A stretch of DNA of 64,000 nt from a virus. Shown in pieces: positions 1-64,000 of this stretch (its first letter is position 1; each line of letters starts with the position of its first letter). The stretch covers positions 3,494-67,493 of IMG/VR virus record IMGVR_UViG_3300031853_000033. One strand, given 5' to 3'. A program made the translations under genes and the position numbers. Under the pieces are notes generated by a model. It had not been told where the DNA came from, did no database searches, and saw only the letters and a program-made list of their open reading frames with translations.

Positions 1-182
1 CTGCCAAATTCGGCAAAATCATTGATCTCTACGGTCTTTCCTTCCTCAAGAAGCCTTGCCATAGTTACTGGGAAAATCTTCATAAGTGTCACCGCAGATT
101 CGATTGTTACCGGCGGCATATCCGTATTCTTAATGTCCTTTACCATTTCTCTTGCAAATTCGCCTGTTTTAACATCTGCCAT
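1..182 (-). CDS. HU/IHF-like DNA-binding protein, N-terminal 60 aa only; the gene continues beyond the window start.
   Basis: RBS GGAGG then ATG at 182 (minus). Translation MADVKTGEFAREMVKDIKNTDMPPVTIESAVTLMKIFPVTMARLLEEGKTVEINDFAEFG resembles the HU fold (two helices then an FG-x-F arm start). Confidence 0.35.
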   Translation of the reverse strand, partial: MADVKTGEFAREMVKDIKNTDMPPVTIESAVTLMKIFPVTMARLLEEGKTVEINDFAEFG

Positions 183-185
183 AAA

Positions 186-905
186 TTAACCTCCCAAATA
201 AATTTCTGTACCTTTATCTGCAAGCCAGAATGACTGCTCGATAAATTCTTCTTCCATCTCCATTTTGACCGCATACGGATTGATGTTGTCTCTGCTGAGA
301 TGGATAAGTCCCACTGTGCTGAGACCGGGATGCAAAATGCTTCGAATGAATTGCTTGCAGGTCTGAACTTCCATATGTCCGAGGAACACATGATTATAAT
401 TCTCGGCATTCACATCCACGTTCTCTTTTGCGTAGTTGCACTCAATCATCAAATGATTGATTTTTTGACCGGCAAAGTTATACGGGCAATACTCCAAATC
501 CGTCATAAACAGGAGCTTCCCGAATCCGGGATGGCTGATCAGGAATCCGTCACACTCAGTCTCGTTGTGAGGGACGCTGAAAGCCACCGCCTTAAAATTG
601 CCGACAGAAAAAGAGGTATTCCGCTTGACTCCGAAAATTTTAAAACCGGATTTGCCGGAGATATCTTCTGATACCTCTCTGCTTGCGAATATCGGAAACC
701 CGTACTTCGAATACTTCTTGACGTAGGCCGAGTGATCGTTATGAACATGAGAAATCAAACAGCCGGCTACTTTCGAAGTTTCGAAGTTGATTGCTTTCAA
801 AAAATCCTTCGTATCGACTCCGCATTCTAGGAGAAGATACTCGCCATTCTGCTCAATCACATATCCGTTTCCGCTACTGCCGGAGTTAAGAACTTTTACA
901 GTCAT
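186..905 (-). CDS. Metallo-beta-lactamase-fold hydrolase, a likely phage recombination nuclease.
   Basis: HxHxDH motif (SHVHNDHS). Sits with the RecT-like and SbcC-like genes in one leftward operon. Confidence 0.8.
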   Translation of the reverse strand: MTVKVLNSGSSGNGYVIEQNGEYLLLECGVDTKDFLKAINFETSKVAGCLISHVHNDHSAYVKKYSKYGFPIFASREVSEDISGKSGFKIFGVKRNTSFSVGNFKAVAFSVPHNETECDGFLISHPGFGKLLFMTDLEYCPYNFAGQKINHLMIECNYAKENVDVNAENYNHVFLGHMEVQTCKQFIRSILHPGLSTVGLIHLSRDNINPYAVKMEMEEEFIEQSFWLADKGTEIYLGG

Positions 906-1042
906 TTGAAATACCTCTTTTTTTCTGATTCCTGTATGTAAAATCGAGGACTAATTATCAGTACCCTATAATTTCCTCGACTGAAGGGAGTTATGCTCTC
1001 AAACGCCTATTGCAATAAGGGCTAGAGAGCGTAAAATTGATT

Positions 1043-1336
1043 CTACGAACGTAGACTACTCATCCTCTGACGAAATTCTTCTTTTTGCTCCTCCGTGAGA
1101 ACTCTCACCGTCTTCTTTGACCGGAGCGAAATCAAACTGGTCGGACACTCATATGACTTACCGATGACTTCGCCTTTTATGGTCTCGGTTCCCGTACATT
1201 TCCAAAAGTCGGGATTATTTTCGACAAGCTTATCCAGTTTGTTGATGTACCTGGTATCGCTTGCATAGACCTTTGCGACTTTATCATTTCTGCCGAAGCT
1301 GATATGCACTTCCTGCTCGTCACTGCTCAAACTCAT
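1043..1336 (-). CDS. Hypothetical small protein.
   Basis: ORF in operon context, overlapping the next gene by 17 nt. No recognisable motif. Confidence 0.4.
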   Translation of the reverse strand: MSLSSDEQEVHISFGRNDKVAKVYASDTRYINKLDKLVENNPDFWKCTGTETIKGEVIGKSYECPTSLISLRSKKTVRVLTEEQKEEFRQRMSSLRS

Positions 1337-2339
1337 TGCTTACCTCCGTCATTTGCGAATCCAGTTCCGTCATTTCTCCGTCAATGACGAAGTCCTGAGA
1401 GTTTTGACGTTCTTCTATTTCGGCCTGAGATGTCTTGTAGACCTCGTCAGTCTGACTCATTGCATTGTTCTGCATGGTATTGAAGTCGAGTTTGAACTGT
1501 TTCATTGCCTTGTTCTTCATCTTCCGAAGAATCATTCCTTCCTGAGAGTCGAGCCAAGAAGGTGACATATATGGAATTGCAGACTCGACCTCCAACATTT
1601 CATCAAGAATGTCGCATTTCTTCAAAGCAGCGAGGATCTCTTTCTTCTTCTCGTCAATTTGAGCCTTGGCTTCTTTTGATGCCTTGAATCTACTCTCGGC
1701 AAGTCCGAATGTTTCGTTCTGGAGATTCTGTTTTACATGAGCAAACAGGCTCTGCATAACATCGTCTCTCTCGGCAATGGCATATTCAGTCCTGCCGTTG
1801 CTCATCAGAACCGGATAAACAACAGCGACATACTTCTTGCCGCCCCGGACCTTTTTATATTTCGGTGGAGTAATGTCAAGCCCTGTGTATTCCGGATACT
1901 CAAAAATATCTGTATCTTTAATTTCCCAAGGCTTGCCTACCTCTTTGACTCCATATCCGTATCTGCGGACAAGAGATTCGTATCCTTCGCCCTGGATGCC
2001 CATCTCAATGCGCTTTGTCCATTTTCCGGAACCTAACTGCACATTCCTTACAGAGAAGTACACCTCTCCTTTTGCAGGAGTAAGTTGTAATGATGCACAG
2101 TTTGTACACGCCTGTGCCGCACTGTCCAAAAATTTAGGATCGCCCAGTAAGTTGATGTCAAGGTTCGGCGTGACTTCAAGCATATGTTTCATTCCTTCAA
2201 ATGCTTCTTTCGCGCACCTTTGCTGATAGTCGCTCGGAACCAGATCCATTTTCGAAAAAGCAAATTTTACTTCGTCCTGCACCCACACAAGCCAGTTGCC
2301 TGTCTCAGTGGTGGACGCTTTCGCCAATTCATTTGCCAC
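1320..2339 (-). CDS. RecT-like single-strand annealing protein (SSAP).
   Basis: Segments (QGEGYESLVRRYGYGVKEV, IKDTDIFEY, YVAVVYPVLMSNGRTEYAIAERDDV) fit the RecT family pattern. Neighbours are an ATPase and an MBL nuclease. Confidence 0.45.
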   Translation of the reverse strand: MANELAKASTTETGNWLVWVQDEVKFAFSKMDLVPSDYQQRCAKEAFEGMKHMLEVTPNLDINLLGDPKFLDSAAQACTNCASLQLTPAKGEVYFSVRNVQLGSGKWTKRIEMGIQGEGYESLVRRYGYGVKEVGKPWEIKDTDIFEYPEYTGLDITPPKYKKVRGGKKYVAVVYPVLMSNGRTEYAIAERDDVMQSLFAHVKQNLQNETFGLAESRFKASKEAKAQIDEKKKEILAALKKCDILDEMLEVESAIPYMSPSWLDSQEGMILRKMKNKAMKQFKLDFNTMQNNAMSQTDEVYKTSQAEIEERQNSQDFVIDGEMTELDSQMTEVSNEFEQ

Positions 2340-2536
2340 TTATATCCCTCCTTTTTATTTCGGTGTAACATTCACCGGATAAAATACACCTTTGGTTATT
2401 TCTCTCTGCGGTTTCTGAAACGGACATTTGCCTTTTCTCGGCTTCGGAACCTTCGCAAGGGCAAGGCATTTACCGCTTACTCTTGCAAAACAAGAACCTT
2501 CAAACATGCAATTTGGTCTATCTGCCGGCACCGTCA

Positions 2537-4471
2537 TCACCTCACAGTCAAGATATCGTCATCCGTCACCTTCAGCAGGATCAACTGGCAATCCATGTTC
2601 GGCTGATTATCGGAAGACAAGCATTCTGCATTATCGATCCATATCGGAGCATGAATGCCGTACAGTTTCTGGAAGGTCTTAATGATATCGAGAGCCACTG
2701 TAATCTGATGACCTGTGTTCAAAGAGTCATATTTGACTCCGTTATACATAATCTCGCAGGTCTCTTTGATGCCACCGTTCAGCTGCTTTTCAAACATCGT
2801 GAAATGTGCCAGTTCGAAGTTGGAGTTAATCTTCTGAGTCAACATTTCACTCTGTTTCCGGCTGAATTCTTCGCAAAGAATGACAACATGTTCGGCATCC
2901 GCAGTACGCTGTCCGAGGTCTCTCTGTTCCTTTTGTAAAGACTGGATTCGCTGTTTAACTGTATCGTTCGAAGCAATCACTGCATTGGCTTCTGTAATGC
3001 TTCTTTCCGTATCCGCAAGCATGGATTTCAGTTCGATTAGGTCGATTTCCATCTTACGGATTTCATCTGTTTTTTCGGACATTTTTTCAAGCCGAGAGCG
3101 CAGATAAGCAATATGTTCACCCATCGTTTTGATGGTTTGATTGTCAGAAACATCTGCTCTTTCCGGCAAGGAATTGTATTCCTTTTCGGCATCTTTGAAG
3201 TCTGCTTCTGCCTGTCTGAATTTATCCATTGCATCAAGAAAAAGAGTGTTGTGTTCGCTTGCCTTACCTGCCATCGCATCGCAATGAGCTTTGATTTTAC
3301 GTGCCTTTCCCTTCACTGCAAACGCATCATTACCCTTCTTCTCTTCGAAGTTCTTATGGAATTCGTCCACTCTTTCCTGTGGAAATCTCTGACCGCAAGT
3401 CGGGCAAATTTCGGTAGAAGTATTAAACTGCCGAAGCTGAATCTCAGCGTACTCGGCCTTTAAATCGCCGAGTGTTTTAAGGTCATCATTGTATTCCTGC
3501 GCATACCTTTTGTAGTATGACCTGTAGTTCTCTGCATCGAATTTTGCCGAATTCATAGCTGCTCTTGTGCTCGATACACGGTCGTAAGCGGCCTGTTTTT
3601 TCTCCCGAAAATCTTGCTGAATCGAGTTATAAAGAGCATCACATTCCTGCTCTGCCTTGGCAATTTCCTGCTTGATTTTCTGCGATTCATCCTCGCTTTT
3701 TACCGCAGAAATCATCTCTTCCTGTGCCTTAATCTTGCCGAGAAGAGTGGCTTTTTGCTCTTCCAAAGAGCGAATATCCGGCACATCTGTAAGCTGTTTT
3801 GATGCTTCATCGATGCGGATCGGAACCTCTTCCTGTTCCTTTTTGAGCCGAGATAACTGCTTCTTGGCTTTTGCCATAGCACCGTCAATGCCACCTAAAA
3901 GCACATCATCACGAATGACTTTCCAGTGTTCGGGATCGCTGTTCAGCAGGTCTTCCGGAGTGTAATCTCCGCAGAGAGACAGCAGTTTTTCTCGCTTCTT
4001 ATCTGCTTTCATCGAAGCGAAGAAGTAACAATCCGTCAGCAATCGGAAGTCATCTTCTTTGATGAGAGAAGCAATAAACTCATCATATTCTCTCTTAGTT
4101 TTCGGGAATCCGTTGATGTAAAATTCGTTGGTGTTGGCTGTCAGTTCCTTAGTCTCACAGCCTCTCTTCTTCGTCCATTTTTCCTTCTGAACCTTTTTCA
4201 GTTCATACGTAACATCGTTCCATTCGATAACTGCTCTGCCCATAATTTCAAGGTTGTGAACAGGATCGCCATTTTCATCCACCGACCGGATGAGAAGCTT
4301 CTGACTGCCGGACGAATCCTTGTCAAAACAGATCCAGTTGAACGCATCATAAAGTGTAGATTTGCCTGTAGCATTCTTGCCACATATAGAAGTGATATTA
4401 CTGAAATCAATCAGCGTATGTTTGCATCCCTTGAAGTTTTCCAATTCCAGGGTCTTCAAAAATAACTTCAT
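2537..4471 (-). CDS. SbcC/Rad50-like AAA ATPase with long coiled coil and CxxC zinc-hook-like motif.
   Basis: N-terminal Walker A (GKNATGKST) in an SbcC-type N-terminus. Central coiled coil with CPTCGQ. C-terminal Walker B/D-loop-like IWIDNAE. Confidence 0.75.
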   Translation of the reverse strand: MKLFLKTLELENFKGCKHTLIDFSNITSICGKNATGKSTLYDAFNWICFDKDSSGSQKLLIRSVDENGDPVHNLEIMGRAVIEWNDVTYELKKVQKEKWTKKRGCETKELTANTNEFYINGFPKTKREYDEFIASLIKEDDFRLLTDCYFFASMKADKKREKLLSLCGDYTPEDLLNSDPEHWKVIRDDVLLGGIDGAMAKAKKQLSRLKKEQEEVPIRIDEASKQLTDVPDIRSLEEQKATLLGKIKAQEEMISAVKSEDESQKIKQEIAKAEQECDALYNSIQQDFREKKQAAYDRVSSTRAAMNSAKFDAENYRSYYKRYAQEYNDDLKTLGDLKAEYAEIQLRQFNTSTEICPTCGQRFPQERVDEFHKNFEEKKGNDAFAVKGKARKIKAHCDAMAGKASEHNTLFLDAMDKFRQAEADFKDAEKEYNSLPERADVSDNQTIKTMGEHIAYLRSRLEKMSEKTDEIRKMEIDLIELKSMLADTERSITEANAVIASNDTVKQRIQSLQKEQRDLGQRTADAEHVVILCEEFSRKQSEMLTQKINSNFELAHFTMFEKQLNGGIKETCEIMYNGVKYDSLNTGHQITVALDIIKTFQKLYGIHAPIWIDNAECLSSDNQPNMDCQLILLKVTDDDILTVR

Positions 4472-4542
4472 TTATTTTCCTTTCTGTGCTATAATGCACT
4501 TGTGTTCAAAATCCTTTCGAGCACTGAGCCGTGACATTCTCC

Positions 4543-4857
4543 TCATTTTGTCATGGCTCTTTTCATTTCTAGTTCAGCGGCTTCTTTGGCATTCTCCTTC
4601 ATGTCGCATTTTGTGTACCATTCATAGAACGTCTTTTCTCTTCCTGTCCAAACTTCCTTGACATCGTCATAGTCAAAGCTCCGTGTTTCCCCTTCGTCTT
4701 CCACGAAACCTTCTCTGTTAACCGCCAGTACGATGACGCATACGATCAGGCCGAACAAGAACACTGCTACCCCGAGCAGGAATGCATTTTCGAGTGCAAA
4801 GCCGCCGGCGAACATTCCGATTATTCCGAGTAAATAGATTTTCTCCCCTTTGTTCAT
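4543..4857 (-). CDS. Small membrane protein with two predicted TM helices.
   Basis: Hydrophobic stretches LLGIIGMFAGGFALENAFLLGVAVFLFGLIVCVIVLAV. Confidence 0.5.
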   Translation of the reverse strand: MNKGEKIYLLGIIGMFAGGFALENAFLLGVAVFLFGLIVCVIVLAVNREGFVEDEGETRSFDYDDVKEVWTGREKTFYEWYTKCDMKENAKEAAELEMKRAMTK

Positions 4858-4875
4858 TTCCTTGCCCTCTTAGTG

Positions 4876-5385
4876 TCAGTATCCCTGTTCTTTGGCTATC
4901 TTTCTTGCCAGTGCGTTATCGTCAGCTTCTTTCATAAGTCCGGCGATGCCGTTTCTCGGAATCCAAGCTTCGATGTCATTTATTGCGCTGACATAATTTC
5001 CTTTCTTCGTTGTGCGGTACGGATATGCAAGATGTCCTTTATTGCTCACCTCAAGTCTGAGACGTTTTCTGAAAAGTCTGCCATACTTGGCGTTGATGGT
5101 TCTCTCTTCTACAGTCCACTTCTCAGGATTAACACCTACCCCAAGAAGGTTATATACGGTCTTGCTAATCGCAGAATCGATAGCGTTCTGCTGTTCGTAT
5201 GTAATCTCCTCACTGTATTTAAGCTGTTCTACCTCACCTTTAATGGTAGTAACGTCATCTTTTATACCTTCAACTTCTTTTCCTATACCAACTATCGTAC
5301 CGACAAGGGCATTTACGTTCTGAGACTGCTGTGCCACCAGATCCATAAGTTGTTGCATGTTGTAATGGTTTCCTACTTCATTCAT
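4876..5385 (-). CDS. Hypothetical early phage protein.
   Basis: ORF in the early operon. Coiled-coil N-terminus. No confident family assignment. Confidence 0.4.
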   Translation of the reverse strand: MNEVGNHYNMQQLMDLVAQQSQNVNALVGTIVGIGKEVEGIKDDVTTIKGEVEQLKYSEEITYEQQNAIDSAISKTVYNLLGVGVNPEKWTVEERTINAKYGRLFRKRLRLEVSNKGHLAYPYRTTKKGNYVSAINDIEAWIPRNGIAGLMKEADDNALARKIAKEQGY

Positions 5386-6326
5386 TCAATAATTCCCTCC
5401 ATATTCGCTTTCATTTGAGCCGCCCATGCCTCAATAGCATTCACAGCTTTTATGTATCCAATTCTTTCACTTTCTTCCATGTTGCTGATCTCTTGAGTAA
5501 GCCATATATAGCCGCCGTACTTCTCAATGAAATTAGAAACGCCTGCGCAGAAAAACAATGCGCTTCTCTTGATGTTTTCAGCTTTCTCGTTTTCCGGGCG
5601 ATTCATCTCTGAAATGATGCTGTTTTTCTCGGCCTCAGCTTTTTTCCATTTATCTGCCATTTCGTCATAACGTTTACGCATATCGGAAAAATCTTTTTTA
5701 TAACTGTCAGAGAGTTTCGCTTTTTCTTTAAGAGACTCATAATCAGCAGGAACTTTTTCCACAGTCTTCGTGACTACTTTAGGATCTGCATTTTGCAGTT
5801 CCTCGACTTGGCTTTGCAGATAATCCCGTTCTTCTTTTAGGTCAGTCATTTCGGCTTTAATCTTGTCACGCTCCGCTTTGATTTCTTTCAGGACTTGTGT
5901 CTTCGTGACTACTTCGCCATTGGCAATCGCTTCATCGATGACTTTTTGGACAATCTCGGGATTCTTCGCCATCTGTTGATAATCCTTGGCTTCTCGTTCG
6001 CTATAGCCCATTTCTTTGACTGCTTCGGTTTTTGTTTTTACATTCTGGACGCCGTTGTCCTGAATGGTAGATGCGAAACCTTGGGCTTTCGGGATTGTCA
6101 GAAGTAACTCCCCAATCCTCTGCTCTGCCGCAATCAATGCTGTTGAGATTTCCTGTGCTTCTTTTAATGTCTGATCTCTGATTTCCTGCGCAACAGATAA
6201 TTTGTTGACTGTCTGAAGTTTCAGCATATACGCTTGCAGCTTCGCTTTTCCGACAAGGACAAATTGCGTTAGGTCTTCCAACGTGTCCGGAAGTTGAATG
6301 CTTTCATATTCAACAACTTCGTTCAC
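5382..6326 (-). CDS. Hypothetical coiled-coil early protein.
   Basis: GTG start with AGGAGG RBS. Long charged coiled-coil region. Function unknown. Confidence 0.4.
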   Translation of the reverse strand: MNEVVEYESIQLPDTLEDLTQFVLVGKAKLQAYMLKLQTVNKLSVAQEIRDQTLKEAQEISTALIAAEQRIGELLLTIPKAQGFASTIQDNGVQNVKTKTEAVKEMGYSEREAKDYQQMAKNPEIVQKVIDEAIANGEVVTKTQVLKEIKAERDKIKAEMTDLKEERDYLQSQVEELQNADPKVVTKTVEKVPADYESLKEKAKLSDSYKKDFSDMRKRYDEMADKWKKAEAEKNSIISEMNRPENEKAENIKRSALFFCAGVSNFIEKYGGYIWLTQEISNMEESERIGYIKAVNAIEAWAAQMKANMEGIIE

Positions 6327-6420
6327 TTGCTCTCCTCCTGTTTAATATTGCTGACATTCCAGGCGCCGCCGTAGCGACCTTCGTATATCAGTCGCAATGC
6401 TTTGAGCAGTGTTTCAGGAA

Positions 6421-6687
6421 TCATATCTCTTCACCGCCTTTGTGTTCAAAGTTTTTAACACTCGGGGTAAAAAAATAAGTAGATATGTCCTCATATTCAA
6501 GTCCAAGCAATTCGGTTGCTTTAACAATATCCGGCTGTCCCCACGGTACTTTACCGCTCATTTTAAGTGACATTGTACGCTCAGACCATTCCATTGCATC
6601 GGCAAAATTGCCCTGTGTGCCGAATTTCTCGACAATTCTTCCCCGAAGTTTTGAATAGTCAAATCCCAATTTCTCCAAACGCTTCAC
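6421..6687 (-). CDS. Cro-like small HTH regulator (DUF739-like), divergent from the repressor gene.
   Basis: 88 aa with GTG start. HTH-like segment GNFADAMEWSERTMSLKMSG. Divergent arrangement with the XRE repressor. Confidence 0.55.
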   Translation of the reverse strand: MKRLEKLGFDYSKLRGRIVEKFGTQGNFADAMEWSERTMSLKMSGKVPWGQPDIVKATELLGLEYEDISTYFFTPSVKNFEHKGGEEI

Positions 6688-6727
6688 CGCCTTTCTGTTT
6701 TTGTTGTTCTAAGTTTTTAACAAACTC

Positions 6728-6756
6728 ATAATATCATCATCAACTGGTTATGTCAA
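6728..6756 (-). promoter_or_regulatory. Putative sigma70 promoter for the cro-like gene.
   Basis: On the minus strand: TTGACA, 17-nt spacer, TATTAT. Confidence 0.4.
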
Positions 6757-6796
6757 TAACCAAATTCATTTTTTTTAACATTCTGAATATCTTCTC

Positions 6797-6825
6797 TTGA
6801 ACTATACTTCAAAGCATGGTATACT
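6797..6825 (+). promoter_or_regulatory. Putative sigma70 promoter for the repressor/immA/int operon.
   Basis: TTGAAC (6797-6802), 17-nt spacer, TATACT (6820-6825). AAGGAGG RBS at 6847. Confidence 0.45.
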
Positions 6826-6860
6826 TTCCTTATAAAAGCAAATCACAAGGAGGTGCTGAA

Positions 6861-7439
6861 ATGGAAAAAGAAAACACCGCAATCCGCTTGAAAAAGATAA
6901 TGCAGGAGAGAGATCTCCGGCAAGTCGATATTTTGGAACTCGCAAAACCGTACTGCAAGAAATTTGGAGTAAAAATGAATCGGTCGGATTTGAGCCAATA
7001 TGTGTCTGGCAAAACAGAACCGAATCAAAACAAACTGTTCGTCCTTGCAAATGCTCTGAATGTTAACGAAGCGTGGCTTATGGGCTACGGCGATAATCCT
7101 GCTCGAAATCCGAAACAAGAACTCGCAGACGGCATCAGTCAAAAAATAGAATCGGAATCGGTCGATCCGTCAAAAGTTCTGTATAATTTTGAAGTCACAA
7201 GAGACGAAATGAAGATGCTTCAGAAATATCGCGATTTGGATGAGCATGGAACGGACATTGTAAATACCGTCTTGAAGAAAGAATTTGACAGATGTGCTGA
7301 CGAGCAAAAGCACGGCATTCCTCTGACAAGAGAAATTTTGGAACAGATCCCGTTTGAACAGAGACTGGCACTGCTGAAGTATGAAGACGAGCCGGAATTT
7401 AAACTTGTAGCAAGGAAAAGAGGTAAGAGAGATGTTTGA
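6861..7439 (+). CDS. immR: XRE-family HTH repressor (ImmR/cI-like).
   Basis: N-terminal Cro/C1-type HTH (IRLKKIMQERDLRQVDILELAK...SDLSQYVSGKTEPNQNKLFVLANALNVNEAWL). Start assigned at ATG 6861 after the AAGGAGG RBS. Confidence 0.8.
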   Translation: MEKENTAIRLKKIMQERDLRQVDILELAKPYCKKFGVKMNRSDLSQYVSGKTEPNQNKLFVLANALNVNEAWLMGYGDNPARNPKQELADGISQKIESESVDPSKVLYNFEVTRDEMKMLQKYRDLDEHGTDIVNTVLKKEFDRCADEQKHGIPLTREILEQIPFEQRLALLKYEDEPEFKLVARKRGKRDV

Positions 7440-8184
7440 GAAAGAGGTACTCGCTCTTTACAAATTTGCCGGGATCAAATCTTTTCCTATAGACATATAT
7501 GCGATCATCGCTGTTCTCGGCTACAGGATACTGACCTACAAAGAAGCCGCTTCTAATGAATCACAACTTCAAAGAATGAAACTAATATCCGGCGATGCAT
7601 TTGTTATCCGAAAATCAAAAGTCATCTGCTATAACGATCAAGTGCCTTTTGAAGAACGAATCAGATTCTCTCTTGCCCACGAAGTCGGGCATATCGTCAT
7701 GATGACGGATGATGAAGATATAGCTGATGCATTTGCAGCTGCTCTCCTCGCTCCGCAATCGATGATATTTGCCCGTCAAATCAAAACAGCGGAAAAGATA
7801 TCGGAGGCATTTCAAATATCCGTCACAGCGGCAAATAAAGCGGTTCTCGACCGTCCTGTGTTTCCGACAGATGATATGCTTGCCATGATAGATTACTTCG
7901 GAGAACGCCACACCTGTCCATGGCCTTTCAATCAGCCTGATGCAGTTGTCGCAAAATCTGCACCGGTTCCTGCTAAGATTGTTCATGCCGAAATTAAACA
8001 GTTCCCGAAAAAAGATAACCGTCAGAAGATAGCAAGTCTCCGCAGACAGATTGCCAGAATCAATACATCCATTCTTAATATAGATTTTCAAGATAAAGAC
8101 GCACAAACCAAATACGATAAATATAAAGCCAAACTGAGAGAAGCCGAACAAAGGTTGTCCTATCTCACTGAGGAGGTGATGTAA
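7432..8184 (+). CDS. immA: ImmA/IrrE-family zinc metallopeptidase (anti-repressor protease).
   Basis: HEXXH motif (AHEVGHIV). Overlaps the repressor gene and precedes int, as in immR-immA-int modules. Confidence 0.8.
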   Translation: MFEKEVLALYKFAGIKSFPIDIYAIIAVLGYRILTYKEAASNESQLQRMKLISGDAFVIRKSKVICYNDQVPFEERIRFSLAHEVGHIVMMTDDEDIADAFAAALLAPQSMIFARQIKTAEKISEAFQISVTAANKAVLDRPVFPTDDMLAMIDYFGERHTCPWPFNQPDAVVAKSAPVPAKIVHAEIKQFPKKDNRQKIASLRRQIARINTSILNIDFQDKDAQTKYDKYKAKLREAEQRLSYLTEEVM

Positions 8185-9530
8185 TGCCAATTATCAGAGC
8201 CGCACTCTACATGCGTGTAAGTACAGATAAACAGGTGAAGGAAGGAGACAGCATCGCCGCACAGCAATCTGCTCTACAGAAATACGCAAAAGAAAAAGGA
8301 TATGTCATCGTAGGAGAATACATAGACGATGGTATAAGCGGCACCAAAGCCGACAGAGATGAATACCAAAAAATGTTATCGGATGTGCAAGAAAGAAAAA
8401 TAGATCTTTTGATTTGCACAAAACTAGACAGAATACATAGAGGATTAAAAAACTTTCTTTTGATGCAAGAAATATTTGATAAATACGGAGTTAATTGGAT
8501 TGCTATCTGGGAACCGATTTACGATACATCCACTCCGCAAGGCAGATTGATTATCAATCAAATGATGTCCATAGCGCAGTTTGAAGCAGAAAACACATCG
8601 CAAAGAATAAAACAGGTCTTCCAATATAAAGCGGAAAAAGGCGAAGCCTTGTCAGGCAATGTACCGCTGGGATATAAAATTCAAGACAAACATCTTGTTC
8701 CTGACGAGAATGCAGAGTATATTCTGCAAGCGTTTGTCTATTTTGCACAAACGTCTTCTATCTTCGGTACAATGAATCACTTCTCTCATCTTGGGATTTT
8801 TCCAAAGACGAGAGGCTCATTTAAGTGGCTGCTTAAAAACGAGAAGTATAAAGGATGTTACAAAGGCAAATCCGGCTATTGTCCTGCTATTGTACCGAAA
8901 GAACTTTTTGATGATGTCCAGAATAAATTGCTGAAGGATGTCAGGAAGAGTCAAAAACACACATACATTTTTTCGTCACTTGTTGTCTGTAAAGAGTGCG
9001 GTTGTAAAATGACAGGGCAATTGCACTATAGCTATAAAGGATCTAAACCGCAGAAGGTGTATATCTGCAAGAGCCACTACAATATGCGTCCCAGAACGTG
9101 CTCCAACGCAAAGAAACTGAATCAAAATGTTTTGGAACGTTACCTTCTCGAAAACATAAAGCCGTTATTGGAAATGAAAGTCGATGCGGTCCGGAAAGAA
9201 AAAGAAACGGATAATTCTGCAAGGATCGCATATCTGGAAAAGAAGATTAAGAAGCTGAAAGAACTGTACATCAATGACCTTATTGATTTGAAAGAATACA
9301 AGGAAGATAAAGAGTCAGCACTAGCCGAAATAAACGCTCTGCAAGCCCACAGAACGGTCGATACGAAGCCGTATGAAGATTTTATCAAACTGAACATTGG
9401 AGAGCAATACAAGACGTTTACGGACGCTGAGAAGCGTATATTCTGGAGAGCATTGATAGATAAGATAGTATTCGATACGGACAGAAATCTTTCTGTTTTA
9501 TTTTTAGAGCATTATGGGGGTTCTAAGTAA
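8184..9530 (+). CDS. int: Large serine recombinase (phage integrase).
   Basis: N-terminal resolvase catalytic domain (YMRVSTDKQ). Recombinase domain. Cys-rich zinc ribbon (CKECGCKM...CKSHY...C). C-terminal coiled coil. 448 aa. Confidence 0.9.
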   Translation: MPIIRAALYMRVSTDKQVKEGDSIAAQQSALQKYAKEKGYVIVGEYIDDGISGTKADRDEYQKMLSDVQERKIDLLICTKLDRIHRGLKNFLLMQEIFDKYGVNWIAIWEPIYDTSTPQGRLIINQMMSIAQFEAENTSQRIKQVFQYKAEKGEALSGNVPLGYKIQDKHLVPDENAEYILQAFVYFAQTSSIFGTMNHFSHLGIFPKTRGSFKWLLKNEKYKGCYKGKSGYCPAIVPKELFDDVQNKLLKDVRKSQKHTYIFSSLVVCKECGCKMTGQLHYSYKGSKPQKVYICKSHYNMRPRTCSNAKKLNQNVLERYLLENIKPLLEMKVDAVRKEKETDNSARIAYLEKKIKKLKELYINDLIDLKEYKEDKESALAEINALQAHRTVDTKPYEDFIKLNIGEQYKTFTDAEKRIFWRALIDKIVFDTDRNLSVLFLEHYGGSK

Positions 9531-9565
9531 AGGTAGCCGTTCCGATACAGCCTATTAGAACCCCC
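9516..9565. other. Candidate attP core: perfect 11-bp inverted repeat GGGGGTTCTAA / TTAGAACCCCC with a 28-nt spacer, overlapping the int stop codon.
   Basis: Read directly from the sequence. Size and architecture fit serine-integrase attP sites. Lies between int and the last late gene. Confidence 0.3.
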
Positions 9566-9831
9566 ACGCCTACTATTATCCTTATTCTGAACACTGTAAG
9601 TGTCCTTTAAATCACTCAGCTTCCGGTTCTTCAACCTCTTCCGGTTCGGGTGTCGGAATGCAGCTTTAAGTAACTAAACAGTGTGGGATTCTTTCCACCT
9701 TTTCTTTGCGTCTTTCACCGTCTGCACGTTGTCTTCATAGAAATACTCATCCGCTTTTTCCAATGGCGAAAATGTTTTCTTTTTGATGTTCATTTGTGTC
9801 CTTTGAATTCTTTCATGCTGTAAAAATAGAT

Positions 9832-11106
9832 TTATTGAATAATAATGTTACCAAAATATTCGCCAACATCTGGAGCTGTTTGTACATATAGTACGTTTCC
9901 ATAAATAATATTATTTGCGGTAACACTATCACCACGTATTGATTCTCTATCGCATCTAACTCTATTATTCGACACCGTACAATATCTAATTGCATATGCT
10001 TGTAAAAATCTACCATAAACAATGTTTACATCAATCTGATTAGAATCGACTATGCACCTTTCAAAAGTTCCAGAAAATTTAATAATACTACCGTTGGAAT
10101 TTGTTTTCTCATTAAACTTTATAATATTCGACACAAAATTAGAATAATACGCATTTGCTCCTGAAATAATTATGTGATTCCCAACTTGCCCTATAATAGT
10201 ATTATACGATACACAGGCCTCCTGAATATTACACGAAAAGTCGCACAATCCATCATAAATACCATCATAATAATTATTCTCTATTTTCAGTCCAGTCAAA
10301 GGTGTGTTTGTAGGCGATGTAAATTTATAAATATAATTTGTTATGCCAGCTTGACCAATTTGCGCGTGAAATGTATTATTTCTGATTATGACTCGCCTAA
10401 AGGCAAAATTGCCATCAATAATAGATTCCCCATCTTCCACATCTGTAAAAGACAAAATAAGAAAACTATGAAAACCATTACATTGGCAGTTTTCAAAAAC
10501 AAAACCTCTACCCGTCAAATCAAAAACTATCTCAAAAAATGTAATATTGCAATTCTTAACAACAATATCTAAATTTTCAGAACTAATTTCGCTTTTGCAA
10601 AATTTATATCCCGATCCAAGCACATTATCAAGCGTTAAATTAGACGTTATTGTAGCAGAATCTATATATAAGTAGCCAGTTGTCAATACAAAAAGAGTTT
10701 TATTGTCTTCTACAGGTTCGAAAATTATCGTAGGAATGGTTCGATTGCCGCCTCCTATACCGATAAGATTGGTAATAGTATTTACGGTAATTGAACTCGT
10801 TATACGATATTTCCCGCTGATTATTTTTTTCCTGTTACTATCATTTATGAACCTTTGAAACGGTACAGTATCATCAGCTATGCCATCCCCTTTTGCTCCA
10901 AACATTTCTGGAGTTATATAATTAATGGCGCTCTTTATATCACCAACCTCCTGATTTAAATCTGCCTTTATATCAGAAATCTCATCCCCGACCTTCTTCG
11001 CATCTGCCGCCGCTCCCGTAGTGGCCAGTGTGGCATCCACCTCCGGCACAGTATATGTATCATTCAAGCCGGGAAACTTGATTGATTTCAATGGTTTATT
11101 TGCCAT
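9832..11106 (-). CDS. Tailspike / receptor-binding depolymerase (pectate-lyase-3-type beta-helix).
   Basis: Motif ITPEMFGAKGDGIADDT typical of pectate-lyase superfamily tailspikes. N/I/S-rich beta-helix-like repeats. The gene is markedly AT-rich. Confidence 0.6.
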   Translation of the reverse strand: MANKPLKSIKFPGLNDTYTVPEVDATLATTGAAADAKKVGDEISDIKADLNQEVGDIKSAINYITPEMFGAKGDGIADDTVPFQRFINDSNRKKIISGKYRITSSITVNTITNLIGIGGGNRTIPTIIFEPVEDNKTLFVLTTGYLYIDSATITSNLTLDNVLGSGYKFCKSEISSENLDIVVKNCNITFFEIVFDLTGRGFVFENCQCNGFHSFLILSFTDVEDGESIIDGNFAFRRVIIRNNTFHAQIGQAGITNYIYKFTSPTNTPLTGLKIENNYYDGIYDGLCDFSCNIQEACVSYNTIIGQVGNHIIISGANAYYSNFVSNIIKFNEKTNSNGSIIKFSGTFERCIVDSNQIDVNIVYGRFLQAYAIRYCTVSNNRVRCDRESIRGDSVTANNIIYGNVLYVQTAPDVGEYFGNIIIQ

Positions 11107-11110
11107 ATGT

Positions 11111-11536
11111 TTAGATCACCTCCGTGATTGTAATAGCACCGTTGCTGTCCAGGAAACTGTAAAGGCTTCCTTTGTCACCTTTCTCACCTTTCTCACCGCG
11201 GATAGAAGGTGTGGTATACGATGTTCCGTCTGAAAAAGTAATCGTGAGCGTATAATCAGCATTAAGCACCGTAGAGGCTACAGATACGCCCTGTTCACCC
11301 TGTACGCCGCGGCTTCCCGTCTCACCTTTTTCTCCACGGATAGAGGGACTTGTGTATGATGTCCCGTCAGACAGCGTGATTGTTAGCGTGTAGTCGGCAT
11401 TGAGAACACAAGACGCAACAGAAACACCGGTGTCTCCCCTGTCTCCTTTATCCCCTTTATCGCCTTTCGGCCCTCGAATGCCGTACACATCGCCCTCTAT
11501 CGTCCCTTGTGTTAACGTCTCTATATTAGCCATCAT
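11111..11536 (-). CDS. Collagen-like repeat tail fibre protein.
   Basis: G-X-Y repeats (GPKGDKGDKGDRGDTG, GEKGETGSRGVQGEQG, GEKGEKGDKG). Internal duplicated ~40-aa module. Confidence 0.6.
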   Translation of the reverse strand: MMANIETLTQGTIEGDVYGIRGPKGDKGDKGDRGDTGVSVASCVLNADYTLTITLSDGTSYTSPSIRGEKGETGSRGVQGEQGVSVASTVLNADYTLTITFSDGTSYTTPSIRGEKGEKGDKGSLYSFLDSNGAITITEVI

Positions 11537-11871
11537 GTCACCTCTTCCGTTATTTTGAATTTCTTCTTCTTCAAGAAAGTAACTGTAAAACCGTCAGATC
11601 CACGGACAAACTGTGCATCATACCGATAAGTGCCAAACTCCAAGTTCTTTGTATCTTCCGGTGTGATCAGGATGTTCGCCGGATTTTCGCGGCAGATTTT
11701 TGGAGCGATAGCATAGTCTTCGTCATCGTAATCAGACTTGACGGCAAACTGTATCGTGTCCCCGTCTTCCAGTTCGTACGCTTCCTTGTCAACCTTAAAC
11801 ACAACCGCAAAAGGTACGCTATCACCCCGTGTCATAGTGATGTTGAAATTATCGTCTATCTCAAAATGCAT
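11533..11871 (-). CDS. Hypothetical tail-associated protein.
   Basis: ORF coupled by ATGA overlap into the fibre gene cluster. Confidence 0.4.
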   Translation of the reverse strand: MHFEIDDNFNITMTRGDSVPFAVVFKVDKEAYELEDGDTIQFAVKSDYDDEDYAIAPKICRENPANILITPEDTKNLEFGTYRYDAQFVRGSDGFTVTFLKKKKFKITEEVT

Positions 11872-12018
11872 CGGATACCTCCTTATGTCAGCCCCGATTT
11901 AAGTTTATTCCAGGTCTTTGCGCCACAAGTTCAAACAGCGCCCGTCACCTCCCGTTGCTCCAACCGCCCGTCATCCAAGCCCTAATAGCGAATAGGACTT
12001 GGACGATTTTGAGCAACA

Positions 12019-13458
12019 TTAAAACTTCGGGACAATGTAGCCCCGGATATAAAGACCGTCCACGTACATAGTGCGTCTTGAAACGCTGTCATTACGGTTG
12101 CCCTCAATAACAACAAATCTGTTGCCCTCGATGGATTCCACCATACCGACATGATCGGCAACACCTTTGTTATCTCCGTTGGGTCCGGTGGTGTCCTGCC
12201 AGTCATAAAGAATCAAATCACCGGGGTTCGGGCGGTAACTGTCGGACTCCTGCCAGATGTCAAACTTCTGCGCAATGCTAATCATGTACGGGCAGGAAAT
12301 CTCGATAGGAATAACATCATCAACACCGCAAGCAATAGCCGCCGCTGACACAGTGCAAGCGCACCATGCCCACTGGTACTCCATGCGAACATTCCGTGTA
12401 CCCCATTTTGCAACCGCTTTTGCAAGCCCCTTATTGTAAGTATCTATGATGGATCTGAAACTGCCATCAGCTTCATTCTTTCCAACCCACGCCTGCATCT
12501 GTCTTACATAAGCAAGTCTTCTGTCACTGAGAGCCGGAGTGACTACTTCTGTCTTGGCTTTAAGCAGTTCGTTCACACGCTTCTGTACGGCATCATAGTT
12601 TGCTCCAAGTGCTTTTTTGCGGTAATCGCCTGTTCCGTATTTTCCGGCAATAACATCCTGCGCAAGTTGGTCGATATTCGGAGACTGAGCAGGAACAGCA
12701 ACAGGAGCAAGCAGTTCGTTGACTTTTTTCTGCACTTCGTCATACCTTGCGCCAAGTGCAACTTTCCTAGCTTCACCACTGCCCCATTTTCCGGCAATAA
12801 CTTCTTTCGCCAGTTCTTCTGTGGATTTGTTGAGTTCATATGCTACCGGCTCTGCGACAATTTCTTCCTGTTCATACCAGATGTCATAGTCAAGTGCCTG
12901 TGTACCGCTTCCGGGAAGGACTCTGCTTCCGCATTGCCAAATCAAACAGTCTTTGGAGCGTTTTGTGGAATACTGTGCATACCAAACAGGATACCGAGAC
13001 AGGATGTCATCACCGTACATCCGCACCCAATAGTCCAAATTGGTATAGATACCGACAGGATACCCGGCATCCTTGACGGTCTTGCAGAAAGTTTCCGTAA
13101 ACAGCCTTACTTCTGCCGGACCGATGACAACACCCTGGGCTTTGGCTTTTGTGATGGTATCGTACTCAAGGTCAGCCCAAATCCAAGTAGATTTCGGAAG
13201 ACCGGCAGCTGCTACATTCTTCAGACAGGACTCCGCTTCTGCTTTTGCCTGTGCGTTATTGACAGCATAGATGAAGTGATACACACCTCTTATCGGAATA
13301 CGTGCCGCTCTGCACCCGTTGATGTGCGTGTCGAACAAATAGTCTTTTCTCGTTCTGCATCCTTCACGGAGGATTGCAAAATCAATGTGTTTGGAAAGAG
13401 TAGTATAATCGAGACCGTTATTCCACTCTGAAATATCAATGCCTTTTAATTCTCTCAT
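12019..13458 (-). CDS. Endolysin: GH25 muramidase + 2x CW_7 cell-wall-binding repeats + CHAP/NlpC-P60-like peptidase.
   Basis: N-terminus GIDISEWNNGLDYT...FAILREG (GH25). Two repeats (LAKEVIAGKWGSGEARKVALGARYDEVQKKVNELL and LAQDVIAGKYGTGDYRKKALGANYDAVQKRVNELL). C-terminal Cys...His (CACTVSAAAIACG...ADHVGMV). Confidence 0.85.
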   Translation of the reverse strand: MRELKGIDISEWNNGLDYTTLSKHIDFAILREGCRTRKDYLFDTHINGCRAARIPIRGVYHFIYAVNNAQAKAEAESCLKNVAAAGLPKSTWIWADLEYDTITKAKAQGVVIGPAEVRLFTETFCKTVKDAGYPVGIYTNLDYWVRMYGDDILSRYPVWYAQYSTKRSKDCLIWQCGSRVLPGSGTQALDYDIWYEQEEIVAEPVAYELNKSTEELAKEVIAGKWGSGEARKVALGARYDEVQKKVNELLAPVAVPAQSPNIDQLAQDVIAGKYGTGDYRKKALGANYDAVQKRVNELLKAKTEVVTPALSDRRLAYVRQMQAWVGKNEADGSFRSIIDTYNKGLAKAVAKWGTRNVRMEYQWAWCACTVSAAAIACGVDDVIPIEISCPYMISIAQKFDIWQESDSYRPNPGDLILYDWQDTTGPNGDNKGVADHVGMVESIEGNRFVVIEGNRNDSVSRRTMYVDGLYIRGYIVPKF

Positions 13459-13513
13459 ATACTTTTTACCTCACTGAAAAGGGAGAGGACTGCTCCCCTC
13501 CCTGTGTTTGGAT

Positions 13514-13714
13514 TTATTTGTCTACTTCCGGTAATCCTGCCACCGACGTGAGCAGTGATAAGATACCGGCTAATACCGATGCGCTTGCTACTACCTTCCA
13601 GTCCACCGCACTGAGTACGGCACTCGAGCCGATAGTTGCTACGGCAGTCTGGGCCACGGTTTTGATCGCTCTCACCGCGGCCGCTTTCCACCATGCTTTA
13701 CTCATGTCTTTCAT
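13514..13714 (-). CDS. Holin.
   Basis: 66 aa, hydrophobic TM segments, charged C-terminus. Immediately upstream of the endolysin. Confidence 0.6.
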   Translation of the reverse strand: MKDMSKAWWKAAAVRAIKTVAQTAVATIGSSAVLSAVDWKVVASASVLAGILSLLTSVAGLPEVDK

Positions 13715-13988
13715 CTCCTTCCGTTGATGTTCCCGTCAGCTTGTCTATCTGTTTCCATGCGGATTTCAGTGACTGATCCAGGCGGATAAGCTTGTCATGA
13801 TCCGCTCTCTGATCAGTTTTAAGCCCGGCTATTTCTGCCTTGATATCAGAAATGCCGGACTTGATGGTGTCAAGAGAGACGATGACGGTGGTTAATTCTG
13901 TTGTATTCTCTTTGTTATTTCTGGACAGGAAAGAATATCCTGCCAGCAGCAGACTACATAAGGCTATTGCGATGCTTACATAGTTCAT
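13698..13988 (-). CDS. Lysis-associated membrane/coiled-coil protein (XhlA-like?).
   Basis: N-terminal TM helix plus coiled coil. Adjacent to the holin. Confidence 0.35.
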   Translation of the reverse strand: MNYVSIAIALCSLLLAGYSFLSRNNKENTTELTTVIVSLDTIKSGISDIKAEIAGLKTDQRADHDKLIRLDQSLKSAWKQIDKLTGTSTEGDERHE

Positions 13989-14179
13989 TACGCGCCTCCT
14001 CTAATGGGGTATTTAAGGTTGAGCATCTTAATCCCTCCTCCTATAATGGTGCTGTGGTTGATAGTTGCTTAGTTGGTGCAGAAACCGAGAGCGATGTAAA
14101 ATGTGTACAGTTTGGGAAATCCGACACACTTTTGAATCGTATAGACCTGAAGCTGTCGGGCTGTATGGTGGATATGGGC

Positions 14180-16663
14180 TTAAAGTGAGAAGCCCAGGGC
14201 CAGCGGGCCGACAGCCGAGGCGTAGTAATTGGCATTGCTGCCGCCGATGGAGATATCGTAGAAGTAATTGGTGCTATAAGCAGACCGCAGCCACCACCAC
14301 GAGGCGCTGGACGCGCCTGCTTTCATCTTCTTATGACTTGCATTATCCGTGAAGATTTCAGAATATCTCGGTCCTTTCGTCTCGAAATATTCTGTAGTGC
14401 CATCAAACATTTCATGTCTGGACGGAATCCATACATCTTCAGTGGATGCAACGTCATTAACTGCACTACCAGATCTGAAAATTCTACTATACTTCGTAAC
14501 AGGTTTGATTGCATTTCTAACATTTTCCGGAATGAGAGGTTTGATAGTCTCTTTGAGGTATGTCCTCATTTCAGATGCCTCCCATCCGCCTTCTGTCGTG
14601 TTAGATGCATTCATTCTGTAGTCCGTCTTCAGCAGTTCCATACTCAGCCAGTCATAAGTAGCCGTGCCGCTGCCGGATGCAAGAGGACTGGTATTCTTAC
14701 CAACAATTTGCATATTAACAATTCCTTCTGTACCCAAATCAAGAGGCTTATAATTTCCTACTTTATAATCAGCTGTTCCATTATTTATTTTAGATATTAT
14801 CGTATCCCAACTGTCTGTAATTTCTGCTACTTCAACAGGTGAACCGAATTTAGCAGTAAAAGTAGTATTTCCCTTCACTGTAGCACTTGCAGGCTCCCAT
14901 CCTTCAAACGGATAGTCTGTAGCACTACCCTGAGATGTTGTAGGTGTTGCACCAGTATAAGCATTAGCTGCTGTCACAATAGTACCGTAGTTGACATTGC
15001 TTATCGTCTGCAATGTTCCGCCGCCGTCAGCCGTAGCCTTGACAAAGGTTACGTTGTACTTGCGGAGCGTACCCGTGAAGCAGGCGTAGACGTTTCGGTC
15101 GGCAACAATATTTGTAAGTGCATCATCATCAACCGTGTTGTCATCGGTACCCTTTGACCATCCCGCGAAGGTATAAGTGTACTGTGCATCCGATGCCTTT
15201 GTCGGCGTGGTACCTGTGTATGTACCGTTGCCGCCATCAAGGACGGTCTGAGTCGCACTGTCGATGCGAGTCGAACCATTCCAGAAGTAAAGCTGTGCGG
15301 ATGTGTGATCTGCCGTGACATCGATATACGGATACCGTTCCTCATAGTCTGCTATCTGTGCGCCTGTAAGAGTATCAGTAGAAATCTTGCCGATAACCGT
15401 TGTCTTACATCCACCGTCAGCAATAGCAATCGTATCACCGTTCGTATCGATTCCACGCATGGTATCAAGGATAGCAAGTACAGATTCGATTTCTGCCGCA
15501 TCCGTAAGCCTCCACTCAAAACCAACAAGCCTGAGTCTTGTACCGCTCTGAGCATTTGCATATACCGCACGAAGTATCGTCAGCATATCAAGGTTGGTTC
15601 CTTCAAGCCTCAGTGCTTCGATGTTTGCATAAGATGCGATCTGAAAATCAGTAATCTTTTTCTGATTCAGTACGGTCAAGTTTTTGATCGTTTCGGGCAG
15701 ATGCAGTTTCTTTAAGTTGCCGCCGTTCGGGAGTGTCAAGCCTGTTATTTCAGTACCTTCAAAGTACGCCTCTTCCAGTATGGAGCATCCCGAAACATCT
15801 ACCGCCTGTTGTGTATGACCTTGCATTGTGGTATCGCCTAATCCGACACAGTTTCGTGCATCAATGACTTTAAGCAGTACATTGTTACCGAGCGTCATCG
15901 CTCTCATGTTCGGATTGGAGTAAGAGGCACTCTCGTCACCGACTTTAAGGCTCTGTAACCTTGTTGCTTTAGAGATATCACAAAGGCCGACTTTAAGTCC
16001 GGAAAGATCACCAATACTCGCAAGCTGTGACGCACTATGAATAATGACCACGTTATCATTCATGCTCTGATACGGGCATAAATGTATTGCTGTAGTACCC
16101 CTTGCCGTCCTCTTTGAATCATACGTCCCATCCCAGTTGACCGTAGTGTAGATATCAGCATACGGTGTGATGCTGATATTGCTGACTGCGTACGGTCTGA
16201 TTGTGATGGTATCGGACAGTGCATCTCCTGCGTTGAATTTCGAATCCATATAGCGGAAACGATTGTAAAGCCACCATTTTCGCTGTTCCGTCTTCAAGCC
16301 TAAGAGCATACCGAGATAATCGGTTCCGTCTTCAAGGTACGGCTGAATGTACTTGTAATCCTCATCTTCGTTAACAAGATTCTCAGGCCATTTAGACTGA
16401 TGTTCCTCAAAAGCTGTCTCGATCTTATCGTATGATAATGCACCACTGTTTCGGAGTGTCCTGTACATATCCGCTATCTCGTCCCCGAAAGCATCACGAA
16501 TGTTATTCCACAGGACACTCTTCTGACCGTTAAATACATCTGCGCCGTCTATGGTATCGGTATCCTCAAGGTTGTAAGAGAAAACAAGTTCACCTTCATT
16601 ATTTATTCCGAGTGCCGTATCCATATCGTACGGCAGAAAGACAATCTTTTTCTTTATGCTCAT
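14180..16663 (-). CDS. Tail fibre / receptor-binding protein with leucine-rich-repeat region.
   Basis: 827 aa with LRR-like repeats (LTLPNGGNLKKLHLPETIKNLTVL...). Tail-module position. Confidence 0.55.
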   Translation of the reverse strand: MSIKKKIVFLPYDMDTALGINNEGELVFSYNLEDTDTIDGADVFNGQKSVLWNNIRDAFGDEIADMYRTLRNSGALSYDKIETAFEEHQSKWPENLVNEDEDYKYIQPYLEDGTDYLGMLLGLKTEQRKWWLYNRFRYMDSKFNAGDALSDTITIRPYAVSNISITPYADIYTTVNWDGTYDSKRTARGTTAIHLCPYQSMNDNVVIIHSASQLASIGDLSGLKVGLCDISKATRLQSLKVGDESASYSNPNMRAMTLGNNVLLKVIDARNCVGLGDTTMQGHTQQAVDVSGCSILEEAYFEGTEITGLTLPNGGNLKKLHLPETIKNLTVLNQKKITDFQIASYANIEALRLEGTNLDMLTILRAVYANAQSGTRLRLVGFEWRLTDAAEIESVLAILDTMRGIDTNGDTIAIADGGCKTTVIGKISTDTLTGAQIADYEERYPYIDVTADHTSAQLYFWNGSTRIDSATQTVLDGGNGTYTGTTPTKASDAQYTYTFAGWSKGTDDNTVDDDALTNIVADRNVYACFTGTLRKYNVTFVKATADGGGTLQTISNVNYGTIVTAANAYTGATPTTSQGSATDYPFEGWEPASATVKGNTTFTAKFGSPVEVAEITDSWDTIISKINNGTADYKVGNYKPLDLGTEGIVNMQIVGKNTSPLASGSGTATYDWLSMELLKTDYRMNASNTTEGGWEASEMRTYLKETIKPLIPENVRNAIKPVTKYSRIFRSGSAVNDVASTEDVWIPSRHEMFDGTTEYFETKGPRYSEIFTDNASHKKMKAGASSASWWWLRSAYSTNYFYDISIGGSNANYYASAVGPLALGFSL

Positions 16664-19600
16664 TCCGTAACCACCGCCTCTCCGATAAATGACGGGAATG
16701 CGTTCTTCGCTCTGGAGTCAACCATTAAGAACAGTTCCGTGAACAGCCAGTAGAACAGTGCGCTGTCAATCTCGACATAGTTTCCGACTTCCGCTTTGAA
16801 TTTGGCAAGTCTGTAAGCCACCGTATCATTGATATATGTCACGCCATCATAAGTTACGGATTCCGCAAGCGCATCTCCCGTAGCCGTAGTCCTATCAGTC
16901 GTTGTGATCCACTCTGCAAATGACTGCAGCTGCGTGGGGTCTTCGTATGCCGGCTTGGTGTCGGGATAGCGTGCCTCAAAATCCGTCTTCCATCCCGGAT
17001 CTGAATAGTCGGCAGTCTTCCATAATGCCCAGAGGCCTGTGTTATTCAAGGTCTCCCATGATTCATCCGGTTCCGCAAAGCCAAACACATCCTCGTTTGA
17101 TTTGTCATTGTTAAAGTTGTATTTCCCCATAAAAGTTGTCTCTTCCCCGTCATCGTAGAAAATGACAATCGGAAAACCATCAATACCCTGTCTGACTTTA
17201 GGATTAGCCACCTGTGCGGGAGTCTTATACGGGCAGGCAACTTCGTATGCTCTCACCAGCTCGACATTGTTCGCGCCCTCACTAGATGCCACGTCCGCCT
17301 TAAAGCAGAATGTTTTAACCGGGATAGCATCGTCATTTATGGCATATTTACTTACGTGGCTTCCACCGTTCATGTCAAAACCACCGTTGAATTTGATCTT
17401 CCAGTTCTTGCGAGGATAATACTGAGAAGATGTACCTTGGATGTCTATCTCAGCATCCACAAAAGTAAATCCTTTTGACGGATGTACGGGATCAACGTAT
17501 GTACCGGAACAAGGCTTCTTATCTCCTTTACTGCTAGGCAATTCGGGAGCTGTGAGAATAAGATACGGAAGGTTTGAAGGCAGGTTATTAATCGTAATAG
17601 CCCCGTAAGCATCATAGACATTATTCCGAGTATATCTCTCAAGCATCAAGGAACCGTCCTGTGTATCAGCTATCCAGTTTTCCACAATCTGCTGTGACGA
17701 TAAGTTATTGTCATACACTCTGATGTTGTAAACATCAATGGTGCAATCATTGGAACCGATGGAAATATCCACAGGCATGACCTGCGAAAAATCATCATCA
17801 TCGGGATATGCCACAACGCCCGAAGCTATACCGTTAATGTAAATAAACAGCAGTCTTGATTCCGCTCTCTTTCGGCAGACAAAAGCAAGTCGAACGTGTT
17901 CGTCCTCTTTGTACTGCGTACTTATTTCCGACTGTTCTGAAGTTAATGTGGCTTTCTGGGCTGTGACCTTCAAACCTCTGCCGCCGCTCATACAAGACAG
18001 GATCGTTGCATCATAATCAAGCACGTTCCGTGTGGCAAACTCCAGTTCGATTGTCTTTCCCGTAGTTCGGAAATCTGTACCAAACAGCTTATACGGAATA
18101 ATGACTCTCGCATCTCCCGAAACTCTCAGACAGGTGATGCCGTCCGCATCCTTCTGCCATCCGTCAGATGCCCAGTTGAAGCCTGTCAAAGTCGATTCAA
18201 CATTTCCGTATTTCCATTCCGCTCTGTCATCAGCATTGTTACTCCGTCCTTCGCTTGTCAGATACAATGCAAGCGCATCTGTAACGGGTTCTACATCAAT
18301 TTCAGATTCCGTGACAGTGATAGCAAACGTCTTTTCCGTTCCTCTACAAGCGAGTTTGATCGTGAGCGTTCCCGCCTCATTCGCCCTGTATGCGTAAGCC
18401 TGTTCGTTTCTGTCTACATTTTCCGTTGCGACCTGTTCATTGTTCGCATATATCTTGACTTCCGCAACGGCGTTGACGGGATCATATACCTGATACGGTA
18501 TCTGAATCGTTGCGTACTGTTGCTGAGTATATGCAGAAAAGTTACTGGTTATGATCGGAACCGTACTGAGAGGATCAGCATAAATAAACTCAAAATAAAG
18601 TTCATTTGAAGATACCGTCTCGCCGTTAATTTCTGCTGTGAAATACACCCTCAAACTGTGTGCGCCATGACTCTGAGCAGGGATTGTGACAGAAACATCC
18701 TTATTGGAGAGGCTCGTTACTTTCGTTTCGGCAAGCTGTCCGTCAATGTAGTAGTAAATCGTCTTTTCGACATTTCCCGTAGGTGTACAGGTGAACACGA
18801 AAGGCCCGGTGTAAACTTTTGTGGTGTCGAAGTAAGACGAAAGACTCAGTACAACTTTTGTCACGTTATAGTTCAGACTCCTGCTGTTGCCGGAAAGGTC
18901 AATAACCTTCATGGTGACAGTATGCGTTCCGTTCGATACATAGCTTGCAACATCAATAGTGACGTTGCCTTGCGGTTTGTTGAACGATGCCCGTACCACT
19001 CTATCGACAAGCACTTGTACAGTTCCTTCGCCTGTTGGAATATCATCCTGTGTGCTTGACCATGTGAAGCTGATCGGACAAGTGCCGTTGCTCTCAATGG
19101 TTTTTGATACCCATCCCGAAGTGTTCGCAATCGCCATTGTGGTTGTGGACTGATCACCGCCACCACCTCCACCACCGCCTATTCCTGTGATGGTAAACAG
19201 CACTTCGTTGTCATGTGCAAAGTAGGCAACGCCATTCTCGACATACCCGTTATTAACTGCCTCAAGCATCTGCAAATCCAAGGAATCAACACGATCCTTC
19301 AGATTTCCTTGCGAATTGATAAACTCAGCTACTTCGTTTTCGGCATCTGTAGCATGATTGAGGGCATCTGTAGCAATCTCTTCCGCATTGGTAGTCATCG
19401 CAAGGATCTGTTGCGCTTTGGTGTCGATTTGCTCATTGACCTCTGTACCTTTATCATCAACCGCTCCGACAGATTCTGTTTCGGCATTATCTATGGCAGT
19501 CAATGCTTCGGTCTTTGCAGTTCCGATATTGGCAATTGCCTGATCTTTTGCATCGGAGATATCGCCGAGAGTATCGTCTCTTGCTGTCTCAATTGTCTCT

Positions 19601-19941
19601 ACCGCGCTTGCCAGTGTACTTTCCGCATCGGATGCGGACTGTGCCGCGTTCTGAGCGGATGTCTCCGAAGCAGTTGCGCTGTTTGCGGATGACGTTGCCG
19701 ACTGAGCGGATGCCGTAGCCGATTCCTGTGCATCTTTCGCATAGAGTCTTGCACTCTCATCATAATTATGAAGTTCATCGTATGTTGCCATACGTTTTGC
19801 TTCTCCTGCGGTAAATGCTACATAAGCAGCCTTACCGTCAGTAGCAATCGGGTCACCGGACTGGACTATGGCAATTTCGCCCGGTACCATCTTTGTAGGG
19901 TCATAATTGGTATATGCCCCTCGTCTGTGTTGGATAGCCAT
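16660..19941 (-). CDS. Tail fibre / host-specificity protein.
   Basis: Conserved tail-fibre N-terminus (RRG...GEIA). Ala/Ser-rich coiled region. Gly9 run. Large beta-rich C-terminus. 1093 aa. Confidence 0.6.
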   Translation of the reverse strand: MAIQHRRGAYTNYDPTKMVPGEIAIVQSGDPIATDGKAAYVAFTAGEAKRMATYDELHNYDESARLYAKDAQESATASAQSATSSANSATASETSAQNAAQSASDAESTLASAVETIETARDDTLGDISDAKDQAIANIGTAKTEALTAIDNAETESVGAVDDKGTEVNEQIDTKAQQILAMTTNAEEIATDALNHATDAENEVAEFINSQGNLKDRVDSLDLQMLEAVNNGYVENGVAYFAHDNEVLFTITGIGGGGGGGGDQSTTTMAIANTSGWVSKTIESNGTCPISFTWSSTQDDIPTGEGTVQVLVDRVVRASFNKPQGNVTIDVASYVSNGTHTVTMKVIDLSGNSRSLNYNVTKVVLSLSSYFDTTKVYTGPFVFTCTPTGNVEKTIYYYIDGQLAETKVTSLSNKDVSVTIPAQSHGAHSLRVYFTAEINGETVSSNELYFEFIYADPLSTVPIITSNFSAYTQQQYATIQIPYQVYDPVNAVAEVKIYANNEQVATENVDRNEQAYAYRANEAGTLTIKLACRGTEKTFAITVTESEIDVEPVTDALALYLTSEGRSNNADDRAEWKYGNVESTLTGFNWASDGWQKDADGITCLRVSGDARVIIPYKLFGTDFRTTGKTIELEFATRNVLDYDATILSCMSGGRGLKVTAQKATLTSEQSEISTQYKEDEHVRLAFVCRKRAESRLLFIYINGIASGVVAYPDDDDFSQVMPVDISIGSNDCTIDVYNIRVYDNNLSSQQIVENWIADTQDGSLMLERYTRNNVYDAYGAITINNLPSNLPYLILTAPELPSSKGDKKPCSGTYVDPVHPSKGFTFVDAEIDIQGTSSQYYPRKNWKIKFNGGFDMNGGSHVSKYAINDDAIPVKTFCFKADVASSEGANNVELVRAYEVACPYKTPAQVANPKVRQGIDGFPIVIFYDDGEETTFMGKYNFNNDKSNEDVFGFAEPDESWETLNNTGLWALWKTADYSDPGWKTDFEARYPDTKPAYEDPTQLQSFAEWITTTDRTTATGDALAESVTYDGVTYINDTVAYRLAKFKAEVGNYVEIDSALFYWLFTELFLMVDSRAKNAFPSFIGEAVVTE

Positions 19942-19958
19942 ATCAGCCCTCCTTTGTT

Positions 19959-20162
19959 TTATTCGGCAGAATCAACAAATGCCTGAGCATACGCTTGCAA
20001 ATCCTCCGCAAGTTTCTTTGCTGATGCATCTGTAATGATCCTGTCGATACGTTTATTATCGGCAATAATTTTGCCTGTTTCCGGGTCAATCTCCGAATAA
20101 GTAATACTCATTCTTCTTCCTACTGCATCGTTCCAGATTGTCACTGATGTTACTACCTTCAT
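19959..20162 (-). CDS. Hypothetical small tail-module protein.
   Basis: 67-aa ORF with ATGA overlap to the downstream gene. Confidence 0.35.
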   Translation of the reverse strand: MKVVTSVTIWNDAVGRRMSITYSEIDPETGKIIADNKRIDRIITDASAKKLAEDLQAYAQAFVDSAE

Positions 20163-22870
20163 GCTGCCGCCTCTCTTTCATGTGCTATCTCTTTAATATG
20201 TTCCGCAGCCGAATCACCATAATCTGACTGTGTTTTACTGACATGACTATTAGCCAATCCACTATAATCTGTCCTATCAGTTTTAATTTCAATCGGTGTA
20301 TCTAATCGTCTTTCTTCGTATCCTGTCTGTTTTGCTTTGATTTCCCATCCGAATGATAATCCCGGAGTACCCTCTACGATAAAATACGATTCCGCTCGTT
20401 TTGATATATAACACTCTCCATTTCCGTATTTTTGAATGAACACTTGATATTGAGTAGTTGATACTGTTTCAGCAAAAGTTGGGTCAATTATTATATAACA
20501 TTGGCCGTCCTCTCCGATTACGCCTTCCCCTATGTCACCAAACATCGGTGTAGGTGTTTCATAGCAATACAAAAGACGTTCACCATAATCTTTTGTTTGG
20601 GCAAGACGAGATTTAGTTCCGTCAACTACAACATTTCCGTCAACATTAACGTTTCCCCATACATCAACATTTTTTACCACACGAAAATCATCATCAACTT
20701 CAGTAAATCCATGAAGAAAAATACCGTTGGTAAGATATGTTTGAAGACTTCCCGCATCTGTATCCAAAATAAATTGATTGTCGAAGGTATTCATTATTCG
20801 CAAATATCCTGGATACAACTCAGATTGATTATCACCTGTCCCGTATTGAGATATTCCTATAGCACTAAATCTCGATATTTGAGTAACCGGATTTCCATAT
20901 ATAAAAGCAATAGATGGGTATTCGATAGTTATACTATCACCGGGCACATAAAATGGTAATGGAAGTGAATAAAACCTATCAGATTGATTGATTACTAATC
21001 GGTTGTTTATCCCGCTTTTTTCATTATTGATTACTAAACCTTCTGTACTCAGTGTTATGTGACCGCCATAATACGGATCTATGCTATACGGTATCCTAAT
21101 CATAGAACTGTTATTACCGTCAACATACACGTAATTGTCTGCGGTAAGCGATTTCGCCGTCAGTCCGGTGTTTCTCCACTCTCCGACCTGATTACCGTTT
21201 GCATCAAGCATCCGTAATAAACCGTTAATATTATCTTGTCCACCTAATGTTAATGTGCCGCCAGTACCTCTATCAAAATTGATTTTAATAGTATCTATAA
21301 TTTGAGCAATTAAGGTTCCGTTGACCGTAAGGCCGTACCAAACAGGATTTGGGTCTGTACCGTTTGCCGTCATTGTTATACCGACATCAGAGACCATAAT
21401 ACGAATATCCGATGCGTTAAGACCAGATTGATCTGTGGCTGTTCCGTCCGGGCCTTTGTTGTGCAGATAATGAGTAACCGCTCCTGTTTGTGGATCTGTG
21501 ATGTCAGTCTGATACATTCCGTTTGCGTTTGTTATTGCATCAGAAAGCCTTTGTTCGGCAGCTGTCCAATCGTCAACAGATTTTTTTATCTGCTTTCTCA
21601 ATTCCACATAGTTCTTTGTTTCGGCAGAATACCTCGCTGCACTGTTTCGTGCAGGAGTTTGTGCAGAAGAAACAACAGTCTGCTGACCAAACGGTGAGAA
21701 CACTGTCTTAGAAATCAGTATCGGATAATTGTTTCCTTTCCTATCAAATATGATTCCGACATCACCGGCTTCAATACTTGGGTCTGAAGGAATCGACACA
21801 TTCGCTTTACGGAAAGTCAGACCGATAAGCTGAACACCGAGCCATCCAAGGATGTCATTCACATTGCTTTCGGTAATCAGTTCATTGTTGGAAATCTCAA
21901 CTACATAGCCGGCAGTTCCTTCCATATGAGATACGATTTCATTTCCAGATTCGGAATTACTGTTTGCTTTAACGAGGATCCTCACGCCTGTAATAACCAC
22001 ATCGTCTACGGATATGCTGTGGCTGAATGTTGAGCTGATGACATGTACATTCTTCAGAACCTGCGTGAAATCTCCGTCATCATAAACATATCCTGTGTCC
22101 CAGGGATTGAAAGAACCACCGTCCGCAGTATCGCCTGTCTGATAACTGGATGATGTAGTCTCATCGAATACGCCTCCGTCAAGACCTTCAAGAAAGCTGT
22201 CCAGAGCATTCGTGTCATACCATTTCAGTTCTAGTCTGCCGTACACATCACATCTTGCAAAACATCCGCAAATCTGAGCGACCCATGCGATGACTTCCCG
22301 GCATGAACACGTATCTTTCTCCGGACCTGTCGAAATTTCGAATGTTCTGTGTGGAAAGTTCACAGTTCCGAGAGCAACACCGCAATGACTGCAAATCGCA
22401 TTTACGATTTCCTGCGCCTGTGCCGGAAATGTTATATTTATCTCCGAGAACGGCACATCGAATTTTGACATATAGTCAAGTAGATCCAAAGATATAATCG
22501 TTTCATCGTAGTCTGCCGTATCGACAATGAATGTGCCTTTGCGCAGTCTCTCGACTTCACCGTTTGCTCCACAGGCAAGGCCGATATTTGTGATGACTTC
22601 CGCACCTTCGAAGGTGTAATCGTTGAAGTCTTCATACATATTGTTCAGCCGAAGCTTCTGTTTGTTGATAATCGCCGCCCCGATCTGAAAGTCGCTGTCA
22701 GAAGAAACTGCATCCTCAAAAGATAAACTGCCTTGCCAGATATCTTCATTTGTAAGATTCAGTACGGTTCCGTCTGTTAGTGTAATCTTTACGGTTTCTA
22801 AATAATTTCTGTTTCCGTCATATAAAGCCTGACGGAATTGCGGAGTAACATTTATCATCCCGTCCGTCAC
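20159..22870 (-). CDS. Tail-associated lysin / tail tip protein (Tal-like).
   Basis: 903 aa, directly after the Dit-like gene in canonical TMP-Dit-Tal order. Confidence 0.5.
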   Translation of the reverse strand: MTDGMINVTPQFRQALYDGNRNYLETVKITLTDGTVLNLTNEDIWQGSLSFEDAVSSDSDFQIGAAIINKQKLRLNNMYEDFNDYTFEGAEVITNIGLACGANGEVERLRKGTFIVDTADYDETIISLDLLDYMSKFDVPFSEINITFPAQAQEIVNAICSHCGVALGTVNFPHRTFEISTGPEKDTCSCREVIAWVAQICGCFARCDVYGRLELKWYDTNALDSFLEGLDGGVFDETTSSSYQTGDTADGGSFNPWDTGYVYDDGDFTQVLKNVHVISSTFSHSISVDDVVITGVRILVKANSNSESGNEIVSHMEGTAGYVVEISNNELITESNVNDILGWLGVQLIGLTFRKANVSIPSDPSIEAGDVGIIFDRKGNNYPILISKTVFSPFGQQTVVSSAQTPARNSAARYSAETKNYVELRKQIKKSVDDWTAAEQRLSDAITNANGMYQTDITDPQTGAVTHYLHNKGPDGTATDQSGLNASDIRIMVSDVGITMTANGTDPNPVWYGLTVNGTLIAQIIDTIKINFDRGTGGTLTLGGQDNINGLLRMLDANGNQVGEWRNTGLTAKSLTADNYVYVDGNNSSMIRIPYSIDPYYGGHITLSTEGLVINNEKSGINNRLVINQSDRFYSLPLPFYVPGDSITIEYPSIAFIYGNPVTQISRFSAIGISQYGTGDNQSELYPGYLRIMNTFDNQFILDTDAGSLQTYLTNGIFLHGFTEVDDDFRVVKNVDVWGNVNVDGNVVVDGTKSRLAQTKDYGERLLYCYETPTPMFGDIGEGVIGEDGQCYIIIDPTFAETVSTTQYQVFIQKYGNGECYISKRAESYFIVEGTPGLSFGWEIKAKQTGYEERRLDTPIEIKTDRTDYSGLANSHVSKTQSDYGDSAAEHIKEIAHEREAAA

Positions 22871-23235
22871 CTCTCTATGATGTCAAATGTTATTGTTTCG
22901 ATTATATGCCTGTTCAACTGCCACATCTTCACCGGAGCTTGTCTGTCACCTACGTAGAAGGTTCTTGTCTCATACTGATTGTTGAGCATATCGAAGTATC
23001 TGACATTGACATATTCCGGCTGAAACGCTTGCAGAATCTGTGCCGTCACTGTAGTGTCTTTAACTCTCCATCCAAGCTGAATCTTTCTTTTCTGAGCAAT
23101 TCTTGCTTTGTGCATCAGAGCGTCTTCTGTTCGTCCTGCTCCGGGAGCGCTGACATCTTGCAGTGACCATGTATATACATAAGGTTGAGGCAATGCCACA
23201 CCATCTACGATTATGAGTTTGTTTACATCGGACAT
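22867..23235 (-). CDS. Distal tail protein (Dit-like, short).
   Basis: Position between TMP and Tal. 122 aa. Confidence 0.35.
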   Translation of the reverse strand: MSDVNKLIIVDGVALPQPYVYTWSLQDVSAPGAGRTEDALMHKARIAQKRKIQLGWRVKDTTVTAQILQAFQPEYVNVRYFDMLNNQYETRTFYVGDRQAPVKMWQLNRHIIETITFDIIER

Positions 23236-23294
23236 TTTCCCTCACCTCTTTCATGAGAAAAGGCACTCAAGCCATCAGACTCAAGTGCCTTATG

Positions 23295-26200
23295 TTAATA
23301 AGAATAACTCGGAGTTGCATTGTATCTCTGGTCTAGTCTTGCTCGTCCTCTGGATACTGACTGAGCCAGCGCTTCGTCATCCGTCTTTAGAATGGATTGC
23401 ACAATGACTTCTACGGTCTGCGGATTCTGAGCAAGTGCCATCGCCACACCTGTTGCGACCGCATCGGACATATCGTCTGCGCTCATTCCCATTCCCGTAG
23501 GAGAAGCATCCACGATAGCAGAAGCGATCCTAGCCATGACAGCTTTATTTTCAAGCGGAAGAGCGGCTTCGTCACCTGCTTCACCGAAACCTTGAAGGAC
23601 TGTAGGTTCTGTAAACAGACCGCCTTTGGCATTCCATGTTACCCAGAAGTTAGGTATCTGCACCCAATCACCTTCGCCGTAGTAAATCGTATGCCAATTC
23701 CAGTCGATTCTCGGAATAGAAATATGCTGACTGATCAGACCGTTTGATAATGCTTGTGCCGCTGATGCTCCTGCGCTTCTGAACGATTCGGTCAATCCGC
23801 TGAGCGAGCCGGCTATCTGGCTGACGTAACTTTGTACAGTTGTAAGAACATTTGACATTCCCGTCTGAACAGTGGAATTCAGATTTGCCATCTGAACGTC
23901 TCGCATATCAGCAACAATATCCCCCCACTTCCGGGACATATATGTCTTCGCCGCATCGGTAAAGAATTTTACCTGCCCGAATTGCAGTTTCATATTGTTG
24001 TAGGTGTCGGTATTCATCGTGCCTGTATTTGTTGACACGTTTGTTGCTGACTCGTCAAACGCGGCAGTGATGGCATCTTTGGACTCTCCGGATTTTGTAT
24101 CAACTTCAGTCTCCATCTTCGACACGGAACCGGATACGTCTTTTTCTAATCCTTCCATCTCTTTCGAGCTTTCGGTATGGGCCTGCTTCATTTCGCGGAT
24201 CTGTTGGGTTCTTGCCCGAGAAGCAGAATCGCCCATCGTGCGTTCAATGGTAGACATTGAACTGCTGACGTTCGTTGCCATAGTTGATGCGGAGCCGGAT
24301 ACTTCGGTTGCCATTGTGCTGATATCTGTTTTTGCGGAATCCGTACCGGTTTTGACTGCGTTAGGGAACAGTATAGAGAATACATCTGCTACACCGGATA
24401 CATTTCCATCCATTTCCTCTACTTTTCCACAAATCAAATCGTATGCGGCTTGAGCGGTCAAGCTTGCAGGATTTTGTGCATAAAGTGCAGTAGACAAAGA
24501 TGTCATTTGGTCTGCGCTCAATCCTGTCGCAGTACCGACCCTTCCGACAATCTCTTCGAGAGAATAGAAATCTTCTATCGGATTGGTGCCATAGGAAGAG
24601 AAATCCATCTTCGAATACAGGTTCTCCATTCCGCTTGCAGCTATGTCTGAATCTGTCTTCAAATCTCCGATATGAGTAGACAACTGAGCGACCATCTCAT
24701 CGGTGAGCCAACCATTTTCTTTGATAATGGCAAGCGCACGCTCCATGTCTCCGCTCGAGATTTGCCATTCTCCCATCTTTCCGATGATGGCATTGAATAC
24801 TTCCTCAGAAGACGCTCCGGCCGATTCCATATCTTCCTTCATCTTCCAAAGTTGTTCGGATTGTCCGGGGCTTAATGCGTTGAATGTCTGCATCGCCTTG
24901 ATAAGGCCGTCAATGGCATTTCCTTCATCTGTTGCTTTGCCGTTTCCGCCTTGAAGTGTTTCGACTCCAAGCTGGATCGTGTGACAAGCTTCAAGGAATG
25001 CATATCCGATACCGACAATAGCCGCCGCAGAACCAAGCACGCCTGCTATAGATCCGGAGAACAATTTTAGTCCTGTGTTCGCAGATACTTGTGCAGCTGC
25101 ATTTGTTGCTCCTGTTGTAAGGCCTGCTCCGAGTGCCGCAGACAAATGCCATGCCAAGTGTTTGATGACTCTGTCTCCGATAAGCGCCATGCCTATTGCT
25201 TTTACGAATGGCCCGATAAGATCCCATCCGATAACAAGAAGCCCCATACCTCTGACTACCTTACCGGCAGTCGTTGTGCCGAGTCCTTCCCAGATACCTT
25301 CGGTTGCCGTGATGATTGTATTTTTGACAAGTTCAAACACATCTTTCCACGGAACCATTTCAAGAAGTTCTGCTATTCTGGTTCCGAATGCCGCCCACTC
25401 TTCCTTCGTCTGCGGAAGTGCGTTTGTCATGAACGTAATAATACCTTCACACCATGCTTTAAGGGTTGTTCCGAGGTCATTCCACAATTCATCGTCATCG
25501 ATTGCATTTTTGACGAAGGTGTGTACATTTGTTCCGATATCTTTCCATTCGATAATTTTCGAAAGCCTAAGAAGGAAACTTAAAGAGCCTTTAAAGAAAC
25601 CACGTATAGCTTCGCCGAGTTTTGTCCATTTTTCTTGGTCAGCAAACGCCGCGTTAATCAGCGCTCCCGTTTTTTCTGCAAGATCTTCAAAGCCGCCCTC
25701 TTTCCTGAACTCATTAATTCCTGATGATAAAAAGTCGAGAACCGCCATCATAGCATCGGAGACAACAATTTCCAAATCACTTGTGGGAATGCCTTTCAAC
25801 GCTTCGGCAAGTAGCGTGCCGACTTTCGTACCGAGGTCATCCCAAGTATCCTTCATTTTCTCCAGGAATCCTTTGGCAAGCTGAAGCGCAGATTTGATTG
25901 CCATTGAGATAAGTCCGGCAATCTTGTGCGGATCTACATTCAGTATCAGCTTCTCAAGTCTCGTTCCGATTTCAGTTCCGAGATTTTCCCATCCGATACC
26001 ACCGAGAAAATCCGTTGCACCTTCAACTGCGAGATTGATGACATTGGCAATCTGTTCCGGATTTATCATCGACATAGCGCCGAGGATAAACTGTTCTACC
26101 TTCTGACCGACCAAATCCCACTGCCCTTGCATTTCTTCAAGGAATCCTTCAAGGATGCTGACAGCCGCACTGAATTTCTGCATAATCAGTCTGCCGAGAC

Positions 26201-28196
26201 CGTATGCATCGAAATCCTTAACCAGTCCGAGGAAGGAAATTCCTAATGAATGACCGATGCTGTCGAAAAGCGTTTTATCGTACAGTTCGTTCGCAAATCT
26301 GATTCCTGCATTTAAGACATTGGCGATTGACCATCCGAGATCAGCCCACAGAGGATTGCTCGGATCGAAAAATCCGTTTATGGTTCCGGCAATGCCTGTG
26401 GTGATTTCTTCTATGTACGGATTGATAAAATCCGGTTCAAAGAATTCGCCGATTGCTCTGATGCCTTTCCATAACAGGTCGGCGATTGTTTTTCCGAGTC
26501 CGTTCCAGTCTTTGGATGTAAAAGCAGCTACGATTTTGTCGGCAATCTCCTGTGCCTTATTGCTCAGACCGTCAAGTGCTTTCTGCCAAGCGGCTTCGTA
26601 CTCGTCCATCAGGGAACTGAGCGCATTGTCAAGAAGACCCATGTCTCCGGGATTCATTCCTGTAGCACCGCCTGTTCCGGAACCGCCGGAACCGCTACCG
26701 CCTGTTCCGGATGAAGAACTTTCGTTCGGAGAATTGAGGACATTCAATTCATCGAATCCTAGAATGGTATTTTTTAGTTTTTCGGCAGTATCGGCCGCAT
26801 TTCCAAGCGCATCATTCGCTCCGTCAGCCGCGTCCGCAATAGCATCCGTACCGCTTGCGGCATCATCGCTATAATCAGCCATATCAGCAAACGCATCGCT
26901 CATACCGCCCGTAGCACCGCCACCCTCGCTCTTGATTCCGAGAAATTTTCCAAGCCACACAAACAGTCTCTGTAGGGCAATTACAAGACCGTTGATATAA
27001 GGCAGTACCTTCTGCACAACAGGAAGGAAGATGTTACCGATTGCCCTTGCCAGTGTATTGACATTCTGTGTTAACAGTCTGTACTGGTTAGCCGGCGTGT
27101 TCAGCGTTGTTGCCATATCGCCCCATGCCACACGGGACTGGTCTAAGATGGCAATCATACGCAGTTCTGCTTTTGCCGCGCCATCCAGTTTGGATACGGA
27201 CGTAGTCAGTCCTGCGTTGTAAGCATACTGCTGAAGAGTAGCCACCGAGATGTCAACACCGAGTGAACGCACCGCTCTTGTCTGACCTGCAAGTGCGGAC
27301 GCCATCTTCGTGTAAGACTCTTCGAATCCGATGTTTCTCAGAGCAGACCAGTCGGCTCCGAGCATTGTTAATGCCTTGGATGTCTGTAAAGCGGCTTCGG
27401 ATGTCATGCCGAGACCGTTCGCCATCTGACCGAATTGTGCCTGATAATTGAGGAGCATATTCGGGTCAAGGCCGAGGTTTACCTGTCCTGTCGATGTAGC
27501 TTCGCCGGTTTCTCTGTCGATGTTGAAGCCGGACATCTTCCGTGTCAGTTCGAGCGCTCTGTCCTTAAAGGAATTCGCATACGCTTCAGCCGAATCATAT
27601 CCTGCCTGCGCCCAACTGTTGACGGAATCTTCTCCGATTTTGTCGAATGATCTGTCAAAGTAGTGGAAGGTCTCGATGAAGTTCATTGCTTTCGATGTGG
27701 CATCCCATAGCGTACCGAATATCTTCTTCAGAACAGTGAATTTAATGACAAGACTTCCGACTGTAGTTATCAGACTCTCAAACTGTTCTTTTGTATTTTT
27801 TGCTCCCGTGACGAGTTTTGTAAAACCGCTTACGGCAGAAGCTGTTCCTTTGCCGAGAGCCATCATTCCTTTCGCCATAGCTGTCGGAGTTCCGATGAAC
27901 ATTCCTTTGCCGACAGTCAGACCGAATTTCGCTACGGTCTTTGTGTAATTGCCGAGCGTGGAGAATGACTTTCTGAAAGCCGCTCCGAATCGGGTAGCTG
28001 CTCTGGAAGAATTGTCAACAGAATGAGACAGTGACTGAACCTGTTTCGTGGTCACATTGATTTTGGTATTACCTTTGACTTGAGTGAGGGCTTTTGACAA
28101 TTCTCCCAGTTTGCCTATCAGCCCATCAAGGGCGGCATTGGCTTCCGATGCATCAGCTTCAATTTTTAGCGTTAACTCGTCAAGATTCTGTGCCAT
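23295..28196 (-). CDS. Tail tape measure protein.
   Basis: 1633 aa, Ala/Gly-rich helical protein with TP901-type tape-measure core. Follows the chaperone pair. Confidence 0.85.
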   Translation of the reverse strand: MAQNLDELTLKIEADASEANAALDGLIGKLGELSKALTQVKGNTKINVTTKQVQSLSHSVDNSSRAATRFGAAFRKSFSTLGNYTKTVAKFGLTVGKGMFIGTPTAMAKGMMALGKGTASAVSGFTKLVTGAKNTKEQFESLITTVGSLVIKFTVLKKIFGTLWDATSKAMNFIETFHYFDRSFDKIGEDSVNSWAQAGYDSAEAYANSFKDRALELTRKMSGFNIDRETGEATSTGQVNLGLDPNMLLNYQAQFGQMANGLGMTSEAALQTSKALTMLGADWSALRNIGFEESYTKMASALAGQTRAVRSLGVDISVATLQQYAYNAGLTTSVSKLDGAAKAELRMIAILDQSRVAWGDMATTLNTPANQYRLLTQNVNTLARAIGNIFLPVVQKVLPYINGLVIALQRLFVWLGKFLGIKSEGGGATGGMSDAFADMADYSDDAASGTDAIADAADGANDALGNAADTAEKLKNTILGFDELNVLNSPNESSSSGTGGSGSGGSGTGGATGMNPGDMGLLDNALSSLMDEYEAAWQKALDGLSNKAQEIADKIVAAFTSKDWNGLGKTIADLLWKGIRAIGEFFEPDFINPYIEEITTGIAGTINGFFDPSNPLWADLGWSIANVLNAGIRFANELYDKTLFDSIGHSLGISFLGLVKDFDAYGLGRLIMQKFSAAVSILEGFLEEMQGQWDLVGQKVEQFILGAMSMINPEQIANVINLAVEGATDFLGGIGWENLGTEIGTRLEKLILNVDPHKIAGLISMAIKSALQLAKGFLEKMKDTWDDLGTKVGTLLAEALKGIPTSDLEIVVSDAMMAVLDFLSSGINEFRKEGGFEDLAEKTGALINAAFADQEKWTKLGEAIRGFFKGSLSFLLRLSKIIEWKDIGTNVHTFVKNAIDDDELWNDLGTTLKAWCEGIITFMTNALPQTKEEWAAFGTRIAELLEMVPWKDVFELVKNTIITATEGIWEGLGTTTAGKVVRGMGLLVIGWDLIGPFVKAIGMALIGDRVIKHLAWHLSAALGAGLTTGATNAAAQVSANTGLKLFSGSIAGVLGSAAAIVGIGYAFLEACHTIQLGVETLQGGNGKATDEGNAIDGLIKAMQTFNALSPGQSEQLWKMKEDMESAGASSEEVFNAIIGKMGEWQISSGDMERALAIIKENGWLTDEMVAQLSTHIGDLKTDSDIAASGMENLYSKMDFSSYGTNPIEDFYSLEEIVGRVGTATGLSADQMTSLSTALYAQNPASLTAQAAYDLICGKVEEMDGNVSGVADVFSILFPNAVKTGTDSAKTDISTMATEVSGSASTMATNVSSSMSTIERTMGDSASRARTQQIREMKQAHTESSKEMEGLEKDVSGSVSKMETEVDTKSGESKDAITAAFDESATNVSTNTGTMNTDTYNNMKLQFGQVKFFTDAAKTYMSRKWGDIVADMRDVQMANLNSTVQTGMSNVLTTVQSYVSQIAGSLSGLTESFRSAGASAAQALSNGLISQHISIPRIDWNWHTIYYGEGDWVQIPNFWVTWNAKGGLFTEPTVLQGFGEAGDEAALPLENKAVMARIASAIVDASPTGMGMSADDMSDAVATGVAMALAQNPQTVEVIVQSILKTDDEALAQSVSRGRARLDQRYNATPSYSY

Positions 28197-28548
28197 TGTT
28201 TCTCACCTCACTCTCTTTATCCAAGCTTGTCGTACCAAACTTGGCTTTATTAAATGCCATTGCCCATGTAGCGAATTTCTCTGCATCGGAAACAGGTTTG
28301 ACATCTTCTTCCGGTTTCTTTGCAACGCCGTATGGGTCAATCGGCTTTTCGGGATATCTCCCTTTTCCGATAGTCGATATCGCTCTCTGTACGTAAACAC
28401 CTTTGAGCCAACTCTCCGAATCTATCTCTGTCAGCCGTTGTCTTCTCTGCTCTGTGTAATACGGAGCATATCGTTTCAGCTTCTTCGGATTCATGTTGTA
28501 GAAAGTCTCGCAAGGTATTCCGAGAGCCACGCCTACCGGAATCCACAC
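28180..28548 (-). CDS. T-part (-1 frame extension) of the tail assembly chaperone G-T frameshift product.
   Basis: The reading frame is open from the slippery site inside the upstream chaperone gene through to 28180. Confidence 0.5.
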   Translation of the reverse strand: MWIPVGVALGIPCETFYNMNPKKLKRYAPYYTEQRRQRLTEIDSESWLKGVYVQRAISTIGKGRYPEKPIDPYGVAKKPEEDVKPVSDAEKFATWAMAFNKAKFGTTSLDKESEVRNNGTES

Positions 28549-28589
28549 CTCTTTGATGTAGTCATAAGTATTATCGAATTTCTTCCGGA

Positions 28590-28940
28590 TTATGCTCTCG
28601 TTGCTTTCCTCTTGTGATCCTGCGGCTGGACGGGAAGTTTGCCCTCTTGTTTTCTGAGGGCTTTGAAAAAATCCGAATCCTCAACCGCCTGTGTGAATGC
28701 ATCGAAAATTTCCGTGATACCGTTGCCGGCAATCATGTGAGCCTGGATCAGTTCGCCTGCGGCTTCTACATCGGAATCGGTAATCCATGCGACAATTGCT
28801 CTCGCAGAATTGATGGTACTCTTCTTCATCTGCTTCGGATTAAGGATGTCCACGCCGTAGTCTGCAAGATCGCAGAGCGCATTAAAGTTAATTTCCGGGA
28901 CTTCATACTCTCTCTCATTAATTACGACCGTTCTTTTCAT
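28590..28940 (-). CDS. Tail assembly chaperone (G-like).
   Basis: 116 aa between the major tail and tape-measure genes. Contains the slippery heptamer. Confidence 0.55.
   Translation of the reverse strand: MKRTVVINEREYEVPEINFNALCDLADYGVDILNPKQMKKSTINSARAIVAWITDSDVEAAGELIQAHMIAGNGITEIFDAFTQAVEDSDFFKALRKQEGKLPVQPQDHKRKATRA
28665..28671 (-). other. Candidate -1 programmed ribosomal frameshift slippery heptamer U_UUU_UUC.
   Basis: Minus-strand GAT TTT TTC in the chaperone zero frame. The -1 frame stays open into ORF 28180..28548. Confidence 0.5.
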
Positions 28941-29048
28941 CTTCGGTATTTTCTCCTTTTTTGCATTTTATGTAATAAAAAAAGACGGGACTTACTGAAA
29001 AGCCCCGTCTGTCACTACCGCATTTCTAACCGCGGTTATATTTGTCGC

Positions 29049-29456
29049 TCACGCTTTTTTGGTGACAGCGGAAGACGGAGTGCATACGATTGTCATCTCA
29101 CGCACGGCGTTTACGTCACCGCCGTTGACATACACGGTATGTGTACCTGTCCAGGTGAATACGCCGTCAGCACCGTTGGCACCAAATGCCAGTTCGTAAA
29201 CCTGATCCTCTGTGCCTGCTTTCTGAAGTACGGACTCGTAATCTTGAAGCGTATAGTTTGCGGTAAATTCCATCTGATCTACTGTCTGTACACCCGGACA
29301 GAAGGTCTGAGCGGTATCCTGGAGATCTGTGGTCTCCAAATTATCGGGAGCGCCGCCCAGGTCCGGATACGATTTGATTTTGCACAGTTCGGCAACAGAA
29401 GCAGCTGCCGCACCGCATTTCAGCACGGTGCCAATGGTAGAAATACCCTTGCCCAT
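29049..29456 (-). CDS. Major tail protein.
   Basis: 135 aa immediately upstream of the chaperones. Composition fits TP901-1-type major tail proteins. Confidence 0.55.
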   Translation of the reverse strand: MGKGISTIGTVLKCGAAAASVAELCKIKSYPDLGGAPDNLETTDLQDTAQTFCPGVQTVDQMEFTANYTLQDYESVLQKAGTEDQVYELAFGANGADGVFTWTGTHTVYVNGGDVNAVREMTIVCTPSSAVTKKA

Positions 29457-29473
29457 AACTCATTGCTCCTTTC

Positions 29474-29875
29474 TTAATCTTCAAATCTGTCTATAACGTC
29501 ATCGCTTCCGATAATCCTCTCAAACCTTCCGGCCACTCTGAGAACATCGGGAGACGTATAATTAATCATTTCCGTAAAACCGTTTGACCGTCTGAAGTTC
29601 ATACGGTACATTGCACTGTTGACGATATCTGCCAGTCGATATGCGTCTGATAGGGATGTCTTGACGAATATGTCAATCTGCACACCGCAGGTCACTGCAT
29701 TCTCCGAATCGTTATCCGCAGATAAGTCATCGGCAATGGAGTTATTGATTATCGTCTGAACCGCACATGCAGGAAATTTCGCCTTTACATCCGACTGTGT
29801 GGATGTAACTGCTTTTACCTCATCTCCCAAGGCCAGTTTCACGTTGGTGAGTATTCTGTTTCGCCAATCAATCAT
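29474..29875 (-). CDS. Tail terminator/completion protein (putative).
   Basis: Start moved to the internal ATG forming an ATGA overlap with the upstream stop. Head-tail joining cluster. Confidence 0.4.
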   Translation of the reverse strand: MIDWRNRILTNVKLALGDEVKAVTSTQSDVKAKFPACAVQTIINNSIADDLSADNDSENAVTCGVQIDIFVKTSLSDAYRLADIVNSAMYRMNFRRSNGFTEMINYTSPDVLRVAGRFERIIGSDDVIDRFED

Positions 29876-30447
29876 TTTCTGTAAAACACCTGCCTTGCTA
29901 TAGAGAAAAGCTGTTTTCTCATTTCCTGTGATGCTTTCCACATCGGCGCTGACGGCTCTACGCCGGATGACTCATGCCATTCACCGGCTAGGTCTTGCCA
30001 TGTCCATGCTTCCTCATTGGCGTGTTGCTGCAACGGGAATGTGCCTCTGCCCATGCCGATTTTAAAGTGGCTGTCATCAGCGAATTGACCGGACCCAAAC
30101 TCCATCATCAGCAGCGGATTAACAAGTCTGACTTGAATGCCCTCTTTGTTAATCCATACTGCATAAACAGGTTTCGGAGTGCCGACAACATATCCTTCAG
30201 CACCTTTGGATGTCTTCTCATGCGTGACGCTCCATGTAACGTACATCCCGTAAGACATATCATCTTTATTTCCGAGAGTACCAATGGCGATGTTGTTCAT
30301 GAGTGCCACGGCGAATCCTTCTTCTGCAAGCTTCCGTACGAACTGGTCGCACCTGTTACTCAGTGTGCGCTTGTAGGTACGGAGTGCTTTCTTGCAGTCG
30401 AGGATTCCACCTTTGGCATTAAGGTCTAAGACTATTGTCCTTGGCAT
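29872..30447 (-). CDS. Tail component (HK97 gp10-like, putative).
   Basis: Position in the head-tail connector cluster. 191 aa. Confidence 0.35.
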   Translation of the reverse strand: MPRTIVLDLNAKGGILDCKKALRTYKRTLSNRCDQFVRKLAEEGFAVALMNNIAIGTLGNKDDMSYGMYVTWSVTHEKTSKGAEGYVVGTPKPVYAVWINKEGIQVRLVNPLLMMEFGSGQFADDSHFKIGMGRGTFPLQQHANEEAWTWQDLAGEWHESSGVEPSAPMWKASQEMRKQLFSIARQVFYRK

Positions 30448-30857
30448 TACTCTTCATCACCGCCTTGACCTGTGTGCTGTCTCAGAGCGTAGTGAACATG
30501 ATAATGTCCTCTCGCAATGGCAGCGACTCGATACTTGGCTGTTTCGGGAATCACATTGCCATCGTTATCAAGCGGTGGCTCCGTATCCCACAGAAGAGTC
30601 CGCTCATCAATACCTAGATCCATCTTGGCTGTAGACATTGTGTTTGAGTAGTTGACTTCAAGACCGAAGATGTCATGGTCTGTTAATCCCCTTGAGGGCG
30701 AGATATTTGCTCTCGTCATTTTGGGAGCACCGTACTCTCTTGACATCTCTCCGGTGAAGTCTCCATTCTCATCCACAATAGGAACGGGGTCTTCTCTTAA
30801 TGCGTACCAAATCTTCTGCGTGTTGATCCTAGCATTCAGCATCAAACCACCTCGCAA
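30447..30857 (-). CDS. Head-tail adaptor / head closure protein (putative).
   Basis: Position and size (136 aa). Confidence 0.4.
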   Translation of the reverse strand: MRGGLMLNARINTQKIWYALREDPVPIVDENGDFTGEMSREYGAPKMTRANISPSRGLTDHDIFGLEVNYSNTMSTAKMDLGIDERTLLWDTEPPLDNDGNVIPETAKYRVAAIARGHYHVHYALRQHTGQGGDEE

Positions 30858-31177
30858 ATCGGTACGACATCATTGAGGATCGTCTCGTTCTTCCACATCC
30901 GGGTGGTTCCTGCGTCTGTCAACATCGACAGCCCTTCGGCTCCGATTCGCCCGTACAGTTCAGGGATAATCGTCATTGCAATATCGTATTTCCTTCGTTC
31001 GAAATAACGGTTTACGTCCGCTTCTATCATTTCGTCCGTGTAGGATGAAGGATAGTTGCGTTTGAATTTGTATGTGTCTATAACAGACTGGCAAAGCGCA
31101 AGGAGGAAATCATTCTTGATGTCTTCTCCAATGCGCTTAAAGTACATTTTTGCTATCTCAAGAAGTTCCTCGTCCAT
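30842..31177 (-). CDS. Head-tail connector protein (gp6-like, putative).
   Basis: 111 aa directly after the capsid gene cluster. Confidence 0.4.
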   Translation of the reverse strand: MDEELLEIAKMYFKRIGEDIKNDFLLALCQSVIDTYKFKRNYPSSYTDEMIEADVNRYFERRKYDIAMTIIPELYGRIGAEGLSMLTDAGTTRMWKNETILNDVVPICEVV

Positions 31178-31180
31178 GCG

Positions 31181-31369
31181 TTATACACCTGCTTTCCGTC
31201 TGCCTCTTCTTGGTACTGCCGTTTCCACAGGCTTCTGCGGTTTCGGCATGAAATCTTCCTCCACCGCAGGCTTCTCTGTGTATCTTTTCCAACCTACTTT
31301 GGCATAGGCCGCAAACTGATGTTCATCGAGAACCTCCATGACAGCACCGTTCTTCTCGATTTTAATCAT
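31181..31369 (-). CDS. Hypothetical small head-module protein.
   Basis: 62-aa ORF immediately downstream of the capsid gene. Confidence 0.3.
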   Translation of the reverse strand: MIKIEKNGAVMEVLDEHQFAAYAKVGWKRYTEKPAVEEDFMPKPQKPVETAVPRRGRRKAGV

Positions 31370-31386
31370 GGATTATGTCCTCCCGA

Positions 31387-32376
31387 TCAGTGCAGTTCGT
31401 AGTAGGTCTTGCCGTCCGTTACGGAAGCATCTTCGGTCTTGCTATAAACAGAACCTGTCTTCTCGAACCAGCCCTGTGCTTTAGGATTGCCTGCCGGAGA
31501 AGCTACAGCGGTAAATCTGTCATATCCGGTCACATTGCCGTGTACAACGATTGCATCACGTTTCTTGTTAAGGACGAAGCAGTCATAACGGAAACGTGCT
31601 TCAACAAGCCATCCGCTGATTCCCGGTGCATCATCATGGATCTTGAACTCCTGAAGTTTGACGGGAGACGGAGCAACAACCGGATTGGTGATGATGAAGT
31701 CAACACCTGCCGGGAAGTAACGAGCCGGAGCCTTGATTACCGGAACGCCGTCAATCTCGCCGACCTGACCGTTCAGAGCAATTTTTGTTGCGAGATCGCC
31801 GGTCTTGGTGAAGTTCGGATCGAGTTTGATGAAGTTGTAGTAAGCCGGAGTACAGATGCATACTCTGCCGCCCTGCGGAGCAAGGTCATTGTCCAGGATC
31901 TCCTGTGCTTTAAGGAATTCCTCATAGGCGTTCGCTTTGGCAATTGTGGTAGTCAGTACGTGAGAAGCGCCGCTGACGGAACCGTAAGCCGGGACGTTTG
32001 CGCACAGGGTGGCGATCCTGTAAGTATCAAGGGCCGGAACCACCACATTGTCGATGTTCTCTGCCAGTGTAGCGGCGGCCTCCATCGTACCCATAGTGTC
32101 CTGCTCGGTCTTCTTGTCGATGATGTAAGTAAGGGATTTATCCTGTCCAAGGGTCATCTCCTGTACATCGTTACCGAGATCTTCCGGAGTGCCGTAACGG
32201 GAAAGGCCGGATGCCTGATAGTTGTTCAGCGCGGTAAGTGCGCGGCTGAATACCTTTACGGTCTGCACACCGATCCAGTCGAAGTTCTGATTAACAAGTC
32301 CATTCGTAATTGCTCCGTGCGTAAAACGCATATCTACCTGCGGAGCATATTTAGCTGCATAATTGGTTGTAGCCAT
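31387..32376 (-). CDS. Major capsid protein (HK97-fold, SPP1-like module).
   Basis: 329 aa after the scaffold gene. No separate protease, consistent with an SPP1-type head module. Confidence 0.65.
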   Translation of the reverse strand: MATTNYAAKYAPQVDMRFTHGAITNGLVNQNFDWIGVQTVKVFSRALTALNNYQASGLSRYGTPEDLGNDVQEMTLGQDKSLTYIIDKKTEQDTMGTMEAAATLAENIDNVVVPALDTYRIATLCANVPAYGSVSGASHVLTTTIAKANAYEEFLKAQEILDNDLAPQGGRVCICTPAYYNFIKLDPNFTKTGDLATKIALNGQVGEIDGVPVIKAPARYFPAGVDFIITNPVVAPSPVKLQEFKIHDDAPGISGWLVEARFRYDCFVLNKKRDAIVVHGNVTGYDRFTAVASPAGNPKAQGWFEKTGSVYSKTEDASVTDGKTYYELH

Positions 32377-32395
32377 CGCTTATGTCTCCTTTCGT

Positions 32396-32944
32396 TTAAA
32401 ACCTTGTCGGGACAGAATTAAACCCGGCAAGGAATGGGTCATTATCTGCATCGCCCGATCCTCCTCCGAGCGGTTCCGGACGATTCTTCATCCATTCGGC
32501 TTCTCTGGCTTTCAGAAGGTTCTCTGTATGCTGTTTCTGAATCTTGGCAAGCTGATCGTAATCACCTGCCACCTCTGCTTCTGCTGCCTCGGTTGCCAGT
32601 TTTTCGTCCATGCCCTGGAGTGCGTATCGACCTTTGGCTTCGGCTTTTTTGCGGAATGCCACCAGTTCATCGAACTGTTTCTGACGTTCCTCTTTTGCCT
32701 TTTCCTCTTCCTCTGCCCGAATCTCTTCTGCACTCTGCTTTTCTCTGAGTGCTTTCTTGTAGGTCGCGGCTTCTGAGGATGCCTTGTCGAAACTATTTTT
32801 CAGACGAGCCTTTTCTGCTCTCTCTTTTGCAAGTTCAGCCATTAGTTCCTCTACGGTAGGAGCCTTATTCTCCTGCTCTGCATTCTCGGCTGCTTGCTCC
32901 TGCTCAGTGTTTTCGTTCTGTTCCAGATTTTTGTTTTCTTCCAT
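32396..32944 (-). CDS. Scaffolding protein.
   Basis: Highly charged, E/K/A-rich helical protein. Start moved to ATG 32944 (RBS GAAAGGA); the upstream part of the six-frame ORF carries non-coding 14-bp repeats. Confidence 0.55.
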   Translation of the reverse strand: MEENKNLEQNENTEQEQAAENAEQENKAPTVEELMAELAKERAEKARLKNSFDKASSEAATYKKALREKQSAEEIRAEEEEKAKEERQKQFDELVAFRKKAEAKGRYALQGMDEKLATEAAEAEVAGDYDQLAKIQKQHTENLLKAREAEWMKNRPEPLGGGSGDADNDPFLAGFNSVPTRF

Positions 32945-32969
32945 TTCGTGTCCTTTCGCGTTTTTTATC

Positions 32970-33054
32970 GTGCTTCTCTGCACTCTCTTTTGTAGATTGC
33001 GATTTTTAATGTGCTTCTCTGCACAAAATGCGGTATTATAGTGCTTCTCTGCAC
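32970..33054. repeat. Three perfect direct copies of the 14-bp near-palindrome GTGCTTCTCTGCAC, plus a degenerate fourth at 33078.
   Basis: Copies at 32970, 33011 and 33041, in the gap between the HNH homing-endonuclease gene and the scaffold start. Confidence 0.8.
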
Positions 33055-33081
33055 TTGTATCTATCAATAAAGCAGATGTGC

Positions 33082-33609
33082 TTATCTGCTATATCGCCAT
33101 TTGAATCCGTATGCGGTCTTTCTTTCGCCTCTGCAACATCTCAAAATAGATGATTCGTTAAAGTGGTTTTCTTTTGCGCATTGCAATGGAGAATCGTATT
33201 TTTTTACAACATTCCCATTTGCATCAATTTGCTCAATTGGGTCGTTGTATTTCGACTTTCTTTTTCTTCGTGGGTGCAATGCACTTGAGTATCTAACGTT
33301 ATACAAATGAGAACACCACTCGAGATTTTTGACATTGTTGTTAAGCGGATTCTCGTCTTTATGGTTTACATCACAAGAAAAATCTTTTGGATTATTCAGG
33401 AAATGCATCGCAACAAGCCTATGAATCAAAAATGTTTTTCCTTTTCCTTCTTTCCATAGCTCACAATACGCATATCCTTTGTTGTTGATTTTTTGACTCA
33501 AAATATGCGTATCGGAAACACCTTGACGTTTTAGGCTCATAACTCTTCCAAACGAGCTTATTAAGTAGCAATCCTCATATCCTTTAATCGTTTTCCATTT
33601 TTCTTCCAT
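33082..33609 (-). CDS. HNH homing endonuclease with NUMOD4-like N-terminus, inserted in the head module.
   Basis: N-terminal WKTIKGYEDCYLISSFGRVMS (NUMOD4-like). HNH core (LIHRLVAMHFLNNP...CDVNHKDENPLNNNVKNLEWCSHLYN). Confidence 0.7.
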   Translation of the reverse strand: MEEKWKTIKGYEDCYLISSFGRVMSLKRQGVSDTHILSQKINNKGYAYCELWKEGKGKTFLIHRLVAMHFLNNPKDFSCDVNHKDENPLNNNVKNLEWCSHLYNVRYSSALHPRRKRKSKYNDPIEQIDANGNVVKKYDSPLQCAKENHFNESSILRCCRGERKTAYGFKWRYSR

Positions 33610-33716
33610 TTCTCCCTACCTCGCAGTAAGGAGTGGCGAGAACATACCTCGCCATGCGTCACTCCTTGATGTAAAAATGTATAAAAAAGAGAACCACCGA
33701 AGTGATTCTCGATTTT

Positions 33717-34418
33717 CTAAAAGTATTTGACTGTGCAGCGGCATGAGATTAACTCTTCCGGATGACCCTCGCCCATCTCCCAATCCTTGGGATAACGAAG
33801 CATTGCCTCTCCAACCGGAAAGAGCGCATCAATCGGCACAATCATGCCGTCTATATGAGCATGTGTCTGCCGGACCCGTTCGTCATTCATTGTCAGCCAC
33901 TGCTTTTGTGTCATGCCTTGTTCTTTGGCGATGCGATAATCATCGTAGTTGAAAATCGTGTTCGCCTCGTTCTCGGCATTGAATGTTGACCTGTCTTCCG
34001 AGAACCAGTAGGCTAATTTATCCTCCTGACCATCTACGTATGTCTGCACTTTCTTCACCGTGACATCGATGAATCTTTCGGAATACCGCCTGATATAGTT
34101 CTGCATTGCGGTATCGGGAGAAGTGAATCTCTCCGCAAGGCCAAGAAGGTCATCGGTTAATTTATCTTTGATTGCCGAAACATTGCTGTAAGCATTTTGA
34201 GCCAGAACTATAAACAGCAGTGACAATGCAGCGAAAAGGATTTTATCCATTCGCCTTGCGTATTCTTTTCTTGTCTCTGCATCAATCTCAGGCAACTCCA
34301 TCTCATCGAAATACCTGTCGATGTCGATGTGTTTCTGCTTTCTCTTTCCGGCGATTTCATTCAGTTTCTCGAATGTTGTGGTGCTGATTGCCAGTACATT
34401 GAGTTCATCGAACGGCAT
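33717..34418 (-). CDS. Head morphogenesis protein (SPP1 gp7 / MuF-like).
   Basis: 233 aa directly after the portal, with ATGA-type coupling. Confidence 0.55.
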   Translation of the reverse strand: MPFDELNVLAISTTTFEKLNEIAGKRKQKHIDIDRYFDEMELPEIDAETRKEYARRMDKILFAALSLLFIVLAQNAYSNVSAIKDKLTDDLLGLAERFTSPDTAMQNYIRRYSERFIDVTVKKVQTYVDGQEDKLAYWFSEDRSTFNAENEANTIFNYDDYRIAKEQGMTQKQWLTMNDERVRQTHAHIDGMIVPIDALFPVGEAMLRYPKDWEMGEGHPEELISCRCTVKYF

Positions 34419-36037
34419 CAGACATCACCGCCTTTATTGACTCCTGTTCGAAATCCGTCAAGCGTAGGTGAGTTGACCTCCTGATCGGTTAAATCCGACA
34501 TAATTCTCTTGCCACCGTCAGCAGTAGGCTCTCTGTTTTGATTCCTCTCAAACAGCGATGTCTGGAATTTCTCGATAAGGTCTTTCGAATCAGCCCATGC
34601 CTGTGCGACATCCGGGAAGAGATCGACTACCTGCATTGCGGTGCGTCCGTTGATGCCGGCTTTTATCATCGTGACCATCGCATTTGTCTTGGTTCCGAGG
34701 TCGAATGTCTTCTGTCTCGGGAATTTCGGATAAATGTCAGATGTCCGCAGATCCATGAGGATGTGATCTGACGGCAGATACCCAGAATTCTTGATAGCAA
34801 GCAGTTCGAGTTCGACAAGATCCATGACAGCACCGCGAATGATACTCTCCTGCTTTGTTGCCACAGCTTCCGTAGCCGTCCATCCGGAAGACATCGAGTA
34901 AGCTGTTCCCGTAGAACCGCCGCCGGGTTCCGACTGGAGCGGTACGTAGCATTTCTGCAAGATGATGTCGCGCTTATTCATGATGTTTTCCTGTACACCG
35001 TTGTAGTTAAACGTACTGGAAAGTGCCTGTATCATCGGCCTGTTGCCGTTGGGAGCCGTCTTGGTCTGAAGCCATTGTCCTGATTTCGGTCTGACTTTCT
35101 CTCCGGTAATCGGATTTGTCGGGAACTCCGCGTCATTCATCCACCAGATTTCCTGAGTGGCCTGTGCAACTGCATTGGCGTAGTCGGAAACCTCGATGTT
35201 CAGAGCATCCATCTCCGAAATCTGTCTTTCCCAAACGCCCATTCTATCCATCGAACGAATGTATTCAACGAACGGAACCTTGCCGATGGGGTTGATTGTT
35301 CCGCTCTTTCCGTACTTTCCGAAACTGCCCCATGTATCTATCTTTTTGCCGTCAATTAACTCCGTAATGTTACGGATTTCGAACCATCTGTCCTTGGTGA
35401 TGCAAGTAAAGTACCTGTCACCGTTCTTCAGCTGCGTATAAGTCACGCCCATCATCGGTGTGTTCCAAATGTCGTTCCGGTAAACGATAAATGAGTTCAT
35501 CGGATCGAGCGTATGAAGGTCAAAAACCGAATTTCCTTCAGCATAATCGCGCTTGATATCAACCATCTGATAACCGATACCGCAGATCTCCACGTATCTC
35601 GCTAGCTCCTGTACCTTCGTGTAACACTGCTCATCATCGTTCATCTGATTCAGTAGCGTGATGGCATCGTCATCAATGTCAGGATCGTTCGAGGTTAGGT
35701 CTCTGTCTCCTCGCTGAACATATGTCCACTGGTTGCCCCAGAAGTAACCAAGCCAAAACTCCGTAATCTGGTTGGCAATGTTGTCTGCCACCTCAATGTT
35801 GATATCAGCACGGATTTTCTTCTCTCGCTTCAGCGGCTGATGGCCTTTTTCGTAATTGAGCAGGTAAATCATTTCCTGCCTGTTCTTCTCGTGAATCATC
35901 AGCGCATCTTGCAAGACGGAAATAACATTGCTCTCCGTAATCTCTCGCACATCGGTGTAAATCCGATGTCTTCCTCGCAGTTCGACCTGCTCTTTTTCAT
36001 ATGCACCGCCGTATGTTGCATCGCTCATCGGACTCAC
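34418..36037 (-). CDS. Portal protein (SPP1 gp6-like).
   Basis: 539 aa downstream of the terminase. Confidence 0.75.
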   Translation of the reverse strand: MSPMSDATYGGAYEKEQVELRGRHRIYTDVREITESNVISVLQDALMIHEKNRQEMIYLLNYEKGHQPLKREKKIRADINIEVADNIANQITEFWLGYFWGNQWTYVQRGDRDLTSNDPDIDDDAITLLNQMNDDEQCYTKVQELARYVEICGIGYQMVDIKRDYAEGNSVFDLHTLDPMNSFIVYRNDIWNTPMMGVTYTQLKNGDRYFTCITKDRWFEIRNITELIDGKKIDTWGSFGKYGKSGTINPIGKVPFVEYIRSMDRMGVWERQISEMDALNIEVSDYANAVAQATQEIWWMNDAEFPTNPITGEKVRPKSGQWLQTKTAPNGNRPMIQALSSTFNYNGVQENIMNKRDIILQKCYVPLQSEPGGGSTGTAYSMSSGWTATEAVATKQESIIRGAVMDLVELELLAIKNSGYLPSDHILMDLRTSDIYPKFPRQKTFDLGTKTNAMVTMIKAGINGRTAMQVVDLFPDVAQAWADSKDLIEKFQTSLFERNQNREPTADGGKRIMSDLTDQEVNSPTLDGFRTGVNKGGDV

Positions 36038-36154
36038 CTCCGTTTCCGAGCAATAAAAAAGCTTGCAAGACAGTTTCCTGTTCGCAAGCTTATCGATTTT
36101 CGCACTTGGCTAGCCTAACAATATCAAAGACAAAATAGGACATTCTAGGACATT

Positions 36155-36586
36155 TCAGCGAATTTTGTATTTTTCTCGAAAATTTTTCAGCGCAAGGCCG
36201 TGAATCCTTGTTGTGTGCCGGTATGTTTTGCCGATGATGACCGAGGTTTCTTCAAAAGTCTTTCCGCAGACATATCGCCAATGAAGCACTTCTCTCTCAA
36301 GCGGTCTGTCCACCGCATCGATCTGAGCGGATATCACCTTCTCGGTCGCAAGGTACTCGTTGATCATCACTTGGAGTTCGGCCTCCATGTCCACGATGTT
36401 CGCCACCGCAGCAGCCATCTTGTCATACTCTCCGGATGACTGCACCTTCACATCATTTGCTCCTGCCGTGATGGATTCTGCAAGGATTCTTTTCTGCTCT
36501 ATCTGCTCCTGTTTTTCCTTTATCCGCTTACGGCAGTCTTGGATCTGGTTCAAATATTGTTTAACTGTCAATCGTCTGTACCCCAC
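36155..36586 (-). CDS. Sigma-70 region-4-like phage regulator (DUF1492/ArpU-like).
   Basis: C-terminal HTH REVLHWRYVCGKTFEETSVIIGKTYRHTTRIHGLALKNF. Confidence 0.5.
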   Translation of the reverse strand: MGYRRLTVKQYLNQIQDCRKRIKEKQEQIEQKRILAESITAGANDVKVQSSGEYDKMAAAVANIVDMEAELQVMINEYLATEKVISAQIDAVDRPLEREVLHWRYVCGKTFEETSVIIGKTYRHTTRIHGLALKNFREKYKIR

Positions 36587-36804
36587 TGCTCTTTTTTCAA
36601 CTCTCGGAGAATGTATTCCGGATCTGTTTCCGAAAACGCCTTGAAGAGTGGAGACCGGAAATATCTTACACTCTCATCCCGGTCAAACAGTTCGTCTCTG
36701 TTCGGTTTCTTCTTCCAGGCATTCATCCTGTATTTCAAATCGTGTGCCGCTCGGCTCGTTATTGCCACTATCAGATTTTCTGCTCCGGTAGGATCAATTT
36801 CCAT
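36568..36804 (-). CDS. Hypothetical protein.
   Basis: 78-aa ORF between the terminase and the regulator. Confidence 0.3.
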   Translation of the reverse strand: MEIDPTGAENLIVAITSRAAHDLKYRMNAWKKKPNRDELFDRDESVRYFRSPLFKAFSETDPEYILRELKKEQWGTDD

Positions 36805-36813
36805 AATCTCCTC

Positions 36814-38448
36814 CTAGAACGGACTGTCCATTATCTCTGTTTTTGCTCCGACAAGGTTTGACGTAAACTGTGCAAACTGGGCAAGACCGTCGGGAACGTC
36901 ATCATGCATATTCTTTCCGGCAACCGTATAGGTCATCAGGAATGACATTGCTCTGCCGTAATCGGATTTCGGAGCGTATAGAGATTTATCTTTGAACAGC
37001 ACATGCTTCTTCACCCACTCGGCATTGACAATGATTTTTGTCTCCTTGTTCTGTGTAGTGTAATGCATCGTGATTCCGCAGGCTTGCCGTCCGAGAATTC
37101 TCTTTTCAACCTCAGTTCCGATACGGTCACCGCCATTGTTACTCTCGAAGTCAACCATCTGCATTCGATGATTGACAATCATATCGGCAATGCGCTGATA
37201 CTGTACCTCATAGTCTGATTCATCAGAACAGATGCAGTCATCCATGTAGTAATCGTTGCCGTATTGGTACATGCACGGCAGGAAGAGGAAGTCGGTGCCT
37301 TTGTTCTTCGTATCACAGATCCCGGTGATGGAGTCCGGATTACCTTCCGGCATAACAACATATCTCCGTAAGCTATCTTCCGGATAAAGCAGACCTTCAC
37401 GCTCAATCGGCTGATTCATGTACAGCGCTTTCCAAGACATATCGTCCATGATTTCTCTCTGTTCCCGGTAGAACTGTGTTGTGAAGCCGCCCTCTATCGG
37501 ATAGTCGAAATTGCTCTCGTCATTCTCATCCATCGCAGGAATAGCAATGAACCTTGCGGTCGGGCTGTCTCCGTAGATCCTCTGCAATCTTCCGACAACA
37601 TCATGAACTGACCATCTCGTCTGAATATGCAGTTCCGCACAGCCACCCATCTTTCTCTGCCGGGCATCATCCGTGTATTTCTGCCACAGCTTATCCATCT
37701 GCGGTTTACTGAGCGCTTGTTCGATACCTTCCGTCAAGTCATCGCAGTAGAGCAGCTGCTGTGCTCTGACCTTACCTGCGTTTCCGGAACCGATGGATGT
37801 AAATTCCAAAGTCGAGAAACGCTTTATGCTCTTCTTGGTCTTGCCGACATCGAGCATCATATCTTTGGCATTCGTGCTTGTTATCCGCAGATTCGGGAAA
37901 ATTTCATGCCATTTATACTCACCTTCGGGATCTATGATTCTCTGGCACTCGTTATATGCTCCGGCGAGGAATGCATTGTTGTGAGATACGGTCAGTATCG
38001 GCTTTTCATGATGTTTTCCTGCCCTCCAGGTGATGTAGAAGAGTGCAAGTGTGGTCTTGCCCGTCCCGGGAGGCAAGCTGATACACAGCAGGTCGATTAC
38101 ACCGTCTTCCAAGTCTTGCAAAGCATCAACAAGAATTTTCAGCTGCTTTCTTCTCGGCAGATAAAATCTCTGCGACACTCTGTCTTTTTCCATGTAGAGC
38201 AGATAGCTGTCGAAATCGTACGGTGCCAGAAAGAAAATGATTTTCCAGTACAGATCCGCAAACCGAGGATCGTATCTTGTCTCCGCAGAACATATTTTCT
38301 TTGCTTCTTTCGCACATTTCAGTGCGTAATCGAGGAATATCGAATTCTCCTCGTCATGAACAGCCGCGAACATATCGACAAGATTGTGCATGTTTTTGTA
38401 CTCATGCAGATTTGCCTTCATCAGCCGTTCGATGATTTCTCCGTTTGT
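36814..38448 (-). CDS. terL: Terminase large subunit.
   Basis: N-terminal ATPase (Walker A LPPGTGKTTL). C-terminal RNaseH-like nuclease (DFESNNGGDRIG). Start placed at ATG 38448 with GGAGAG RBS. Confidence 0.75.
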   Translation of the reverse strand, partial: TNGEIIERLMKANLHEYKNMHNLVDMFAAVHDEENSIFLDYALKCAKEAKKICSAETRYDPRFADLYWKIIFFLAPYDFDSYLLYMEKDRVSQRFYLPRRKQLKILVDALQDLEDGVIDLLCISLPPGTGKTTLALFYITWRAGKHHEKPILTVSHNNAFLAGAYNECQRIIDPEGEYKWHEIFPNLRITSTNAKDMMLDVGKTKKSIKRFSTLEFTSIGSGNAGKVRAQQLLYCDDLTEGIEQALSKPQMDKLWQKYTDDARQRKMGGCAELHIQTRWSVHDVVGRLQRIYGDSPTARFIAIPAMDENDESNFDYPIEGGFTTQFYREQREIMDDMSWKALYMNQPIEREGLLYPEDSLRRYVVMPEGNPDSITGICDTKNKGTDFLFLPCMYQYGNDYYMDDCICSDESDYEVQYQRIADMIVNHRMQMVDFESNNGGDRIGTEVEKRILGRQACGITMHYTTQNKETKIIVNAEWVKKHVLFKDKSLYAPKSDYGRAMSFLMTYTVAGKNMHDDVPDGLAQFAQFTSNLVGAKTEIMDSPF

Positions 38449-38618
38449 CATTAAGCATCTCTCCGTGACGGCTCTGCCCGGTTTTGCAAGATATTGTGAA
38501 AAACCTATGGCATACATCTCGATATTTTAAAAAAACAGTGTTTACGACATATCCCGGACAAAGCCGTGGGGGTCGCTTAACGAAGAGACGCTTTATATCA
38601 ATCTCAATTCGGGCGAAG

Positions 38619-38691
38619 CAACGCATCTCGGAGTCGAACCGAGGAATCCGGCTGTCAAAGAGCCGTGCCTTCTCCACTTGGCGAATGCGCT
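38619..38691 (-). tRNA. tRNA-Gln (anticodon TTG); no encoded CCA.
   Basis: Manual fold: acceptor AGCGCAT/ATGCGTT, D-arm GCCAAGTGGAGAAGGC, anticodon stem CGGCT/AGCCG with loop CTTTGAC, T-arm CTCGG-TTCGACT-CCGAG, discriminator G. D-arm nearly identical to E. coli tRNA-Gln. Confidence 0.8.
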
Positions 38692-38863
38692 GTAGGGGTA
38701 GCCGAGGATTTAGGGGGTTATCATACCATGAACGCAACGCTTATTTTCAAGAAAGGAGGCTCAAAGCAATGGCAGCGAAAGACATGCTCCTCGGCAGACA
38801 TATCCGTCACATGAAATGGGCAGGAACGGATTTGAACCGCTCCGGAATGAACCATCATCTGCC

Positions 38864-39064
38864 CTAATCGCCGTTATATTCAAACTCGCCGATAATCCGG
38901 TCGAGTATTTCGATTGCCAGTTCTCTGATGTTTGTACTGTGGATTGAGTCTTGCAAAGCTGATTCAATGCTTGCCAGAAAGCCGTAATACAAATCATCCG
39001 CTTCAAGCAGCTCGTCTCTCAGGACGGATACCGCATTCTTGATTTCGTCATTGCTGTGTGCCAT
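38864..39064 (-). CDS. Hypothetical small protein.
   Basis: 66-aa ORF with AGGTGA RBS 5 nt before the ATG. Confidence 0.35.
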   Translation of the reverse strand: MAHSNDEIKNAVSVLRDELLEADDLYYGFLASIESALQDSIHSTNIRELAIEILDRIIGEFEYNGD

Positions 39065-39317
39065 AACAATCACCTGCTTTCGGGGGAAGGAGAGGCCGAC
39101 AGGAGAAAGGCTAACAAAAAAACCTGCCGACCTCATGTGACGGGCGAGGATTTGCACCTCACATGATTGCTGAGCGTTTGTTTTTCTCGACCGTAATCCG
39201 TAACAACAGTAGATTGATCACTCACAATCACTTAGTCATTATTTCCATCGGCCTAGCGGTTACCTATTTCGCCACCGTCACTTTATCTCTCACGGAGTCA
39301 ATGGCAGTTTGCTCCGA

Positions 39318-40007
39318 TCATGAGGCATTTAATATTTTATCCAGAGTCCGCTGAAAGTCATTGTAGTTCTTCTTACGTTCTTCTCTCTCAGCTTCGCTCT
39401 CGTTCTTACGTATTTCTGCTTGTATCTCTACTGCATTCCGCGTTCGATTTGCACTCTTGTACTCAACATCATTCTCTCCGGTGTCGTGATAGAACATTGT
39501 TTCCATTCTGCCGTCAAGATATTTGATGTATCCTACAGGATCGCCGTCTTTTAATCCTTCTGCCGATATTGTTCCTCGGATGTCAATATTGTTCCTGTAC
39601 TCTTTGATACCATATTTCTCTTTCAACCTCTTAATTTGTGGGGTCGAAGGGCTAATACTGCCAAAACTAAGGTTTATCATCTCGCAAAATTTTATTTTTC
39701 CGATCTGACCGCCAATATACTTCTTGAATGCTTCTTCGAAAGTTTCGTCATCACATTTGCACTTTCTTCCTCCGACAGCACCATGAGCCTCTTTTGTAAT
39801 ATCGCCATACTTTCTTCCGATATGTGCAGCTTTATGGCATTTGTAACACAATGGCACTACATTTGATGGAGCATCAGTGCCACCGAGAGCGACAGGTACA
39901 ATGTGATGAAACTCTACTCGGTCTTGCGATCCGCAGTTAACACATTTGTCTCCGTGAAGTTCAATCAACTGGTTTCTGAATCTGTCTGTTGTGTTTCGTT
40001 TTCCCAT
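39318..40007 (-). CDS. HNH endonuclease (packaging-associated).
   Basis: HNH zinc-finger motif CVNCGSQDRVEFHHIVPVALGG...NVVPLCYKCH. Adjacent to the terminase, as in cos-type HNH-dependent phages. Confidence 0.8.
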   Translation of the reverse strand: MGKRNTTDRFRNQLIELHGDKCVNCGSQDRVEFHHIVPVALGGTDAPSNVVPLCYKCHKAAHIGRKYGDITKEAHGAVGGRKCKCDDETFEEAFKKYIGGQIGKIKFCEMINLSFGSISPSTPQIKRLKEKYGIKEYRNNIDIRGTISAEGLKDGDPVGYIKYLDGRMETMFYHDTGENDVEYKSANRTRNAVEIQAEIRKNESEAEREERKKNYNDFQRTLDKILNAS

Positions 40008-40724
40008 ACTTGTTCCTCGACTTAAACAACAGCTATCACGGTCAATTCCGTGAAGAAATCCATATTCTCATCTCAGATATACATCTCACTGATGTTCATT
40101 AGCCTTTTTAATTTTTGGAAAAATTTTTAAGGTACAAGTATGTTATAGGTCAATGTATTGGCTAAATTCAACACTTAAAATCCTATAGTTTAAATGCTGT
40201 TATGTATGAATAAGTCAAGTGTGATAATGCTTATTCAGTAGGTACAGTAGGTGTAAATTCGTTTGTTTATTAATATAAACGTTTAGATATAGTTAATAAG
40301 TATCTTGGCTATATATAATATATATAATAATAACTTGAAGGTCTTTTATGGTATTGGAGTAGTATTAAAAAAGGCCTTTTTTGTGAAAAATTTTTCTCGG
40401 AACGTAATATTATATATTTAACAAGAGGTATAAGACCCCTGCCGCCTTGCTTTACGTAGCGCAAAACACGCCTAAATTGCATCTAGTGTGGTTAATGCGG
40501 ACGCAAGGCATAATGTTTTCCTGTTTTCGTTTGAAATTCCTTTGAATTTTGCTTTACATTTTTGCATATATAACGATCTATACGACAAACGTAAGGTTGT
40601 TCCATAGATCGATATACTCATTACACAATCCGTGCATATATATATTATACATAATAACCAAAAATGCATAAACGCCTATATTTCATGTATATTAATACAA
40701 TAAATGTATACTGTATTCACTGAT

Positions 40725-41252
40725 TTATACATCATCGACAGGTATTTCGCTGGCTATCTCTTCCGGCGTCTTCTCCGCTTGTAAGGTATTAACCGGCGCC
40801 ACATCCACGCGTTGAACGTCTTCCAAACCGTCATAATTCTTTTGCCAAAATATAGCAATTGGCGGAGACAGCTTATTTTGGCTTGCCAAAGACTCCCTGT
40901 AAAGTGAAAGTCCTTTACAGGCCTTTTTTATAAGTCTAGCACATTCAGCACTTACGTTCCGCCCGTCAACACTCTTTGCCCGTCCTTCAATTACATTCTT
41001 TACATCGTTTTTATCCAGTCCCAAACATGCATATAACCCTAAATTACCCGGTTTTAGTCCTCTGGATATACATGATTCAAAATAGTTATTTATTGCTTGC
41101 TTTACCTGTAAAGGATTATCTAACATTGGATATTCACTGTTAATAACGTCTAGACACACTTCTATCATAGCTTTATTTAAATCATAGTCTATATCTACAT
41201 TTTCACCGGATATTAAACTATTCTTATAACCTTCTTTATTACCTCTACCCAT
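40725..41252 (-). CDS. Putative terminase small subunit / DNA-packaging protein.
   Basis: 175 aa with TerS-like N-terminal motif (KPGNLGLYACLGLDKNDV). Located upstream of HNH-TerL with an AT-rich leader. Confidence 0.4.
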   Translation of the reverse strand: MGRGNKEGYKNSLISGENVDIDYDLNKAMIEVCLDVINSEYPMLDNPLQVKQAINNYFESCISRGLKPGNLGLYACLGLDKNDVKNVIEGRAKSVDGRNVSAECARLIKKACKGLSLYRESLASQNKLSPPIAIFWQKNYDGLEDVQRVDVAPVNTLQAEKTPEEIASEIPVDDV

Positions 41253-41700
41253 TGTTATATAACCACCTTCTTTACATACGGAGTAATATATATATTATTC
41301 CTTTATACGATCACACTATATCTTTACTACTGGATAAAATAAAAAAGCTGTCAACTATAAAGTTATTATTATCAGGAACACTATATATAATATAATAATA
41401 TATAATAGTATTCTCAATTAACTATAACTCTATATTAACAGCTATATGTTTTAAATATCTATATTCAATTTACAGTTAATATAATTCAGATTATCATTCT
41501 TTGTCAAGTATTAAAATTCTTTAAAGGGCAGCCAAACCAAACCCGGCGCTTTTCTCGTTCCGGATCGTCCGGACGTTTGAAATATTCTCTTTTCCTGACT
41601 CGTTCCCGGAATGTTGCCCGGACCTATTGCCTGAACGTTTGGAGAAAAATGTCATTTTCTGCCGGCATTCTTTGTACGGATCGTTCTCTAAATCAGGCAA

Positions 41701-41727
41701 TAAAAAAAGGGACTTTTTACAGTCCCT
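41701..41727 (-). terminator. Rho-independent terminator after the radC-like gene.
   Basis: Perfect 7-bp stem AGGGACT/AGTCCCT with a 6-nt loop, followed on the minus strand by TTTTTTTA. Confidence 0.5.
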
Positions 41728-41846
41728 GGAATATCATTAAAGTAACAAACATTAATTCAAAACCGGCAATATAAATTATACTTTTCATCCCGTCCCCCCC
41801 GTTTAAAACAATGCAATTACAGAATCATTGTAAAATCATTATTGCA

Positions 41847-42320
41847 TTACCTCAAAATGTTATTTTCCATGAAGGAAAAATAGTTGTTACCACCTACAAT
41901 TATATGGTCAAGTACAGGTAAATCGATAATTTTTCCGGCGTCAATAATTCTTTTTGTTGCGTTTATATCACATTCCGATGGGCTGCAATCGCCTGTTGGA
42001 TGGTTATGCACTATAGTTATATTTGTCGCCCCTATCATAAGCGACTTTTGAAGAATTTCCCGAACCGGGAAAGGACTGCAATTAGTCGACCCGTGCGACG
42101 CTTCGAAAAGCCCTATTAATTTACATTTTGTATTCAGGCATAAAATATAAACAAATTCATCCGAACATTCAGATAAGCCGACTTCATAAAGCATAAACCG
42201 CGCTATATCCTCCGGATTCGTAAACGCGCGGCGCCCGTCAATATTGTAAGTCGTGTTTGTTTCTTTTACATACGGCAAAAAACCGGATTCTAAAACTCCT
42301 TTATATTCCTTCACTTTCAT
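41847..42320 (-). CDS. RadC-like JAB-domain protein (DUF2466).
   Basis: JAB metalloprotease motif ITIVHNHPTGDCSPSECD...LDHIIVG. Confidence 0.75.
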   Translation of the reverse strand: MKVKEYKGVLESGFLPYVKETNTTYNIDGRRAFTNPEDIARFMLYEVGLSECSDEFVYILCLNTKCKLIGLFEASHGSTNCSPFPVREILQKSLMIGATNITIVHNHPTGDCSPSECDINATKRIIDAGKIIDLPVLDHIIVGGNNYFSFMENNILR

Positions 42321-42335
42321 TTTTGCCGCCCTTTT

Positions 42336-42737
42336 TTATAAAATATAATCATTCACAACAAAACTTATGCCGGAATATTTGTCTATCACTTCATCATCTT
42401 GCGGAGTCTTCCATGAATCCCACTCGTCCGAAAAATATAATTCCTGCCGGAGTGTTTCAAAAAATCCCGGAATGTTATTCTTGATATAGTGAATATCAAA
42501 ATAATCAAGTGAATAAATCCAGTCGTCTAGCAATTCCTCTACTCTTGTATTGATATATGCCGCAAATTGCGCCGGCGTTCCGCCCGGAAACTCCTCCTCA
42601 AATGATTCTTTTAAAGTCTCTTCCACCTCCCACACTGACCACTTAAAACCCTTGTAAAAGATTTCAGGATCGGCCCACTCGTTATAAAAAACATAATCAA
42701 TGTTTTCGTTACCGCAATAATTGTTATATCGTTTCAT
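42336..42737 (-). CDS. Highly acidic hypothetical protein (candidate DNA mimic / anti-defence).
   Basis: 133 aa with about 28 D/E versus 10 K/R. Sits in the ardA operon. Confidence 0.4.
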   Translation of the reverse strand: MKRYNNYCGNENIDYVFYNEWADPEIFYKGFKWSVWEVEETLKESFEEEFPGGTPAQFAAYINTRVEELLDDWIYSLDYFDIHYIKNNIPGFFETLRQELYFSDEWDSWKTPQDDEVIDKYSGISFVVNDYIL

Positions 42738-42813
42738 GTTTTTACCTCCTCATTTTTTTGTAAATCCCACGCCCGGCAATGAGCCGGTTCCGATCCTCTC
42801 ACGTGGGAAAAAA

Positions 42814-43386
42814 TTATGCTATTTTGCTGATACGTCTGTTTACTTCATTGACGTTATAAACGTCATATTTATTGTCAATCCCGTTTTTGTTTACAGGAAG
42901 AATCATTACCGCGATATCATTGTTAAAGTTAGACAATATTGGCGTTCTATAGTTTGTCCCGATCCATGCGCCGGTCTGATTAAAGCACTTTAAATTGCTG
43001 TAATATAAATCGTTTATAAAGACTCTTTCCCCGTCCGCGGTAAAGCAGACACGTAAATCAATATTATTCTGTTCTACTTCCAGCTTATACGGAGTAATGT
43101 CCAGTACCGCGCCGGTTGCCGGAATGAGCTTTTCAAACTCGTATCTAGTGCATTCTGTCGGTAACTCATTTTTGTTATTTGCTCTAACCGTCTGACCGTC
43201 CTGCAAATCAATGAAACGCGGGGACGCAATGCGGAATACTGCATTGTACATTCCAGGATTGATTTTTACGAGAATATGCCCGTCACATATATAAATCTTT
43301 TCACCGTCACGCTGTAAAATCAGCGTATCGCATTTTGCTAACCATTTGGCCGCCCGCTTTTCATCTGCTAAAAATCCTTTTGCCAT
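42814..43386 (-). CDS. Hypothetical protein in the anti-restriction operon.
   Basis: 190-aa ORF. No recognisable motif. Confidence 0.4.
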   Translation of the reverse strand: MAKGFLADEKRAAKWLAKCDTLILQRDGEKIYICDGHILVKINPGMYNAVFRIASPRFIDLQDGQTVRANNKNELPTECTRYEFEKLIPATGAVLDITPYKLEVEQNNIDLRVCFTADGERVFINDLYYSNLKCFNQTGAWIGTNYRTPILSNFNNDIAVMILPVNKNGIDNKYDVYNVNEVNRRISKIA

Positions 43387-43561
43387 TGTTTAAAATCTCC
43401 TTTTCTTGATAAATATTTTTTTGGCTAAATCCCCGGTTGCAATTGAAAGCCACGCCTGAAGCGCCGGGGAAAGACTTATAAAACTGTTAACTTATACGCT
43501 ATTCTTGCCGGAAAGAAGCGACGAAAGAACATGTATTTTTTGTTTAGTTTTTCCATCCTAC

Positions 43562-44095
43562 TCATGCCACTACCTCATAAATGTTTCCGCTTTCGCTAAC
43601 ATAAAAACGCCCTTCCAGCATGATGTCCCGGCCGTATGCTTCAAAGTCGAAATAATTAATTATGTCTTTCGGAATATTGAGGCATCCGATTTCGATTGCA
43701 AATGCATATCCAACTGCGTGCTCTTCTGACTCCGATCCTTGCGTTGTGGTTATGTAAAGCACGTCGTTTAAGTTTTCTTTGATCTCTTCCGCCGTGTCAT
43801 AGCCGTAATAAATCAGCGCCGCCGCCGCTTCCTCGTTACCGTCCAGCACTTCCGCAAGTTTGTTCAAATCGTCCAGATTGTCATACTCTCCGATTTTCAG
43901 CCCGTCAATATCCGTCTCATAGTCAGTTATAAAATACTCTTCGTAATAATTGCCGTCTTCGTCCGGCTCCTCACTGATTCCGATCCTGTTTAATACGTCT
44001 TCAATCTCTTTATCAGTTGCCGGAAGCTCTAACCATTCTCCGATTAAATATCCTTCGTTGTACTTGCCTAAATTCGTTAAATAAATTCTAATCAT
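43562..44095 (-). CDS. ardA: Antirestriction protein ArdA.
   Basis: Start at internal ATG (RBS AAAGGAGAA). MIRIYLTNLGKYNEGYLIGEWLELP... matches the ArdA N-terminus (MKIYVANLGKYNEG). Acidic, 177 aa. Confidence 0.8.
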   Translation of the reverse strand: MIRIYLTNLGKYNEGYLIGEWLELPATDKEIEDVLNRIGISEEPDEDGNYYEEYFITDYETDIDGLKIGEYDNLDDLNKLAEVLDGNEEAAAALIYYGYDTAEEIKENLNDVLYITTTQGSESEEHAVGYAFAIEIGCLNIPKDIINYFDFEAYGRDIMLEGRFYVSESGNIYEVVA

Positions 44096-44229
44096 TGCTT
44101 TATTCTCCTTTTCTTTATTGATCATTGTTTTCGCTGCCTGGAATACTATCCTGCTTTCATCATCGGAACCGGCGCTAAGCACGTTCCCGATGGTTACTTG
44201 CTTTTATTGTATCCCTTTTTGATAGTATC

Positions 44230-44258
44230 ATTATACCTAATTCTAGGTAGTTTGTCAA
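44230..44258 (-). promoter_or_regulatory. Consensus sigma70 promoter driving the ardA operon.
   Basis: Minus strand: TTGACA, 17-nt spacer, TATAAT. The -35 lies inside the inverted repeat GTCAACCTAA. Confidence 0.55.
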
Positions 44259-44349
44259 CCTAAATTTAGTTATTAAATTAAATTTACTATTTACTAAATC
44301 TAGGTGCATTCTTTCCTATTATATGTAATTGCATACACCTATTGTTAGG

Positions 44350-44379
44350 TTGACACGCTTTAATATTTCATGGTAATAT
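44350..44379 (+). promoter_or_regulatory. Consensus-like sigma70 promoter for the HTH regulator gene.
   Basis: TTGACA (44350-44355), 18-nt spacer, TAATAT. The -35 lies inside the partner inverted repeat TTAGGTTGAC. Confidence 0.5.
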
Positions 44380-44427
44380 ATAGGCGTAAAATTCTATCTG
44401 TATTCATTCCCGGAAAGAAGGTGTATT

Positions 44428-44649
44428 ATGTTTGTATATAAAGTTGATGTTATGGAAAGATTAAAGAAAAAAGGATACACAAGAAAGGAATTGCAGGAAG
44501 TACACAAAATAGGTAACTCCCAATTCGATAAAATTTACGCCGGCGAAGTAGTCGGTATTAAAGTACTGGATAAACTTTGTACATTATTGGAATGTCAACC
44601 CGGGACGCTGATAAAACATGTTCCGGACGGTAAAACGACAGAAAAGTAA
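44428..44649 (+). CDS. Small Cro/C1-type HTH regulator (HTH_26/YozG-like).
   Basis: 73 aa. ...KELQEVHKIGNSQFDKIYAGEVVGIKVLDKLCTLLECQPGTLIKH. Confidence 0.7.
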   Translation: MFVYKVDVMERLKKKGYTRKELQEVHKIGNSQFDKIYAGEVVGIKVLDKLCTLLECQPGTLIKHVPDGKTTEK

Positions 44650-45567
44650 ATACCGATCCACGCCGGGAATATTCTCTTTTCCTGTTTTCCAATGATCACG
44701 CCGGCGCCGGATTGTTTCGGACGTTTCGAACGTTCCCGGCGTTGTTTGCGGTACCGGTGTGCCCTTGCGACAGGTCAGGCGTTTACAGGTGGAAGTGCGT
44801 CCTTTTTTCGGACGTTCCAGGTGGAATGATCAGCTGCAGCGCCGCCGGGACGTTTTGTGCGACTTTTTGACCGGATCCGACAGGTCCGGCGATCCCTGGG
44901 CAATCACCGGGCATTTTGTGTGACTTTTCGGAGTCGGTTAGCACCTCGTGCGCGTACACGAGAGAAGCTGTCCCAGATCACGGGGCGGCTTCTTTTTGGT
45001 GAGCACTTTACGCGCGTACGATCACGACCAGGGCAAAATCCAGGGCGAACCCGGGATGAACCAGAGAGAGCACCGCAGATGACCTTCTCGCGCGTGTCGG
45101 CTGTGCTCGGGTGTATGCGAATGCGTAGGATGCCGTTTCTTACTGTGGATGCTTAATAGAATAGGGCATTTTTGGGCATAAGTGGTCGCAGGTGTATATT
45201 TTATCCACCGCACCTACTTACGTGTCTAAAACAGGCTCCTGCGTGTGTTTACGGGCATTGTACGTGCCGTGGCTGCTCCACTGTGTACGTGACCGCATGA
45301 CATGTATGTGTATGGCTCTGCTCCGCATGTGTGACGGCTCAGAAATTTCAAAATTCAAATCTCAAAATTCTACCGAAATACCAGAAAAGTTTTTTCTTTG
45401 CGGCATCCGCAGAAATTTTACGGATAAGGCGTATGATTTTTGCGGAATCTCAAAATCTGCCGCTTTAACTGCCGGATACGAAATTCTTTTTCGAAAATCG
45501 GCACAAAATGTTCCAAAATGCAAATTTCAATTTCATATTTCCCAGACCACAGTTTGATTTCCGCAAA

Positions 45568-45700
45568 GTACCCCTCGTTTAAAATTCGCATGTATCCGGG
45601 CGAGTCCGGTACCCTTCGTAAAGTACCCCTCCTTTAAAATTTCGGCATACATCCGCGAGTCCGGCACCCCTCGTTTGATTTTTGGATACTCCGTAGGAGG
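45568..45700. repeat. Tandem ~41-nt direct repeats (two full copies plus partial copies).
   Basis: GTACCCCTCGTTTAAAATTCGCATGTATCCGGGCGAGTCCG then GTACCCCTCCTTTAAAATTTCGGCATACATCCGCGAGTCCG, with a third partial copy. Confidence 0.75.
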
Positions 45701-45792
45701 GTAGGACGGTCTGAAAGCGAGGCGCTTGGGCTTACACAGATAGCCTTCGCGCACGAAAAAGGAGCCTCGGAAAGTGAGACTCCTTTAATTTT

Positions 45793-46074
45793 TTATGCTG
45801 TCTTTTTAACCCTTATACGCTCAAACTCATCCCATGCGAATGACCGGCAATATCTTTTTGGCAATTCCAATGTCACGAAACACTTGTCCACGGCTCTCAC
45901 GATGCATCTTACCGGCTTTTCTTTATCATCACCACCGAGCGGACTGTACATAATTGTTACGGTCATCCATTCACGTACATCGTGTTTTCTCCGCATTTCG
46001 TTTTTGATCCTTTTGTAGAATTTTTCCTGCCCGTCTACGACCCCGTAATCCAAATCTGAGAATATAGCGATCAC
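45793..46074 (-). CDS. Hypothetical protein.
   Basis: 93-aa ORF at the distal end of the replication-module operon. Confidence 0.4.
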   Translation of the reverse strand: MIAIFSDLDYGVVDGQEKFYKRIKNEMRRKHDVREWMTVTIMYSPLGGDDKEKPVRCIVRAVDKCFVTLELPKRYCRSFAWDEFERIRVKKTA

Positions 46075-46277
46075 TCCCTTTCGTATAATTTTCCGTCATC
46101 GATATTCAATGGCGGTTTCTCACTCGATGCGCCACCGTTCATGTAATGGCAAAATCTGCAAGCTGCCAGTAAATCTTCCTTGGTATTACCATCTGTTACG
46201 AGAATCGTGATAAACGTACTGTCCGGTCGGTAATATCCGACATGATAACCGGCACTGCCTTTTCTTATTACCCACAT
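46071..46277 (-). CDS. Hypothetical protein.
   Basis: 68-aa ORF with ATGA overlap to the downstream gene. RBS GGAAAGGAACAGAA. Confidence 0.4.
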   Translation of the reverse strand: MWVIRKGSAGYHVGYYRPDSTFITILVTDGNTKEDLLAACRFCHYMNGGASSEKPPLNIDDGKLYERE

Positions 46278-46469
46278 TTTTCTGTTCCTTTCCGGAAAGC
46301 ACCCCTCCTTTGAAATTTGAGCATCTCTCAGGAGGGTGCCACCCTTGCTCCGTATTTCTTTACAGGAAGCCGTTTTGAGACATATATATGTCTTACCCTA
46401 CCAATTTATCGTCTAAAGGGAGTTATGCGTCTAAAACAGCTTCCTGTCTTTTAAAATCAGACGTAGAAT

Positions 46470-46646
46470 TCATTTCAGCGCATCCATGAGTGCAGGTTTG
46501 ATGTCATGCTCCACAAGAATGTAAAATTCTTTCCACATTTTCCTGCGTTCCTCGTTGGGATCTGTTATGTGCTTTATGCGGTACACGTTCGCCATCTGCG
46601 TCAGCTTCTCTTCTACGATTTTCTTGGCATTCTTGACATCTTCCAT
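46470..46646 (-). CDS. Hypothetical small protein (58 aa).
   Basis: Hand-translated ORF MEDVKNAKKIVEEKLTQMANVYRIKH... with AAAGGAG RBS. Absent from the six-frame track (below its length cut-off). Confidence 0.3.
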   Translation of the reverse strand: MEDVKNAKKIVEEKLTQMANVYRIKHITDPNEERRKMWKEFYILVEHDIKPALMDALK

Positions 46647-46658
46647 AGCACCGCTCCT

Positions 46659-47765
46659 TTAATTTATGTTGACCGGGAGAACCACGTACATATATGTCTT
46701 CTCCTCATCTTCAATAATTGTCGGAGATTTATGGTTCATCATCCCGAGAGTCACTACATCGTCATCAATTGCTTTGAGCGCATCCATCAGGAATCTCGGA
46801 TTGAAACCGATACGGATATCATCTCCGATTTTTTCGATGTCAATGGCATCAGAGGTACTGCCGAGTGCCGTGACCGCATCCAGTCGCAGCTCCTTATCGT
46901 CAACCGTAACCACCAGTGGCTTTTTCAGCTTATCTTCTACGATTGCCGTGGATCTGCCGATTGCATCGAGAAGGTCTTTCCTGTTTGCCGTTACTTTTAT
47001 CGGAGTATCGGCCTTGGCAATTTTATCCACATCGAAGTATTCACCTTCAATCACCCTGGTATTTACAATCGTGCTGCCGAATCGGAAGATGACATTTCCG
47101 GTTTCAATTGACACATCCATCGTATCTCCGTCAGCAATCTTAGCTACCTCGTTCAGAGACTTGACCGGAATAATGACTTTCGCATTCTGCCCCTCGTTTG
47201 AATCCAGGTATATCCTGCGGAGTCCTATGCGGTGACCGTCAAGTGCTGTTACGGTCATGGCATCTCCGTCAAATGTGATGCACTCACCTTCCATCATCCT
47301 CATACTGCCGTCCTGAGTGGTGCAGAAATTTGTGCCTGCAATCGCTCTGCAAAATTCGTATACGGGAACCTCGAAATGTACCCCTGTTTTTTCTTTTGGA
47401 AGTCCTACAAAATCCTCCGCAGGTTTGCCCGGAATGTTGAATTTCGCCTTGCCGGATCTGATGACCGTATTGAGTTTTTCCTCATCGCAATCGACTTTGA
47501 TGTCTCCATTTGAGAATCCGTTTACGATATTCGTGAACAGCTTACCGTCAAGAGCGACACAGCCATGTTCGATAATATCCGCAGGAGCCGTAGTCGAAAT
47601 CGCAAGTTCCAAATCGTTGCAGACCAGTTCGATTTCGGAATCGCCGTTTGTTTTGATCAGGACGCAATCGAGAATCGGATTGGTCATGTTATTCTTGCTC
47701 GACAATGCTCTTGTGGCAATCTTCAGAGCAGCTGCCAGATCCTTTTTATCGCAGATGAATTTCAA
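46659..47765 (-). CDS. dnaN: DNA polymerase III beta sliding clamp.
   Basis: 368 aa with typical DnaN N-terminus (KFICDKKDLAAALKIATRALSSKNNMTNPILDCVLI). TTG start with AAGGAGGGG RBS. Confidence 0.85.
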   Translation of the reverse strand: MKFICDKKDLAAALKIATRALSSKNNMTNPILDCVLIKTNGDSEIELVCNDLELAISTTAPADIIEHGCVALDGKLFTNIVNGFSNGDIKVDCDEEKLNTVIRSGKAKFNIPGKPAEDFVGLPKEKTGVHFEVPVYEFCRAIAGTNFCTTQDGSMRMMEGECITFDGDAMTVTALDGHRIGLRRIYLDSNEGQNAKVIIPVKSLNEVAKIADGDTMDVSIETGNVIFRFGSTIVNTRVIEGEYFDVDKIAKADTPIKVTANRKDLLDAIGRSTAIVEDKLKKPLVVTVDDKELRLDAVTALGSTSDAIDIEKIGDDIRIGFNPRFLMDALKAIDDDVVTLGMMNHKSPTIIEDEEKTYMYVVLPVNIN

Positions 47766-47780
47766 AACGTACCCCTCCTT

Positions 47781-48209
47781 TTATAATTTTCCGGTCGAAC
47801 CCACGCCGCCTCTGTCGGGGTTACCAAGCGTCACCACTTCATCGAATTCTACCTTCGGCTGATGTTTGATAATGCGGAACTGGCAGATCCTCTCATTTTT
47901 TGGAATCACCGTATCTTCCAGGGCATAAGCAAGAAACTGCCAAATGTCGTTATCACCCTTGTAAGATTCATCTATCACTCCCATACTGTTAGCGAGAATG
48001 ACATGATATTTCTTGTAGGTGGAAGACCTCGGAAGAACCAGTGCTTCGTATCCTTCGGGGAGTTCCATTGAAACTCCCAAGGATATCATCTTGTATTCGC
48101 CTTTCTTCAACTCGACCGTTTCGGCAGCGCGTAAATCCGTCCAGTTCCCTTGCGGAATCATCTCGATCCTGTCTATATCTGAATGGTATTTAACCTTAAT
48201 TGTCTTCAA
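47781..48209 (-). CDS. dut: dUTP diphosphatase.
   Basis: Conserved motifs including C-terminal RGGVGSTG and the VIDESYKG region. Confidence 0.85.
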
Positions 48210-48228
48210 AATCTATCCCTCCTTTAAA

Positions 48229-48420
48229 TTATTTTTCGTCATCCTCAAGGCTACGTACCATATCACACATCTCGTCATCATCGGTACGGATGTACATATC
48301 TCCTTCCTTGTGAAGCGGAGACAAGGCAATGCTGATTGCGAGTGCTGTGACAAGGATGAGAACGATGGTTCCGGCGAAATTTAAAGGTGTGCTTAATATG
48401 AACTGTAATAATTCTGTCAT
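48229..48420 (-). CDS. Small membrane protein.
   Basis: 63 aa with one TM helix (AGTIVLILVTALAISIALS). Confidence 0.4.
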   Translation of the reverse strand: MTELLQFILSTPLNFAGTIVLILVTALAISIALSPLHKEGDMYIRTDDDEMCDMVRSLEDDEK

Positions 48421-49124
48421 TTGATTATCTCCTTTACGTACGGTAAATTTTTGAGGATCTCTACGAAATCATTCCATTCATCCAAACGATGTCCGGACCT
48501 TTCGTCAATTATCTTGACCACCACTTCGTAGGACATCATGATTGTGCGCTTCTGATTGTAGGATGAAGGAAGGAGCTGGATGAGCTGCCACCAATACGCT
48601 TTATCCTTCGTTTCCAGATATTTTTCTCTGTAAAAATTCAGCAACTCAATAAGGCACATCATCATCGTGTCTGATTTTAACTTTACAGAGGTCGATTCAA
48701 GTTCGATGGCGTAGCCGCCGGGATCACTTGCCGATACTCTTTTAATCGGCTCGAAATCGCCGAATAAATGTTCATAGCTGAAATCATCCAAAACAAACTC
48801 TTTCGCATGGATCTTGTGCATCGTACTGGTACTTACCTGTGCCTTGCCGATGGTGTAACGATCAGCTTCTTTCCACCAATATAGTGGTGCGGTCACATCC
48901 ATCCACACATTAATCATCCGCAGATATGTCCTGTGCGGTACACCGGCTTTGTACAGTTTCTTTGCCAGAGTCATGTCGTTTTCTCCGATGAAGAAATCCT
49001 GTTTCATGTTGGTGTAGTTTCTTCTTGTGAAGCTGTCGGACTTATTCCAGCTGTTCATCGGATTCCTGGAAGCCCTCACTGCATGTTCAAGTCCGTATAC
49101 ATCAATATTCTCTACCTTAATCAT
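48417..49124 (-). CDS. Hypothetical protein, possibly ThyX-like (FAD-dependent thymidylate synthase family).
   Basis: N-terminus (IKVENIDVYGLEHAVRASRNPMNS) resembles the ThyX start. No clear RHR-x7-S motif. Nucleotide-metabolism neighbourhood. Confidence 0.3.
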   Translation of the reverse strand: MIKVENIDVYGLEHAVRASRNPMNSWNKSDSFTRRNYTNMKQDFFIGENDMTLAKKLYKAGVPHRTYLRMINVWMDVTAPLYWWKEADRYTIGKAQVSTSTMHKIHAKEFVLDDFSYEHLFGDFEPIKRVSASDPGGYAIELESTSVKLKSDTMMMCLIELLNFYREKYLETKDKAYWWQLIQLLPSSYNQKRTIMMSYEVVVKIIDERSGHRLDEWNDFVEILKNLPYVKEIIK

Positions 49125-49461
49125 CTTTCCCTATCCTCTGTATCTCATGCTCGATATAAAACATTGCCTTGCCCAGATCTTCTGCTGTCTTCTCGGGATC
49201 TTTCCTTCCTGCACGGCAGATGTATTTAATTGCGTTTCCAAGATTGAAATTGAGGTTCTGGTCTTCAATAAAATCTATTACCTCAATCTTGCCGTAGTTG
49301 TAATGCGAAGGATGGTTTATCGCATCCTCATTAACTTTGATTTCTTCCATGTTGCTGTTCTCCCACTTCTTACATTCCCATTTATCGCTTATCATGAATC
49401 CCAGTCTGTCGCACAGACCGTTATCGTTGTAAACACAGGTGCTACATCCCTTGGCAATCAC
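49117..49461 (-). CDS. DUF3310-family phage protein.
   Basis: Motif INHPSHYNYGKIEVIDFIED typical of DUF3310. Confidence 0.5.
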   Translation of the reverse strand: MIAKGCSTCVYNDNGLCDRLGFMISDKWECKKWENSNMEEIKVNEDAINHPSHYNYGKIEVIDFIEDQNLNFNLGNAIKYICRAGRKDPEKTAEDLGKAMFYIEHEIQRIGKDD

Positions 49462-50014
49462 ATCCGCTCATCTCCTGTACATCCTTGTCATATGTGTAGG
49501 CAGGTTTGTCGGGAATCCACTCCCCGTTTGAATTTTTACGCCAGATTACTTGGTTCTCACTTCCGACCCATTGCCGGTCTGTATTCCGCTGTGCTTCGAT
49601 GTACTCTCCGTCTACAATGACATCCACAAAGCCGAGAATTTTATCATCCTTAATCTCATCGAATGTATAGCCGGTGTACATCCATACAGTCTTCGAAATA
49701 CCATACCGGAATCGAAAATCTCGGAGCAGATTGTAAATCGCAAGTCTGTTTCCGGGATACATCGGGTCTCCACCGCTGAGTGTCAAGCCGGAGCAGTAAT
49801 CGTTATCGATCAAGTCAAATAATTCTTTCTCGGCATTCTCGTCAAACAGCAGACCGTCATCAGGATTCCAGGTCACGGGATTCTGGCATCCTTTGCAGTG
49901 GTGATTGCAACCGGAAACCCAAAGGATTGCCCTTACTCCGTCACCGTTCAGAAGATTGTCCTTCTCTATGTTCTGATATTTCATCTTCGAAATCGTCACG
50001 CTCCCTTCCTGCAC
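49442..50014 (-). CDS. NrdG-like radical-SAM activating enzyme (anaerobic RNR activase / organic-radical activase family).
   Basis: GCNHHCKGC cluster (C-x3-C-x2-C) and LTLSGGDP motif. About 190 aa. No nrdD in the window. Confidence 0.65.
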   Translation of the reverse strand: MQEGSVTISKMKYQNIEKDNLLNGDGVRAILWVSGCNHHCKGCQNPVTWNPDDGLLFDENAEKELFDLIDNDYCSGLTLSGGDPMYPGNRLAIYNLLRDFRFRYGISKTVWMYTGYTFDEIKDDKILGFVDVIVDGEYIEAQRNTDRQWVGSENQVIWRKNSNGEWIPDKPAYTYDKDVQEMSGCDCQGM

Positions 50015-50098
50015 TCACAAGTGCGATAATCACAATTCCGCTAAATACTCCGAGCATATAAATCATCAGGATACCGAAAAATCCGAATATTATGTCCA

Positions 50099-51084
50099 TC
50101 ATGTTCTTTTTCTCCTTGTATACTCTTCAAATGTCGGGCAACTCCAGAAAATAAAATTACTGCACCATCTCTGCAATCTCTTATAAACCGAATCGCAATG
50201 TTCTTTATCGTAAATCATTGGATACGGAGCAAATTTCAATTCCCGGCAAAGCTGAATCCGGTACAGATCCTGTTCAAGTGTCGTGTCGTAATTGCAGAGA
50301 ATGTATACCATAACTCTGCCCCGGTCTTTATTGAATCCTGTCTTCTCGGCAAATGCTCTCAGCTTCGGTTCGACAATATCTTTGTCCTGCCATCTGTCAA
50401 AAGCAAAATGGATCGAATCGAGCCGGATCTGTTTCAGCAGTTCCATGTTCTTGTCATTCACTAGCCGAATATCCAATCCCTGATTGAAATTGACTTTTGC
50501 TCCGCTGTCTGCCAATTGTTGAAGCAGTTCCATGTGTTGCGGACAGGCTAAGATGTTCGGATCGCAGAGGATGATGTTCTTCTGTCCTCTCCAAAATTCC
50601 GATAAGTCGGCAACCTTCCTCGACCGCTTACCTTCTTTACTCTCCACATGACAGAAACCGCATCCTCTCGGGCATCCTCTTGTCAGAAATCCGTAGGCCG
50701 TATCCTTTGTCAGTTCCGGATACAAATCGTAGTCGGGATAGATATGCTCTATCTCATCGGGAAGGTTCGTGTCTCGCTCGGCATGGTAGACCTCTTTTCC
50801 ATCTACCAATTCTATGCAATAACCGGACCCCCCCGAACGATTTCATCAGCATCAATGCAGTATTCGTAGTCAGGAGTGAAACTGAATACCTTGGACATAT
50901 ACACCTTGTCCATGTGACCGCTAAACATCGGATCATACCATTCGACCGAATCGCCTTGCTGTTTGTGCCATGCGGATATCTTCATCAGAGGAATGTTCGG
51001 GAAGTTATGAGAGTCTACGGAAATAAGACCGATCCTCATCTTCTTACGCATCCTTCTTTTCCATAACAGTCCACATACAAACAT
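50099..51084 (-). pseudogene. Radical-SAM enzyme with a Rossmann/B12-binding-like N-terminal domain, split into two ORFs by a frameshift at a G7 (C7 on +) homopolymer.
   Basis: ORF 50812..51084 is the N-terminal domain and ORF 50099..50809 the rSAM core (CPRGCGFC). One extra G at 50828-50834 fuses them into a ~326-aa protein. Confidence 0.6.
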
Positions 51085-51233
51085 GTTGTCCCGTCTATAG
51101 GAGCCGCTATCGGATGGTGTTTACACCACGTATAGTCAAAACAAGGATGCGAACAAATCACCGGCTGACTATCCAAGCTGCTATCGTGATTAGAATTACC
51201 AGAAACGTTAACAATGTCATTACTCCGTCCCAC
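51036..51233 (-). CDS. Hypothetical small protein.
   Basis: 65-aa ORF, weak. Confidence 0.2.
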   Translation of the reverse strand: MGRSNDIVNVSGNSNHDSSLDSQPVICSHPCFDYTWCKHHPIAAPIDGTTCLYVDCYGKEGCVRR

Positions 51234-51345
51234 AATTAATCATCCTCCTCACTCTCCCAACAGTCCCCACCTTTGCATCTACTGCAAGGCAGCTGTCCGT
51301 TGGTATGCTCTCTGTATCGACAGGTATCGCAATCATGGCTGTCCA

Positions 51346-51660
51346 TCAATTCCACACCTCCTGATAAGCATCATATTTCTCTGCATCCGTAGCGTTCTTC
51401 GGTTCCTTTTTCGGCTTCCAATCATCACATGGCTTGCTCCTGTGCGGATAATTATGACAGGTCGGAACCGTTCCCCAGTAGTGATAGCAATCATCGCATG
51501 AGTGTTCTGGGTTGTTTTTGTGGGTCTTCCATAGTGCCTTTGCTTCGACCTGTCTGATGCGCTCTTTGGTTACGCCGTAGATTTCCGCTATCTCATTGAG
51601 TGATTTATTCTCGACATACCGCAGATGGATAACTTCCTGCTCACGTTTTGTCAGTTTCAT
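51346..51660 (-). CDS. Sigma-70 region-4-like (LuxR/ECF-type HTH) transcription regulator with Cys/His-rich C-terminus.
   Basis: Start at internal ATG (MKLTKREQEVIHLRYVENKSLNEIAEIYGVTKERIRQVEAKAL). C-terminal CDDCYHYW...CHNYPH...C. Confidence 0.6.
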   Translation of the reverse strand: MKLTKREQEVIHLRYVENKSLNEIAEIYGVTKERIRQVEAKALWKTHKNNPEHSCDDCYHYWGTVPTCHNYPHRSKPCDDWKPKKEPKNATDAEKYDAYQEVWN

Positions 51661-51844
51661 AGGAATATTCCTTTCGCTCCTCCTCAATAAATCGGTCAAT
51701 AAACTCGCACTTCTCGCAATCGAATGTGCTGTTATCGCACACATATTTTGGGCAATCAGCCCCCTTCTTGCCGTGAAAGTAGCAGGCCGTGTTGTCGCAA
51801 TCGTAGCAGGTGGTCTTGCGAGTGCATTCTGACATTGTTATCAT
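51641..51844 (-). CDS. Cys-rich small protein.
   Basis: Start at MITMSEC with GGAGGAGG RBS. Eight Cys arranged in CxxC pairs. Confidence 0.35.
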   Translation of the reverse strand: MITMSECTRKTTCYDCDNTACYFHGKKGADCPKYVCDNSTFDCEKCEFIDRFIEEERKEYSYETDKT

Positions 51845-52128
51845 TTGTCCTCCTCCGACCAGCACGGTAACTGCACCATTGCCATTTTCATTTCGGTCTG
51901 CACCGTATTACACCAGTTCTTTAAATTGTCCGATTCTATCTGACTGCATATCTCGGCAGGATTTATATCAAAGATCAAATCATTCAAATGCTTTGCGGCG
52001 TCATTCGATTTTGGAGGAAACCAACATTTCTGTTCCAATTCCTGTCTGATTATTTCGGTATCATTCGTATTATCTCTGACAAGCCGCTTTGTAACCTTTA
52101 CGGCATCGTCCAGCGATAGCATTAACAT
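51841..52128 (-). CDS. Hypothetical protein.
   Basis: 95-aa ORF with ATGA overlap. Confidence 0.35.
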   Translation of the reverse strand: MLMLSLDDAVKVTKRLVRDNTNDTEIIRQELEQKCWFPPKSNDAAKHLNDLIFDINPAEICSQIESDNLKNWCNTVQTEMKMAMVQLPCWSEEDK

Positions 52129-52502
52129 TATTTATCCTCCTTTGGTCTGAAAGCAAGTGGAAGCAGTCTCCATGCGACAACTTTTCCATCTGTCTTTAAA
52201 TCATCTGTTGTTGACCATTCTTTTGTGGATTCGTAATAATATCCAATTCCCATTGTCCCGTTTTCGGTAATATACCATACCGCACCATCCGGACATTCTA
52301 TGCAAGAATTATAATCATCTTCTTCCGGAAGTCTCTTGCTGCATGGCATCCACCCGTCATCTGCATCGGGAATACCGTTAATCAAGTCAGTGATGATTTT
52401 TCTCTTTTCATCTGCGTCTTCCACTGTATATCCGTCTTCGTCATGCCAGTTCATGTTGGTCATAAGATAGTTGATTGCATCTTCTCTGCTAATAAGGCTC
52501 AT
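52128..52502 (-). CDS. DUF551-domain protein.
   Basis: C-terminal WMPCSKRLPEE ... KVVAWRLLPLAFRPK matches the DUF551 signature (WIPCSERLP...AWMPLPEPY). Confidence 0.5.
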   Translation of the reverse strand: MSLISREDAINYLMTNMNWHDEDGYTVEDADEKRKIITDLINGIPDADDGWMPCSKRLPEEDDYNSCIECPDGAVWYITENGTMGIGYYYESTKEWSTTDDLKTDGKVVAWRLLPLAFRPKEDK

Positions 52503-52692
52503 TGTGTGTCACCGTCCTTCTACTCCTGCCATAATGGACAATTAAATCTAAGCGGTTCTCCCCATTTAGGCCTTACTTCACAAGTCTTTGCAGTTCCACA
52601 ATCATTGCAGTTTGGCATCTGTGTGATTCTGCGGTAAGCAGTTAAATTATCCAGAATGCTTGCTACGTAAGAAATGCTATCGTCTAATCTGC

Positions 52693-52944
52693 TCATTTTG
52701 TGTCACCGTCCTTCTGCAACCGCTGATTGTCATGCCATTCAAAAACAAGTTCCTCTCTCACCAAAGCGGATTTGTAATCCGGGTCAAAACGACTTTTTCC
52801 GTTGTAAATCCATCGGAGTCCTTTCGGGTTATTAATCGCTCCTATGCGTGGTCTCCATCCATCGGGGATATAGTCAAGAACCTCCATGCCTTTTTCCACC
52901 TCCGCTAACGCCGTGAGCGGTGCGGTGCTCCATTTCTCGCTCAT
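52693..52944 (-). CDS. Hypothetical protein.
   Basis: 83-aa ORF. Overlaps the upstream ORF by 70 nt in the +1 frame. Confidence 0.3.
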   Translation of the reverse strand: MSEKWSTAPLTALAEVEKGMEVLDYIPDGWRPRIGAINNPKGLRWIYNGKSRFDPDYKSALVREELVFEWHDNQRLQKDGDTK

Positions 52945-53173
52945 TAGGAAACGTGAACGTTTTATCTCCTGCCTCGATAGCCGATATCAGCATCTCAAGC
53001 GCATACACGCACCATTCACGGTTTCGGTACCTTGCGATTTCTCCGCCGGATCCATTCCGCCCTACTGCCTGTATACCTGTCCCTGTCCCGGTAACGTGAA
53101 GTCTTGACATATCATCGAAATTCCATACTGCTTGTTTGTTCTGCGTGAAAATAATCATCTTCTCACCCTTCAC
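52874..53173 (-). CDS. Hypothetical protein.
   Basis: 99-aa ORF with Gly-rich tail; the tail may be out of frame. Confidence 0.3.
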   Translation of the reverse strand: MKGEKMIIFTQNKQAVWNFDDMSRLHVTGTGTGIQAVGRNGSGGEIARYRNREWCVYALEMLISAIEAGDKTFTFPNEREMEHRTAHGVSGGGKRHGGS

Positions 53174-53363
53174 CTTCCTTCAAATCTACGTGCTTATTTA
53201 CCGACCACTGTACATTCACTGTGCCGCCAAAATTTGCTATTAGATCGCACTCCTCTTCAAAAAATTCAGTCAACTTATCATTTAGTGCCTGCATGAAAAG
53301 CTTATGGTTCTCGCAAGTCAGATCTATCCAAATTGGCAAAAGATATGTTGTTTTTTTACTCAT
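53163..53363 (-). CDS. Hypothetical protein.
   Basis: 66-aa ORF. Confidence 0.3.
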   Translation of the reverse strand: MSKKTTYLLPIWIDLTCENHKLFMQALNDKLTEFFEEECDLIANFGGTVNVQWSVNKHVDLKEGEG

Positions 53364-53617
53364 TTGTCACCCTTCACCTTCCTTCCACACTCAGGACAAT
53401 AATTCAGATCAAAACCTATTCCCCGATAGCGATATTGAATTGTCCTGCCTGCTGTTGTTTTGCCCTTTTTCTTATACCAAGTTCTTTTAACGATCGCGAC
53501 CGTGTACTCAATCATGTATTTGCCATATTCCTTCAGTTCGGCATCGGTTGACCATCCGCATGATATCTCATACACTTGATGATTGGATTTCATTGCTTCG
53601 CAGAATCGGCAAGCCAT
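53360..53617 (-). CDS. Zinc-ribbon small protein.
   Basis: CRFC ... CPECG pairs. Confidence 0.35.
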   Translation of the reverse strand: MACRFCEAMKSNHQVYEISCGWSTDAELKEYGKYMIEYTVAIVKRTWYKKKGKTTAGRTIQYRYRGIGFDLNYCPECGRKVKGDK

Positions 53618-54004
53618 TCACCCTTCACCTTCCTTCTGCATCGGGTTTCCACATTTCGGGCAGAAATTATATTCTTTGATAAAATCTATAAATTTACGCT
53701 TGTAATCCCACGGGACGAAAAAGCCACATTCGCTACAATGATAACCGTCACACATAGCAACATCATGCTCTCCGTATATCCACCGCCCCGTCTTGCGTTC
53801 GGGCTGTGCGGATGATACTTTTTTTACGCCAATCCTAAATCCTTTTTCAAAAGCCTCACGAATACTTGTATTAACATCGCATTCTTGCTTGAAATAATTA
53901 TTAATTACGATTTGCATCTTTTTTTCGCTTATTCCCATCCTGTCCCCCTTCCCACGGTTTCGGCAACGGCATCCAAGCAATAGGTTTTTCCTCATTGTAT
54001 CCAA
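53618..54004 (-). CDS. SAQPE-linker / zinc-ribbon protein (member of the paralogue array).
   Basis: VSSAQPERKTGRWIY followed by CSECG...CPKCG, paralogous to the C-terminus of ORF 54887..55354. Confidence 0.45.
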   Translation of the reverse strand: MDTMRKNLLLGCRCRNRGKGDRMGISEKKMQIVINNYFKQECDVNTSIREAFEKGFRIGVKKVSSAQPERKTGRWIYGEHDVAMCDGYHCSECGFFVPWDYKRKFIDFIKEYNFCPKCGNPMQKEGEG

Positions 54005-54278
54005 CCAAACTATATATCCCTTCGCCAGTATTTATAGCCCAATCTCCATCTTCATAAAAACCAACGCCCATATTGCCCTTAAACTGCAACAGGACATCTA
54101 AATTGTTGTCGGGCATTTTATCTTCTACAGAAATCCAATTCGGATGTGCCGTATCGGTGACCACTATAACTTCTCCGGGATCAGTGCCAAAATAGCCGCC
54201 ATTGTTGCGGATGATGATTGTGTCTTTACGGATTTCGTCAACGTATCCATGAACAAAACATCTATCGCCTATTTTCAT
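53901..54278 (-). CDS. DUF551-domain protein.
   Basis: KMPDNNLDVLL ... KPIAWMPLPKPWEG. Confidence 0.5.
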   Translation of the reverse strand: MKIGDRCFVHGYVDEIRKDTIIIRNNGGYFGTDPGEVIVVTDTAHPNWISVEDKMPDNNLDVLLQFKGNMGVGFYEDGDWAINTGEGIYSLVGYNEEKPIAWMPLPKPWEGGQDGNKRKKDANRN

Positions 54279-54727
54279 TTTTCTTCACCTCGATAACATT
54301 CTGGTAACGGCATCCATGCGATAACTTTATAATTCGGGAACGCATATTTCTTATCCCAATGCCACATACCATCATATGTACAAGCTGTCACGGTCATTCT
54401 TTCGCCATTGACCTCTACTGTAGCAAGGACATACTCTGACCTTTTTTTAGTCCCCAACTTCTTTAAAATTCCTGCGTCTTTTTCCTCTGGCATCCGCTCA
54501 CTACACGGTATCCACCGCTGTTCTGGCTGTGCGGAGGGCAACTGTTCAATCTTCTTTTCCGCAAGATATATCCCTTGCCTAACAAGGTCTGCCGCTTCTG
54601 TTGGGTCGATATCCCTTTGATATTCATACAACTCAATCAGCGCATCAATCGCCGCTTGTCTGCTGATACAGTCTGAACTGTTCGGAAATTCCGAATACCT
54701 CAACGCTTCGATAGCCGTATCACTCAT
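54275..54727 (-). CDS. Modular paralogue: ISRQAAIDAL-LPSAQPE N-module + DUF551 C-domain.
   Basis: ISRQAAIDALIELY...EQLPSAQPEQRWIPCSERMPEE...KVIAWMPLPECYRG. Confidence 0.55.
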   Translation of the reverse strand: MSDTAIEALRYSEFPNSSDCISRQAAIDALIELYEYQRDIDPTEAADLVRQGIYLAEKKIEQLPSAQPEQRWIPCSERMPEEKDAGILKKLGTKKRSEYVLATVEVNGERMTVTACTYDGMWHWDKKYAFPNYKVIAWMPLPECYRGEEK

Positions 54728-54890
54728 CGTCCTCGCCTCTCCTTTTTAGCCACTTTTTCAACTTCGTCTTCAATGATGGTTTATACTGCAAACATTCACC
54801 AGAATAATAAATGTTCCAAACTCCCGTCTTACATGGTTCCTTTTTATCGGAACGAAAATTGTATTTGCATCCCACACATGATTTTTTCAT
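54720..54890 (-). CDS. Small Cys-rich (zinc-finger-like) protein, 56 aa.
   Basis: Hand-translated MKKSCVGCKYNFRSDKKEPCKTGVWNIYYSGECLQYKPS... with RBS GAGAGGTG. ATGA overlap with the downstream gene. Absent from the six-frame track (below its length cut-off). Confidence 0.35.
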   Translation of the reverse strand: MKKSCVGCKYNFRSDKKEPCKTGVWNIYYSGECLQYKPSLKTKLKKWLKRRGEDDE

Positions 54891-55354
54891 TCCTGTTCAC
54901 CTCTCATATCTGCTCCGCAGTTCGGGCAGTAAGCAAATGCTTTTACCTTGCTGTCATGAATAAGATAATTACATTCAGAACAAGCACTTGTAACTGGGTA
55001 CTTTCCAATCCACTTCCCTTTCTTCCGCTCTGGCTGTGCGGATGGCAATTCCAACAATTCTCCTTCCATCACATCGCTATAGACGGCGTTTGCGCTCCAT
55101 GCCACATGACCTTCACAATTCTGTTCTTCTGCGAACGTCAATCTAAATGTATTTTTCCTCACGGCATCAATCGCCGCCCGTCTATCAATCAAATCTGAGT
55201 TGTTCGGAATTTCCGAACAGTTGTTTTTCGGCTGTGCGGACGGAAGCTTTTTTATTCCGTTAACGATTGTTTGTGCCAAACCTTCCCACTCTCCGCACTC
55301 AAATTCAACGATACTAATCGCCGCCTGTCTGCTCACCAAACTATCATCCATCAT
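54887..55354 (-). CDS. Modular paralogue: two SRQAAI...LPSAQP modules + C-terminal zinc ribbon.
   Basis: VSRQAAISIV...KKLPSAQPK and IDRRAAIDAV...LELPSAQPERKKGKWIG, then CSEC...CPNCG. Start placed at MMDDS after a KGE-encoding RBS. Confidence 0.5.
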   Translation of the reverse strand: MMDDSLVSRQAAISIVEFECGEWEGLAQTIVNGIKKLPSAQPKNNCSEIPNNSDLIDRRAAIDAVRKNTFRLTFAEEQNCEGHVAWSANAVYSDVMEGELLELPSAQPERKKGKWIGKYPVTSACSECNYLIHDSKVKAFAYCPNCGADMRGEQE

Positions 55355-56240
55355 TTCGCCTTTCTGCCCAATAGCAAAATCCATTGCATGTTACCAAGTC
55401 AGCATTAAGATAATCGCACCTGCCAAGTCCATAGCCCTTCATTTTTCCCGTAGTTTGAGTCCAGTGTTTGCAAGAATTGCAACGGATGATTTCGGGCTGA
55501 ACGGATGGCAACGCCTTAATGGCATCAAAAGCCGATTTTCCGGCATACTTCCATTCAAGAGCATCTAATGCCCCTTTTCTGCTTATTGTGTCCCCGTCTG
55601 TCTTGATTTCCGACTCAAGAGACATAAGCCTTGTTTCGGCATCCGCTTCCGTGTGTCCGTCCCAATGTGGCGCCCTCGGAAGATCAATACAGTCAAACAT
55701 ATCCCAATATTTATTTTCGTAGTGGTAAGTATAACTTCCCTCCGGCGTATCAATTCCAACAACGAACCATCCGCCACCAAAGCAGTATTCCCCATCTTCA
55801 TGTCTATACGATTTCCATGCCTTGCTCTTATACGCCTTTACAAGTGCGGCGAATAAAATCATCCTTTGTTCATAAAGCCCATTAAACGTGTGAAAACCGT
55901 CAGACACTTCTCCGATATCGTTAACGCCTGCAGCGGTACATATTGCTTTCCTTCTTGCCATTTCTGTATCAGTCATCATTTTGCCTTTCCCATATCCGCA
56001 AAAGAAATCTTTCGGTGTCTCAAAGGTTCCGTATCTGCTCAGACATTCGCATAAGTGATTGTTTTTCCAGTGTTCGCAAAACTCGCAATGGATGATTTCT
56101 GGCTGTGCGGACGGTAGATTCTCCAAATCGTACTTATATTTTTCAAATGCCTTATACCAATCGCCTGGTGTGTCAGCAATGCACCCGGCAAAGTTGTACA
56201 GAATATCAATAGCCGCCGCTCGACTTATCAGATCATCCAT
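55344..56240 (-). CDS. Modular paralogue: two SRxAAIDxL...LPS(A/V)QPE modules flanking a central Trp/Gly-rich domain.
   Basis: ISRAAAIDIL...ENLPSAQPEIIHC; central WKSYRHEDGEYCFGGGWFVVGIDTPEGSYTYHY; ISRKGALDALE...KALPSVQPEIIRC. Start at MDDLISR. Confidence 0.5.
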   Translation of the reverse strand: MDDLISRAAAIDILYNFAGCIADTPGDWYKAFEKYKYDLENLPSAQPEIIHCEFCEHWKNNHLCECLSRYGTFETPKDFFCGYGKGKMMTDTEMARRKAICTAAGVNDIGEVSDGFHTFNGLYEQRMILFAALVKAYKSKAWKSYRHEDGEYCFGGGWFVVGIDTPEGSYTYHYENKYWDMFDCIDLPRAPHWDGHTEADAETRLMSLESEIKTDGDTISRKGALDALEWKYAGKSAFDAIKALPSVQPEIIRCNSCKHWTQTTGKMKGYGLGRCDYLNADLVTCNGFCYWAERRNDG

Positions 56241-56595
56241 CCTGTTCACCCTCCTGATATGATTCTGGTAGTGGCATCCAAGCAACAACATTTCGTGTGT
56301 AATACCAAAAGCGTTTTCCCGAATCATACTGTCCACATCTATCAACATCTACAGTTTTGATTCCACCACTGTCATCTGTGACAAGAACTAATTCATCTAC
56401 ATCAGGCAATCTCTCACTGCACGGAATCCACTGCTGTTCCGGCTGTGCGGGTGGAAGTGCTTTTACCTGTCTGATTGCCCAATCCGTCATAGCATCAACT
56501 ATACAAGGATCGTCTTTTGCAGATTGAATGTTGCCGTCCCAGTACGCAACTCTCAGCGCATCAATCGCCGCCTGTCTGCTGATTAAATCACTCAT
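56233..56595 (-). CDS. Modular paralogue: ISRQAAIDAL-LPPAQPE + DUF551 C-domain.
   Basis: MSDLISRQAAIDALRVAY...VKALPPAQPEQQWIPCSERLPD...VVAWMPLPESYQEG. Confidence 0.55.
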   Translation of the reverse strand: MSDLISRQAAIDALRVAYWDGNIQSAKDDPCIVDAMTDWAIRQVKALPPAQPEQQWIPCSERLPDVDELVLVTDDSGGIKTVDVDRCGQYDSGKRFWYYTRNVVAWMPLPESYQEGEQDG

Positions 56596-56860
56596 CCTCC
56601 CGCCTTTCTGTTTCCACCTCATACCAATCAGGCAACATCTGGTTTCTTTTACAGTTTTTGCAAGGCATCATATAGGCATGTCCTAAGTGTATACAATTCT
56701 TACAGGTTAAATGCTGTTCGGGCTGGGTGGATGGCAATTCTTCAATCCTTTCTGCAAGCAATCTTTGGTCATCTTCACGGAATGCACCGCCAAAAAATTC
56801 TACAAAAAATTCTAAAGCCGTTTTTATTGCCAACCTTCTGTTTATCGTGTCATCCATCAT
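56588..56860 (-). CDS. Modular paralogue: N-module + zinc-ribbon C-terminus.
   Basis: MMDDTINRRLAIKTALEF...EELPSTQPEQHLTCKNCIHL...CKNCKRN. Confidence 0.45.
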   Translation of the reverse strand: MMDDTINRRLAIKTALEFFVEFFGGAFREDDQRLLAERIEELPSTQPEQHLTCKNCIHLGHAYMMPCKNCKRNQMLPDWYEVETERREDE

Positions 56861-57759
56861 TTCGCCTTTCTCTTCATGTATGCACCACAATATCCGCAAT
56901 AATTCATGTCATAGTCAAATGTTCTTCCGCACCAATTGCATTCATAAGGACTCTCTTCGTCATCTTTCCAATCTTGATGGAATATCCATTCCCCCGTATA
57001 ATCCAGGTCAAATCTTCTCAGCTTCTCCAACAAATCGGTCTTGACGTACAAGTCCGTACCCTTGATTTCGAACTCACCAAACATTCGCCGCTCTTGTCCT
57101 AGCTCTAAAATGAATTTATCCCCGGGCTTAAAATCGGTCTTTCCGACATGGATGTCGGGAACATCACCATTACTCATCCGCGACCTAATGTAATTTTTCC
57201 ACCATTCATCGCTATTACTCATTTCAGATTCGCCATCCTCTGACGGCTCTTTTGAGAATGAATTCGACTTTTCCTGCTCTGAAAGTGAAACTCGTTCTGA
57301 ATCGGTCTTGATTTTCTCAACAACATCCATCGCTTTTCGCAACAGGCAGTTTGGATTGCATTGCCCACAATGCTCCATCAGATAGCACCCATCACACAGT
57401 GTTATCATGTTGGTAAGCACTTCCTGTTTGTTTATTGATTCTTCATCGGTCTTTTTCGTGTGGTCACGAAATTGATCGGAATCGGCAATAACACTGTTAA
57501 TAAGTGACTCCGCAATAATCAGCCGTTCTGTGATTGTACGCTTCTTTAGATTAATTGCGATTCTATCTTCGTCATTTTCGGCTGTTTTGGTGCAGATAGA
57601 GCCGGTTTCGGGCACACTGCTTGCACACTGCTTGCTTAATGCGGATATGGTAATATCTAAGGCTTCATGGTCATAGCTGGTTAATGCACGATAATCCGCA
57701 AGAATCTCTCTGATCTCGTTAATGCGCTTAATCACCTGCTCATTCGTCATCCGCGTCAC
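56857..57759 (-). CDS. Hypothetical protein with Cys clusters and C-terminal zinc ribbon; contains a GDKF-ILELG domain also present in ORF 59006..59284.
   Basis: CDGCYLMEHCGQCNPNC ... CNWCGRTFDYDMNYCGYCG. GDKFILELGQ...FEIKG resembles GDKFVIEIGE...YKIKG at 59006..59284. Confidence 0.45.
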   Translation of the reverse strand: MTRMTNEQVIKRINEIREILADYRALTSYDHEALDITISALSKQCASSVPETGSICTKTAENDEDRIAINLKKRTITERLIIAESLINSVIADSDQFRDHTKKTDEESINKQEVLTNMITLCDGCYLMEHCGQCNPNCLLRKAMDVVEKIKTDSERVSLSEQEKSNSFSKEPSEDGESEMSNSDEWWKNYIRSRMSNGDVPDIHVGKTDFKPGDKFILELGQERRMFGEFEIKGTDLYVKTDLLEKLRRFDLDYTGEWIFHQDWKDDEESPYECNWCGRTFDYDMNYCGYCGAYMKRKAK

Positions 57760-58058
57760 CTCTCAAAATCAATCTTTTGCCCACAGTAACCGCATCTGTC
57801 CGTATCATTTACGAATTTGTGTAATGTCCCCACCCTACTGTTACCGTAAGCGATATAATTACCGCACGTAGGGCAATACAGCTTGTACAGATCTTTGCTG
57901 AATGTGTCTATGTCTTTCATTGGCTGTTGCGGTATTTCTTTGTTTAACGCTTCAATTGCCAGTTCCAGAGCATCAAACGCATCAAACGTTATCTGCGGCT
58001 CCCACGGTTCTGGCTCTTGCAGACGTTTCAAAATCGGGATAGCTTCCTCATTCGTCAT
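57756..58058 (-). CDS. Hypothetical zinc-ribbon protein.
   Basis: CPTCGNY ... CGYCGQK. ATGA overlap. Confidence 0.4.
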   Translation of the reverse strand: MTNEEAIPILKRLQEPEPWEPQITFDAFDALELAIEALNKEIPQQPMKDIDTFSKDLYKLYCPTCGNYIAYGNSRVGTLHKFVNDTDRCGYCGQKIDFER

Positions 58059-58260
58059 TCCGTATCACCCTCCTGTCTTTCGTCATGCTCTTTCAATGCT
58101 CCATAAATCAGCACATACGCCTCGCTGAACAGATCGAGTTTTCCATCCTCGGTCACTCCGGCATATCTTGCCAATATCGGTGCGACAAGGCTCCATGCTT
58201 CTGCTCCGCTCAAAAGTTGCACCTTCTTTCAGTTTGTTGTGTCTTCTCCGGAACATTCAA

Positions 58261-58452
58261 TTATTTCTTGTGGAATATCGTTCCGAGAATCCATAACACC
58301 ACCCATATGCCCACTGACAATTTCCATGAAAACGCAAAGCTGAATGCCCACGAAAGCAGCTTTACAATTCCGGCTGTTATGAAGAAACTGAGTGCATTTA
58401 TAAACAGTACGATCAATATATATGAAAACAGTACCATTCGTCCTCCCTTCAA
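58261..58452 (-). CDS. Small membrane protein.
   Basis: Two hydrophobic helices across 63 aa. Confidence 0.35.
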   Translation of the reverse strand: MKGGRMVLFSYILIVLFINALSFFITAGIVKLLSWAFSFAFSWKLSVGIWVVLWILGTIFHKK

Positions 58453-58509
58453 AACCTGGCTGTTACCTTCGCAAGGTCATTTAACCGATATCCGGCACCG
58501 AGCATTTAT

Positions 58510-58701
58510 TTATCCGTAAACCATCGACCGAATCTTCGAAGCCTTTCCGAGAACCTCGACTTCCACAAGACGATTTTCTCCGTAAGTGATTTTCGAAGAT
58601 TTGCTGTCAATCGACTCAATTCCTTTAATCCATTTCTTCCTGAGTATCGCCGGACTTCTGTCATCTTTATGCTCCAATGTGATGAATTCATCCTTCACTG
58701 C
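58510..58701 (-). CDS. Hypothetical small protein.
   Basis: Start placed at MAVKDEF with GGAGAAGAGG RBS. Overlaps the upstream stop by 14 nt. Confidence 0.3.
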   Translation of the reverse strand, partial: AVKDEFITLEHKDDRSPAILRKKWIKGIESIDSKSSKITYGENRLVEVEVLGKASKIRSMVYG

Positions 58702-58999
58702 CATCTTTTTCAAACCTCTTCTCCATGGGCTTTCCGCATCCCGGACAAAACCTTGTCTGATTCCTGTTTTTGTAACCGCATCTGTTACAGAAAAACATCT
58801 GCCGTCTGTAAGTGTCTGTCTTCTTCGTGAACCGAATCCAGGTGCCTGTTTTTTCACCGCTGTTCCAGTTATCGGTATAATAAATTTTGCAGACAGGTAT
58901 ACCGTTCTCCTGTTTCGCAGACAGCATTACTCTTCCGGTCTCGTTCAAGGTACTGAGCGGTACGGGTATCTCGATAATGCCGTAACCTTTGTCTGTCAA
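58688..58999 (-). CDS. Zinc-ribbon protein.
   Basis: C-terminal CNRCGYK...CPGCGKP. Confidence 0.4.
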   Translation of the reverse strand: MTDKGYGIIEIPVPLSTLNETGRVMLSAKQENGIPVCKIYYTDNWNSGEKTGTWIRFTKKTDTYRRQMFFCNRCGYKNRNQTRFCPGCGKPMEKRFEKDGSEG

Positions 59000-59005
59000 T
59001 CGCTG

Positions 59006-59284
59006 TCACCTCATTCTTCTGATTTCGTCAAAGGCTTCATCGACACAGTCAAGCATGTTCAGCCTGCCGGCATCGTAGCCGTTTTCCCATGCTTTGCGAA
59101 CAGCCTCTGCACTGGTCAAATTCGACTGTTTCATCAGTCTGCTGATACCGACATCATCGAAAACCAGAGTGTTAAACCCTTTAATTTTGTAAAGCAGTTT
59201 GCCGTCCTTACTGAGAATGATTTCTCCGATTTCGATTACGAATTTGTCACCTACTTTTATGTCACCTTTACTAGATGTATTCAC
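59006..59284 (-). CDS. Hypothetical protein carrying the GDKFVIEIG domain.
   Basis: Start moved to GTG 59284 (RBS AAGGAAGGTGA); the 5' part of the six-frame ORF is the alternate frame of the upstream gene. Confidence 0.35.
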   Translation of the reverse strand: MNTSSKGDIKVGDKFVIEIGEIILSKDGKLLYKIKGFNTLVFDDVGISRLMKQSNLTSAEAVRKAWENGYDAGRLNMLDCVDEAFDEIRRMR

Positions 59285-59945
59285 GAATATCACCTTCCTT
59301 TCCCCACTGATCGGCCATAGCTTCTGCAATCCCTGGAAACGTCTTACTTCTTGCTTTTGAACGCTCGTCCGGTGGAAGACCCCAACTGTAAGCGTGCCAA
59401 GGCGAATCAGTGCTGTTTCCTGTAATAACAGTTGTTGGCTCAATAATATTTGTTGGTCTTAATGGCTCAAGTCCTTTAAGCCAAAGACAAGTTTTCTTCT
59501 TTGCATCGTCTCCGAAGTAGTACGGATGTATAACGCAGTCGGGTTTCCTATATGCGGTATTCATGATACCAACAGGATTTTCCACAGCGATCCTGTCACA
59601 ATCAGCTAGGATGAAATGCATGAAGAACACAATTGCCTTATATCTGTCTTTGTATCTTTGCCTTGCTTTTTCTCCGTACTTTTCGATGTTGAACCAACTG
59701 TTGCCAGTTACGGTCAAATATGTGCAAGGTGGATGTGCGATAATCAGATCCCATTTCGAATCAATTCGTACCTTATGTCCTGTCATCGTTATGAATTCAC
59801 AATGACCGTTCAACAGCGGAAGACAATCACTTTTGATATGCCATTCCGGATGACCGCCTGACGGATTCAAGATGTCGCAGCTATACGCTTCGTGTCCTCT
59901 CTTCCGAAAGGCTTCGCATACTCTTTGTGATTCTTCACACGCCAC
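59271..59945 (-). CDS. Compact Dcm-fold-like protein (C5-pyrimidine methyltransferase-like motifs IV 'PPC' and VI 'ENPVG'; no FxGxG motif, no TRD), paralogue A.
   Basis: DLIIAHPPCTYLT, DRIAVENPVGIMNT. N-terminus (I)KVLVACEESQ positioned like motif I. Canonical ATG replaced by ATA (in-frame GTG follows). Confidence 0.45.
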   Translation of the reverse strand: MACEESQRVCEAFRKRGHEAYSCDILNPSGGHPEWHIKSDCLPLLNGHCEFITMTGHKVRIDSKWDLIIAHPPCTYLTVTGNSWFNIEKYGEKARQRYKDRYKAIVFFMHFILADCDRIAVENPVGIMNTAYRKPDCVIHPYYFGDDAKKKTCLWLKGLEPLRPTNIIEPTTVITGNSTDSPWHAYSWGLPPDERSKARSKTFPGIAEAMADQWGKEGDIREYI

Positions 59946-60016
59946 AAGTACTTTTATTTAAATTCACCCCCATTGCTCTGCCATTGCTTTTGCTATTCCT
60001 CCGAATGTCTTGCTTC

Positions 60017-60637
60017 TTACGCCGCCGTCTCTTGTATATGTATCTTCCCAAACTCTGACTTTCCCGAATGGAAGAACACCGTACAGTTCACGGTTGTTTG
60101 GTTTTTCTCCTCTGTAGGTTGGGATAAGTGGCGGCAATCCTTTAACCAAAAACACGTTTTCTTTGTCACAAAATTATCTTTATCTTCCGGACCATCGCTA
60201 AACATGTACGGGTCTATGCATTGATCGGGTTTTCGGTAACAAGTGTTCATAACTCCTACCGGGTTTTCGATTGCTATCCTGTCGCAATCAGCATTGACGC
60301 AATCCATAAAAAACCTCATACCCTCTATCCTGTTCAGTGTCCGTGCGTTAATCCAATTCAGAGGAGTCATCCTGATGCTGTGCTGCCTTGTAGCAACATT
60401 GCTGAGATACGTACAAGGTGGATGAGCAATGATTAAGTCCCATCTGTTTATGTGTATCTTTTCACCTGTTTGTAATCTCATCGTGCCACCGTTAAGTACC
60501 GCCCTGGCATCCATTAAAATGTGCCATTTCGGAACCCCCGTACATTTTTGAATGTCACAGGAGTAGGCTTCATGGCCTTTTTCACGGAATGCCTTACACA
60601 CTGTCTGCGACTCCTCGCAAGCTATCAGTACTTTCAT
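60017..60637 (-). CDS. Compact Dcm-fold-like protein, paralogue B; C-terminus out of frame (1-nt A-run indel near 60140).
   Basis: MKVLIACEESQTV..., DLIIAHPPCTYLS, DRIAIENPVGVMNT. The frame-shifted tail ...FGGIAKAMAEQWG is recovered in overlapping ORF 59964..60155 and matches paralogue A's C-terminus. Confidence 0.45.
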   Translation of the reverse strand: MKVLIACEESQTVCKAFREKGHEAYSCDIQKCTGVPKWHILMDARAVLNGGTMRLQTGEKIHINRWDLIIAHPPCTYLSNVATRQHSIRMTPLNWINARTLNRIEGMRFFMDCVNADCDRIAIENPVGVMNTCYRKPDQCIDPYMFSDGPEDKDNFVTKKTCFWLKDCRHLSQPTEEKNQTTVNCTVFFHSGKSEFGKIHIQETAA

Positions 60638-60825
60638 TAAGCCTTTTCTGTCATCCTTTCTGCTTTATCTTTTGTGAGTGAGAACCTCATCCTTACGGAC
60701 ATACAGCTTTTTAAGTCCTCTCTGATTTTATTTTTCAGATCCTCCGAAGCCATAAACCGCTCATACAGTATGCCCAACTTGTCTTTGCCCATCGGCTCTT
60801 CTTTCAAATCATTGCCAAGCAGCAT
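60637..60825 (-). CDS. Hypothetical small protein.
   Basis: 62-aa ORF. Confidence 0.3.
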   Translation of the reverse strand: MLLGNDLKEEPMGKDKLGILYERFMASEDLKNKIREDLKSCMSVRMRFSLTKDKAERMTEKA

Positions 60826-60827
60826 CC

Positions 60828-61148
60828 TTACTCCTCAATAATCGTTATCCCGTACCTTCTTGCCACTTCATGCTCGATCAAGCATCCTCTTGCGTCTTTC
60901 CAACCTCGGCAGAAAAATACGATGTCGGAAGTTGCCATCGCCACTAATGCCTTTGCGAGAAGCATGGCATTTGTACGTTCTGACTTGTCGGTTTTTAACT
61001 GGATGTAAGTATTGAAATTGCTGTCGATAAGCTCGATAGGTTCTTTCAGCAATCCGGTCAAAAAGTCTTTAGCATGTTCTCTCTCCCCGATAATTTCCTG
61101 ATCGGTCTTCCCCTTCATCGGCTGAGAAATAAAAACGTTTGTTGCCAT
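60828..61148 (-). CDS. Nucleoside 2-deoxyribosyltransferase-like / DUF4406-like protein (putative).
   Basis: VFISQPMKGK ... DIVFFCRGWKDARGCLIEHEVARRYGITII resembles the Rossmann-like deoxyribosyltransferase clan. Start at MATNVF. Confidence 0.35.
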   Translation of the reverse strand: MATNVFISQPMKGKTDQEIIGEREHAKDFLTGLLKEPIELIDSNFNTYIQLKTDKSERTNAMLLAKALVAMATSDIVFFCRGWKDARGCLIEHEVARRYGITIIEE

Positions 61149-61317
61149 ATTTGAACATGTCTCCTTTCGTTTATTCAAGTGATTAAACAGGGTAGGTAAA
61201 AAATATATGTGTTTTGTTTTTTATTCACAATACCGCCATGTGAAACCGCCTGCTGTTTTTAATTTTCCTCTTGCTCTGACTATTACATCTGTCAGAAACC
61301 GGCTTCACCGGTTAGCG

Positions 61318-61818
61318 TTATTCCTTTCCTGTACCAATTCTTATCTTGAATCTCTCATAAACTTCTTTCCCGCCATCATCCACCCAGTCCAGATCCACCT
61401 CGTCAAATTCCATCTCAAGTCCGTACTTCCGATGAAATTCTTCGTAACACCCTCTTACACCTACCTTGTCGATGTATTCCGTAGCTTCGTTGAATCTGTC
61501 GATAATCTTCTGGTATGATTTCTGTACGGTCTTCAAATTACCTACCGTCTTGTCCATCGCCACAAGCATTGTGAGGATGTTTCGGACGGACATAAATATT
61601 TCTGTTTCGTACAGCAGTTCCGAAGCGATTTGCGATGCTTTTTCACAGGCTTTGACAGCTTGTTCTTCTTCCATATCACGGAGCCATTTTTCCAAACTGT
61701 TATATCTTGTACCGTCATTCGTGACTATCGTCTTTGGAATGATTCTCTGTGATGAAGCAAAAGCTGCTTCGCCTTTCGCCATCAGTTTCTGCTGTCTTCT
61801 TCGCTCTGCCCTGTTCAT
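61318..61818 (-). CDS. Hypothetical protein.
   Basis: 166-aa ORF in operon. Confidence 0.4.
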   Translation of the reverse strand: MNRAERRRQQKLMAKGEAAFASSQRIIPKTIVTNDGTRYNSLEKWLRDMEEEQAVKACEKASQIASELLYETEIFMSVRNILTMLVAMDKTVGNLKTVQKSYQKIIDRFNEATEYIDKVGVRGCYEEFHRKYGLEMEFDEVDLDWVDDGGKEVYERFKIRIGTGKE

Positions 61819-62144
61819 GTCTTCACCTCCACGGGAGGCAGATTTCTCTTTTTGCGGAAGTAATTGAAGAGCGCCAATGATGCACTTCCTTCTTTCCGGA
61901 TCCGTGAATTGATCGGAGAATGCTCTTCGATATCATTGAGGTAGGCGAGGAGAATGTTGTTAAACAGTTCATCCTCCCCATATTTTTTGGAAAGTGCAAC
62001 CATGCTGTTCATGGCTTCTTTCCAGTAATCCTGTCTCTCTTCCGGAGTTGCTATTTGTTTACGCAGCTCCCAGCAATCCTTCATGAACTGACTTTCAATT
62101 TGTTTCCTCTGATCACTTATTTGCGACATCGTCTGCCACACCAC
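61815..62144 (-). CDS. Hypothetical protein.
   Basis: 109-aa ORF with ATGA overlap. Confidence 0.4.
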   Translation of the reverse strand: MVWQTMSQISDQRKQIESQFMKDCWELRKQIATPEERQDYWKEAMNSMVALSKKYGEDELFNNILLAYLNDIEEHSPINSRIRKEGSASLALFNYFRKKRNLPPVEVKT

Positions 62145-63069
62145 CTATGCTGACTATCGGCGTACTGTTGCCGGATACCACAGGAACATCTCCGTTCCAT
62201 TTATCGATCTTTGCTTTCTCAATCAGTTCCGGAGTAAGGCTGTCCGCAATCTTCCTGTTCGCATCGGCTTCTGCTTCGGCCTTGATTTTCTTCGCCTCTG
62301 CTTCGCCCTCAGCTTTGATTTTCGCCTGTTCCGCATTGATAGCAGCTGTCTCTTTGTCCTGCTCCGCTTTGATGAGAGCAACCTCTTTATCCTTCTGTGC
62401 TTGGACATTTGCAGTCTTTTGCTCAATCTGCGCCAGTTCCAGTTCCTGCTGTGCATTCACTTTTCTCTGAACACTCGCCCTGGTTTCGTCATCTGCTTCG
62501 ATGTTGATCAGGCTTACATTTTCAACTATGATTCCGTACGGCTCAAATTTCTCTTTGATGTATTCGGAAAGCGCGATGTTTAAATTTGCCCTCTCTTCTC
62601 CGAGAATTTCCGTGACCGGGTATTTTGCAGTGATTTCTTTCGTCCACGAAATGATATTTGGCTTTATAAAAGAATCTCTGACTTCCTTGCCCGACTGGCC
62701 TTTGAATCTTGTAAACAGATTCGTTACCTTTTCGGAGTCATACCGATATGTGAAGGTCAAATCTACGGTAAGTCCTTTGCCGTCACTGGTCGGTACTTCG
62801 AAACTGTCATCATCTTTTGAATCCCCTTCCGATCCTGCTGTGAGATATGACTGCTCGATACCGATTGAATACAGCGTTACTTCTTTTGTCGGACTCACCA
62901 TGTGCCAACCTTGAGTCAGAACCTCGTCAGATACGCCACCGTTCATCGAATAAACAATACCGACATATCCGGCAGGTACTTTCTCGAACATTGAAATTGC
63001 CGTAACAATCAGTGCAAAAATCACTACTCCTGTAAAAATCGCGCCTATCTTGCCTTTGCTATTCTCCAT
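62113..63069 (-). CDS. SPFH/band-7 (prohibitin/stomatin-like) membrane protein.
   Basis: N-terminal TM helix. SPFH core. Long Ala/Glu/Lys-rich coiled-coil C-terminus (AEQAKIKAEGEAEAKKIKAEAEADA). Confidence 0.8.
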   Translation of the reverse strand: MENSKGKIGAIFTGVVIFALIVTAISMFEKVPAGYVGIVYSMNGGVSDEVLTQGWHMVSPTKEVTLYSIGIEQSYLTAGSEGDSKDDDSFEVPTSDGKGLTVDLTFTYRYDSEKVTNLFTRFKGQSGKEVRDSFIKPNIISWTKEITAKYPVTEILGEERANLNIALSEYIKEKFEPYGIIVENVSLINIEADDETRASVQRKVNAQQELELAQIEQKTANVQAQKDKEVALIKAEQDKETAAINAEQAKIKAEGEAEAKKIKAEAEADANRKIADSLTPELIEKAKIDKWNGDVPVVSGNSTPIVSIGGVADDVANK

Positions 63070-63204
63070 CGTCTTCCTCCATTAATTTCTTGATATAATC
63101 CAAGAAGAATTCTATGTATTCTCCGATTCCTTTAAACAGCCATGAACTTAAAACCCATAGGATGAATCCTCCCAAGAAAATATAAAACAGTAAAATTGGA
63201 TTCA
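63061..63204 (-). CDS. Tiny single-TM membrane protein (47 aa), translationally coupled partner of the SPFH gene.
   Basis: Hand-translated MNPILLFYIFLGGFILWVLSSWLFKGIGEYIEFFLDYIKKLMEEDDGE with AGGAGGT RBS. Its stop overlaps the SPFH start. Absent from the six-frame track (below its length cut-off). Confidence 0.4.
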
Positions 63205-63215
63205 TGCGATACCTC

Positions 63216-64000
63216 CTAGTCGAATACAGGCTCTTCGTCTGCCATCGGGATGAAACCGTCAGATTCCGTATCCCATCCGTATATCTTGTTTTCGACCATG
63301 CTGTTCTTCAGCCTCTTCGTCTCTTTTTCGTACCACAGCGGTATGAAAATGTCCTGATTGCCGCCGTCACGATCCTTCGCTATCTCGATGACGTTTGTAG
63401 CCTGGAATATCGGATTATCTTCTCTCCATCCAAACATCTGCCTTGATAACCTCTGAAAGTCATTGTTGTTTCTGTGGATGATGAATGCATTATCGACAGC
63501 GTTTCCGATATCGGCAGTTCCGGAGATGTCATCCAGTCTTAGGAACCCCATTGCTTTTCTCGGATGAGCGACAAACATGATGTGGCAGTGCATTTCCATC
63601 GCCAATTCATGAAGCGACCATGTAAACTGTGTCTGCGCTTCGTATTTGTTGTCCGACAATCCAGATATATTGAATGCCATCAAGTTATCCAGGATGAGTA
63701 AATCCAGTTTGTCTTTCTCAATTTTCTTCCGGAATTCTTCTTTCAGTGCGACATAATCATTGCCGTACTTGTTGTTGTAGAGAAAGAATTTATCCGACAT
63801 CCACTTGGCAATCAGTTCCCTGTTCTTTTTACTGACGTTAAAATATCCTTCGTACTGCGTAGGCTCTACATGCGCCTTGCCGGCAGCTTGCAGATTCATC
63901 CACCTCATGAAGTTATCGGAAGACAATTCTCCGGAGAAAACACCGGCTTTATTATCATTCTGACAACACTCAAGAATTATTCCGGATACCCATGTTGACT
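63216..64000 (-). CDS. DnaB-like replicative helicase / primase-helicase RecA-fold C-terminal domain; partial, extends beyond the window end.
   Basis: Walker B-like LDLLILDNLMAF and MFVAHPRKAMG sensor-like motifs. The frame is open to position 64000. Confidence 0.55.
   Translation of the reverse strand, partial: STWVSGIILECCQNDNKAGVFSGELSSDNFMRWMNLQAAGKAHVEPTQYEGYFNVSKKNRELIAKWMSDKFFLYNNKYGNDYVALKEEFRKKIEKDKLDLLILDNLMAFNISGLSDNKYEAQTQFTWSLHELAMEMHCHIMFVAHPRKAMGFLRLDDISGTADIGNAVDNAFIIHRNNNDFQRLSRQMFGWREDNPIFQATNVIEIAKDRDGGNQDIFIPLWYEKETKRLKNSMVENKIYGWDTESDGFIPMADEEPVFD

Follow-up and report, generated by a model that had tools for sequence, protein, structure and literature searches.

Between the replication and packaging genes of a temperate, gut-type siphovirus, whose host probably belongs to the Bacillota, lies a block of about 3 kb that carries an antirestriction gene. 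An initial annotation read it as an anti-restriction island and took its flanking repeats to be consistent with the arrival of a moron or cassette through recombination. Is the block such an insertion, a module serving DNA replication, or a resident accessory operon of the phage lineage? Computational analysis of the window (the whole stretch of DNA analysed, 64,000 nucleotides) and of ten related metagenomic phage loci identifies it as a known kind, an Aca-like anti-defence operon under predicted repressor control, which is probably turned off by its own small repressor. The operon is long established in this phage lineage, which exchanges genes within it, and is not a cassette inserted between repeats.

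Layout and cargo of the operon

The features of the locus, with coordinates counted from the first letter of the window, are the following:

41581..41597, plus strand: left 17-mer AATATTCTCTTTTCCTG, present in the window only, inside a poorly conserved spacer
41708..41727, minus strand: intrinsic terminator, AGGGACTgtaaaaAGTCCCT then T7, kept in L010 and L017
41717..41788, minus strand: hydrophobic mini-ORF of 23 aa, MKSIIYIAGFELMFVTLMIFQGL, with a GGGGGGA ribosome-binding site upstream; last operon gene
41847..42320, minus strand: RadC-like JAB/JAMM protein, 157 aa (Pfam PF04002, E 1.4e-34)
42336..42737, minus strand: acidic 133-aa protein (net charge -18, pI 4.09)
42814..43386, minus strand: 190-aa protein of an unannotated family
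43562..44095, minus strand: ArdA, 177 aa (Pfam PF07275, E 1.4e-34)
44230..44258, minus strand: operon promoter TTGACA-17-TATAAT (12/12 consensus matches)
44234..44249, no strand: predicted operator O1, TACCTAattcTAGGTA, filling the operon promoter spacer
44258..44271, no strand: imperfect predicted operator ACCTAaattTAGTT (one mismatch), adjoining the operon -35 box with one base in common
44337..44350, no strand: predicted operator O2, ACCTAttgtTAGGT, abutting the HTH promoter -35 box
44350..44379, plus strand: HTH-gene promoter TTGACA-18-TAATAT with extended TG
44428..44649, plus strand: HTH_26 (Cro/CI-type) regulator, 73 aa, predicted repressor/autoregulator (Pfam PF13443, E 3.9e-13)
44631..44705, plus strand: conserved 75-bp linker at the HTH gene 3' end, containing the right 17-mer (44668-44684)
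44718..44821, plus strand: several CGGACGTT(CCCGG)-type motifs clustered on the same strand, with another copy at 41570-41577

The minus-strand genes form a single operon, read from the promoter in the order ArdA, 190-aa protein, 133-aa acidic protein, RadC-type JAB protein, 23-aa peptide and terminator. Its description as AT-rich was borne out (GC 39.4% for the island vs 44.2% for the window), and profile matches and coordinates confirmed the ardA, RadC-like, acidic 133-aa and 190-aa ORFs and the divergent HTH gene that had been called from the sequence. The 23-aa mini-ORF and the operon terminator were absent from that first description; the mini-ORF is kept with conservative substitutions in L010 and L017 (84-87% nucleotide identity). 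As in a moron, transcription appears autonomous, own promoter and own terminator both being present.

The ArdA assignment is supported by a match to PF07275 of 120.4 bits (cut-off 27) that spans positions 1-152 of the 155 in the profile, by a match to PHROG 2059 'anti-restriction protein' (E 5e-30) and by a full-length match to Tn916 ORF18 (2W82, 7BTO, 7BTR; E 9.1e-19), in which ArdA residues 3-176 align to 5-164. With a net charge of -32 and a pI of 4.05, the protein has a DNA-mimic-like composition, and we infer that it inhibits type I restriction enzymes by mimicking DNA. In most relatives the first gene slot holds either ArdA or some other very acidic protein. In L009 that slot encodes a protein of 131 aa and net charge -28 instead of ArdA, and the HTH gene is retained, while L017 retains ArdA next to a different HTH allele; regulator and cargo thus reassort independently.

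The RadC-like protein matches PF04002 with 119 bits against a cut-off of 22.1 and PDB 2QLC with an E value of 2e-17, and its intact JAMM motif HxHx7Sx2D, HNHPTGDCSPSECD, aligns with that of 2QLC. The 133-aa protein yielded a confident structure model without a recognised fold. The 190-aa protein is tentatively predicted to be a single sliding-clamp-like domain. Its family, which occurs in phages and in other mobile elements, falls into about 115 clusters at 50% identity.

The predicted clamp fold bears on a reading in which the operon serves chiefly in DNA replication, repair or host takeover and incidentally carries ArdA, with the HTH protein as a general timing regulator. The operon does adjoin the replication module, including the phage's own DnaN, and the literature leaves the function of RadC unsettled (PMC5512222). 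We nevertheless consider this reading unlikely. A Pfam search returned no match of the 190-aa protein to DNA_pol3_beta, its comparison with the phage DnaN by hhalign gave a probability of 0.2%, i.e., no sequence homology, and its length of about one domain does not fit a multi-domain ring architecture. Distant members of its family are found among arrayed small accessory ORFs and in an element that also encodes FtsK/SpoIIIE. Moreover, about 1.1 kb of non-coding DNA together with the convergent HTH gene insulates the ArdA operon from the replication operon. The ArdA operon is served by a promoter of its own, its first slot usually encodes ArdA or a very acidic protein, and its cargo is highly variable among relatives, as is typical of accessory or counter-defence genes. 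RadC and a clamp-like fold would also be compatible with a role in DNA metabolism, which we counted against the anti-defence explanation.

Within an anti-defence operon, the 190-aa protein may be a counter-defence or takeover effector made of a single sliding-clamp-like domain, and the 133-aa and 131-aa acidic proteins and the 23-aa membrane peptide may likewise be anti-defence factors; we regard this as a speculative proposal with a small chance of being correct. The latter three are candidates by guilt-by-association, as is the 190-aa protein, whose gene adjoins ArdA or its replacement in every relative retrieved. Its presence in all relatives is partly by construction because the 190-aa protein was the query that retrieved them. 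If the proposal is true, the protein could, for example, serve as a decoy for, or poison, the host beta-clamp or those nucleases of defence or repair that depend on a clamp.

Promoters, regulator and predicted operators

The initial annotation placed two near-perfect, outward-facing sigma70 promoters in a 245-bp gap between ardA and the HTH gene. Both promoters were confirmed (leftward 44258 to 44230, rightward 44350 to 44379), and the leftward one is the sole perfect TTGACA-17-TATAAT match in the 64-kb window, where just one other 17-spacer promoter lies within one mismatch of the consensus. The size of the gap had to be corrected. ATG 44095 is preceded by a strong AAAGGAG ribosome-binding site whereas GTG 44182 has none, and since ArdA most likely begins at ATG 44095, the distance from its start codon to that of the HTH_26 gene is 332 bp rather than 245 bp and the operon leader is about 128 nt long.

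The regulator has a pI of 9.15. Pfam assigns it to the generic HTH_26 family only, and the nearest NCBIfam match, VanU, falls far under its cut-off. A 10-bp inverted repeat, GTCAACCTAA/TTAGGTTGAC, had been noticed at the two -35 boxes; it is present there (44254-63 and 44345-54), but the regulator probably works through a 14-bp palindrome, ACCTA-N4-TAGGT, instead. This palindrome occurs in three copies, at the operon promoter spacer, at its -35 box and at the -35 box of the HTH promoter. With one mismatch allowed, the window has four matches where 0.66 would be expected, and three of them lie within the 332-bp gap. Of the TCTAGGT repeats said to sit beside the -10 boxes, the copy at 44242-48 does lie inside the promoter, while that at 44299-305 is 60-70 bp from either -10 box.

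The palindrome sequence changes along with the HTH allele across relatives. In L009, whose HTH protein is 92% identical in amino acids to that of the window, the same palindromes are found with another spacer: O1 keeps its arms and differs in the palindrome spacer, and the imperfect operator is kept. At the same offset within the promoter spacer, L017 (HTH identity 51%) carries AATCGA-N4-TCGATT, L010 (36%) carries TACTCT-N6-AGAGTA and L008 (36%) carries ACACT-N4-AGTGT. A second copy stands beside the regulator -35 box in the window, L009 and L017; in L010 and L008 the palindrome scan found no matching second palindrome near the regulator promoter. This covariation, together with the positions of the predicted operators on both promoters, is as an autoregulated burst-then-shut-off circuit predicts, and it lends computational support to the earlier suggestion of autoregulated expression. 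The earlier view of the block as an anti-restriction operon, read from a strong promoter of sigma70 type beside a divergently oriented HTH regulator gene, is also supported computationally.

Relatives and flanking repeats

Does the block as a whole come and go between genomes? The operon is found at the same position in 10/10 relatives, including those whose DnaN is only 36-38% identical (L014-16 and L025), where the order DnaN, p93, non-coding DNA, regulator, ArdA, 190-aa gene and TerS is kept. No empty site lacking the operon was found among the 10 relatives or the 80 loci kept from 168 TerS-family matches. The proposed comparison of relatives, with presence or absence of the block and junctions at 17-mer repeats, thus turned out otherwise: the whole unit shows no such polymorphism, and only RadC, the ArdA slot and small ORFs vary individually, with junctions elsewhere. 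RadC, for instance, is a single-gene insertion relative to L010-L013; the indel is clean (41799-42333), with similar RBS-type sequences at both junctions, far from the 17-mer repeats.

These findings weigh heavily against the view that the 3-kb block is a recent cassette or moron whose insertion left the repeats at 41551-41660 and 44655-44760 as junction scars, a view that we now rate as highly improbable. The exact 17-mer does occur on both flanks, as had been reported (41581 and 44668, its two occurrences in the window); nowhere in the window does the left flank find a better local match, and the flanks have two more short blocks in common. Promoter and terminator also belong to the block itself, its GC is somewhat reduced, and L009 diverges from the window from about 41565, close to the left 17-mer. 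However, the left 17-mer is missing from every relative, all of which carry the operon, and its spacer (41521-41707), which varies in all relatives, is the least conserved stretch of the region. The right 17-mer belongs to the 75-bp linker that is kept even where the HTH allele differs. The two repeats lie outside the terminator (left) and the HTH gene (right). The pair of degenerate direct repeats of about 110 bp did not hold up, the three shared blocks being not collinear (A-B-C on the left, B-A-C on the right), and local alignment recovers the 17-mer alone: without it, the best alignment block scores 23, a value equalled by 30 of 622 control tiles (about 5%). Nor is the 17-mer exceptional, since about eight other independent exact repeats of at least 17 nt occur in the window. 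The two 17-mers are thus no sign of where an insertion began and ended, and the cassette reading is not supported because relatives with homologous flanks have the operon but not the repeat pair, the observation that the initial annotation itself had named as refuting it.

The flanking sequences could alternatively be functional sites bracketing the operon, with the 17-mer and CGGACGTT(CCCGG) acting in phage-protein binding or as RNA-level signals, such as antitermination or processing sites, in read-through transcripts. All three CGGACGTT copies of the window lie inside the two flanking spacers, copies flanking the operon are always on the same strand (window and close relatives), and each close relative has them on the right-hand side of the HTH gene, L010 having in addition an exact 13-mer on the left; conservation of the linker around the right 17-mer across HTH alleles fits as well. 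Yet this enrichment was judged post hoc, and the 13-mer with up to two mismatches was found twice across the window against 0.74 expected, which is not significant. Copy number and spacing differ, the L008 and L009 copies are inside coding sequence, and two deeper relatives, L014 and L025, lack the motifs. Functional sites are an improbable reading in our judgement, albeit less so than junction scars. The exact 17-mer and the one-strand CGGACGTT motifs beside the operon were also counted against the explanation favoured below, which does not account for them.

Proposed working and comparison with known systems

The explanation that we favour, and consider likely on sequence grounds, is that of an early accessory operon, autonomous and repressor-shut, which is an ancestral syntenic module with slot-wise exchange. 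On entry into a naive cell, which would hold no regulator, host RNA polymerase would fire the perfect-consensus promoter at once. ArdA, judging from its family, would mimic DNA and block type I restriction enzymes, and the co-transcribed genes would probably have other counter-defence or takeover roles. As the 73-aa HTH_26 protein accumulates, it would bind as a dimer to ACCTA-N4-TAGGT in the operon spacer and at both -35 boxes, closing the operon and limiting its own synthesis; operator positions and covariation suggest a short burst followed by silence, including in the prophage. In the ancestral module of the phage lineage, cargo and the regulator/operator pair are swapped slot by slot, probably through recombination in which conserved linkers, and the similar ribosome-binding-site regions that separate genes, serve as crossover points. 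The phage encodes an SPP1-type portal and a Mu-F protein, which suggests headful packaging; if so, the operon would lie at the last-packaged, first-ejected end only in the first headful of a packaging series. The main use of the operon is as a source of candidate anti-defence genes.

Small HTH repressors of the Aca type control strong anti-defence promoters in phages, and their control is reported or predicted to extend to adjacent anti-defence operons without Acr genes (PMC6765145, PMC9410906, PMC13551039). The present locus resembles them in its small HTH gene beside counter-defence genes, in predicted palindromic operators overlapping a very strong promoter, and in a predicted logic of entry burst followed by repression and autoregulation. 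Unlike typical aca genes, which are co-transcribed downstream of the anti-defence gene, the regulator here is read divergently from the opposite strand, under a separate promoter, instead of forming the last gene of the operon; this we counted against our explanation. The cargo also differs, with ArdA and uncharacterised genes and no recognised Acr, and the circuit is predicted from sequence. A second published burst-then-repress precedent, beside the Aca repressors, is the action of Reg of plasmid p576 (Regp576) on ardC (PMC8708921, PMC13551039). The Bacillus plasmid likewise provides transient expression after DNA entry into a Firmicute, and its establishment genes are variable and mosaic (PMC8708921); Regp576, however, is a ribbon-helix-helix protein acting on direct heptamer repeats in a conjugative plasmid that carries ArdC, whereas a phage HTH_26 protein, inverted-repeat operators and ArdA are found here.

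The ArdA protein itself is akin to Tn916 ArdA (ORF18; 2W82; with EcoR124I, 7BTO/7BTR) in its full-length homology (E 9e-19) and its net charge of -32, but it is phage-encoded and governed by a double-stranded-DNA promoter and repressor circuit instead of lying in the leading region of a conjugative element. Compared with beta sliding clamps and PCNA (DnaN, gp45), the 190-aa protein is about a single domain and shows no sequence homology to them by hhalign (probability <1%), and the phage already encodes a complete three-domain DnaN besides it. Finally, the operon shares with morons and accessory-gene hotspots (Hendrix-type mosaicism) a promoter-genes-terminator unit between two core modules, a lower GC and gene-by-gene replacement among relatives, and it departs from them in being conserved in position across a deep clade, where whole-unit presence/absence polymorphism was not found.

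Gene content and genomic setting of the ArdA operon

The locus is best read as a burst-then-shut-off counter-defence operon, located between TerS on one side and replication genes on the other in a temperate siphovirus-like genome that encodes almost every gene on the minus strand. The lysogeny module, presumably the phage's lysogeny switch, is followed by lysis, tail and head genes including an SPP1-type portal and a Mu-F protein. A near-identity DNA search of GenBank phage records (n = 50,697) returned no match to the window. The best TerL matches among 185,579 species genomes, found in Bacillota and Eubacteriales MAGs, are just 39-42% identical and the host is therefore not pinned down. At gathering thresholds, the tRNA-Gln gene is the sole Rfam match.

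Features of the operon and its surroundings
6816-9530, plus strand, lysogeny module: HTH_3 protein, M78 peptidase and serine recombinase
36814-38517, TerL
38618-38691, minus strand, tRNA-Gln (anticodon TTG), between the HNH gene and terL
39318-40007, HNH gene
40725-41252, TerS-like gene
41253-41520, AT-rich TerS leader, about 26% GC
41708-41727, intrinsic terminator of the operon
41717-41788, minus strand, hydrophobic 23-aa mini-ORF, MKSIIYIAGFELMFVTLMIFQGL, with a ribosome-binding site of its own
41847-42320, minus strand, RadC-like JAB protein (E 1.4e-34; intact JAMM motif HxHx7Sx2D; 2QLC E 2e-17)
42336-42737, minus strand, acidic ORF of 133 aa (net charge -18, pI 4.09)
42814-43386, minus strand, unknown ORF of 190 aa, no family match
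43562-44095, minus strand, ArdA (Pfam E 1.4e-34; Tn916 ORF18 full-length E 9e-19; net charge -32)
44428-44649, plus strand, HTH_26 regulator of 73 aa (Pfam E 3.9e-13)
44900-45720, ORF-free, GC-rich non-coding DNA of ~0.8 kb; core repeats at 45560-45690
from 45793 upward, replication and nucleotide-metabolism genes, including a complete DnaN

Using the 190-aa protein as query, we retrieved ten related phage loci, L008 and L009 from IMG/VR and L010-L017 from metagenomes; L025 was added through a TerS search. Profiles and composition matched the gene content initially annotated for the block (RadC-like JAB, acidic ORF, 190-aa unknown, ArdA and HTH), and that observation is largely real. Two features were missing from it, the operon terminator and the mini-ORF whose 3' end falls within this terminator. 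The mini-ORF peptide is kept with conservative substitutions in L010 (MKNIVYIAGFELLFIALVLFQGL) and L017, and its sequence probably specifies a small membrane peptide. ArdA had been started at GTG 44182, which has no ribosome-binding site; ATG 44095 is preceded by a strong one and should be the start, so that the gap between ardA and the divergent HTH_26 gene is 332 bp long.

Searches of the 190-aa and 133-aa proteins against Pfam, PHROGs, NCBIfam, PADLOC and PDB sequence databases gave no match apart from one to SpbK at E 0.04, which is at chance level. The 190-aa family is small and unannotated (13 clusters at 90% identity; ~115 at 50% identity by profile search) and was not found among the 185,579 species genomes. 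Its distant members occur in arrays of small accessory ORFs and in one element with FtsK/SpoIIIE and RepL. Homology to DnaN was considered for this family, and hhalign gave no relationship to the phage's own DnaN. The 133-aa family comprises 7 clusters, and its confident model (pLDDT 88) shows no recognisable fold.

Elsewhere in the early region, a metallo-beta-lactamase-fold protein (186-905, minus strand) has a sub-threshold match to the anti-Pycsar Apyc1 family (20.7 bits; cut-off 50) and may be another counter-defence gene. Exact 17-19-nt repeats in the replication/early region (53163/53367/53618; 54637/56553; 55316/56563; 55344/56850) point to paralogous genes or to intergenic elements present more than once, for instance near the WDGH-domain gene at 55344-56348.

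Divergent promoters and predicted operators

The leftward operon promoter (44258->44230, TTGACA-17-TATAAT) fits the consensus at 12/12 positions, and the rightward regulator promoter reads TTGACA-18-TAATAT with an extended TG. Among the promoters with a 17-nt spacer in the 64 kb, just one other departs from the consensus by no more than one mismatch. It lies at 6728-6756 on the minus strand, faces the CI-like HTH_3 repressor/M78 peptidase/serine recombinase module, and presumably serves as the main early promoter of the phage. The palindrome ACCTA-N4-TAGGT, with at most one mismatch, has 4 copies in the window against a whole-window expectation of 0.66, and 3 of them are in the gap:

44235-48, filling the spacer of the operon promoter
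44258-71, adjoining the -35 box of the operon promoter
44337-50, abutting the -35 box of the regulator promoter

The 10-bp inverted repeat described in the initial annotation is present. It makes more sense as a by-product, because each of its arms joins a -35 hexamer to one half-site of a local palindrome. One of the two TCTAGGT repeats placed beside the -10 boxes is half of the first predicted operator, while the other lies outside the promoters.

The regulator has been exchanged among relatives, and the operator changes along with the HTH allele.

HTH alleles and palindromes within the operon-promoter spacer
Window and L009: HTH 92% identical in amino acids; TACCTA-N4-TAGGTA, spacer bases differing
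L017: HTH 51% identical to the window; AATCGA-N4-TCGATT
L010: HTH 36% identical to the window; TACTCT-N6-AGAGTA
L008: HTH 36% identical to the window; ACACT-N4-AGTGT

These allele-specific palindromes all sit at one offset within the promoter spacer, and in the window, L009 and L017 the -35 box of the regulator promoter has a further copy next to it. Such covariation, a natural one that locates the predicted operator without experiment, is the strongest available support for the prediction that the HTH protein binds these sites, and their position within the promoter spacer implies repression. The proposal of autoregulated, HTH-controlled promoters is supported and sharpened by this computational evidence.

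Flanking DNA and gene turnover among related phages

The block had been viewed as a cassette inserted at flanking direct repeats, bounded by an exact 17-mer (41581-41597 and 44668-44684) and by further degenerate blocks. Both 17-mer copies exist in the window. The right one begins 19 nt past the HTH stop codon, within a 75-bp linker that is kept across differing HTH alleles (one mismatch in L009, two in L010-12). The left one is missing from every relative, including L010 and L017, which align well at the mini-ORF, terminator and TerS promoter beside its site, and its home spacer, 41521-41707, is the region's least conserved segment. When the two flanks were aligned locally, the 17-mer alone was recovered. 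Once it is removed, the top block, CCGGATCG-TCCGGACGTTT, scores 23 and is equalled in 30/622 control tiles, and the order of the three shared blocks differs between left and right; the degenerate blocks do not form a collinear repeat. About eight further independent exact repeats of at least 17 nt occur in the window. In IMG/VR the 17-mer turns up in 7 unrelated contigs, none of them homologous to the window, and it was rejected as a known repeated element. Comparing relatives, as the initial annotation had proposed for refuting its model, revealed the operon in place with the left 17-mer absent. We therefore reject the cassette model, the blocks not being collinear and the left spacer being so poorly conserved. 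Unless relatives are compared, an exact 17-mer on both sides of an "island" can be misleading.

Other short motifs recur in these spacers. All 3 window copies of CGGACGTT lie in the two flanking spacers, and the copies flanking the operon in close relatives are on a single strand throughout. The extended motif CGGACGTTCCCGG lies right of the HTH gene in every close relative, and on the left side too in L010; its enrichment across the whole window is not significant.

In all relatives the operon lies between TerS and a conserved non-coding region, which is located downstream of both DnaN and a 93-aa gene. Among the TerS-family metagenome loci, no relative devoid of the entire operon turned up. 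The order ArdA then 190-aa gene is kept in L014-16 and L025, where DnaN is just 36-38% identical, and the module is therefore old. Its slots vary. The ArdA slot holds a 131-aa protein in L008 (8095-8490) and L009 (about 2190-2582) and a 261-aa protein in L010-13. The 131-aa protein (net charge -28, pI 4.05) has no family match, is unrelated to ArdA, and is a candidate alternative DNA-mimic anti-restriction protein; hhalign gave no relationship to the 133-aa family. In L014-17 small ORFs replace the 133-aa gene. Compared with L010-13, RadC forms a clean indel of one gene (window 41799-42333), both junctions of which carry similar RBS-type sequences.

Two other positions vary in gene content. 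At the 45716/45748 junction, relatives carry 0.7-1.7 kb that is absent from the window (L008 4657-6362; L010 6657-7394; L017 5841-7550) and that encodes a DarA_C+HTH_3 protein; L008 and L017 additionally encode an extremely acidic protein of 260 aa there (net charge -39 to -43). The junction looks like a second accessory/counter-defence hotspot beside the non-coding region. The TerS-TerL slot is occupied by an HNH endonuclease in the window, by a Bro-N/ANT protein in L010-13 and by a DUF559/MTES_1575 protein in L017; L008 and L009 have no gene there. The TerL match of L017 falls in two pieces (15976-16419 and 17395-18201) ~1 kb apart, which points to an inserted element (intron, intein or homing endonuclease) in its terL.

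The non-coding stretch 44650-45790 is about 51% GC against 44% for the window, and 44900-45720 is kept at 76-78% in relatives. A structured RNA was considered there. Rfam searches at E up to 10 over 44400-46000 gave nothing credible, the fold z-score is -0.9 with 3/20 shuffles equal, and the RNAalifold covariation term is unfavourable. Lacking an Rfam match, excess folding energy or covariation, the region looks like a DNA-level element. It contains three to four TTTTAAA[C/G]GAGGGGTAC repeats, 41-55 bp apart, and after these comes an AT-rich stretch bearing GAAATTT-type repeats. The TTTTAAA-type motif is still present in the deep relatives L014 and L015, and its repeats are possibly origin iterons.

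On the other side of the operon, the TerS leader has a near-consensus promoter upstream (41507->41478, 11/12). Its nucleotide identity is 95% in L009 and 88% in L017, against only 68-71% for the TerS gene (68% in L009), marking it as a constrained non-coding element and as a candidate pac site or late-gene regulatory leader. The SPP1-type portal and the Mu-F protein point to headful packaging. In SPP1, the last-packaged DNA is the first ejected. We speculate that, were pac in the TerS leader, the operon would occupy the last-packaged, first-ejected end in the first headful of a series but in no later one.

Proposed timing and known repressor-timed operons

In the burst-then-shut-off reading, the consensus operon promoter would fire upon phage entry and ArdA would then neutralise type I restriction. 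The divergent HTH protein would next close both promoters and keep the operon silent in the lysogen. What the locus chiefly offers is candidate anti-defence genes: the variable slots served by a single regulated promoter provide a short list of uncharacterised candidates, namely the predicted clamp-fold 190-aa family, the two acidic proteins, the RadC-JAB protein and the 23-aa peptide, with rumen- or gut-type phages of Bacillota as candidate sources.

Much is known about ArdA, and anti-defence operons timed by a repressor are established, so the locus leaves current thinking unchanged. Burst-then-repress logic was shown for the Aca repressors of anti-CRISPR operons and for Reg of plasmid p576 (PMC8708921, PMC6765145, PMC9410906), the latter controlling ardC (PMC8708921), and a recent report places other anti-defence operons under Aca control as well (PMC13551039). 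The control logic that we propose for the phage operon would be the same. Unlike in these systems, the regulator is divergently transcribed and of HTH_26 type, and the cargo is ArdA, in a phage; the locus pairs a phage ardA operon with a regulator of the HTH_26 type.

Follow-up and report, generated by a model that had tools for sequence, protein, structure and literature searches.

An array of small modular phage genes with borders conserved at the DNA level and domain combinations that change at these borders

The analysed window, a stretch of 64,000 nucleotides of viral DNA (IMGVR_UViG_3300031853_000033:3494-67493), belongs to a temperate siphophage of an anaerobic community, either gut or rumen. 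About 11 small accessory genes follow one another in an operon-like manner on the minus strand of the window, flanked by the replication genes on one side and a late sigma-like regulator on the other. The original prediction described a tandem array of at least eight paralogues sharing an N-terminal module at 52128-56899. The array is real and module genes do occupy this span, but only seven genes carry a whole or partial module and the array continues upstream, its true extent being 52128-58058. The array comprises the following genes:

57756..58058, minus strand: upstream array member with a "cap"-type helical hairpin (MTNEEAIPILKRL...ALELAIEALNKEIPQQP) and a zinc ribbon (sequence; PHROG 10714, E=1e-9)
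56857..57750, minus strand: larger array member with a cap-type hairpin, a central region with DVPDIHVGKTDFKP and a C-terminal zinc ribbon (sequence)
56588..56860, minus strand: type-E N-module (DTINRRLAIKTALEFFVEFFGGAF...LPSTQPE) and a CxxC-x11-CxxC domain (sequence)
56233..56595, minus strand: type-C N-module (ALRVAYWDGNIQSAKDDPC..) and DUF551 (Pfam DUF551, E=2.5e-9)
55344..56240, minus strand: three-part fusion gene consisting of an N-module with the Cys-rich C1, WDGH (about 55617-55913) and a second N-module with C1 (Pfam WDGH, E=3.4e-40)
54887..55354, minus strand: two N-modules (type D, palindromic linker, type B) and a zinc ribbon (ERKKGKWI...CPNCGADMRGEQE) (sequence)
54720..54890, minus strand: stand-alone Cys-rich mini-gene (56-aa gene in the public assembly, L010 11706-11876)
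54275..54727, minus strand: type-F N-module (ALIELYEYQRDIDPTEAADL..) and DUF551, with the linker remnant SEFPNSSD before the module (Pfam DUF551, E=1e-6)
53901..54278, minus strand: DUF551 gene without N-module, with another N-terminal domain (Pfam DUF551, E=6.8e-8)
53618..53938, minus strand: type-G N-part (MGISEKKMQIVINNYFK..), SSAQPE junction and zinc ribbon (sequence)
52128..52502, minus strand: type-A-like N-part (LISREDAINYLMTNMNWHDEDGY..), decayed junction and DUF551-like domain (sequence; PHROG 15198, E=3.9e-11)

The N-module has the form xDLISRQAAID, 14-45 variable residues and LPSAQPE. According to a motif search of the window, in which a complete module was defined as [D/N]x[I/V][S/D/N]Rx(A/L/G)A(I/L) through LP[S/P][A/T/V]QP[E/K], seven complete modules are present in five minus-strand genes. 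Three of these genes (56588-56860, 56233-56595 and 54275-54727) hold one module each, and 55344-56240 and 54887-55354 hold two each, in line with the expectation that some genes carry the module twice. Furthermore, two half-modules were detected. The gene at 53618-53938 retains the 3' half only (SSAQPE), and its N-part (MGISEKKMQIVINNYF..) represents an N-type of its own with further occurrences in the database. The gene at 52128-52502 retains the 5' half (LISREDAINYL) followed by the decayed junction GIPDADDG; in the database, type A is frequent with the GVPSAQPE junction intact, and type B is the commonest N-type. The module motif was searched for in 53901..54278 and not found. A second kind of N-terminal helical hairpin is the cap hairpin of 57756-58058 and 56857-57750. 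The former copy also stands at the head of the multi-module proteins P0052, P0126, P0144, P0152 and P0162, and P0144 shares DVPDIHVGKTDFKP with 56857..57750, which shows weak Zn-ribbon Pfam matches at residues 271-293.

The fusion partner of an N-module is DUF551, the Pfam domain WDGH, a zinc ribbon or a Cys-rich mini-domain. DUF551 had been assigned to four ORFs; PF04448 exceeds its gathering score in 53901, 54275 and 56233, but remains below the threshold in 52128 (17.2 versus 22 bits), where the PHROG match listed above was obtained. The WKSYRHEDG..GGGWFVVG domain noticed in 55344 corresponds to WDGH (PF25311), and the predicted CxxC...CxxC zinc-ribbon motif was found in 53618, 54887 and 56588. 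The gene coordinates also bear out the ATGA overlaps (54887/54890, 54275/54278, 53360/53363 and 52693/52696). The supposed unlisted Cys-rich mini-ORF at 54720-54890 is a real stand-alone gene that is also called in the public assembly; it shares an ATGA overlap with its upstream neighbour and eight nucleotides with the downstream gene. Within the ORF 55344..56240 a vestigial ribosome-binding site with ATGATG was detected at 55969-55990 (GKGKMMTD, repeat family D6), and the first part of this gene occurs elsewhere as a separate 88-aa protein ending in ...GYGKEK (P0063).

In the AF2 model of 56233..56595 (mean pLDDT 84.5) a helical hairpin (H7-18/H30-45) is followed by a linker and a beta-rich domain. 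In that of 54887..55354 both modules take the form of a helix-loop-helix at a pLDDT of 50-70, and the pLDDT of the zinc ribbon exceeds 90. The PSAQPE linker is disordered in the models. The predicted architecture of the array proteins is a helical hairpin, a flexible linker and a small binding domain. Fold searches returned no match. The domains co-occurring with the modules are all small and non-catalytic, and neither these nor the array genes yielded any toxin, secretion or immunity component.

The borders of the modules are marked by short blocks of conserved DNA:

53801..56737, minus strand: eight junction sites, consensus TTG CCA TCC GCA CAG CCA GAA, encoding LPSAQPE (motif and codon conservation), at 56720-56737, 56440-56457, 56100-56117, 55494-55511, 55229-55246, 55031-55048, 54524-54541 and 53801-53818
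52473..56845, minus strand: eight module-start sites, consensus ATC AGC AGA CAG GCG GCG ATT GAT, encoding ISRQAAID, at 56825-56845, 56563-56583, 56208-56228, 55566-55586, 55316-55336, 55169-55189, 54647-54667 and 52473-52493
56850..56871, minus strand: gene-boundary repeat AGAAAGGCGAAATGATGGATGA with ribosome-binding site and MMDD start (family D6, two copies at 100%, the identical copy at 55344-55365)

A 14-mer recurring at the linker had been reported at seven positions, all of which were recovered together with 55495. Allowing up to two mismatches, GGCTGTGCGGAYGG matches nine times in the window (0.44 expected; 0 of 100 shuffles reach nine), eight of the matches being array sites (53802, 54525, 55032, 55230, 55495, 56101, 56441 and 56721). 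As the proposed recombination substrate the 14-mer does recur at the junctions; however, the shared homology is longer than 14 nt, amounting to about 21 nt for junctions, to as much as about 60 nt for those at which it runs on into DUF551, and to 23-40 nt for module starts. The latter constitute a second class of breakpoint, which the original prediction had missed. Many unrelated contigs match window positions 56555-56598 at 93-100% over 29-44 nt, and an exact 23-mer from the module start and an exact 18-mer were each detected in at least 119 viral contigs.

Among 64 modules from 35 loci the junction codons are strongly biased: Ser is TCC in 48 of 56 cases (background 5%), Ala is GCA in 53 of 55 (background 30%) and the first Pro is CCA in 55 of 64 (background 35%). 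A comparison of 33 unrelated module types gave codon identities of 0.71 for the junction (0.37 expected) and 0.70 for the start (0.35 expected). In an independent set of 91 modules of 58 types, gathered through the 5' motif, the Ser codon was TCC for 49 of 53 types and the Ala codon GCA for 54 of 54. According to the codon usage, the two ends of the module are conserved as DNA, beyond the protein level, across 58 unrelated middles. The conserved border residues could also act at the protein level, for instance as a shared docking helix, which would add a constraint, yet leave the synonymous-site identity unexplained.

A comparison with related phages, which had been proposed beforehand as a check, revealed changes of domain combination with breakpoints at the SAQPE junction. 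High-identity matches (92-98%) end at 56716/56717 and 56436/56437 and resume elsewhere in the array. Three contigs (L055, L056 and L057) share 94-97% DNA identity with the window as far as 56716/56717 and continue with a different partner. Five others (L002 and L012-L015) switch partner after 95.5% identity up to 56436, and L056 has a second switch after 95% identity up to 56437. In L055, the crossover is resolved at base level, and the start of the type-E gene is connected to the C-terminus which in the window lies ahead of 55344. The junction of 53618..53938 together with ERKTGRW and the 3' end corresponds to the segments joined to type-E modules in L055 and to type-C modules in L002 and L012-L015. 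High-identity matches end at junctions in 12 of 38 cases (1.9 expected, P=2e-7) and at module starts in seven (1.9 expected), although the way of sampling itself accounts for part of this excess at module borders, since the comparison loci were mostly fetched via type-B or type-C module matches.

The reassortment also extends to the database proteins. One of them (P0028) is 98% identical to 56588..56860, and in three others (P0019, P0037 and P0001) an N-module 88-96% identical to its own precedes unrelated C-parts. Each of seven N-types occurs with several C-types, the main N-types all being found with both main C-types; N and C types assort freely. Arrays of differing content occur in other phages. 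The array had been termed hypervariable, which holds for its combinations and content, but not for the module sequences. In the interior of type B, the one module type covered by the estimate, pS is 0.47, pN is 0.05 and pN/pS is 0.11, which suggests that module types are discrete conserved alleles under purifying selection and not hypermutating sequence. The proposal that the repeats serve as substrates for domain shuffling is therefore supported by the border DNA conservation, the breakpoints at the borders and the N and C assortment.

Ordinary tandem duplication and divergence, with the motifs being conserved residues of domain and linker that play no role in recombination, would be consistent with the tandem, co-oriented paralogues and with the conservation of the border motifs at the protein level as well. 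However, border synonymous sites are conserved across unrelated types while the type-B interior has a pS of about 0.47, N-modules at 88-98% identity are joined to unrelated C-parts and the DNA identity falls exactly at the junction. Already contradicted by the breakpoints and the border codons, this explanation is very improbable. It is even harder to credit that the combinations are artefacts of chimeric assembly at repeats, or iterons and other non-coding repeats misread as ORFs. The repeats do cause difficulties for assemblers, as public contigs often end within such arrays (L007 and L010), but with 21-40 nt they are shorter than typical final assembly k-mers, the public copy of the window being a "k141_" contig. 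Identical combinations moreover occur in independent samples (P0078 on six contigs, L056/L057 and L007/L008), the ORFs are long and possess ribosome-binding sites and start codons, the pN/pS is low, and the C-domains combine Pfam family matches with pLDDT values above 90.

We consider it highly probable that the array diversifies by cassette exchange. Each protein is built of one or more N-modules (helix-loop-helix hairpins of about 45 aa), a flexible Pro-rich linker (PSAQPE) and a small non-enzymatic C-terminal domain, namely a zinc ribbon, a Cys-rich mini-domain, a DUF551 beta domain or WDGH. The cassette borders are the module start (23-40 nt), the N/C junction (about 21 nt) and, where one gene meets the next, the blocks of ribosome-binding site and start. 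Recombination at these blocks, whether homologous or of the annealing type, would swap N-modules, C-domains or whole genes and would also delete, duplicate or fuse genes, the partners being tandem paralogues or co-infecting phages and prophages. As the translated border blocks are structurally harmless (helix start and linker), almost any combination should fold. Two further genes of the window are of interest in this context:

1320..2339, minus strand: RecT-like single-strand annealing protein, candidate catalyst of the exchange (PHROG 2185, E=3.4e-70; weak Pfam RecT match)
2537..4471, minus strand: SbcC-like ATPase, annotated as subunit of a palindrome-specific endonuclease (PHROG 77, E=5.4e-57; Pfam AAA_23)

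The phage's own RecT-like protein probably assists the exchange, a role that we infer from one observation, the presence of its gene in the same genome. Short or diverged homology suffices for phage annealing proteins. Their relaxed recombination is documented (PMC3945230). At 21 nt, the homology lies close to the minimum length that annealing-type recombination needs to be efficient, which counts against cassette exchange.

Some modules are preceded by linkers of repetitive DNA:

55201..55219, strand not assigned: 19-bp palindrome TGTTCGGAA-T-TTCCGAACA, in-frame inter-module linker NCSEIPNN (repeat family I1)

A second copy with one mismatch (54679-54697) forms the linker ahead of the type-F module in 54275..54727. 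Other repeat-type linkers are CCGACAcaaaTGTCGG and three copies of ACGCACG followed by CGCACGCGTGCG. At least 119 IMG/VR contigs contain the exact palindrome, which lies in coding as well as non-coding sequence and is about 100-fold over-represented in viral contigs. Shuffling might accordingly be programmed, with the SbcC-like protein or another nuclease cutting the linkers, a speculative activity for the former, and RecT annealing the flanking 21-40-nt blocks. The palindromic or repetitive nature of the linkers, the over-representation, the co-occurrence of both genes in one genome and the borders kept at synonymous sites would agree with such a system, which would make the array a dedicated diversity generator rather than a passive substrate of general recombination. 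It seems unlikely, since the array contains just two palindromes, most observed breakpoints lie at junctions without a nearby palindrome, and the same palindrome occurs in unrelated proteins and intergenic hairpins and is thus not specific to the system. SbcCD-like and RecT genes are, moreover, common general recombination functions of phages.

Palindromic linkers also recall the Rickettsia palindromic elements, copies of one sequence scattered through unrelated genes and inserted in frame. Both involve palindromic repeat DNA and an in-frame helical peptide of roughly 45-50 aa that is tolerated by the host protein. The modules, with or without linker, could likewise be selfish mobile coding DNA, given their size of about 45 aa, their conserved DNA ends with structurally neutral translation and their 1-5 tandem copies per protein. 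However, the modules share their ends only. Their interiors are very diverse (at least 58 types) and type B, the sole type tested, is under strong purifying selection, which is unlike a single spreading element. The modules are almost confined to the N-terminus of one class of small proteins instead of being scattered through unrelated genes, and neither target-site duplications nor a transposase were seen. A selfish origin is hence decidedly unlikely, and cassette exchange remains the preferred explanation.

Several known systems resemble the array in part. In polymorphic toxin/CDI systems a conserved pre-toxin junction (VENN in CdiA) separates a shared N-part from alternative C-terminal domains, tandem arrays of alternative modules occur, and exchange presumably proceeds by recombination at the junction. 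The array likewise has a conserved junction motif ahead of alternative C-terminal domains, but no toxin domain, secretion/trafficking domain or immunity gene was detected in it, its proteins of about 90-300 aa are phage-encoded and its N-part is as variable as its C-part. The gp38 adhesin of the T4 superfamily consists of hypervariable segments separated by conserved glycine-rich motifs, which form a structural core and within or near which chimera-forming exchanges occur (PMC3157838). Both systems bound variable segments by short conserved motifs and draw on a large cross-phage library of interchangeable segments. However, gp38 is a single virion protein for receptor binding, whereas the array consists of non-structural early genes, translation of its conserved blocks gives a helix start and a linker, and the exchanged units are entire domains that differ in fold. 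The PeSL cassettes in hyperplastic regions of T4-type phages are intergenic promoter-plus-terminator cassettes, nearby copies of which recombine and cause insertion, deletion or replacement among small non-essential genes (PMC2839356, PMC4122927). They too are short conserved DNA motifs repeated through a region of small genes that mediate exchange, but the array repeats lie inside coding sequence and are translated, and promoter-like and terminator-like sites in the array were not above shuffled controls.

A further similar system is lambda Ea22/Ead of the exo-xis region, which has a helical or oligomerising N-terminal part and mosaic C-terminal domains, with DUF551 in the Stx-phage variant V2 (PMC10834534). 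Early non-essential phage proteins with a helical or oligomerising N-part and swappable C-terminal domains including DUF551 are common to both. The array N-part has no Pfam match to the Ead/Ea22 family and no sequence relation to it. Ea22 is encoded by one gene per phage and forms a long coiled coil, as opposed to an array of hairpin modules, and the passages of PMC10834534 considered here mention no conserved junction DNA. Based on the genomic context and on the analogy with Ea22, the array proteins may tentatively be regarded as adaptors for host interaction (takeover or counter-defence), in which the hairpins may provide a scaffold for oligomerisation or docking while targets would be bound by the C-domains. 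The label "effector" is likewise an analogy. Taken on its own, this function is possible but somewhat doubtful; the whole explanation, cassette exchange together with the adaptor role, we regard as reasonably likely.

A profile search with the module identified 7,320 protein clusters. A search of 50,697 GenBank phages and a scan of GTDB genomes for two module types detected no member, and neither Pfam and NCBIfam nor the papers searched contain this large family. In these phages a short junction DNA, near-identical across hundreds of contigs, marks where protein pieces are swapped.

The array on the minus strand (52128-58058) consists of small genes, named here by their left coordinates, several of which carry a module of about 45 amino acids (xDLISRQAAID...LPSAQPE; N-module) that opens with an ISRQAAID start motif and closes with an LPSAQPE block, the junction, behind which different C-terminal parts are fused. 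The array as described in the original prediction was confirmed with minor corrections by a six-frame motif scan, Pfam and PHROG matches and the gene coordinates. Seven full module copies were detected in five genes (56588, 56233, 54275 and, twice each, 55344 and 54887), but not in all of the consecutive genes claimed to reuse it: 53618 has the junction half and lacks the start half, 52128 has the start half and lacks the junction half, and 53901 is without any module according to the motif scan. The repeated 14-mer was recovered in eight copies in the array, with nine matches in the whole window versus 0.44 expected.

Among the C-terminal parts, DUF551 (PF04448, gathering score 22 bits) was verified in 53901, 54275 and 56233 (33.7, 30.0 and 38.3 bits, respectively), but the fourth gene proposed to carry it, 52128, remains below the Pfam threshold with 17.2 bits; DUF551-containing PHROGs match it at E=4e-11. 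The Trp-Gly domain of 55344 proved to be Pfam WDGH (PF25311; E=3.4e-40; 136.7 bits versus a gathering score of 27; profile positions 1-97 of 97 covered). The predicted zinc ribbons are present as well, that of 53618 showing a weak match to Lar-like restriction alleviation proteins (PHROG 6422; E=0.0084 over 39 residues).

The array is broader than originally flagged, since 57756 (57756-58058) and 56857 (56857-57750) combine zinc ribbons with a second kind of N-terminal hairpin (MTxEEAI..L ... A(L/M)xxAIxAL..Q). Numerous multi-module proteins from elsewhere (P0052, P0126, P0144, P0152, P0162) likewise begin with this cap hairpin, and so does one DUF551 protein from Butyrivibrio virus Ceridwen. 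In 55344, which encodes the 298-aa WDGH protein, three former genes have been fused: one seam shows as the remnant of a ribosome-binding site followed by an in-frame ATGATG (55969-55990, 'GKGKMMTD'), and the first part of the protein exists on its own in another metagenome (P0063, 88 aa).

The ATGA overlaps between genes are real according to the gene coordinates. The likely true starts (MMDD.., MSDLISR.., MDDLISR..) are preceded by GGAG-type ribosome-binding sites located within the last codons of the preceding gene. They match the gene calls of the public assembly (ENA metagenome contig ERZ27256883 k141_3403312, a stretch of which is identical to the window) except for 54887, where the assembly takes a longer upstream start. 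The C-terminal tails of small genes (..KEGEG, ..MRGEQE, ..AERR..) are the translated Shine-Dalgarno sequence of the next gene, and such translated boundary blocks suggest a tight translational coupling. Gene-boundary blocks of 22-25 nt which are 86-96% identical to the reference copy were also observed downstream of the module genes (53160-53181, 53364-53385, 53615-53636, 52497-52521 and 52691-52715), where they add further short homologies.

The proposal that domains are shuffled at the repeats is supported by breakpoints at the junction and by the assortment of N-modules with C-terminal parts. In a blastn search of the window against all fetched loci, three contigs (L055, L056, L057) match at 94-97% from upstream of 56588, whose module belongs to type E, to 56716/56717 within the junction, where the match ends. 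Past this point L055 continues with the junction of window gene 53618 followed by 'ERKTGRW' (97% over 39 nt) and later with the 3' end of 53618 (92%), and a three-way alignment places the crossover inside CCATCCGCACAGCCCGAA. These alignments suggest an exchange between two junction copies that are separated by 2.9 kb in the window. Similarly, five loci (L002, L012-L015) match the type-C module of 56233 at 95.5% down to 56436 and then turn into a 53618-type zinc ribbon, and L056 matches it at 95% down to 56437 before another C-terminal part follows. In L040 the match runs from the junction of 54887 through the next two genes and ends at 54642 in the start motif of 54275.

Taking all matches of at least 100 nt and at least 80% identity together, 38 distinct match ends were counted. 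Of these, 12 lie no more than 15 nt from a junction centre, versus 1.9 expected (P=2e-7), and seven no more than 15 nt from a start motif, again versus 1.9 expected. At the protein level each of seven N-types is paired with both main C-types, a zinc ribbon (41 sequences) and a Cys-rich 'IIRCxxC...AERR' domain (35 sequences), in addition to many rarer C-types. Exchange also takes place at a third kind of site, the gene boundaries: two different genes are preceded by one and the same 22-mer (ribosome-binding site plus ATGATGGATGA), and the parts are joined differently there in L055; the fused gene 55344 is a further case. Chimeric assembly was considered as a source of the apparent shuffling and was dropped.

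The matches sort into discrete N-types, and each window module is a member of one of them. Identity is about 80-95% within an N-type, and the likeness between types is limited to the two ends of the module. The array is better described as combinatorially reassorted conserved cassettes than, as proposed originally, as hypervariable. Codon usage at the junction was counted in 64 distinct modules from 35 loci, which were fetched by protein patterns outside the junction.

Codons at the junction compared with module interiors as background
Ser: TCC in 48 of 56; background 5%
Ala: GCA in 53 of 55; background 30%
First Pro: CCA in 55 of 64; background 35%
Leu: TTG in 38 of 58; background 29%

The start motif likewise has a characteristic DNA sequence (ATC AGC AGA CAG GCG GCG ATT). 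When only pairs of different types were compared (33 types), positions with the same residue had the same codon in 71% of cases at the junction versus 37% predicted from background codon usage, and in 70% versus 35% at the start. A second set of 91 modules, comprising 58 unrelated interior types, was selected through an exact 5' 23-mer and is thus unbiased for the 3' end; here TCC encodes the junction Ser in 49 of 53 types, and GCA the Ala in 54 of 54. At least 119 IMG/VR contigs contain the exact junction 18-mer and at least 119 the exact start 23-mer, whereas by our own estimate, which assumes a collection of about 1e11 bases, chance would account for at most about 1-2 contigs for 18 specified bases and for far fewer in the case of the 23-mer.

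In type B, the one type tested, the interior has a pS of 0.47, a pN of 0.05 and a pN/pS of 0.11, and is thus old and subject to purifying selection, whereas synonymous sites at the borders are uniform (pS about 0.1-0.2 for the junction codons of Ser, Ala and Gln). If the interiors had diverged from a common ancestor through point mutations, the borders would be saturated as well; hence either the borders have been homogenised or the interiors replaced by recombination. Two other roles of the motifs were rejected. Pairing of the 5' motif with the 3' motif in the RNA would involve a complementarity of at most 4 bp by eye, and a Chi-like site is not supported by any recurrence of the junction motif outside the array; nor is any Chi sequence known to match it.

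Linkers between consecutive modules are drawn from a limited vocabulary, and those sampled include palindromes and short tandem repeats at the DNA level: 'NNCSEIPNNSD' is encoded by the palindrome TGTTCGGAA-A-TTCCGAACA, 'DVPDTNVGD' by CCGACAcaaaTGTCGG and 'ETHDKRTGTHACD' by three ACGCACG units with the end CGCACGCGTGCG. The 19-bp palindrome TGTTCGGAA-N-TTCCGAACA is found in the window at two sites only, both in the array (55201-55219 and 54679-54697), and in at least 119 IMG/VR contigs versus about 1-2 expected by chance (loci L058-L137). It is non-coding in about half the cases (about 50 sites), where it sometimes forms the core of 25-29-bp hairpins with flanking A/T runs. It also occurs in frame inside unrelated proteins as 'VVRKFRTT', 'LFGISEHE' and 'VFGNSEHL', the first of which we take to be RhuM-like and the second to be AAA-type ATPases. 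Palindromic linkers may possibly serve as nuclease or binding sites. A function as sense-strand terminator was rejected because the terminator scan was not above background, its one terminator-like result lying on the antisense strand: at 55198-55222 (plus strand) the palindromic linker and the T-run behind it score as an intrinsic terminator (11-bp stem, then GTTTTTCGG), which might block antisense transcription through the array.

The window represents most of the genome of a temperate siphophage. Its large terminase is closest to those of a lemur-gut virus and a [Clostridium] innocuum phage (47.7% and 40.1% identity, respectively).

Main features of the phage genome
1320-2339, minus: RecT-like annealing protein
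2537-4471, minus: SbcC-like ATPase, annotated as palindrome-specific endonuclease subunit
6816-9530, minus: large serine recombinase and HTH / ImmA-type peptidase pair
Minus: endolysin with GH25, CW_7 and CHAP domains
Roughly 14-36 kb: structural genes, judged from ORF sizes
34418-36037, minus: portal
36814-38517, minus: large terminase
Minus: HNH endonuclease of the packaging/structure gene set
41847-42320: RadC-like JAB domain protein
43562-44182: ArdA anti-restriction protein
46659-47765: DNA polymerase III beta clamp
49442-50809: two adjacent radical-SAM / 4Fe-4S proteins
51346-51744, minus: sigma-70 region-4 protein
59-64 kb, minus: two methyltransferase-like ORFs, SPFH protein, DnaB-like helicase

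According to this gene order the array is flanked by the replication genes on one side and the late regulator on the other, a position commonly occupied by small accessory genes in phages. Just upstream of it, the adjacent paralogous ORFs 59271-59945 and 60017-60637 both match DNA methyltransferase PHROG 757 (E=1e-59 and 4e-44), which suggests either a split gene or a duplication in tandem. A metallo-beta-lactamase-fold hydrolase at 186-905, grouped with the recombination genes at 1320-4471, shows a weak, below-threshold resemblance to anti-Pycsar Apyc1 (E=3e-4). A tRNA-Gln gene (anticodon TTG; 38618-38691, minus) just upstream of the large terminase gene was the sole match of the Rfam search.

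The evolutionary mechanism belongs to a known kind, and short or diverged homology is sufficient for phage annealing proteins. 'Relaxed' homologous recombination by such proteins is documented (PMC3945230), and the exchange points of the T4 gp38 adhesin are conserved motifs (PMC3157838). In the hyperplastic regions of T4, genes are shuffled by repeated PeSL cassettes (PMC2839356). Cassettes of the PeSL type were rejected for the array, as its repeats are intragenic, whereas PeSL are intergenic and consist of a strong early promoter followed by a terminator stem-loop; promoter-like sites (19 versus 17.2 in shuffles) and terminator-like sites (8 versus 6.5) hardly exceed the shuffled sequences.

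In outline the array proteins are comparable to lambda Ea22, in which a helical oligomerising part is joined to mosaic C-terminal domains including DUF551 (PMC10834534). However, the array modules are short hairpins and Ea22/Ead is a long coiled coil, and the Ead/Ea22 signature (IPR025153) gave no Pfam match in any array protein at E<=0.1.

The effector-style organisation proposed originally recalls polymorphic toxins, whose conserved pre-toxin junction can be likened to LPSAQPE, conserved as DNA and protein and coinciding with breakpoints. The resemblance is one of design only, since every other defining component of a polymorphic toxin system is absent. Instead of a toxin domain (nuclease, deaminase, pore-former or similar), the Pfam matches of the window genes are confined to DUF551, WDGH and zinc ribbons; for 149 family members the sole Pfam families are DUF551, zinc ribbons and DUF7130, with no enzyme among them. 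Searches with Pfam and NCBIfam detected neither a secretion or trafficking domain in the array proteins nor an adjacent immunity gene, the neighbouring genes being further members of the module family.

A shufflon or other invertible segment can be rejected, as all junction copies are on one strand and inverted-orientation repeats with a dedicated recombinase were not found; the only inverted-repeat pair among the array motifs is an artefact of the two palindromes. The serine recombinase (8184-9530) has a repressor gene and an ImmA-type peptidase gene as its neighbours and probably acts as the integrase of the phage. With regard to a diversity-generating retroelement, no reverse transcriptase was identified among roughly 50 ORFs scanned, and the module types differ over their full length, unlike the template and variable repeats of such elements, which differ at adenines.

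The module family is large: with E<=1e-3 as the cut-off, a profile of the seven window modules retrieved the representatives of 7,320 clusters (50% identity), many of them with 2-5 tandem modules, and 1,110 remain at E<=1e-10. No Pfam or NCBIfam model matched the N-module, and a PDB sequence search revealed no solved relative. Against 50,697 GenBank phages, array DNA gave no blastn match and the N-module no copy detectable by tblastn, the sole tblastn match of the module proteins being the DUF551 part of the 56233 protein, e.g. in Butyrivibrio virus Ceridwen. In this cultured phage a related junction, 'QEPK', is followed by DUF551 and by 'KGHWI...CPNCGADMR' zinc-ribbon domains, a sequence likeness that hints at Lachnospiraceae-type hosts. 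Scans of the GTDB representative genomes for the type-C plus DUF551 protein and the type-B module gave no confirmed relative, and thus the family looks absent from them.

Among about 290 loci, the arrays of other phages hold 2-7 junctions with differing contents, and the window has the highest number with eight; L225 contains nine consecutive module genes and L207 five. Public contigs of the window phage and a close relative stop within the array (L007 at 9591, L010 at 12613). The repeats evidently break short-read assemblies, and arrays are therefore probably underrepresented or truncated in databases.

In the AlphaFold models the N-modules are predicted as helix-loop-helix hairpins (pLDDT 74-86 for the type-C module and 50-70 in a two-module protein) and PSAQPE as a linker without order. 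The zinc ribbon is modelled with high confidence (pLDDT above 90), and DUF551 is predicted as a small beta-rich domain (mean pLDDT 84.5 for the whole DUF551-protein model). Foldseek searches of the PDB with both models revealed no significant neighbour (best E 0.79 and 0.12). In the predicted fold, the peptides encoded by the conserved DNA blocks form the beginning of a helix and a flexible linker, which should let almost any combination of cassettes fold.

Our best inference is that the proteins are host-interaction (takeover or counter-defence) or regulatory adaptors, based on their place among early accessory genes close to ArdA and methyltransferases, on their small binding domains, which are non-catalytic, on the many paralogues per phage and on the reassortment across phages. 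It seems rather unlikely that the array is a dedicated device for the combinatorial diversification of host-interaction proteins, in which translated 'splice-site-like' blocks of 21-40 nt and in-frame palindromic linkers would be selected as recombination signals and be cut or annealed by the SbcC-like and RecT-like proteins of the phage. Such a device would be an intragenic, cassette-based counterpart of integrons or antigenic-variation loci, and the phage population would keep producing new combinations of hairpins and binding domains.

The LPSAQP and ISRQAAID motifs appeared in no paper found in our literature search, nor did the term 'WDGH domain'. New are the protein family itself, the translated nature of the exchange signals, whose 21-40-nt blocks have been conserved in at least 58 cassette types and, for either motif, in at least 119 viral contigs, the three nested border classes (gene boundary, module start and N/C junction) and the in-frame palindromic linkers. 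Most early genes of phages are small, unannotated and highly variable, and the origin of this repertoire is poorly understood. The array locus represents one concrete route to it: DNA conservation at the cassette borders makes its domains interchangeable by recombination. The two short DNA motifs provide a searchable signature for finding arrays and mapping exchange events in viromes, and the locus offers a tractable system to measure the homology needs of phage annealing proteins in nature. Furthermore, the family constitutes a natural library of small helical hairpins and zinc-ribbon/DUF551 binders which are presumably tuned to host targets.

Follow-up and report, generated by a model that had tools for sequence, protein, structure and literature searches.

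The window, a stretch of 64,000 nucleotides of viral DNA, contains two tandem paralogous genes on the minus strand, hereafter copy A and copy B, whose products shared 48% identity across about 225 aa (BLASTP E = 2e-63). Both copies carried DLIIAHPPCTYL(S/T) and DRIA(I/V)ENPVG(V/I)MNT, and the glycine-rich motif I was absent from both. A paralogous ORF pair with these shared motifs had been described at this place by an earlier sequence-only reading, and both ORFs and both motifs were found again, while the protein length of about 210 aa given there was revised to about 224-228 aa. The features of the locus were as follows.

61202..61230, minus strand: match to a sigma-70-like promoter (TTGTGA-17-TATATT), lying in the gap of 170 nt that precedes the DUF4406-like gene
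60828..61148, minus strand: gene for a DUF4406-like protein of 106 aa with a nucleoside 2-deoxyribosyltransferase-type fold
60637..60825, minus strand: 62-aa ORF with no family match, between the DUF4406-like gene and copy A
60637..59964, minus strand: copy A, a compact C5-methyltransferase-fold gene split over two frames by a 1-nt deletion
60138..60146, minus strand: frameshift site of copy A, TGG TTA AAG GAT... in the window against ...CTG AAG GGA TTG in relatives
59955..59971, minus strand: translation start region of copy B, with GGGGG (59971..59967) 9 nt ahead of ATA
59957..59271, minus strand: copy B, an intact frame of 228 codons whose first codon, ATA (59957..59955), directly follows an in-frame TAA

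Copy A had been taken as a complete gene at 60017..60637, which did not hold, as the sequence homologous to the C-terminus of relatives runs on in the -1 frame as far as 59964. Residues 1-166 were encoded from 60637 to 60140, the frame changed after Lys166, and the conserved C-terminus (GLPPL...RSKTFGGIAKAMAEQWG) was encoded from 60140 to 59964 within the ORF 59964..60155; the unrepaired ORF stops at 60017 and carries a 40-aa out-of-frame tail. When the two frames were joined, a protein of 224 aa was obtained with 96% identity and 100% coverage to the intact 225-aa relative P0121, and the PHROG 757 profile matched copy A (E = 4.5e-44) and also its out-of-frame C-terminus. At the shift site a relative reads AAGGGATTG and the window AAGGATTG, which indicated that one G of a GGG run was lost in the window. 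The same site sequence occurs in contig L001, which is identical over the region and so gives no independent confirmation. A -1 slip at the A-site, AAG-to-AAA, could restore the frame of copy A. Programmed -1 frameshifting was rejected and the shift was treated as a deletion, because no stable structure was found downstream of the site (z = 0.16) and close relatives are intact. The frameshift would disable copy A, fully or nearly. Compared with the related phage L100, 131 codons before the shift were identical, 31 differed synonymously and 4 nonsynonymously, and the corresponding counts after the shift were 47, 8 and 3; the excess of synonymous differences (31 versus 4) indicated that any inactivation of copy A was recent.

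The N-terminus of copy B had been read as MKVLV, but the frame opens with ATA AAA GTA CTT GTG (I-K-V-L-V), and the start at 59945 is merely its first GTG. At the start codon position, ATG is present in 117 of about 174 relatives, against ATA in copy B. The TGA of the restored frame of copy A (59966..59964) falls between GGGGG and ATA of copy B, and the two genes then lie in the same frame (TGA ATT TAA ATA). Phage L100 has the identical ATA and upstream sequence with GTA instead of GTG as fifth codon, and codons 1-42 of copy B were conserved in it, with 3 synonymous and 2 conservative changes. Two independent relatives, L143 (ATA) and L147 (ATT), carry AGGAGG 9 nt upstream and have no alternative start codon. 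The ATA codon of copy B probably serves as a start for low-level translation. Its residues 2-220 matched positions 16-220 of the 247 positions of the PHROG 757 profile (E = 1.3e-61). Both copies in the window phage bear an expression lesion, which was counted against the explanation preferred below.

Copies A and B are two diverged members of PHROG 757, a very large phage and prophage family labelled 'DNA methyltransferase'. The protein had been thought undescribed, yet many GenBank phage records annotate it in the same way, the database labels being 'DNA methyltransferase' or 'hypothetical protein', and mainly the latter in RefSeq plasmid annotation. No match for A or B was obtained in Pfam, NCBIfam or PADLOC, Pfam and NCBIfam hold no model for the family, and no paper on it was found in literature searches on PHROG 757, phage C5-methyltransferases that are SAM-independent or have no target-recognition domain (TRD), and non-specific phage cytosine methylases. 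More than 8000 word-index matches and 5567 clusters at 50% identity (E <= 1e-3) were detected, nearly all of 200-240 aa, and members were found in the records of 215 cultured phages as well as in prophages carried by many genomes of gut Clostridia; cultured relatives include Cellulophaga phage phi18:2 and the Vibrio Nahant phages. Relatives occur as one copy each within replication/recombination modules. A DnaD-like organiser (17/78 loci) and SSB (15/78) recur beside them, as do helicases, primase and ERCC4; Dam-type (PF05869) and D12 adenine methylases were each nearby in 6 loci, and Dut was an occasional neighbour only. No conserved partner gene adjoining the family was found in the neighbourhood comparison. 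Among 86 loci the tandem arrangement was present only in the window lineage and L043, and was rejected as a family-wide feature. Some members are fused to a PAPS-reductase domain or to giant proteins of helicase type, which pointed to a nucleic-acid substrate; in the domain-fusion survey, PAPS-reductase was the single informative fusion. The depletion of CpG or GpC that heavy m5C would bring about over time was absent from the window (CpG 1.08, GpC 1.05), which is a weak test.

The fold of the C5-cytosine DNA methyltransferase catalytic domain was found in the pair, with CmoX (PDB 8yf3), a phage C5-carboxymethyltransferase, as the top structural match. At the sequence level, PF00145 did not match A or B at E <= 1, and it matched 8 of 92 family members (best E = 0.055), none of which reached the gathering threshold; nothing meaningful was retrieved from the PDB by single-sequence search or two profile searches. 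A bridge between the family and PF00145 was provided by a 254-aa protein beside a family member at locus L024, which scored 26.1 bits against PF00145 (gathering score 22) and E = 2e-6 against the family HMM. Only motif IV was aligned by hhalign with M.HhaI alone. The wider family alignment against 8 canonical phage Dcm proteins aligned motifs I-IV, ENP with ENV and KKK-T with RER-I (E = 2e-4), at a profile-profile probability of only 45%. The comparison with Dcm proposed by the sequence-only reading bore out the fold and motifs IV and VI, while the PF00145 gathering score was missed.

The motif order in copy B is ACEESQ (motif I position), SCD (II), D44 (III), HPPCTYL (IV), ENP (VI), K154/T156 (VIII position) and RSKTFPGIAEAMADQW (IX/X remnant). 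Conservation was computed over 481 family members: P76, C78, E126 and K154 were 100% conserved, N127 and D28 99%, T156 98%, and D44 was D in 91% and N in 7%. HPPCTYL aligned with GFPCQAF, keeping the Pro-Cys nucleophile position, and IAVENPVG aligned with VFMENVKN with Pro in place of Val, so that the earlier assignment of motifs IV and VI stands. The N-terminus aligned at the motif I position without the glycines, again as proposed: FxGxG is replaced by C7-E8-E9-S10-Q11 (F18 to C7, G20 to E9, G22 to Q11), and these CEESQ residues were 93-99% invariant among the 481 members. In the alignment of only 45% probability, D28 lies opposite E40 of M.HhaI (motif II) and D44 one position off D60 (motif III). 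For motif VIII (QxRxR), K153-K154-K155-T156 lie opposite R163-E164-R165-I166, where the alignment is of low confidence. The segment LPPDERSKARSKTFPG resembles LxPRExARLQGFPD of motif IX, and the final helix is similar to that of motif X. For GN(A/S)V of motif X, an element that in M.HhaI forms the lining at the methionine end of AdoMet, there was no counterpart; the alternative alignment had negligible probability. With the motif I glycines replaced and GN(A/S)V missing, AdoMet binding is only putative. Only residues 162-193 (about 32 aa) lie between the strand 156-161 and the motif IX-like segment, which leaves no room for a normal target-recognition domain, in agreement with the earlier view that the proteins are too short for one.

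The DUF4406-like protein showed, as had been suggested, a fold of the nucleoside 2-deoxyribosyltransferase (NDT) type, which is flavodoxin-like and comes with the conserved catalytic Glu; E92, in a conserved ARGCxIEH segment, was invariant. PF14359 scored 20.7 bits (cutoff 22), many homologues of 40-60% identity carry PF14359, one of them being named 'DUF4406 domain-containing protein' by NCBI, and PHROG 355 matched at E = 3.4e-12. This gene, A and B point in one direction, and no terminator match separates them. The promoter match at 61202..61230 is a possible start of a transcript covering all three; it is a consensus match only, and sigma-70-like matches in the region were no more numerous than in shuffled controls. 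A DUF4406 homologue lay within 5 kb of a family member in 0 of 91 other loci. The trio was retained only in the close relative L100, where the 62-aa ORF is missing and the DUF4406-like gene and copy A abut; L100 is 89% identical in nucleotides and belongs to the same phage lineage, so its synteny is not independent evidence. The downstream genes that had been linked to the pair were as follows.

47781..48209, minus strand: Dut
48417..49124: 'ThyX-like' ORF, matching only PHROG 6721 (unknown function)
49442..50014, minus strand: NrdG-like activase
50099..50809, minus strand: second radical-SAM protein

All of them had been assigned to one operon with the pair. Dut, the NrdG-like and the radical-SAM genes do lie on the same strand, but no Pfam or PDB sequence match was found for the 'ThyX-like' ORF, and the nucleotide-metabolism genes are separated from the pair by 9-11 kb and more than 15 genes, an array of small, unrelated ones lying in between. 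A shared operon is conjectural. The proposal of a modification module made up of these genes, the pair and the DUF4406 gene was not supported, because the DUF4406 gene joins the family only in the window lineage and the relatives stand singly in replication modules. The DUF4406 gene is probably an unrelated neighbour of the pair.

Based on the observed family membership, fold, motif conservation and genomic context, we consider it moderately probable that the pair are orphan, low-specificity DNA cytosine-C5 modifying enzymes. Each protein amounts to a bare C5-cytosine-methyltransferase catalytic domain. Retained are the Rossmann core, the Pro-Cys nucleophile of motif IV, Glu-Asn-(Pro) of motif VI, a basic residue at the putative motif VIII position and the acidic residues of motifs II and III, to which the adenosine of AdoMet is bound in canonical enzymes; lost or remodelled are the target-recognition domain (about 32 residues there), the FxGxG loop (now CEESQ) and GN(A/S)V. 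The enzyme would flip a cytosine out of DNA, Cys78 would attack C6, and C5 would receive a one-carbon group from an adenosyl cofactor, in the simplest case AdoMet, with very short or no sequence specificity. Such an orphan protective methylase may be expressed with the replication genes and serve anti-restriction, like the Dam-type methylases that are often adjacent elsewhere. Against this explanation stand the missed PF00145 threshold with the profile-profile probability of only 45%, the replaced motif I glycines and missing GN(A/S)V, the little or no m5C made in E. coli by phage C5-methyltransferase homologues with an intact catalytic Cys but disrupted motifs VIII-X (PMC8256090), the unchanged CpG and GpC of the window as a weak test, and the expression lesions of both copies.

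A doubtful alternative keeps the fold and the covalent Cys chemistry and gives up plain AdoMet methylation. The pocket (Cys-Glu-Glu-Ser-Gln, His40, Lys205/Thr206, no GNxV) might then, with similarly low probability, bind another donor or none, and, just as tentatively, a non-methyl C5 adduct could be the product, or the reaction could be an exchange or a deamination of cytosine or uracil in DNA. The near-invariance of the residues that replace the glycine loop (93-99%) suggests a new function rather than decay at the motif I site, and the adenosine-binding acidic residues are retained where the methionine-end elements are gone. Alternative donors on this fold have a precedent in CmoX, the top structural match, which uses Cx-SAM (PMC12783734), and degenerate phage C5-methyltransferase clades without m5C activity have been described (PMC8256090). 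However, no cofactor-synthesis gene, CmoA-like or other, recurs beside the family, CmoX itself is still normal-sized (333 aa), and the frequent neighbours are ordinary orphan methylases. In its widest form, which we regard as unlikely to the same degree, PHROG 757 would comprise widespread phage enzymes that keep the Cys-C6 chemistry with a rebuilt cofactor pocket and without sequence recognition, making a non-AdoMet-methyl or AdoMet-free modification of DNA cytosine or uracil that is largely sequence-independent, and the recurrent AUA/AUU starts would serve to keep a genotoxic enzyme low.

The remaining readings were judged less probable still. That both copies in the window phage are decaying pseudogenes without current function is improbable: A is deprived by its frameshift of the invariant helix RSKTF...QW at the C-terminus, the ATG of B is gone and no stimulatory structure for programmed frameshifting was found, but the frame of B is intact, its ATA, upstream GGGGG and 42 N-terminal codons are kept in a diverged relative, independent relatives likewise start with ATA or ATT preceded by a strong Shine-Dalgarno sequence, and the differences of A from L100 are mostly synonymous. 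An RNA (tRNA/rRNA) cytosine-C5 methyltransferase like DNMT2, or an enzyme needing a partner subunit for target choice, is slightly more improbable. A missing DNA-reading domain would suit a structured-RNA or partner-guided target, but DNMT2 retains all ten motifs and the recognition domain, no conserved partner gene was found beside the family, and its context is DNA replication and DNA methylases. A partner-dependent case does exist in a prophage 'DNA adenine methyltransferase', which was shown to need a partner protein for methylating its target, 16S rRNA (PMC10810198). We give very little credence to a single nucleotide-level modified-pyrimidine pathway formed by the pair, DUF4406, Dut, 'ThyX', NrdG and radical SAM, in which free dCMP/dCTP or dUMP would be the substrate of the Dcm-like enzymes. 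A free-nucleotide substrate would require no target-recognition domain, and the co-oriented trio kept in L100 is consistent with a joint role; against this stand the shared lineage of L100, the 0 of 91 loci, the merely occasional Dut, the unsupported 'ThyX' and the distance of the nucleotide genes, and the fusions involve helicase and PAPS-reductase domains, none a nucleotide-metabolism domain.

The family is catalogued and very common in phages and prophages, and no experiment on it was found in the literature. Should its members be cytosine methylases free of a recognition domain, they would do at C5 what M.EcoGII and other non-specific methylases do at adenine, and would be of use as tools and in the study of anti-restriction. 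Should the altered cofactor site stand for a different chemistry, a DNA modification of wide occurrence would be going unnoticed, and a rebuilt pocket would open a new route to global phage DNA modification. For the window itself, the gene models were corrected (frameshift and ATA start) and an unsupported pathway reading was removed.

The idea of a module was modelled on MilA/MilB-type hydroxymethyl-pyrimidine pathways. MilA is a ThyA-fold enzyme, not a Dcm-fold one, and the combination of a Dcm-like gene and a DUF4406 gene is not maintained across loci here. CmoX, a phage DNA cytosine C5-carboxymethyltransferase, shows that this fold can work with a donor other than AdoMet; unlike the compact pair, it has a recognition domain and a GC target, and it adjoins the Cx-SAM synthase CmoA and the ligase CmoY (PMC12783734), whereas no such partners stand beside PHROG 757. 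Clades III-VI of Burke et al. 2021 (PMC8256090) likewise keep the catalytic Cys with motifs VIII-X lacking or disrupted, and for m5C they are untested or inactive; the likeness is at the level of fold, and they adjoin TET/JBP dioxygenases, while no TET gene lies near PHROG 757.

Small phage 'cytosine methylase' proteins were recovered by Foldseek as structural neighbours of the family. The 254-aa L024 protein (LELFAGTRS...SPDCSTFS...ENP) and BFVD proteins of 150-250 aa (Lactococcus phage P087, Vibrio phage Vc1, Escherichia phage Henu8) share with the pair a compact Dcm-like domain without a normal recognition domain. Unlike the pair, they keep a partial F-A-G motif I and have D-C or P-C in motif IV, and they are only distantly related to it. 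With canonical C5-methyltransferases (PF00145; M.HhaI, M.HaeIII, E. coli Dcm) the pair has in common the motif IV Pro-Cys, the motif VI Glu-Asn-x, the motif II acidic residue, the motif III Asp and the order of elements, and orphan genes of either kind are found in the early regions of phages. The family differs from them in size (about 225 aa versus 320-420 aa), in the roughly 32 residues left for target recognition, in CEESQ for FxGxG, in QxRxR apparently cut to K-x-T, in having no GN(A/S)V and in missing the Pfam gathering score. In DNMT3 enzymes the recognition region is likewise very small, and DNA is read by way of interfaces within the oligomer. The two related subunits side by side recall DNMT3A/3B with DNMT3L, a likeness of arrangement. 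DNMT3A/B differ from the pair in retaining the glycine loop and motif X, and DNMT3L has lost the catalytic residues, whereas both phage copies retain them.

Four ORFs in one orientation were found to span 61148 to 59271 on the minus strand:

61148..60828, minus: 106-aa DUF4406-like gene
60825..60637, minus: 62-aa ORF
ATG start at 60637, minus: copy A
end at 59271, minus: copy B

Both copies carried DLIIAHPPCTYL(S/T) and DRIA(I/V)ENPVG(V/I)MNT, as quoted in the sequence-only reading, and with 48% identity over the whole length (E = 2e-63) the paralogy it proposed is far beyond chance. The gene models it gave were each wrong in detail, A being split over frames and B lacking an ATG. The ORF of copy A ended at 60017 with a 40-residue tail similar to nothing, and the conserved C-terminus (GLPPL...RSKTFGGIAKAMAEQWG) was read in the -1 frame, as far as 59964. 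When the frames were joined after Lys166, a 224-aa protein was obtained, which matched intact 225-aa proteins end to end with up to 96% identity. At the frameshift site, TTAAAGGATTG in the window stood against CTGAAGGGATTG in a relative, thus one G was lost from the run, and no stable structure was detected downstream of the site (z = 0.16). Because of the intact relatives, the missing G and the lack of stable downstream structure, the lesion was treated as a putative deletion; low-level -1 slippage on A_AAG is possible. The lesion was also present in the ENA contig L001, which was 100% identical to the window across 54378..64000 and therefore does not provide independent evidence. At the A/B junction (59964..59957) the restored frame of A was that of B, the gap being only TGA ATT TAA, and the junction was identical in L100, a close relative of the same phage lineage.

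The methionine start previously assumed for copy B (an MKVL-type N-terminus) does not exist. After an in-frame TAA, the gene read ATA AAA GTA CTT GTG, giving I-K-V-L-V-ACEESQ where its relatives have M-K-V-L-V, and GGGGG was located 9 nt 5' of the ATA (59955..59957). This ATA is probably the real start codon. L100, with 89% nucleotide identity to the window across A, kept the order of DUF4406-like gene, intact A and B, and its B (start 1157..1159) likewise opened with TGAATTTAAATAAAAGTACTTGTA in a frame of 225 open codons. The fifth codon there was GTA, so the GTG of the window is not conserved as an alternative start. Over codons 1-42 of B, 37 were identical between the window and L100, 3 were synonymous and 2 were conservative changes. 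Among 181 loci of the family (PHROG 757; about 174 aligned first codons), the codon at residue 1 was ATG in 117, GTG in 26, TTG in 5, ATA in 7 and ATT in 2, and five of the nine ATA/ATT cases had an in-frame start upstream. In two loci from unrelated lineages, L143 (ATA) and L147 (ATT), AGGAGG preceded the codon by exactly 9 nt, and the stretch from the preceding stop contained no alternative start codon; together with the window lineage, they indicated that weak non-canonical starts recur in the family. The arrangement of an ATA or ATT 9 nt behind a good Shine-Dalgarno match, the only start codon since the stop, was shared by the window and L100, and L143 and L147 showed it independently. This recurrence suggested selection for weak translation, possibly of a genotoxic enzyme.

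The window is a minus-strand phage genome, in which structural and packaging genes are followed by an early/replication region that also encodes a sliding-clamp homologue, Dut, an NrdG-like activase, a second radical-SAM protein and a sigma-like factor, in addition to the primase-helicase, ArdA and RadC. Positions of four genes of the window:

63216..63926, minus: primase-helicase, early/replication region
43562..44182, minus: ArdA (E = 2e-34)
41847..42320, minus: RadC-like JAB protein (E = 1e-34)
186..905, minus: metallo-beta-lactamase-fold protein, weak Anti-Pycsar Apyc1 match, below threshold in the window

The last was Apyc1 in the precomputed matches for L001 (k141_3403312 of ERZ27256883, 51.4 kb). 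On this contig, positions 1-2420 correspond to window 2420..1 and 5787 onward to window 64000 downward (compared over 54299..64000). As the two window ends lie about 3.4 kb apart there, the window makes up the greater part of a circular or circularly permuted phage genome of some 67 kb. HU, SSB, ERCC4 and the primase-helicase N-terminus are encoded in the stretch between the ends, which the window lacks. At 53618..57759 (minus), six or seven small paralogous genes form an array with a common internal 'LPSAQPE' linker, after which the C-termini are DUF551, WDGH or zinc-ribbon. It is exactly at this array that L001 parts from the window (16 mismatches, 54305..54377), which suggested recombination among the repeats. 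A low-GC island (40001..42000; GC 0.33 vs about 0.45 elsewhere) surrounds a small-terminase-like gene and the region just past an HNH endonuclease gene (39318..40007). Over the whole window GGCC, CGCG and GATC were avoided (observed/expected 0.37, 0.42 and 0.51).

The pair had been proposed to form a module with the DUF4406-like and nucleotide genes. In 80 IMG/VR loci and 12 contigs of close relatives, ORFs were called and neighbours clustered; a family member was present in 86 of the surveyed loci, with a tandem pair only in the window lineage and in L043, a 194-kb viral contig whose two members (4326..5660) are diverged, one carrying ACEFSG. A DnaD/DnaB_2 replisome organiser was near the family member in 17 of 78 IMG/VR loci and SSB in 15 of 78; DEAD helicases, primase-helicases and ERCC4 nucleases were further common neighbours, followed by an ASCH protein (7 loci), Dam-type (PF05869) and D12 adenine methylases (6 loci each). 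No DUF4406-like homologue was found near the family member in the 91 other loci. One member (P0332, 547 aa) was fused to an N-terminal PAPS-reductase domain, and viral models showed the family fused into giant helicase proteins. With replication and adenine-methylase neighbours, these fusions and no DUF4406 homologue, the context fits an enzyme of the replication module that stands alone and is directed at DNA, not a nucleotide-pool pathway, and the proposed module was not supported. Downstream of copy-A relatives in two loci (L101, 948..1151; L002, 9779..12065), an anti-restriction cluster was observed, with Lar-like restriction-alleviation, dUTPase, N4/N6 methylase and Dam-type methylase genes.

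The fold assigned earlier to the DUF4406-like protein was correct: it scored 20.7 bits against Pfam PF14359 (threshold 22) and matched PHROG 355 'nucleoside 2-deoxyribosyltransferase' (E = 3.4e-12), its homologues bear PF14359, one being a 'DUF4406 domain-containing protein' at NCBI, and its E92 is invariant. Its position beside the pair is lineage-specific, shared only by L100. The ORF called ThyX-like (48417..49124, minus) had PHROG 6721 (function unknown, E = 1.7e-60) as its sole match; neither a Pfam or PDB sequence match nor an RHR motif was found, and its TAPLYWWKEADRY loosely recalls the ThyX core. At 49442..50809 (minus), the NrdG-like activase (Fer4_12, E = 4e-44) and the second radical-SAM protein (PHROG 9298) adjoin a DUF3310 gene; comparable MazG/Fer4_12/DUF3310 groupings lie close to family members in two loci (L010, L011).

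The AlphaFold2 model of B (47 sequences) had pLDDT 87.9 and pTM 0.86, and its Foldseek matches among viral models included further phage proteins of 150-250 aa that bear the label cytosine methylase. By direct sequence comparison, the link to canonical Dcm was weak, PF00145 being touched by 8 of 92 members (best E = 0.055). In L024, a bridge protein preceding a family member (4236..5000; 254 aa; LELFAGTRS...SPDCSTFS...ENP) reached 26.1 bits with PF00145 (gathering score 22) and E = 2e-6 with the family HMM. Profile-profile alignment of the 92 members with M.HhaI and seven canonical phage Dcm proteins gave E = 2e-4 and 45% probability.

Motif correspondence in the profile-profile alignment (M.HhaI; copy B)
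Motif I strand and loop: F18, G20, G22; C7, E9, Q11
Motif II: E40; D28
Motif III: D60; D44 (offset one position)
Motif IV: FPC; PPC
Motif VI: ENV; ENP
Motif VIII: R163-E-R165; K153-K154-K155

The C-terminal LPPDERSKARSKTFPG-IAEAMADQW resembles motif IX (LxPRExARLQGFPD) fused straight to the motif X helix, where the alignment is statistically weightless; a GN(A/S)V element is absent. Only about 32 residues (162-193) occupy the position of the target-recognition domain. Across 481 members, the catalytic and adenosine-contact positions were conserved at 100% (C78, P76, E126, K154 and W159), 99% (N127 and D28) and 91% (D44), so the covalent-catalysis machinery and adenosine contacts are under strong selection. 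The residues replacing the glycine loop were similarly conserved (C7 98%, E8 99%, E9 93%, S10 99%, Q11 96%), and in the motif I segment the ACEFSG (L043) and FFEQSG (L089) subfamilies form a gradation towards canonical FAG. At its methionine end, the AdoMet site has been rebuilt, not simply lost.

Copies A and B are best read as minimal C5-methyltransferase-fold enzymes acting on DNA cytosine with little or no sequence specificity, i.e., orphan protective methylases; we infer AdoMet use, with two classical binding elements missing, and this reading is accordingly given only slightly better than an even chance. CpG and GpC were not depleted in the window (observed/expected 1.08 and 1.05), which argues weakly against heavy methylation. 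The main rival, unlikely though worth weighing, keeps the same covalent chemistry with another donor or product. It is favoured by the invariance of the residues replacing the glycine loop, by CmoX as a precedent with Cx-SAM as donor (PMC12783734), and by degenerate phage C5-methyltransferase clades reported to yield little or no m5C on expression in E. coli (PMC8256090). That both copies are plain pseudogenes is improbable, an RNA or partner-guided target (cf. PMC10810198) quite improbable, and the nucleotide-level module, whose DUF4406 partner is confined to this lineage, the least probable.

No matching model for A or B was found in Pfam, NCBIfam or PADLOC, and PHROG 757 ('DNA methyltransferase') matched with E = 1.3e-61 (B) and 4.5e-44 (A). 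Two word-index searches each returned at least 8000 candidates, and exhaustive profile search yielded 5567 representatives (50% identity clusters) at E <= 1e-3, 1074 of them at E <= 1e-30, nearly all of 200-240 aa. Among cultured phages, 215 records contained a homologue; the hosts were many, with phages of Cellulophaga, Vibrio, Flavobacterium and Arthrobacter, Pf-like phages of Pseudomonas and enterobacterial phages represented. The proteins had been deposited as 'DNA methyltransferase', 'DNA cytosine methyltransferase' or 'hypothetical protein', the last name prevailing in RefSeq plasmid records. In bacterial genomes the nearest relatives were gut Clostridia MAGs (top, Congzhengia sp., 77%). 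A full-text literature search found no published experiments on the family. What the window adds is a correction of the gene models, a non-canonical start codon that recurs, and the dropping of a pathway hypothesis. With A and B, an existing PHROG gains new members, and they are not a new system; their kind of enzyme, modelled in no curated domain library, is a clear structural variant of the C5-methyltransferases.
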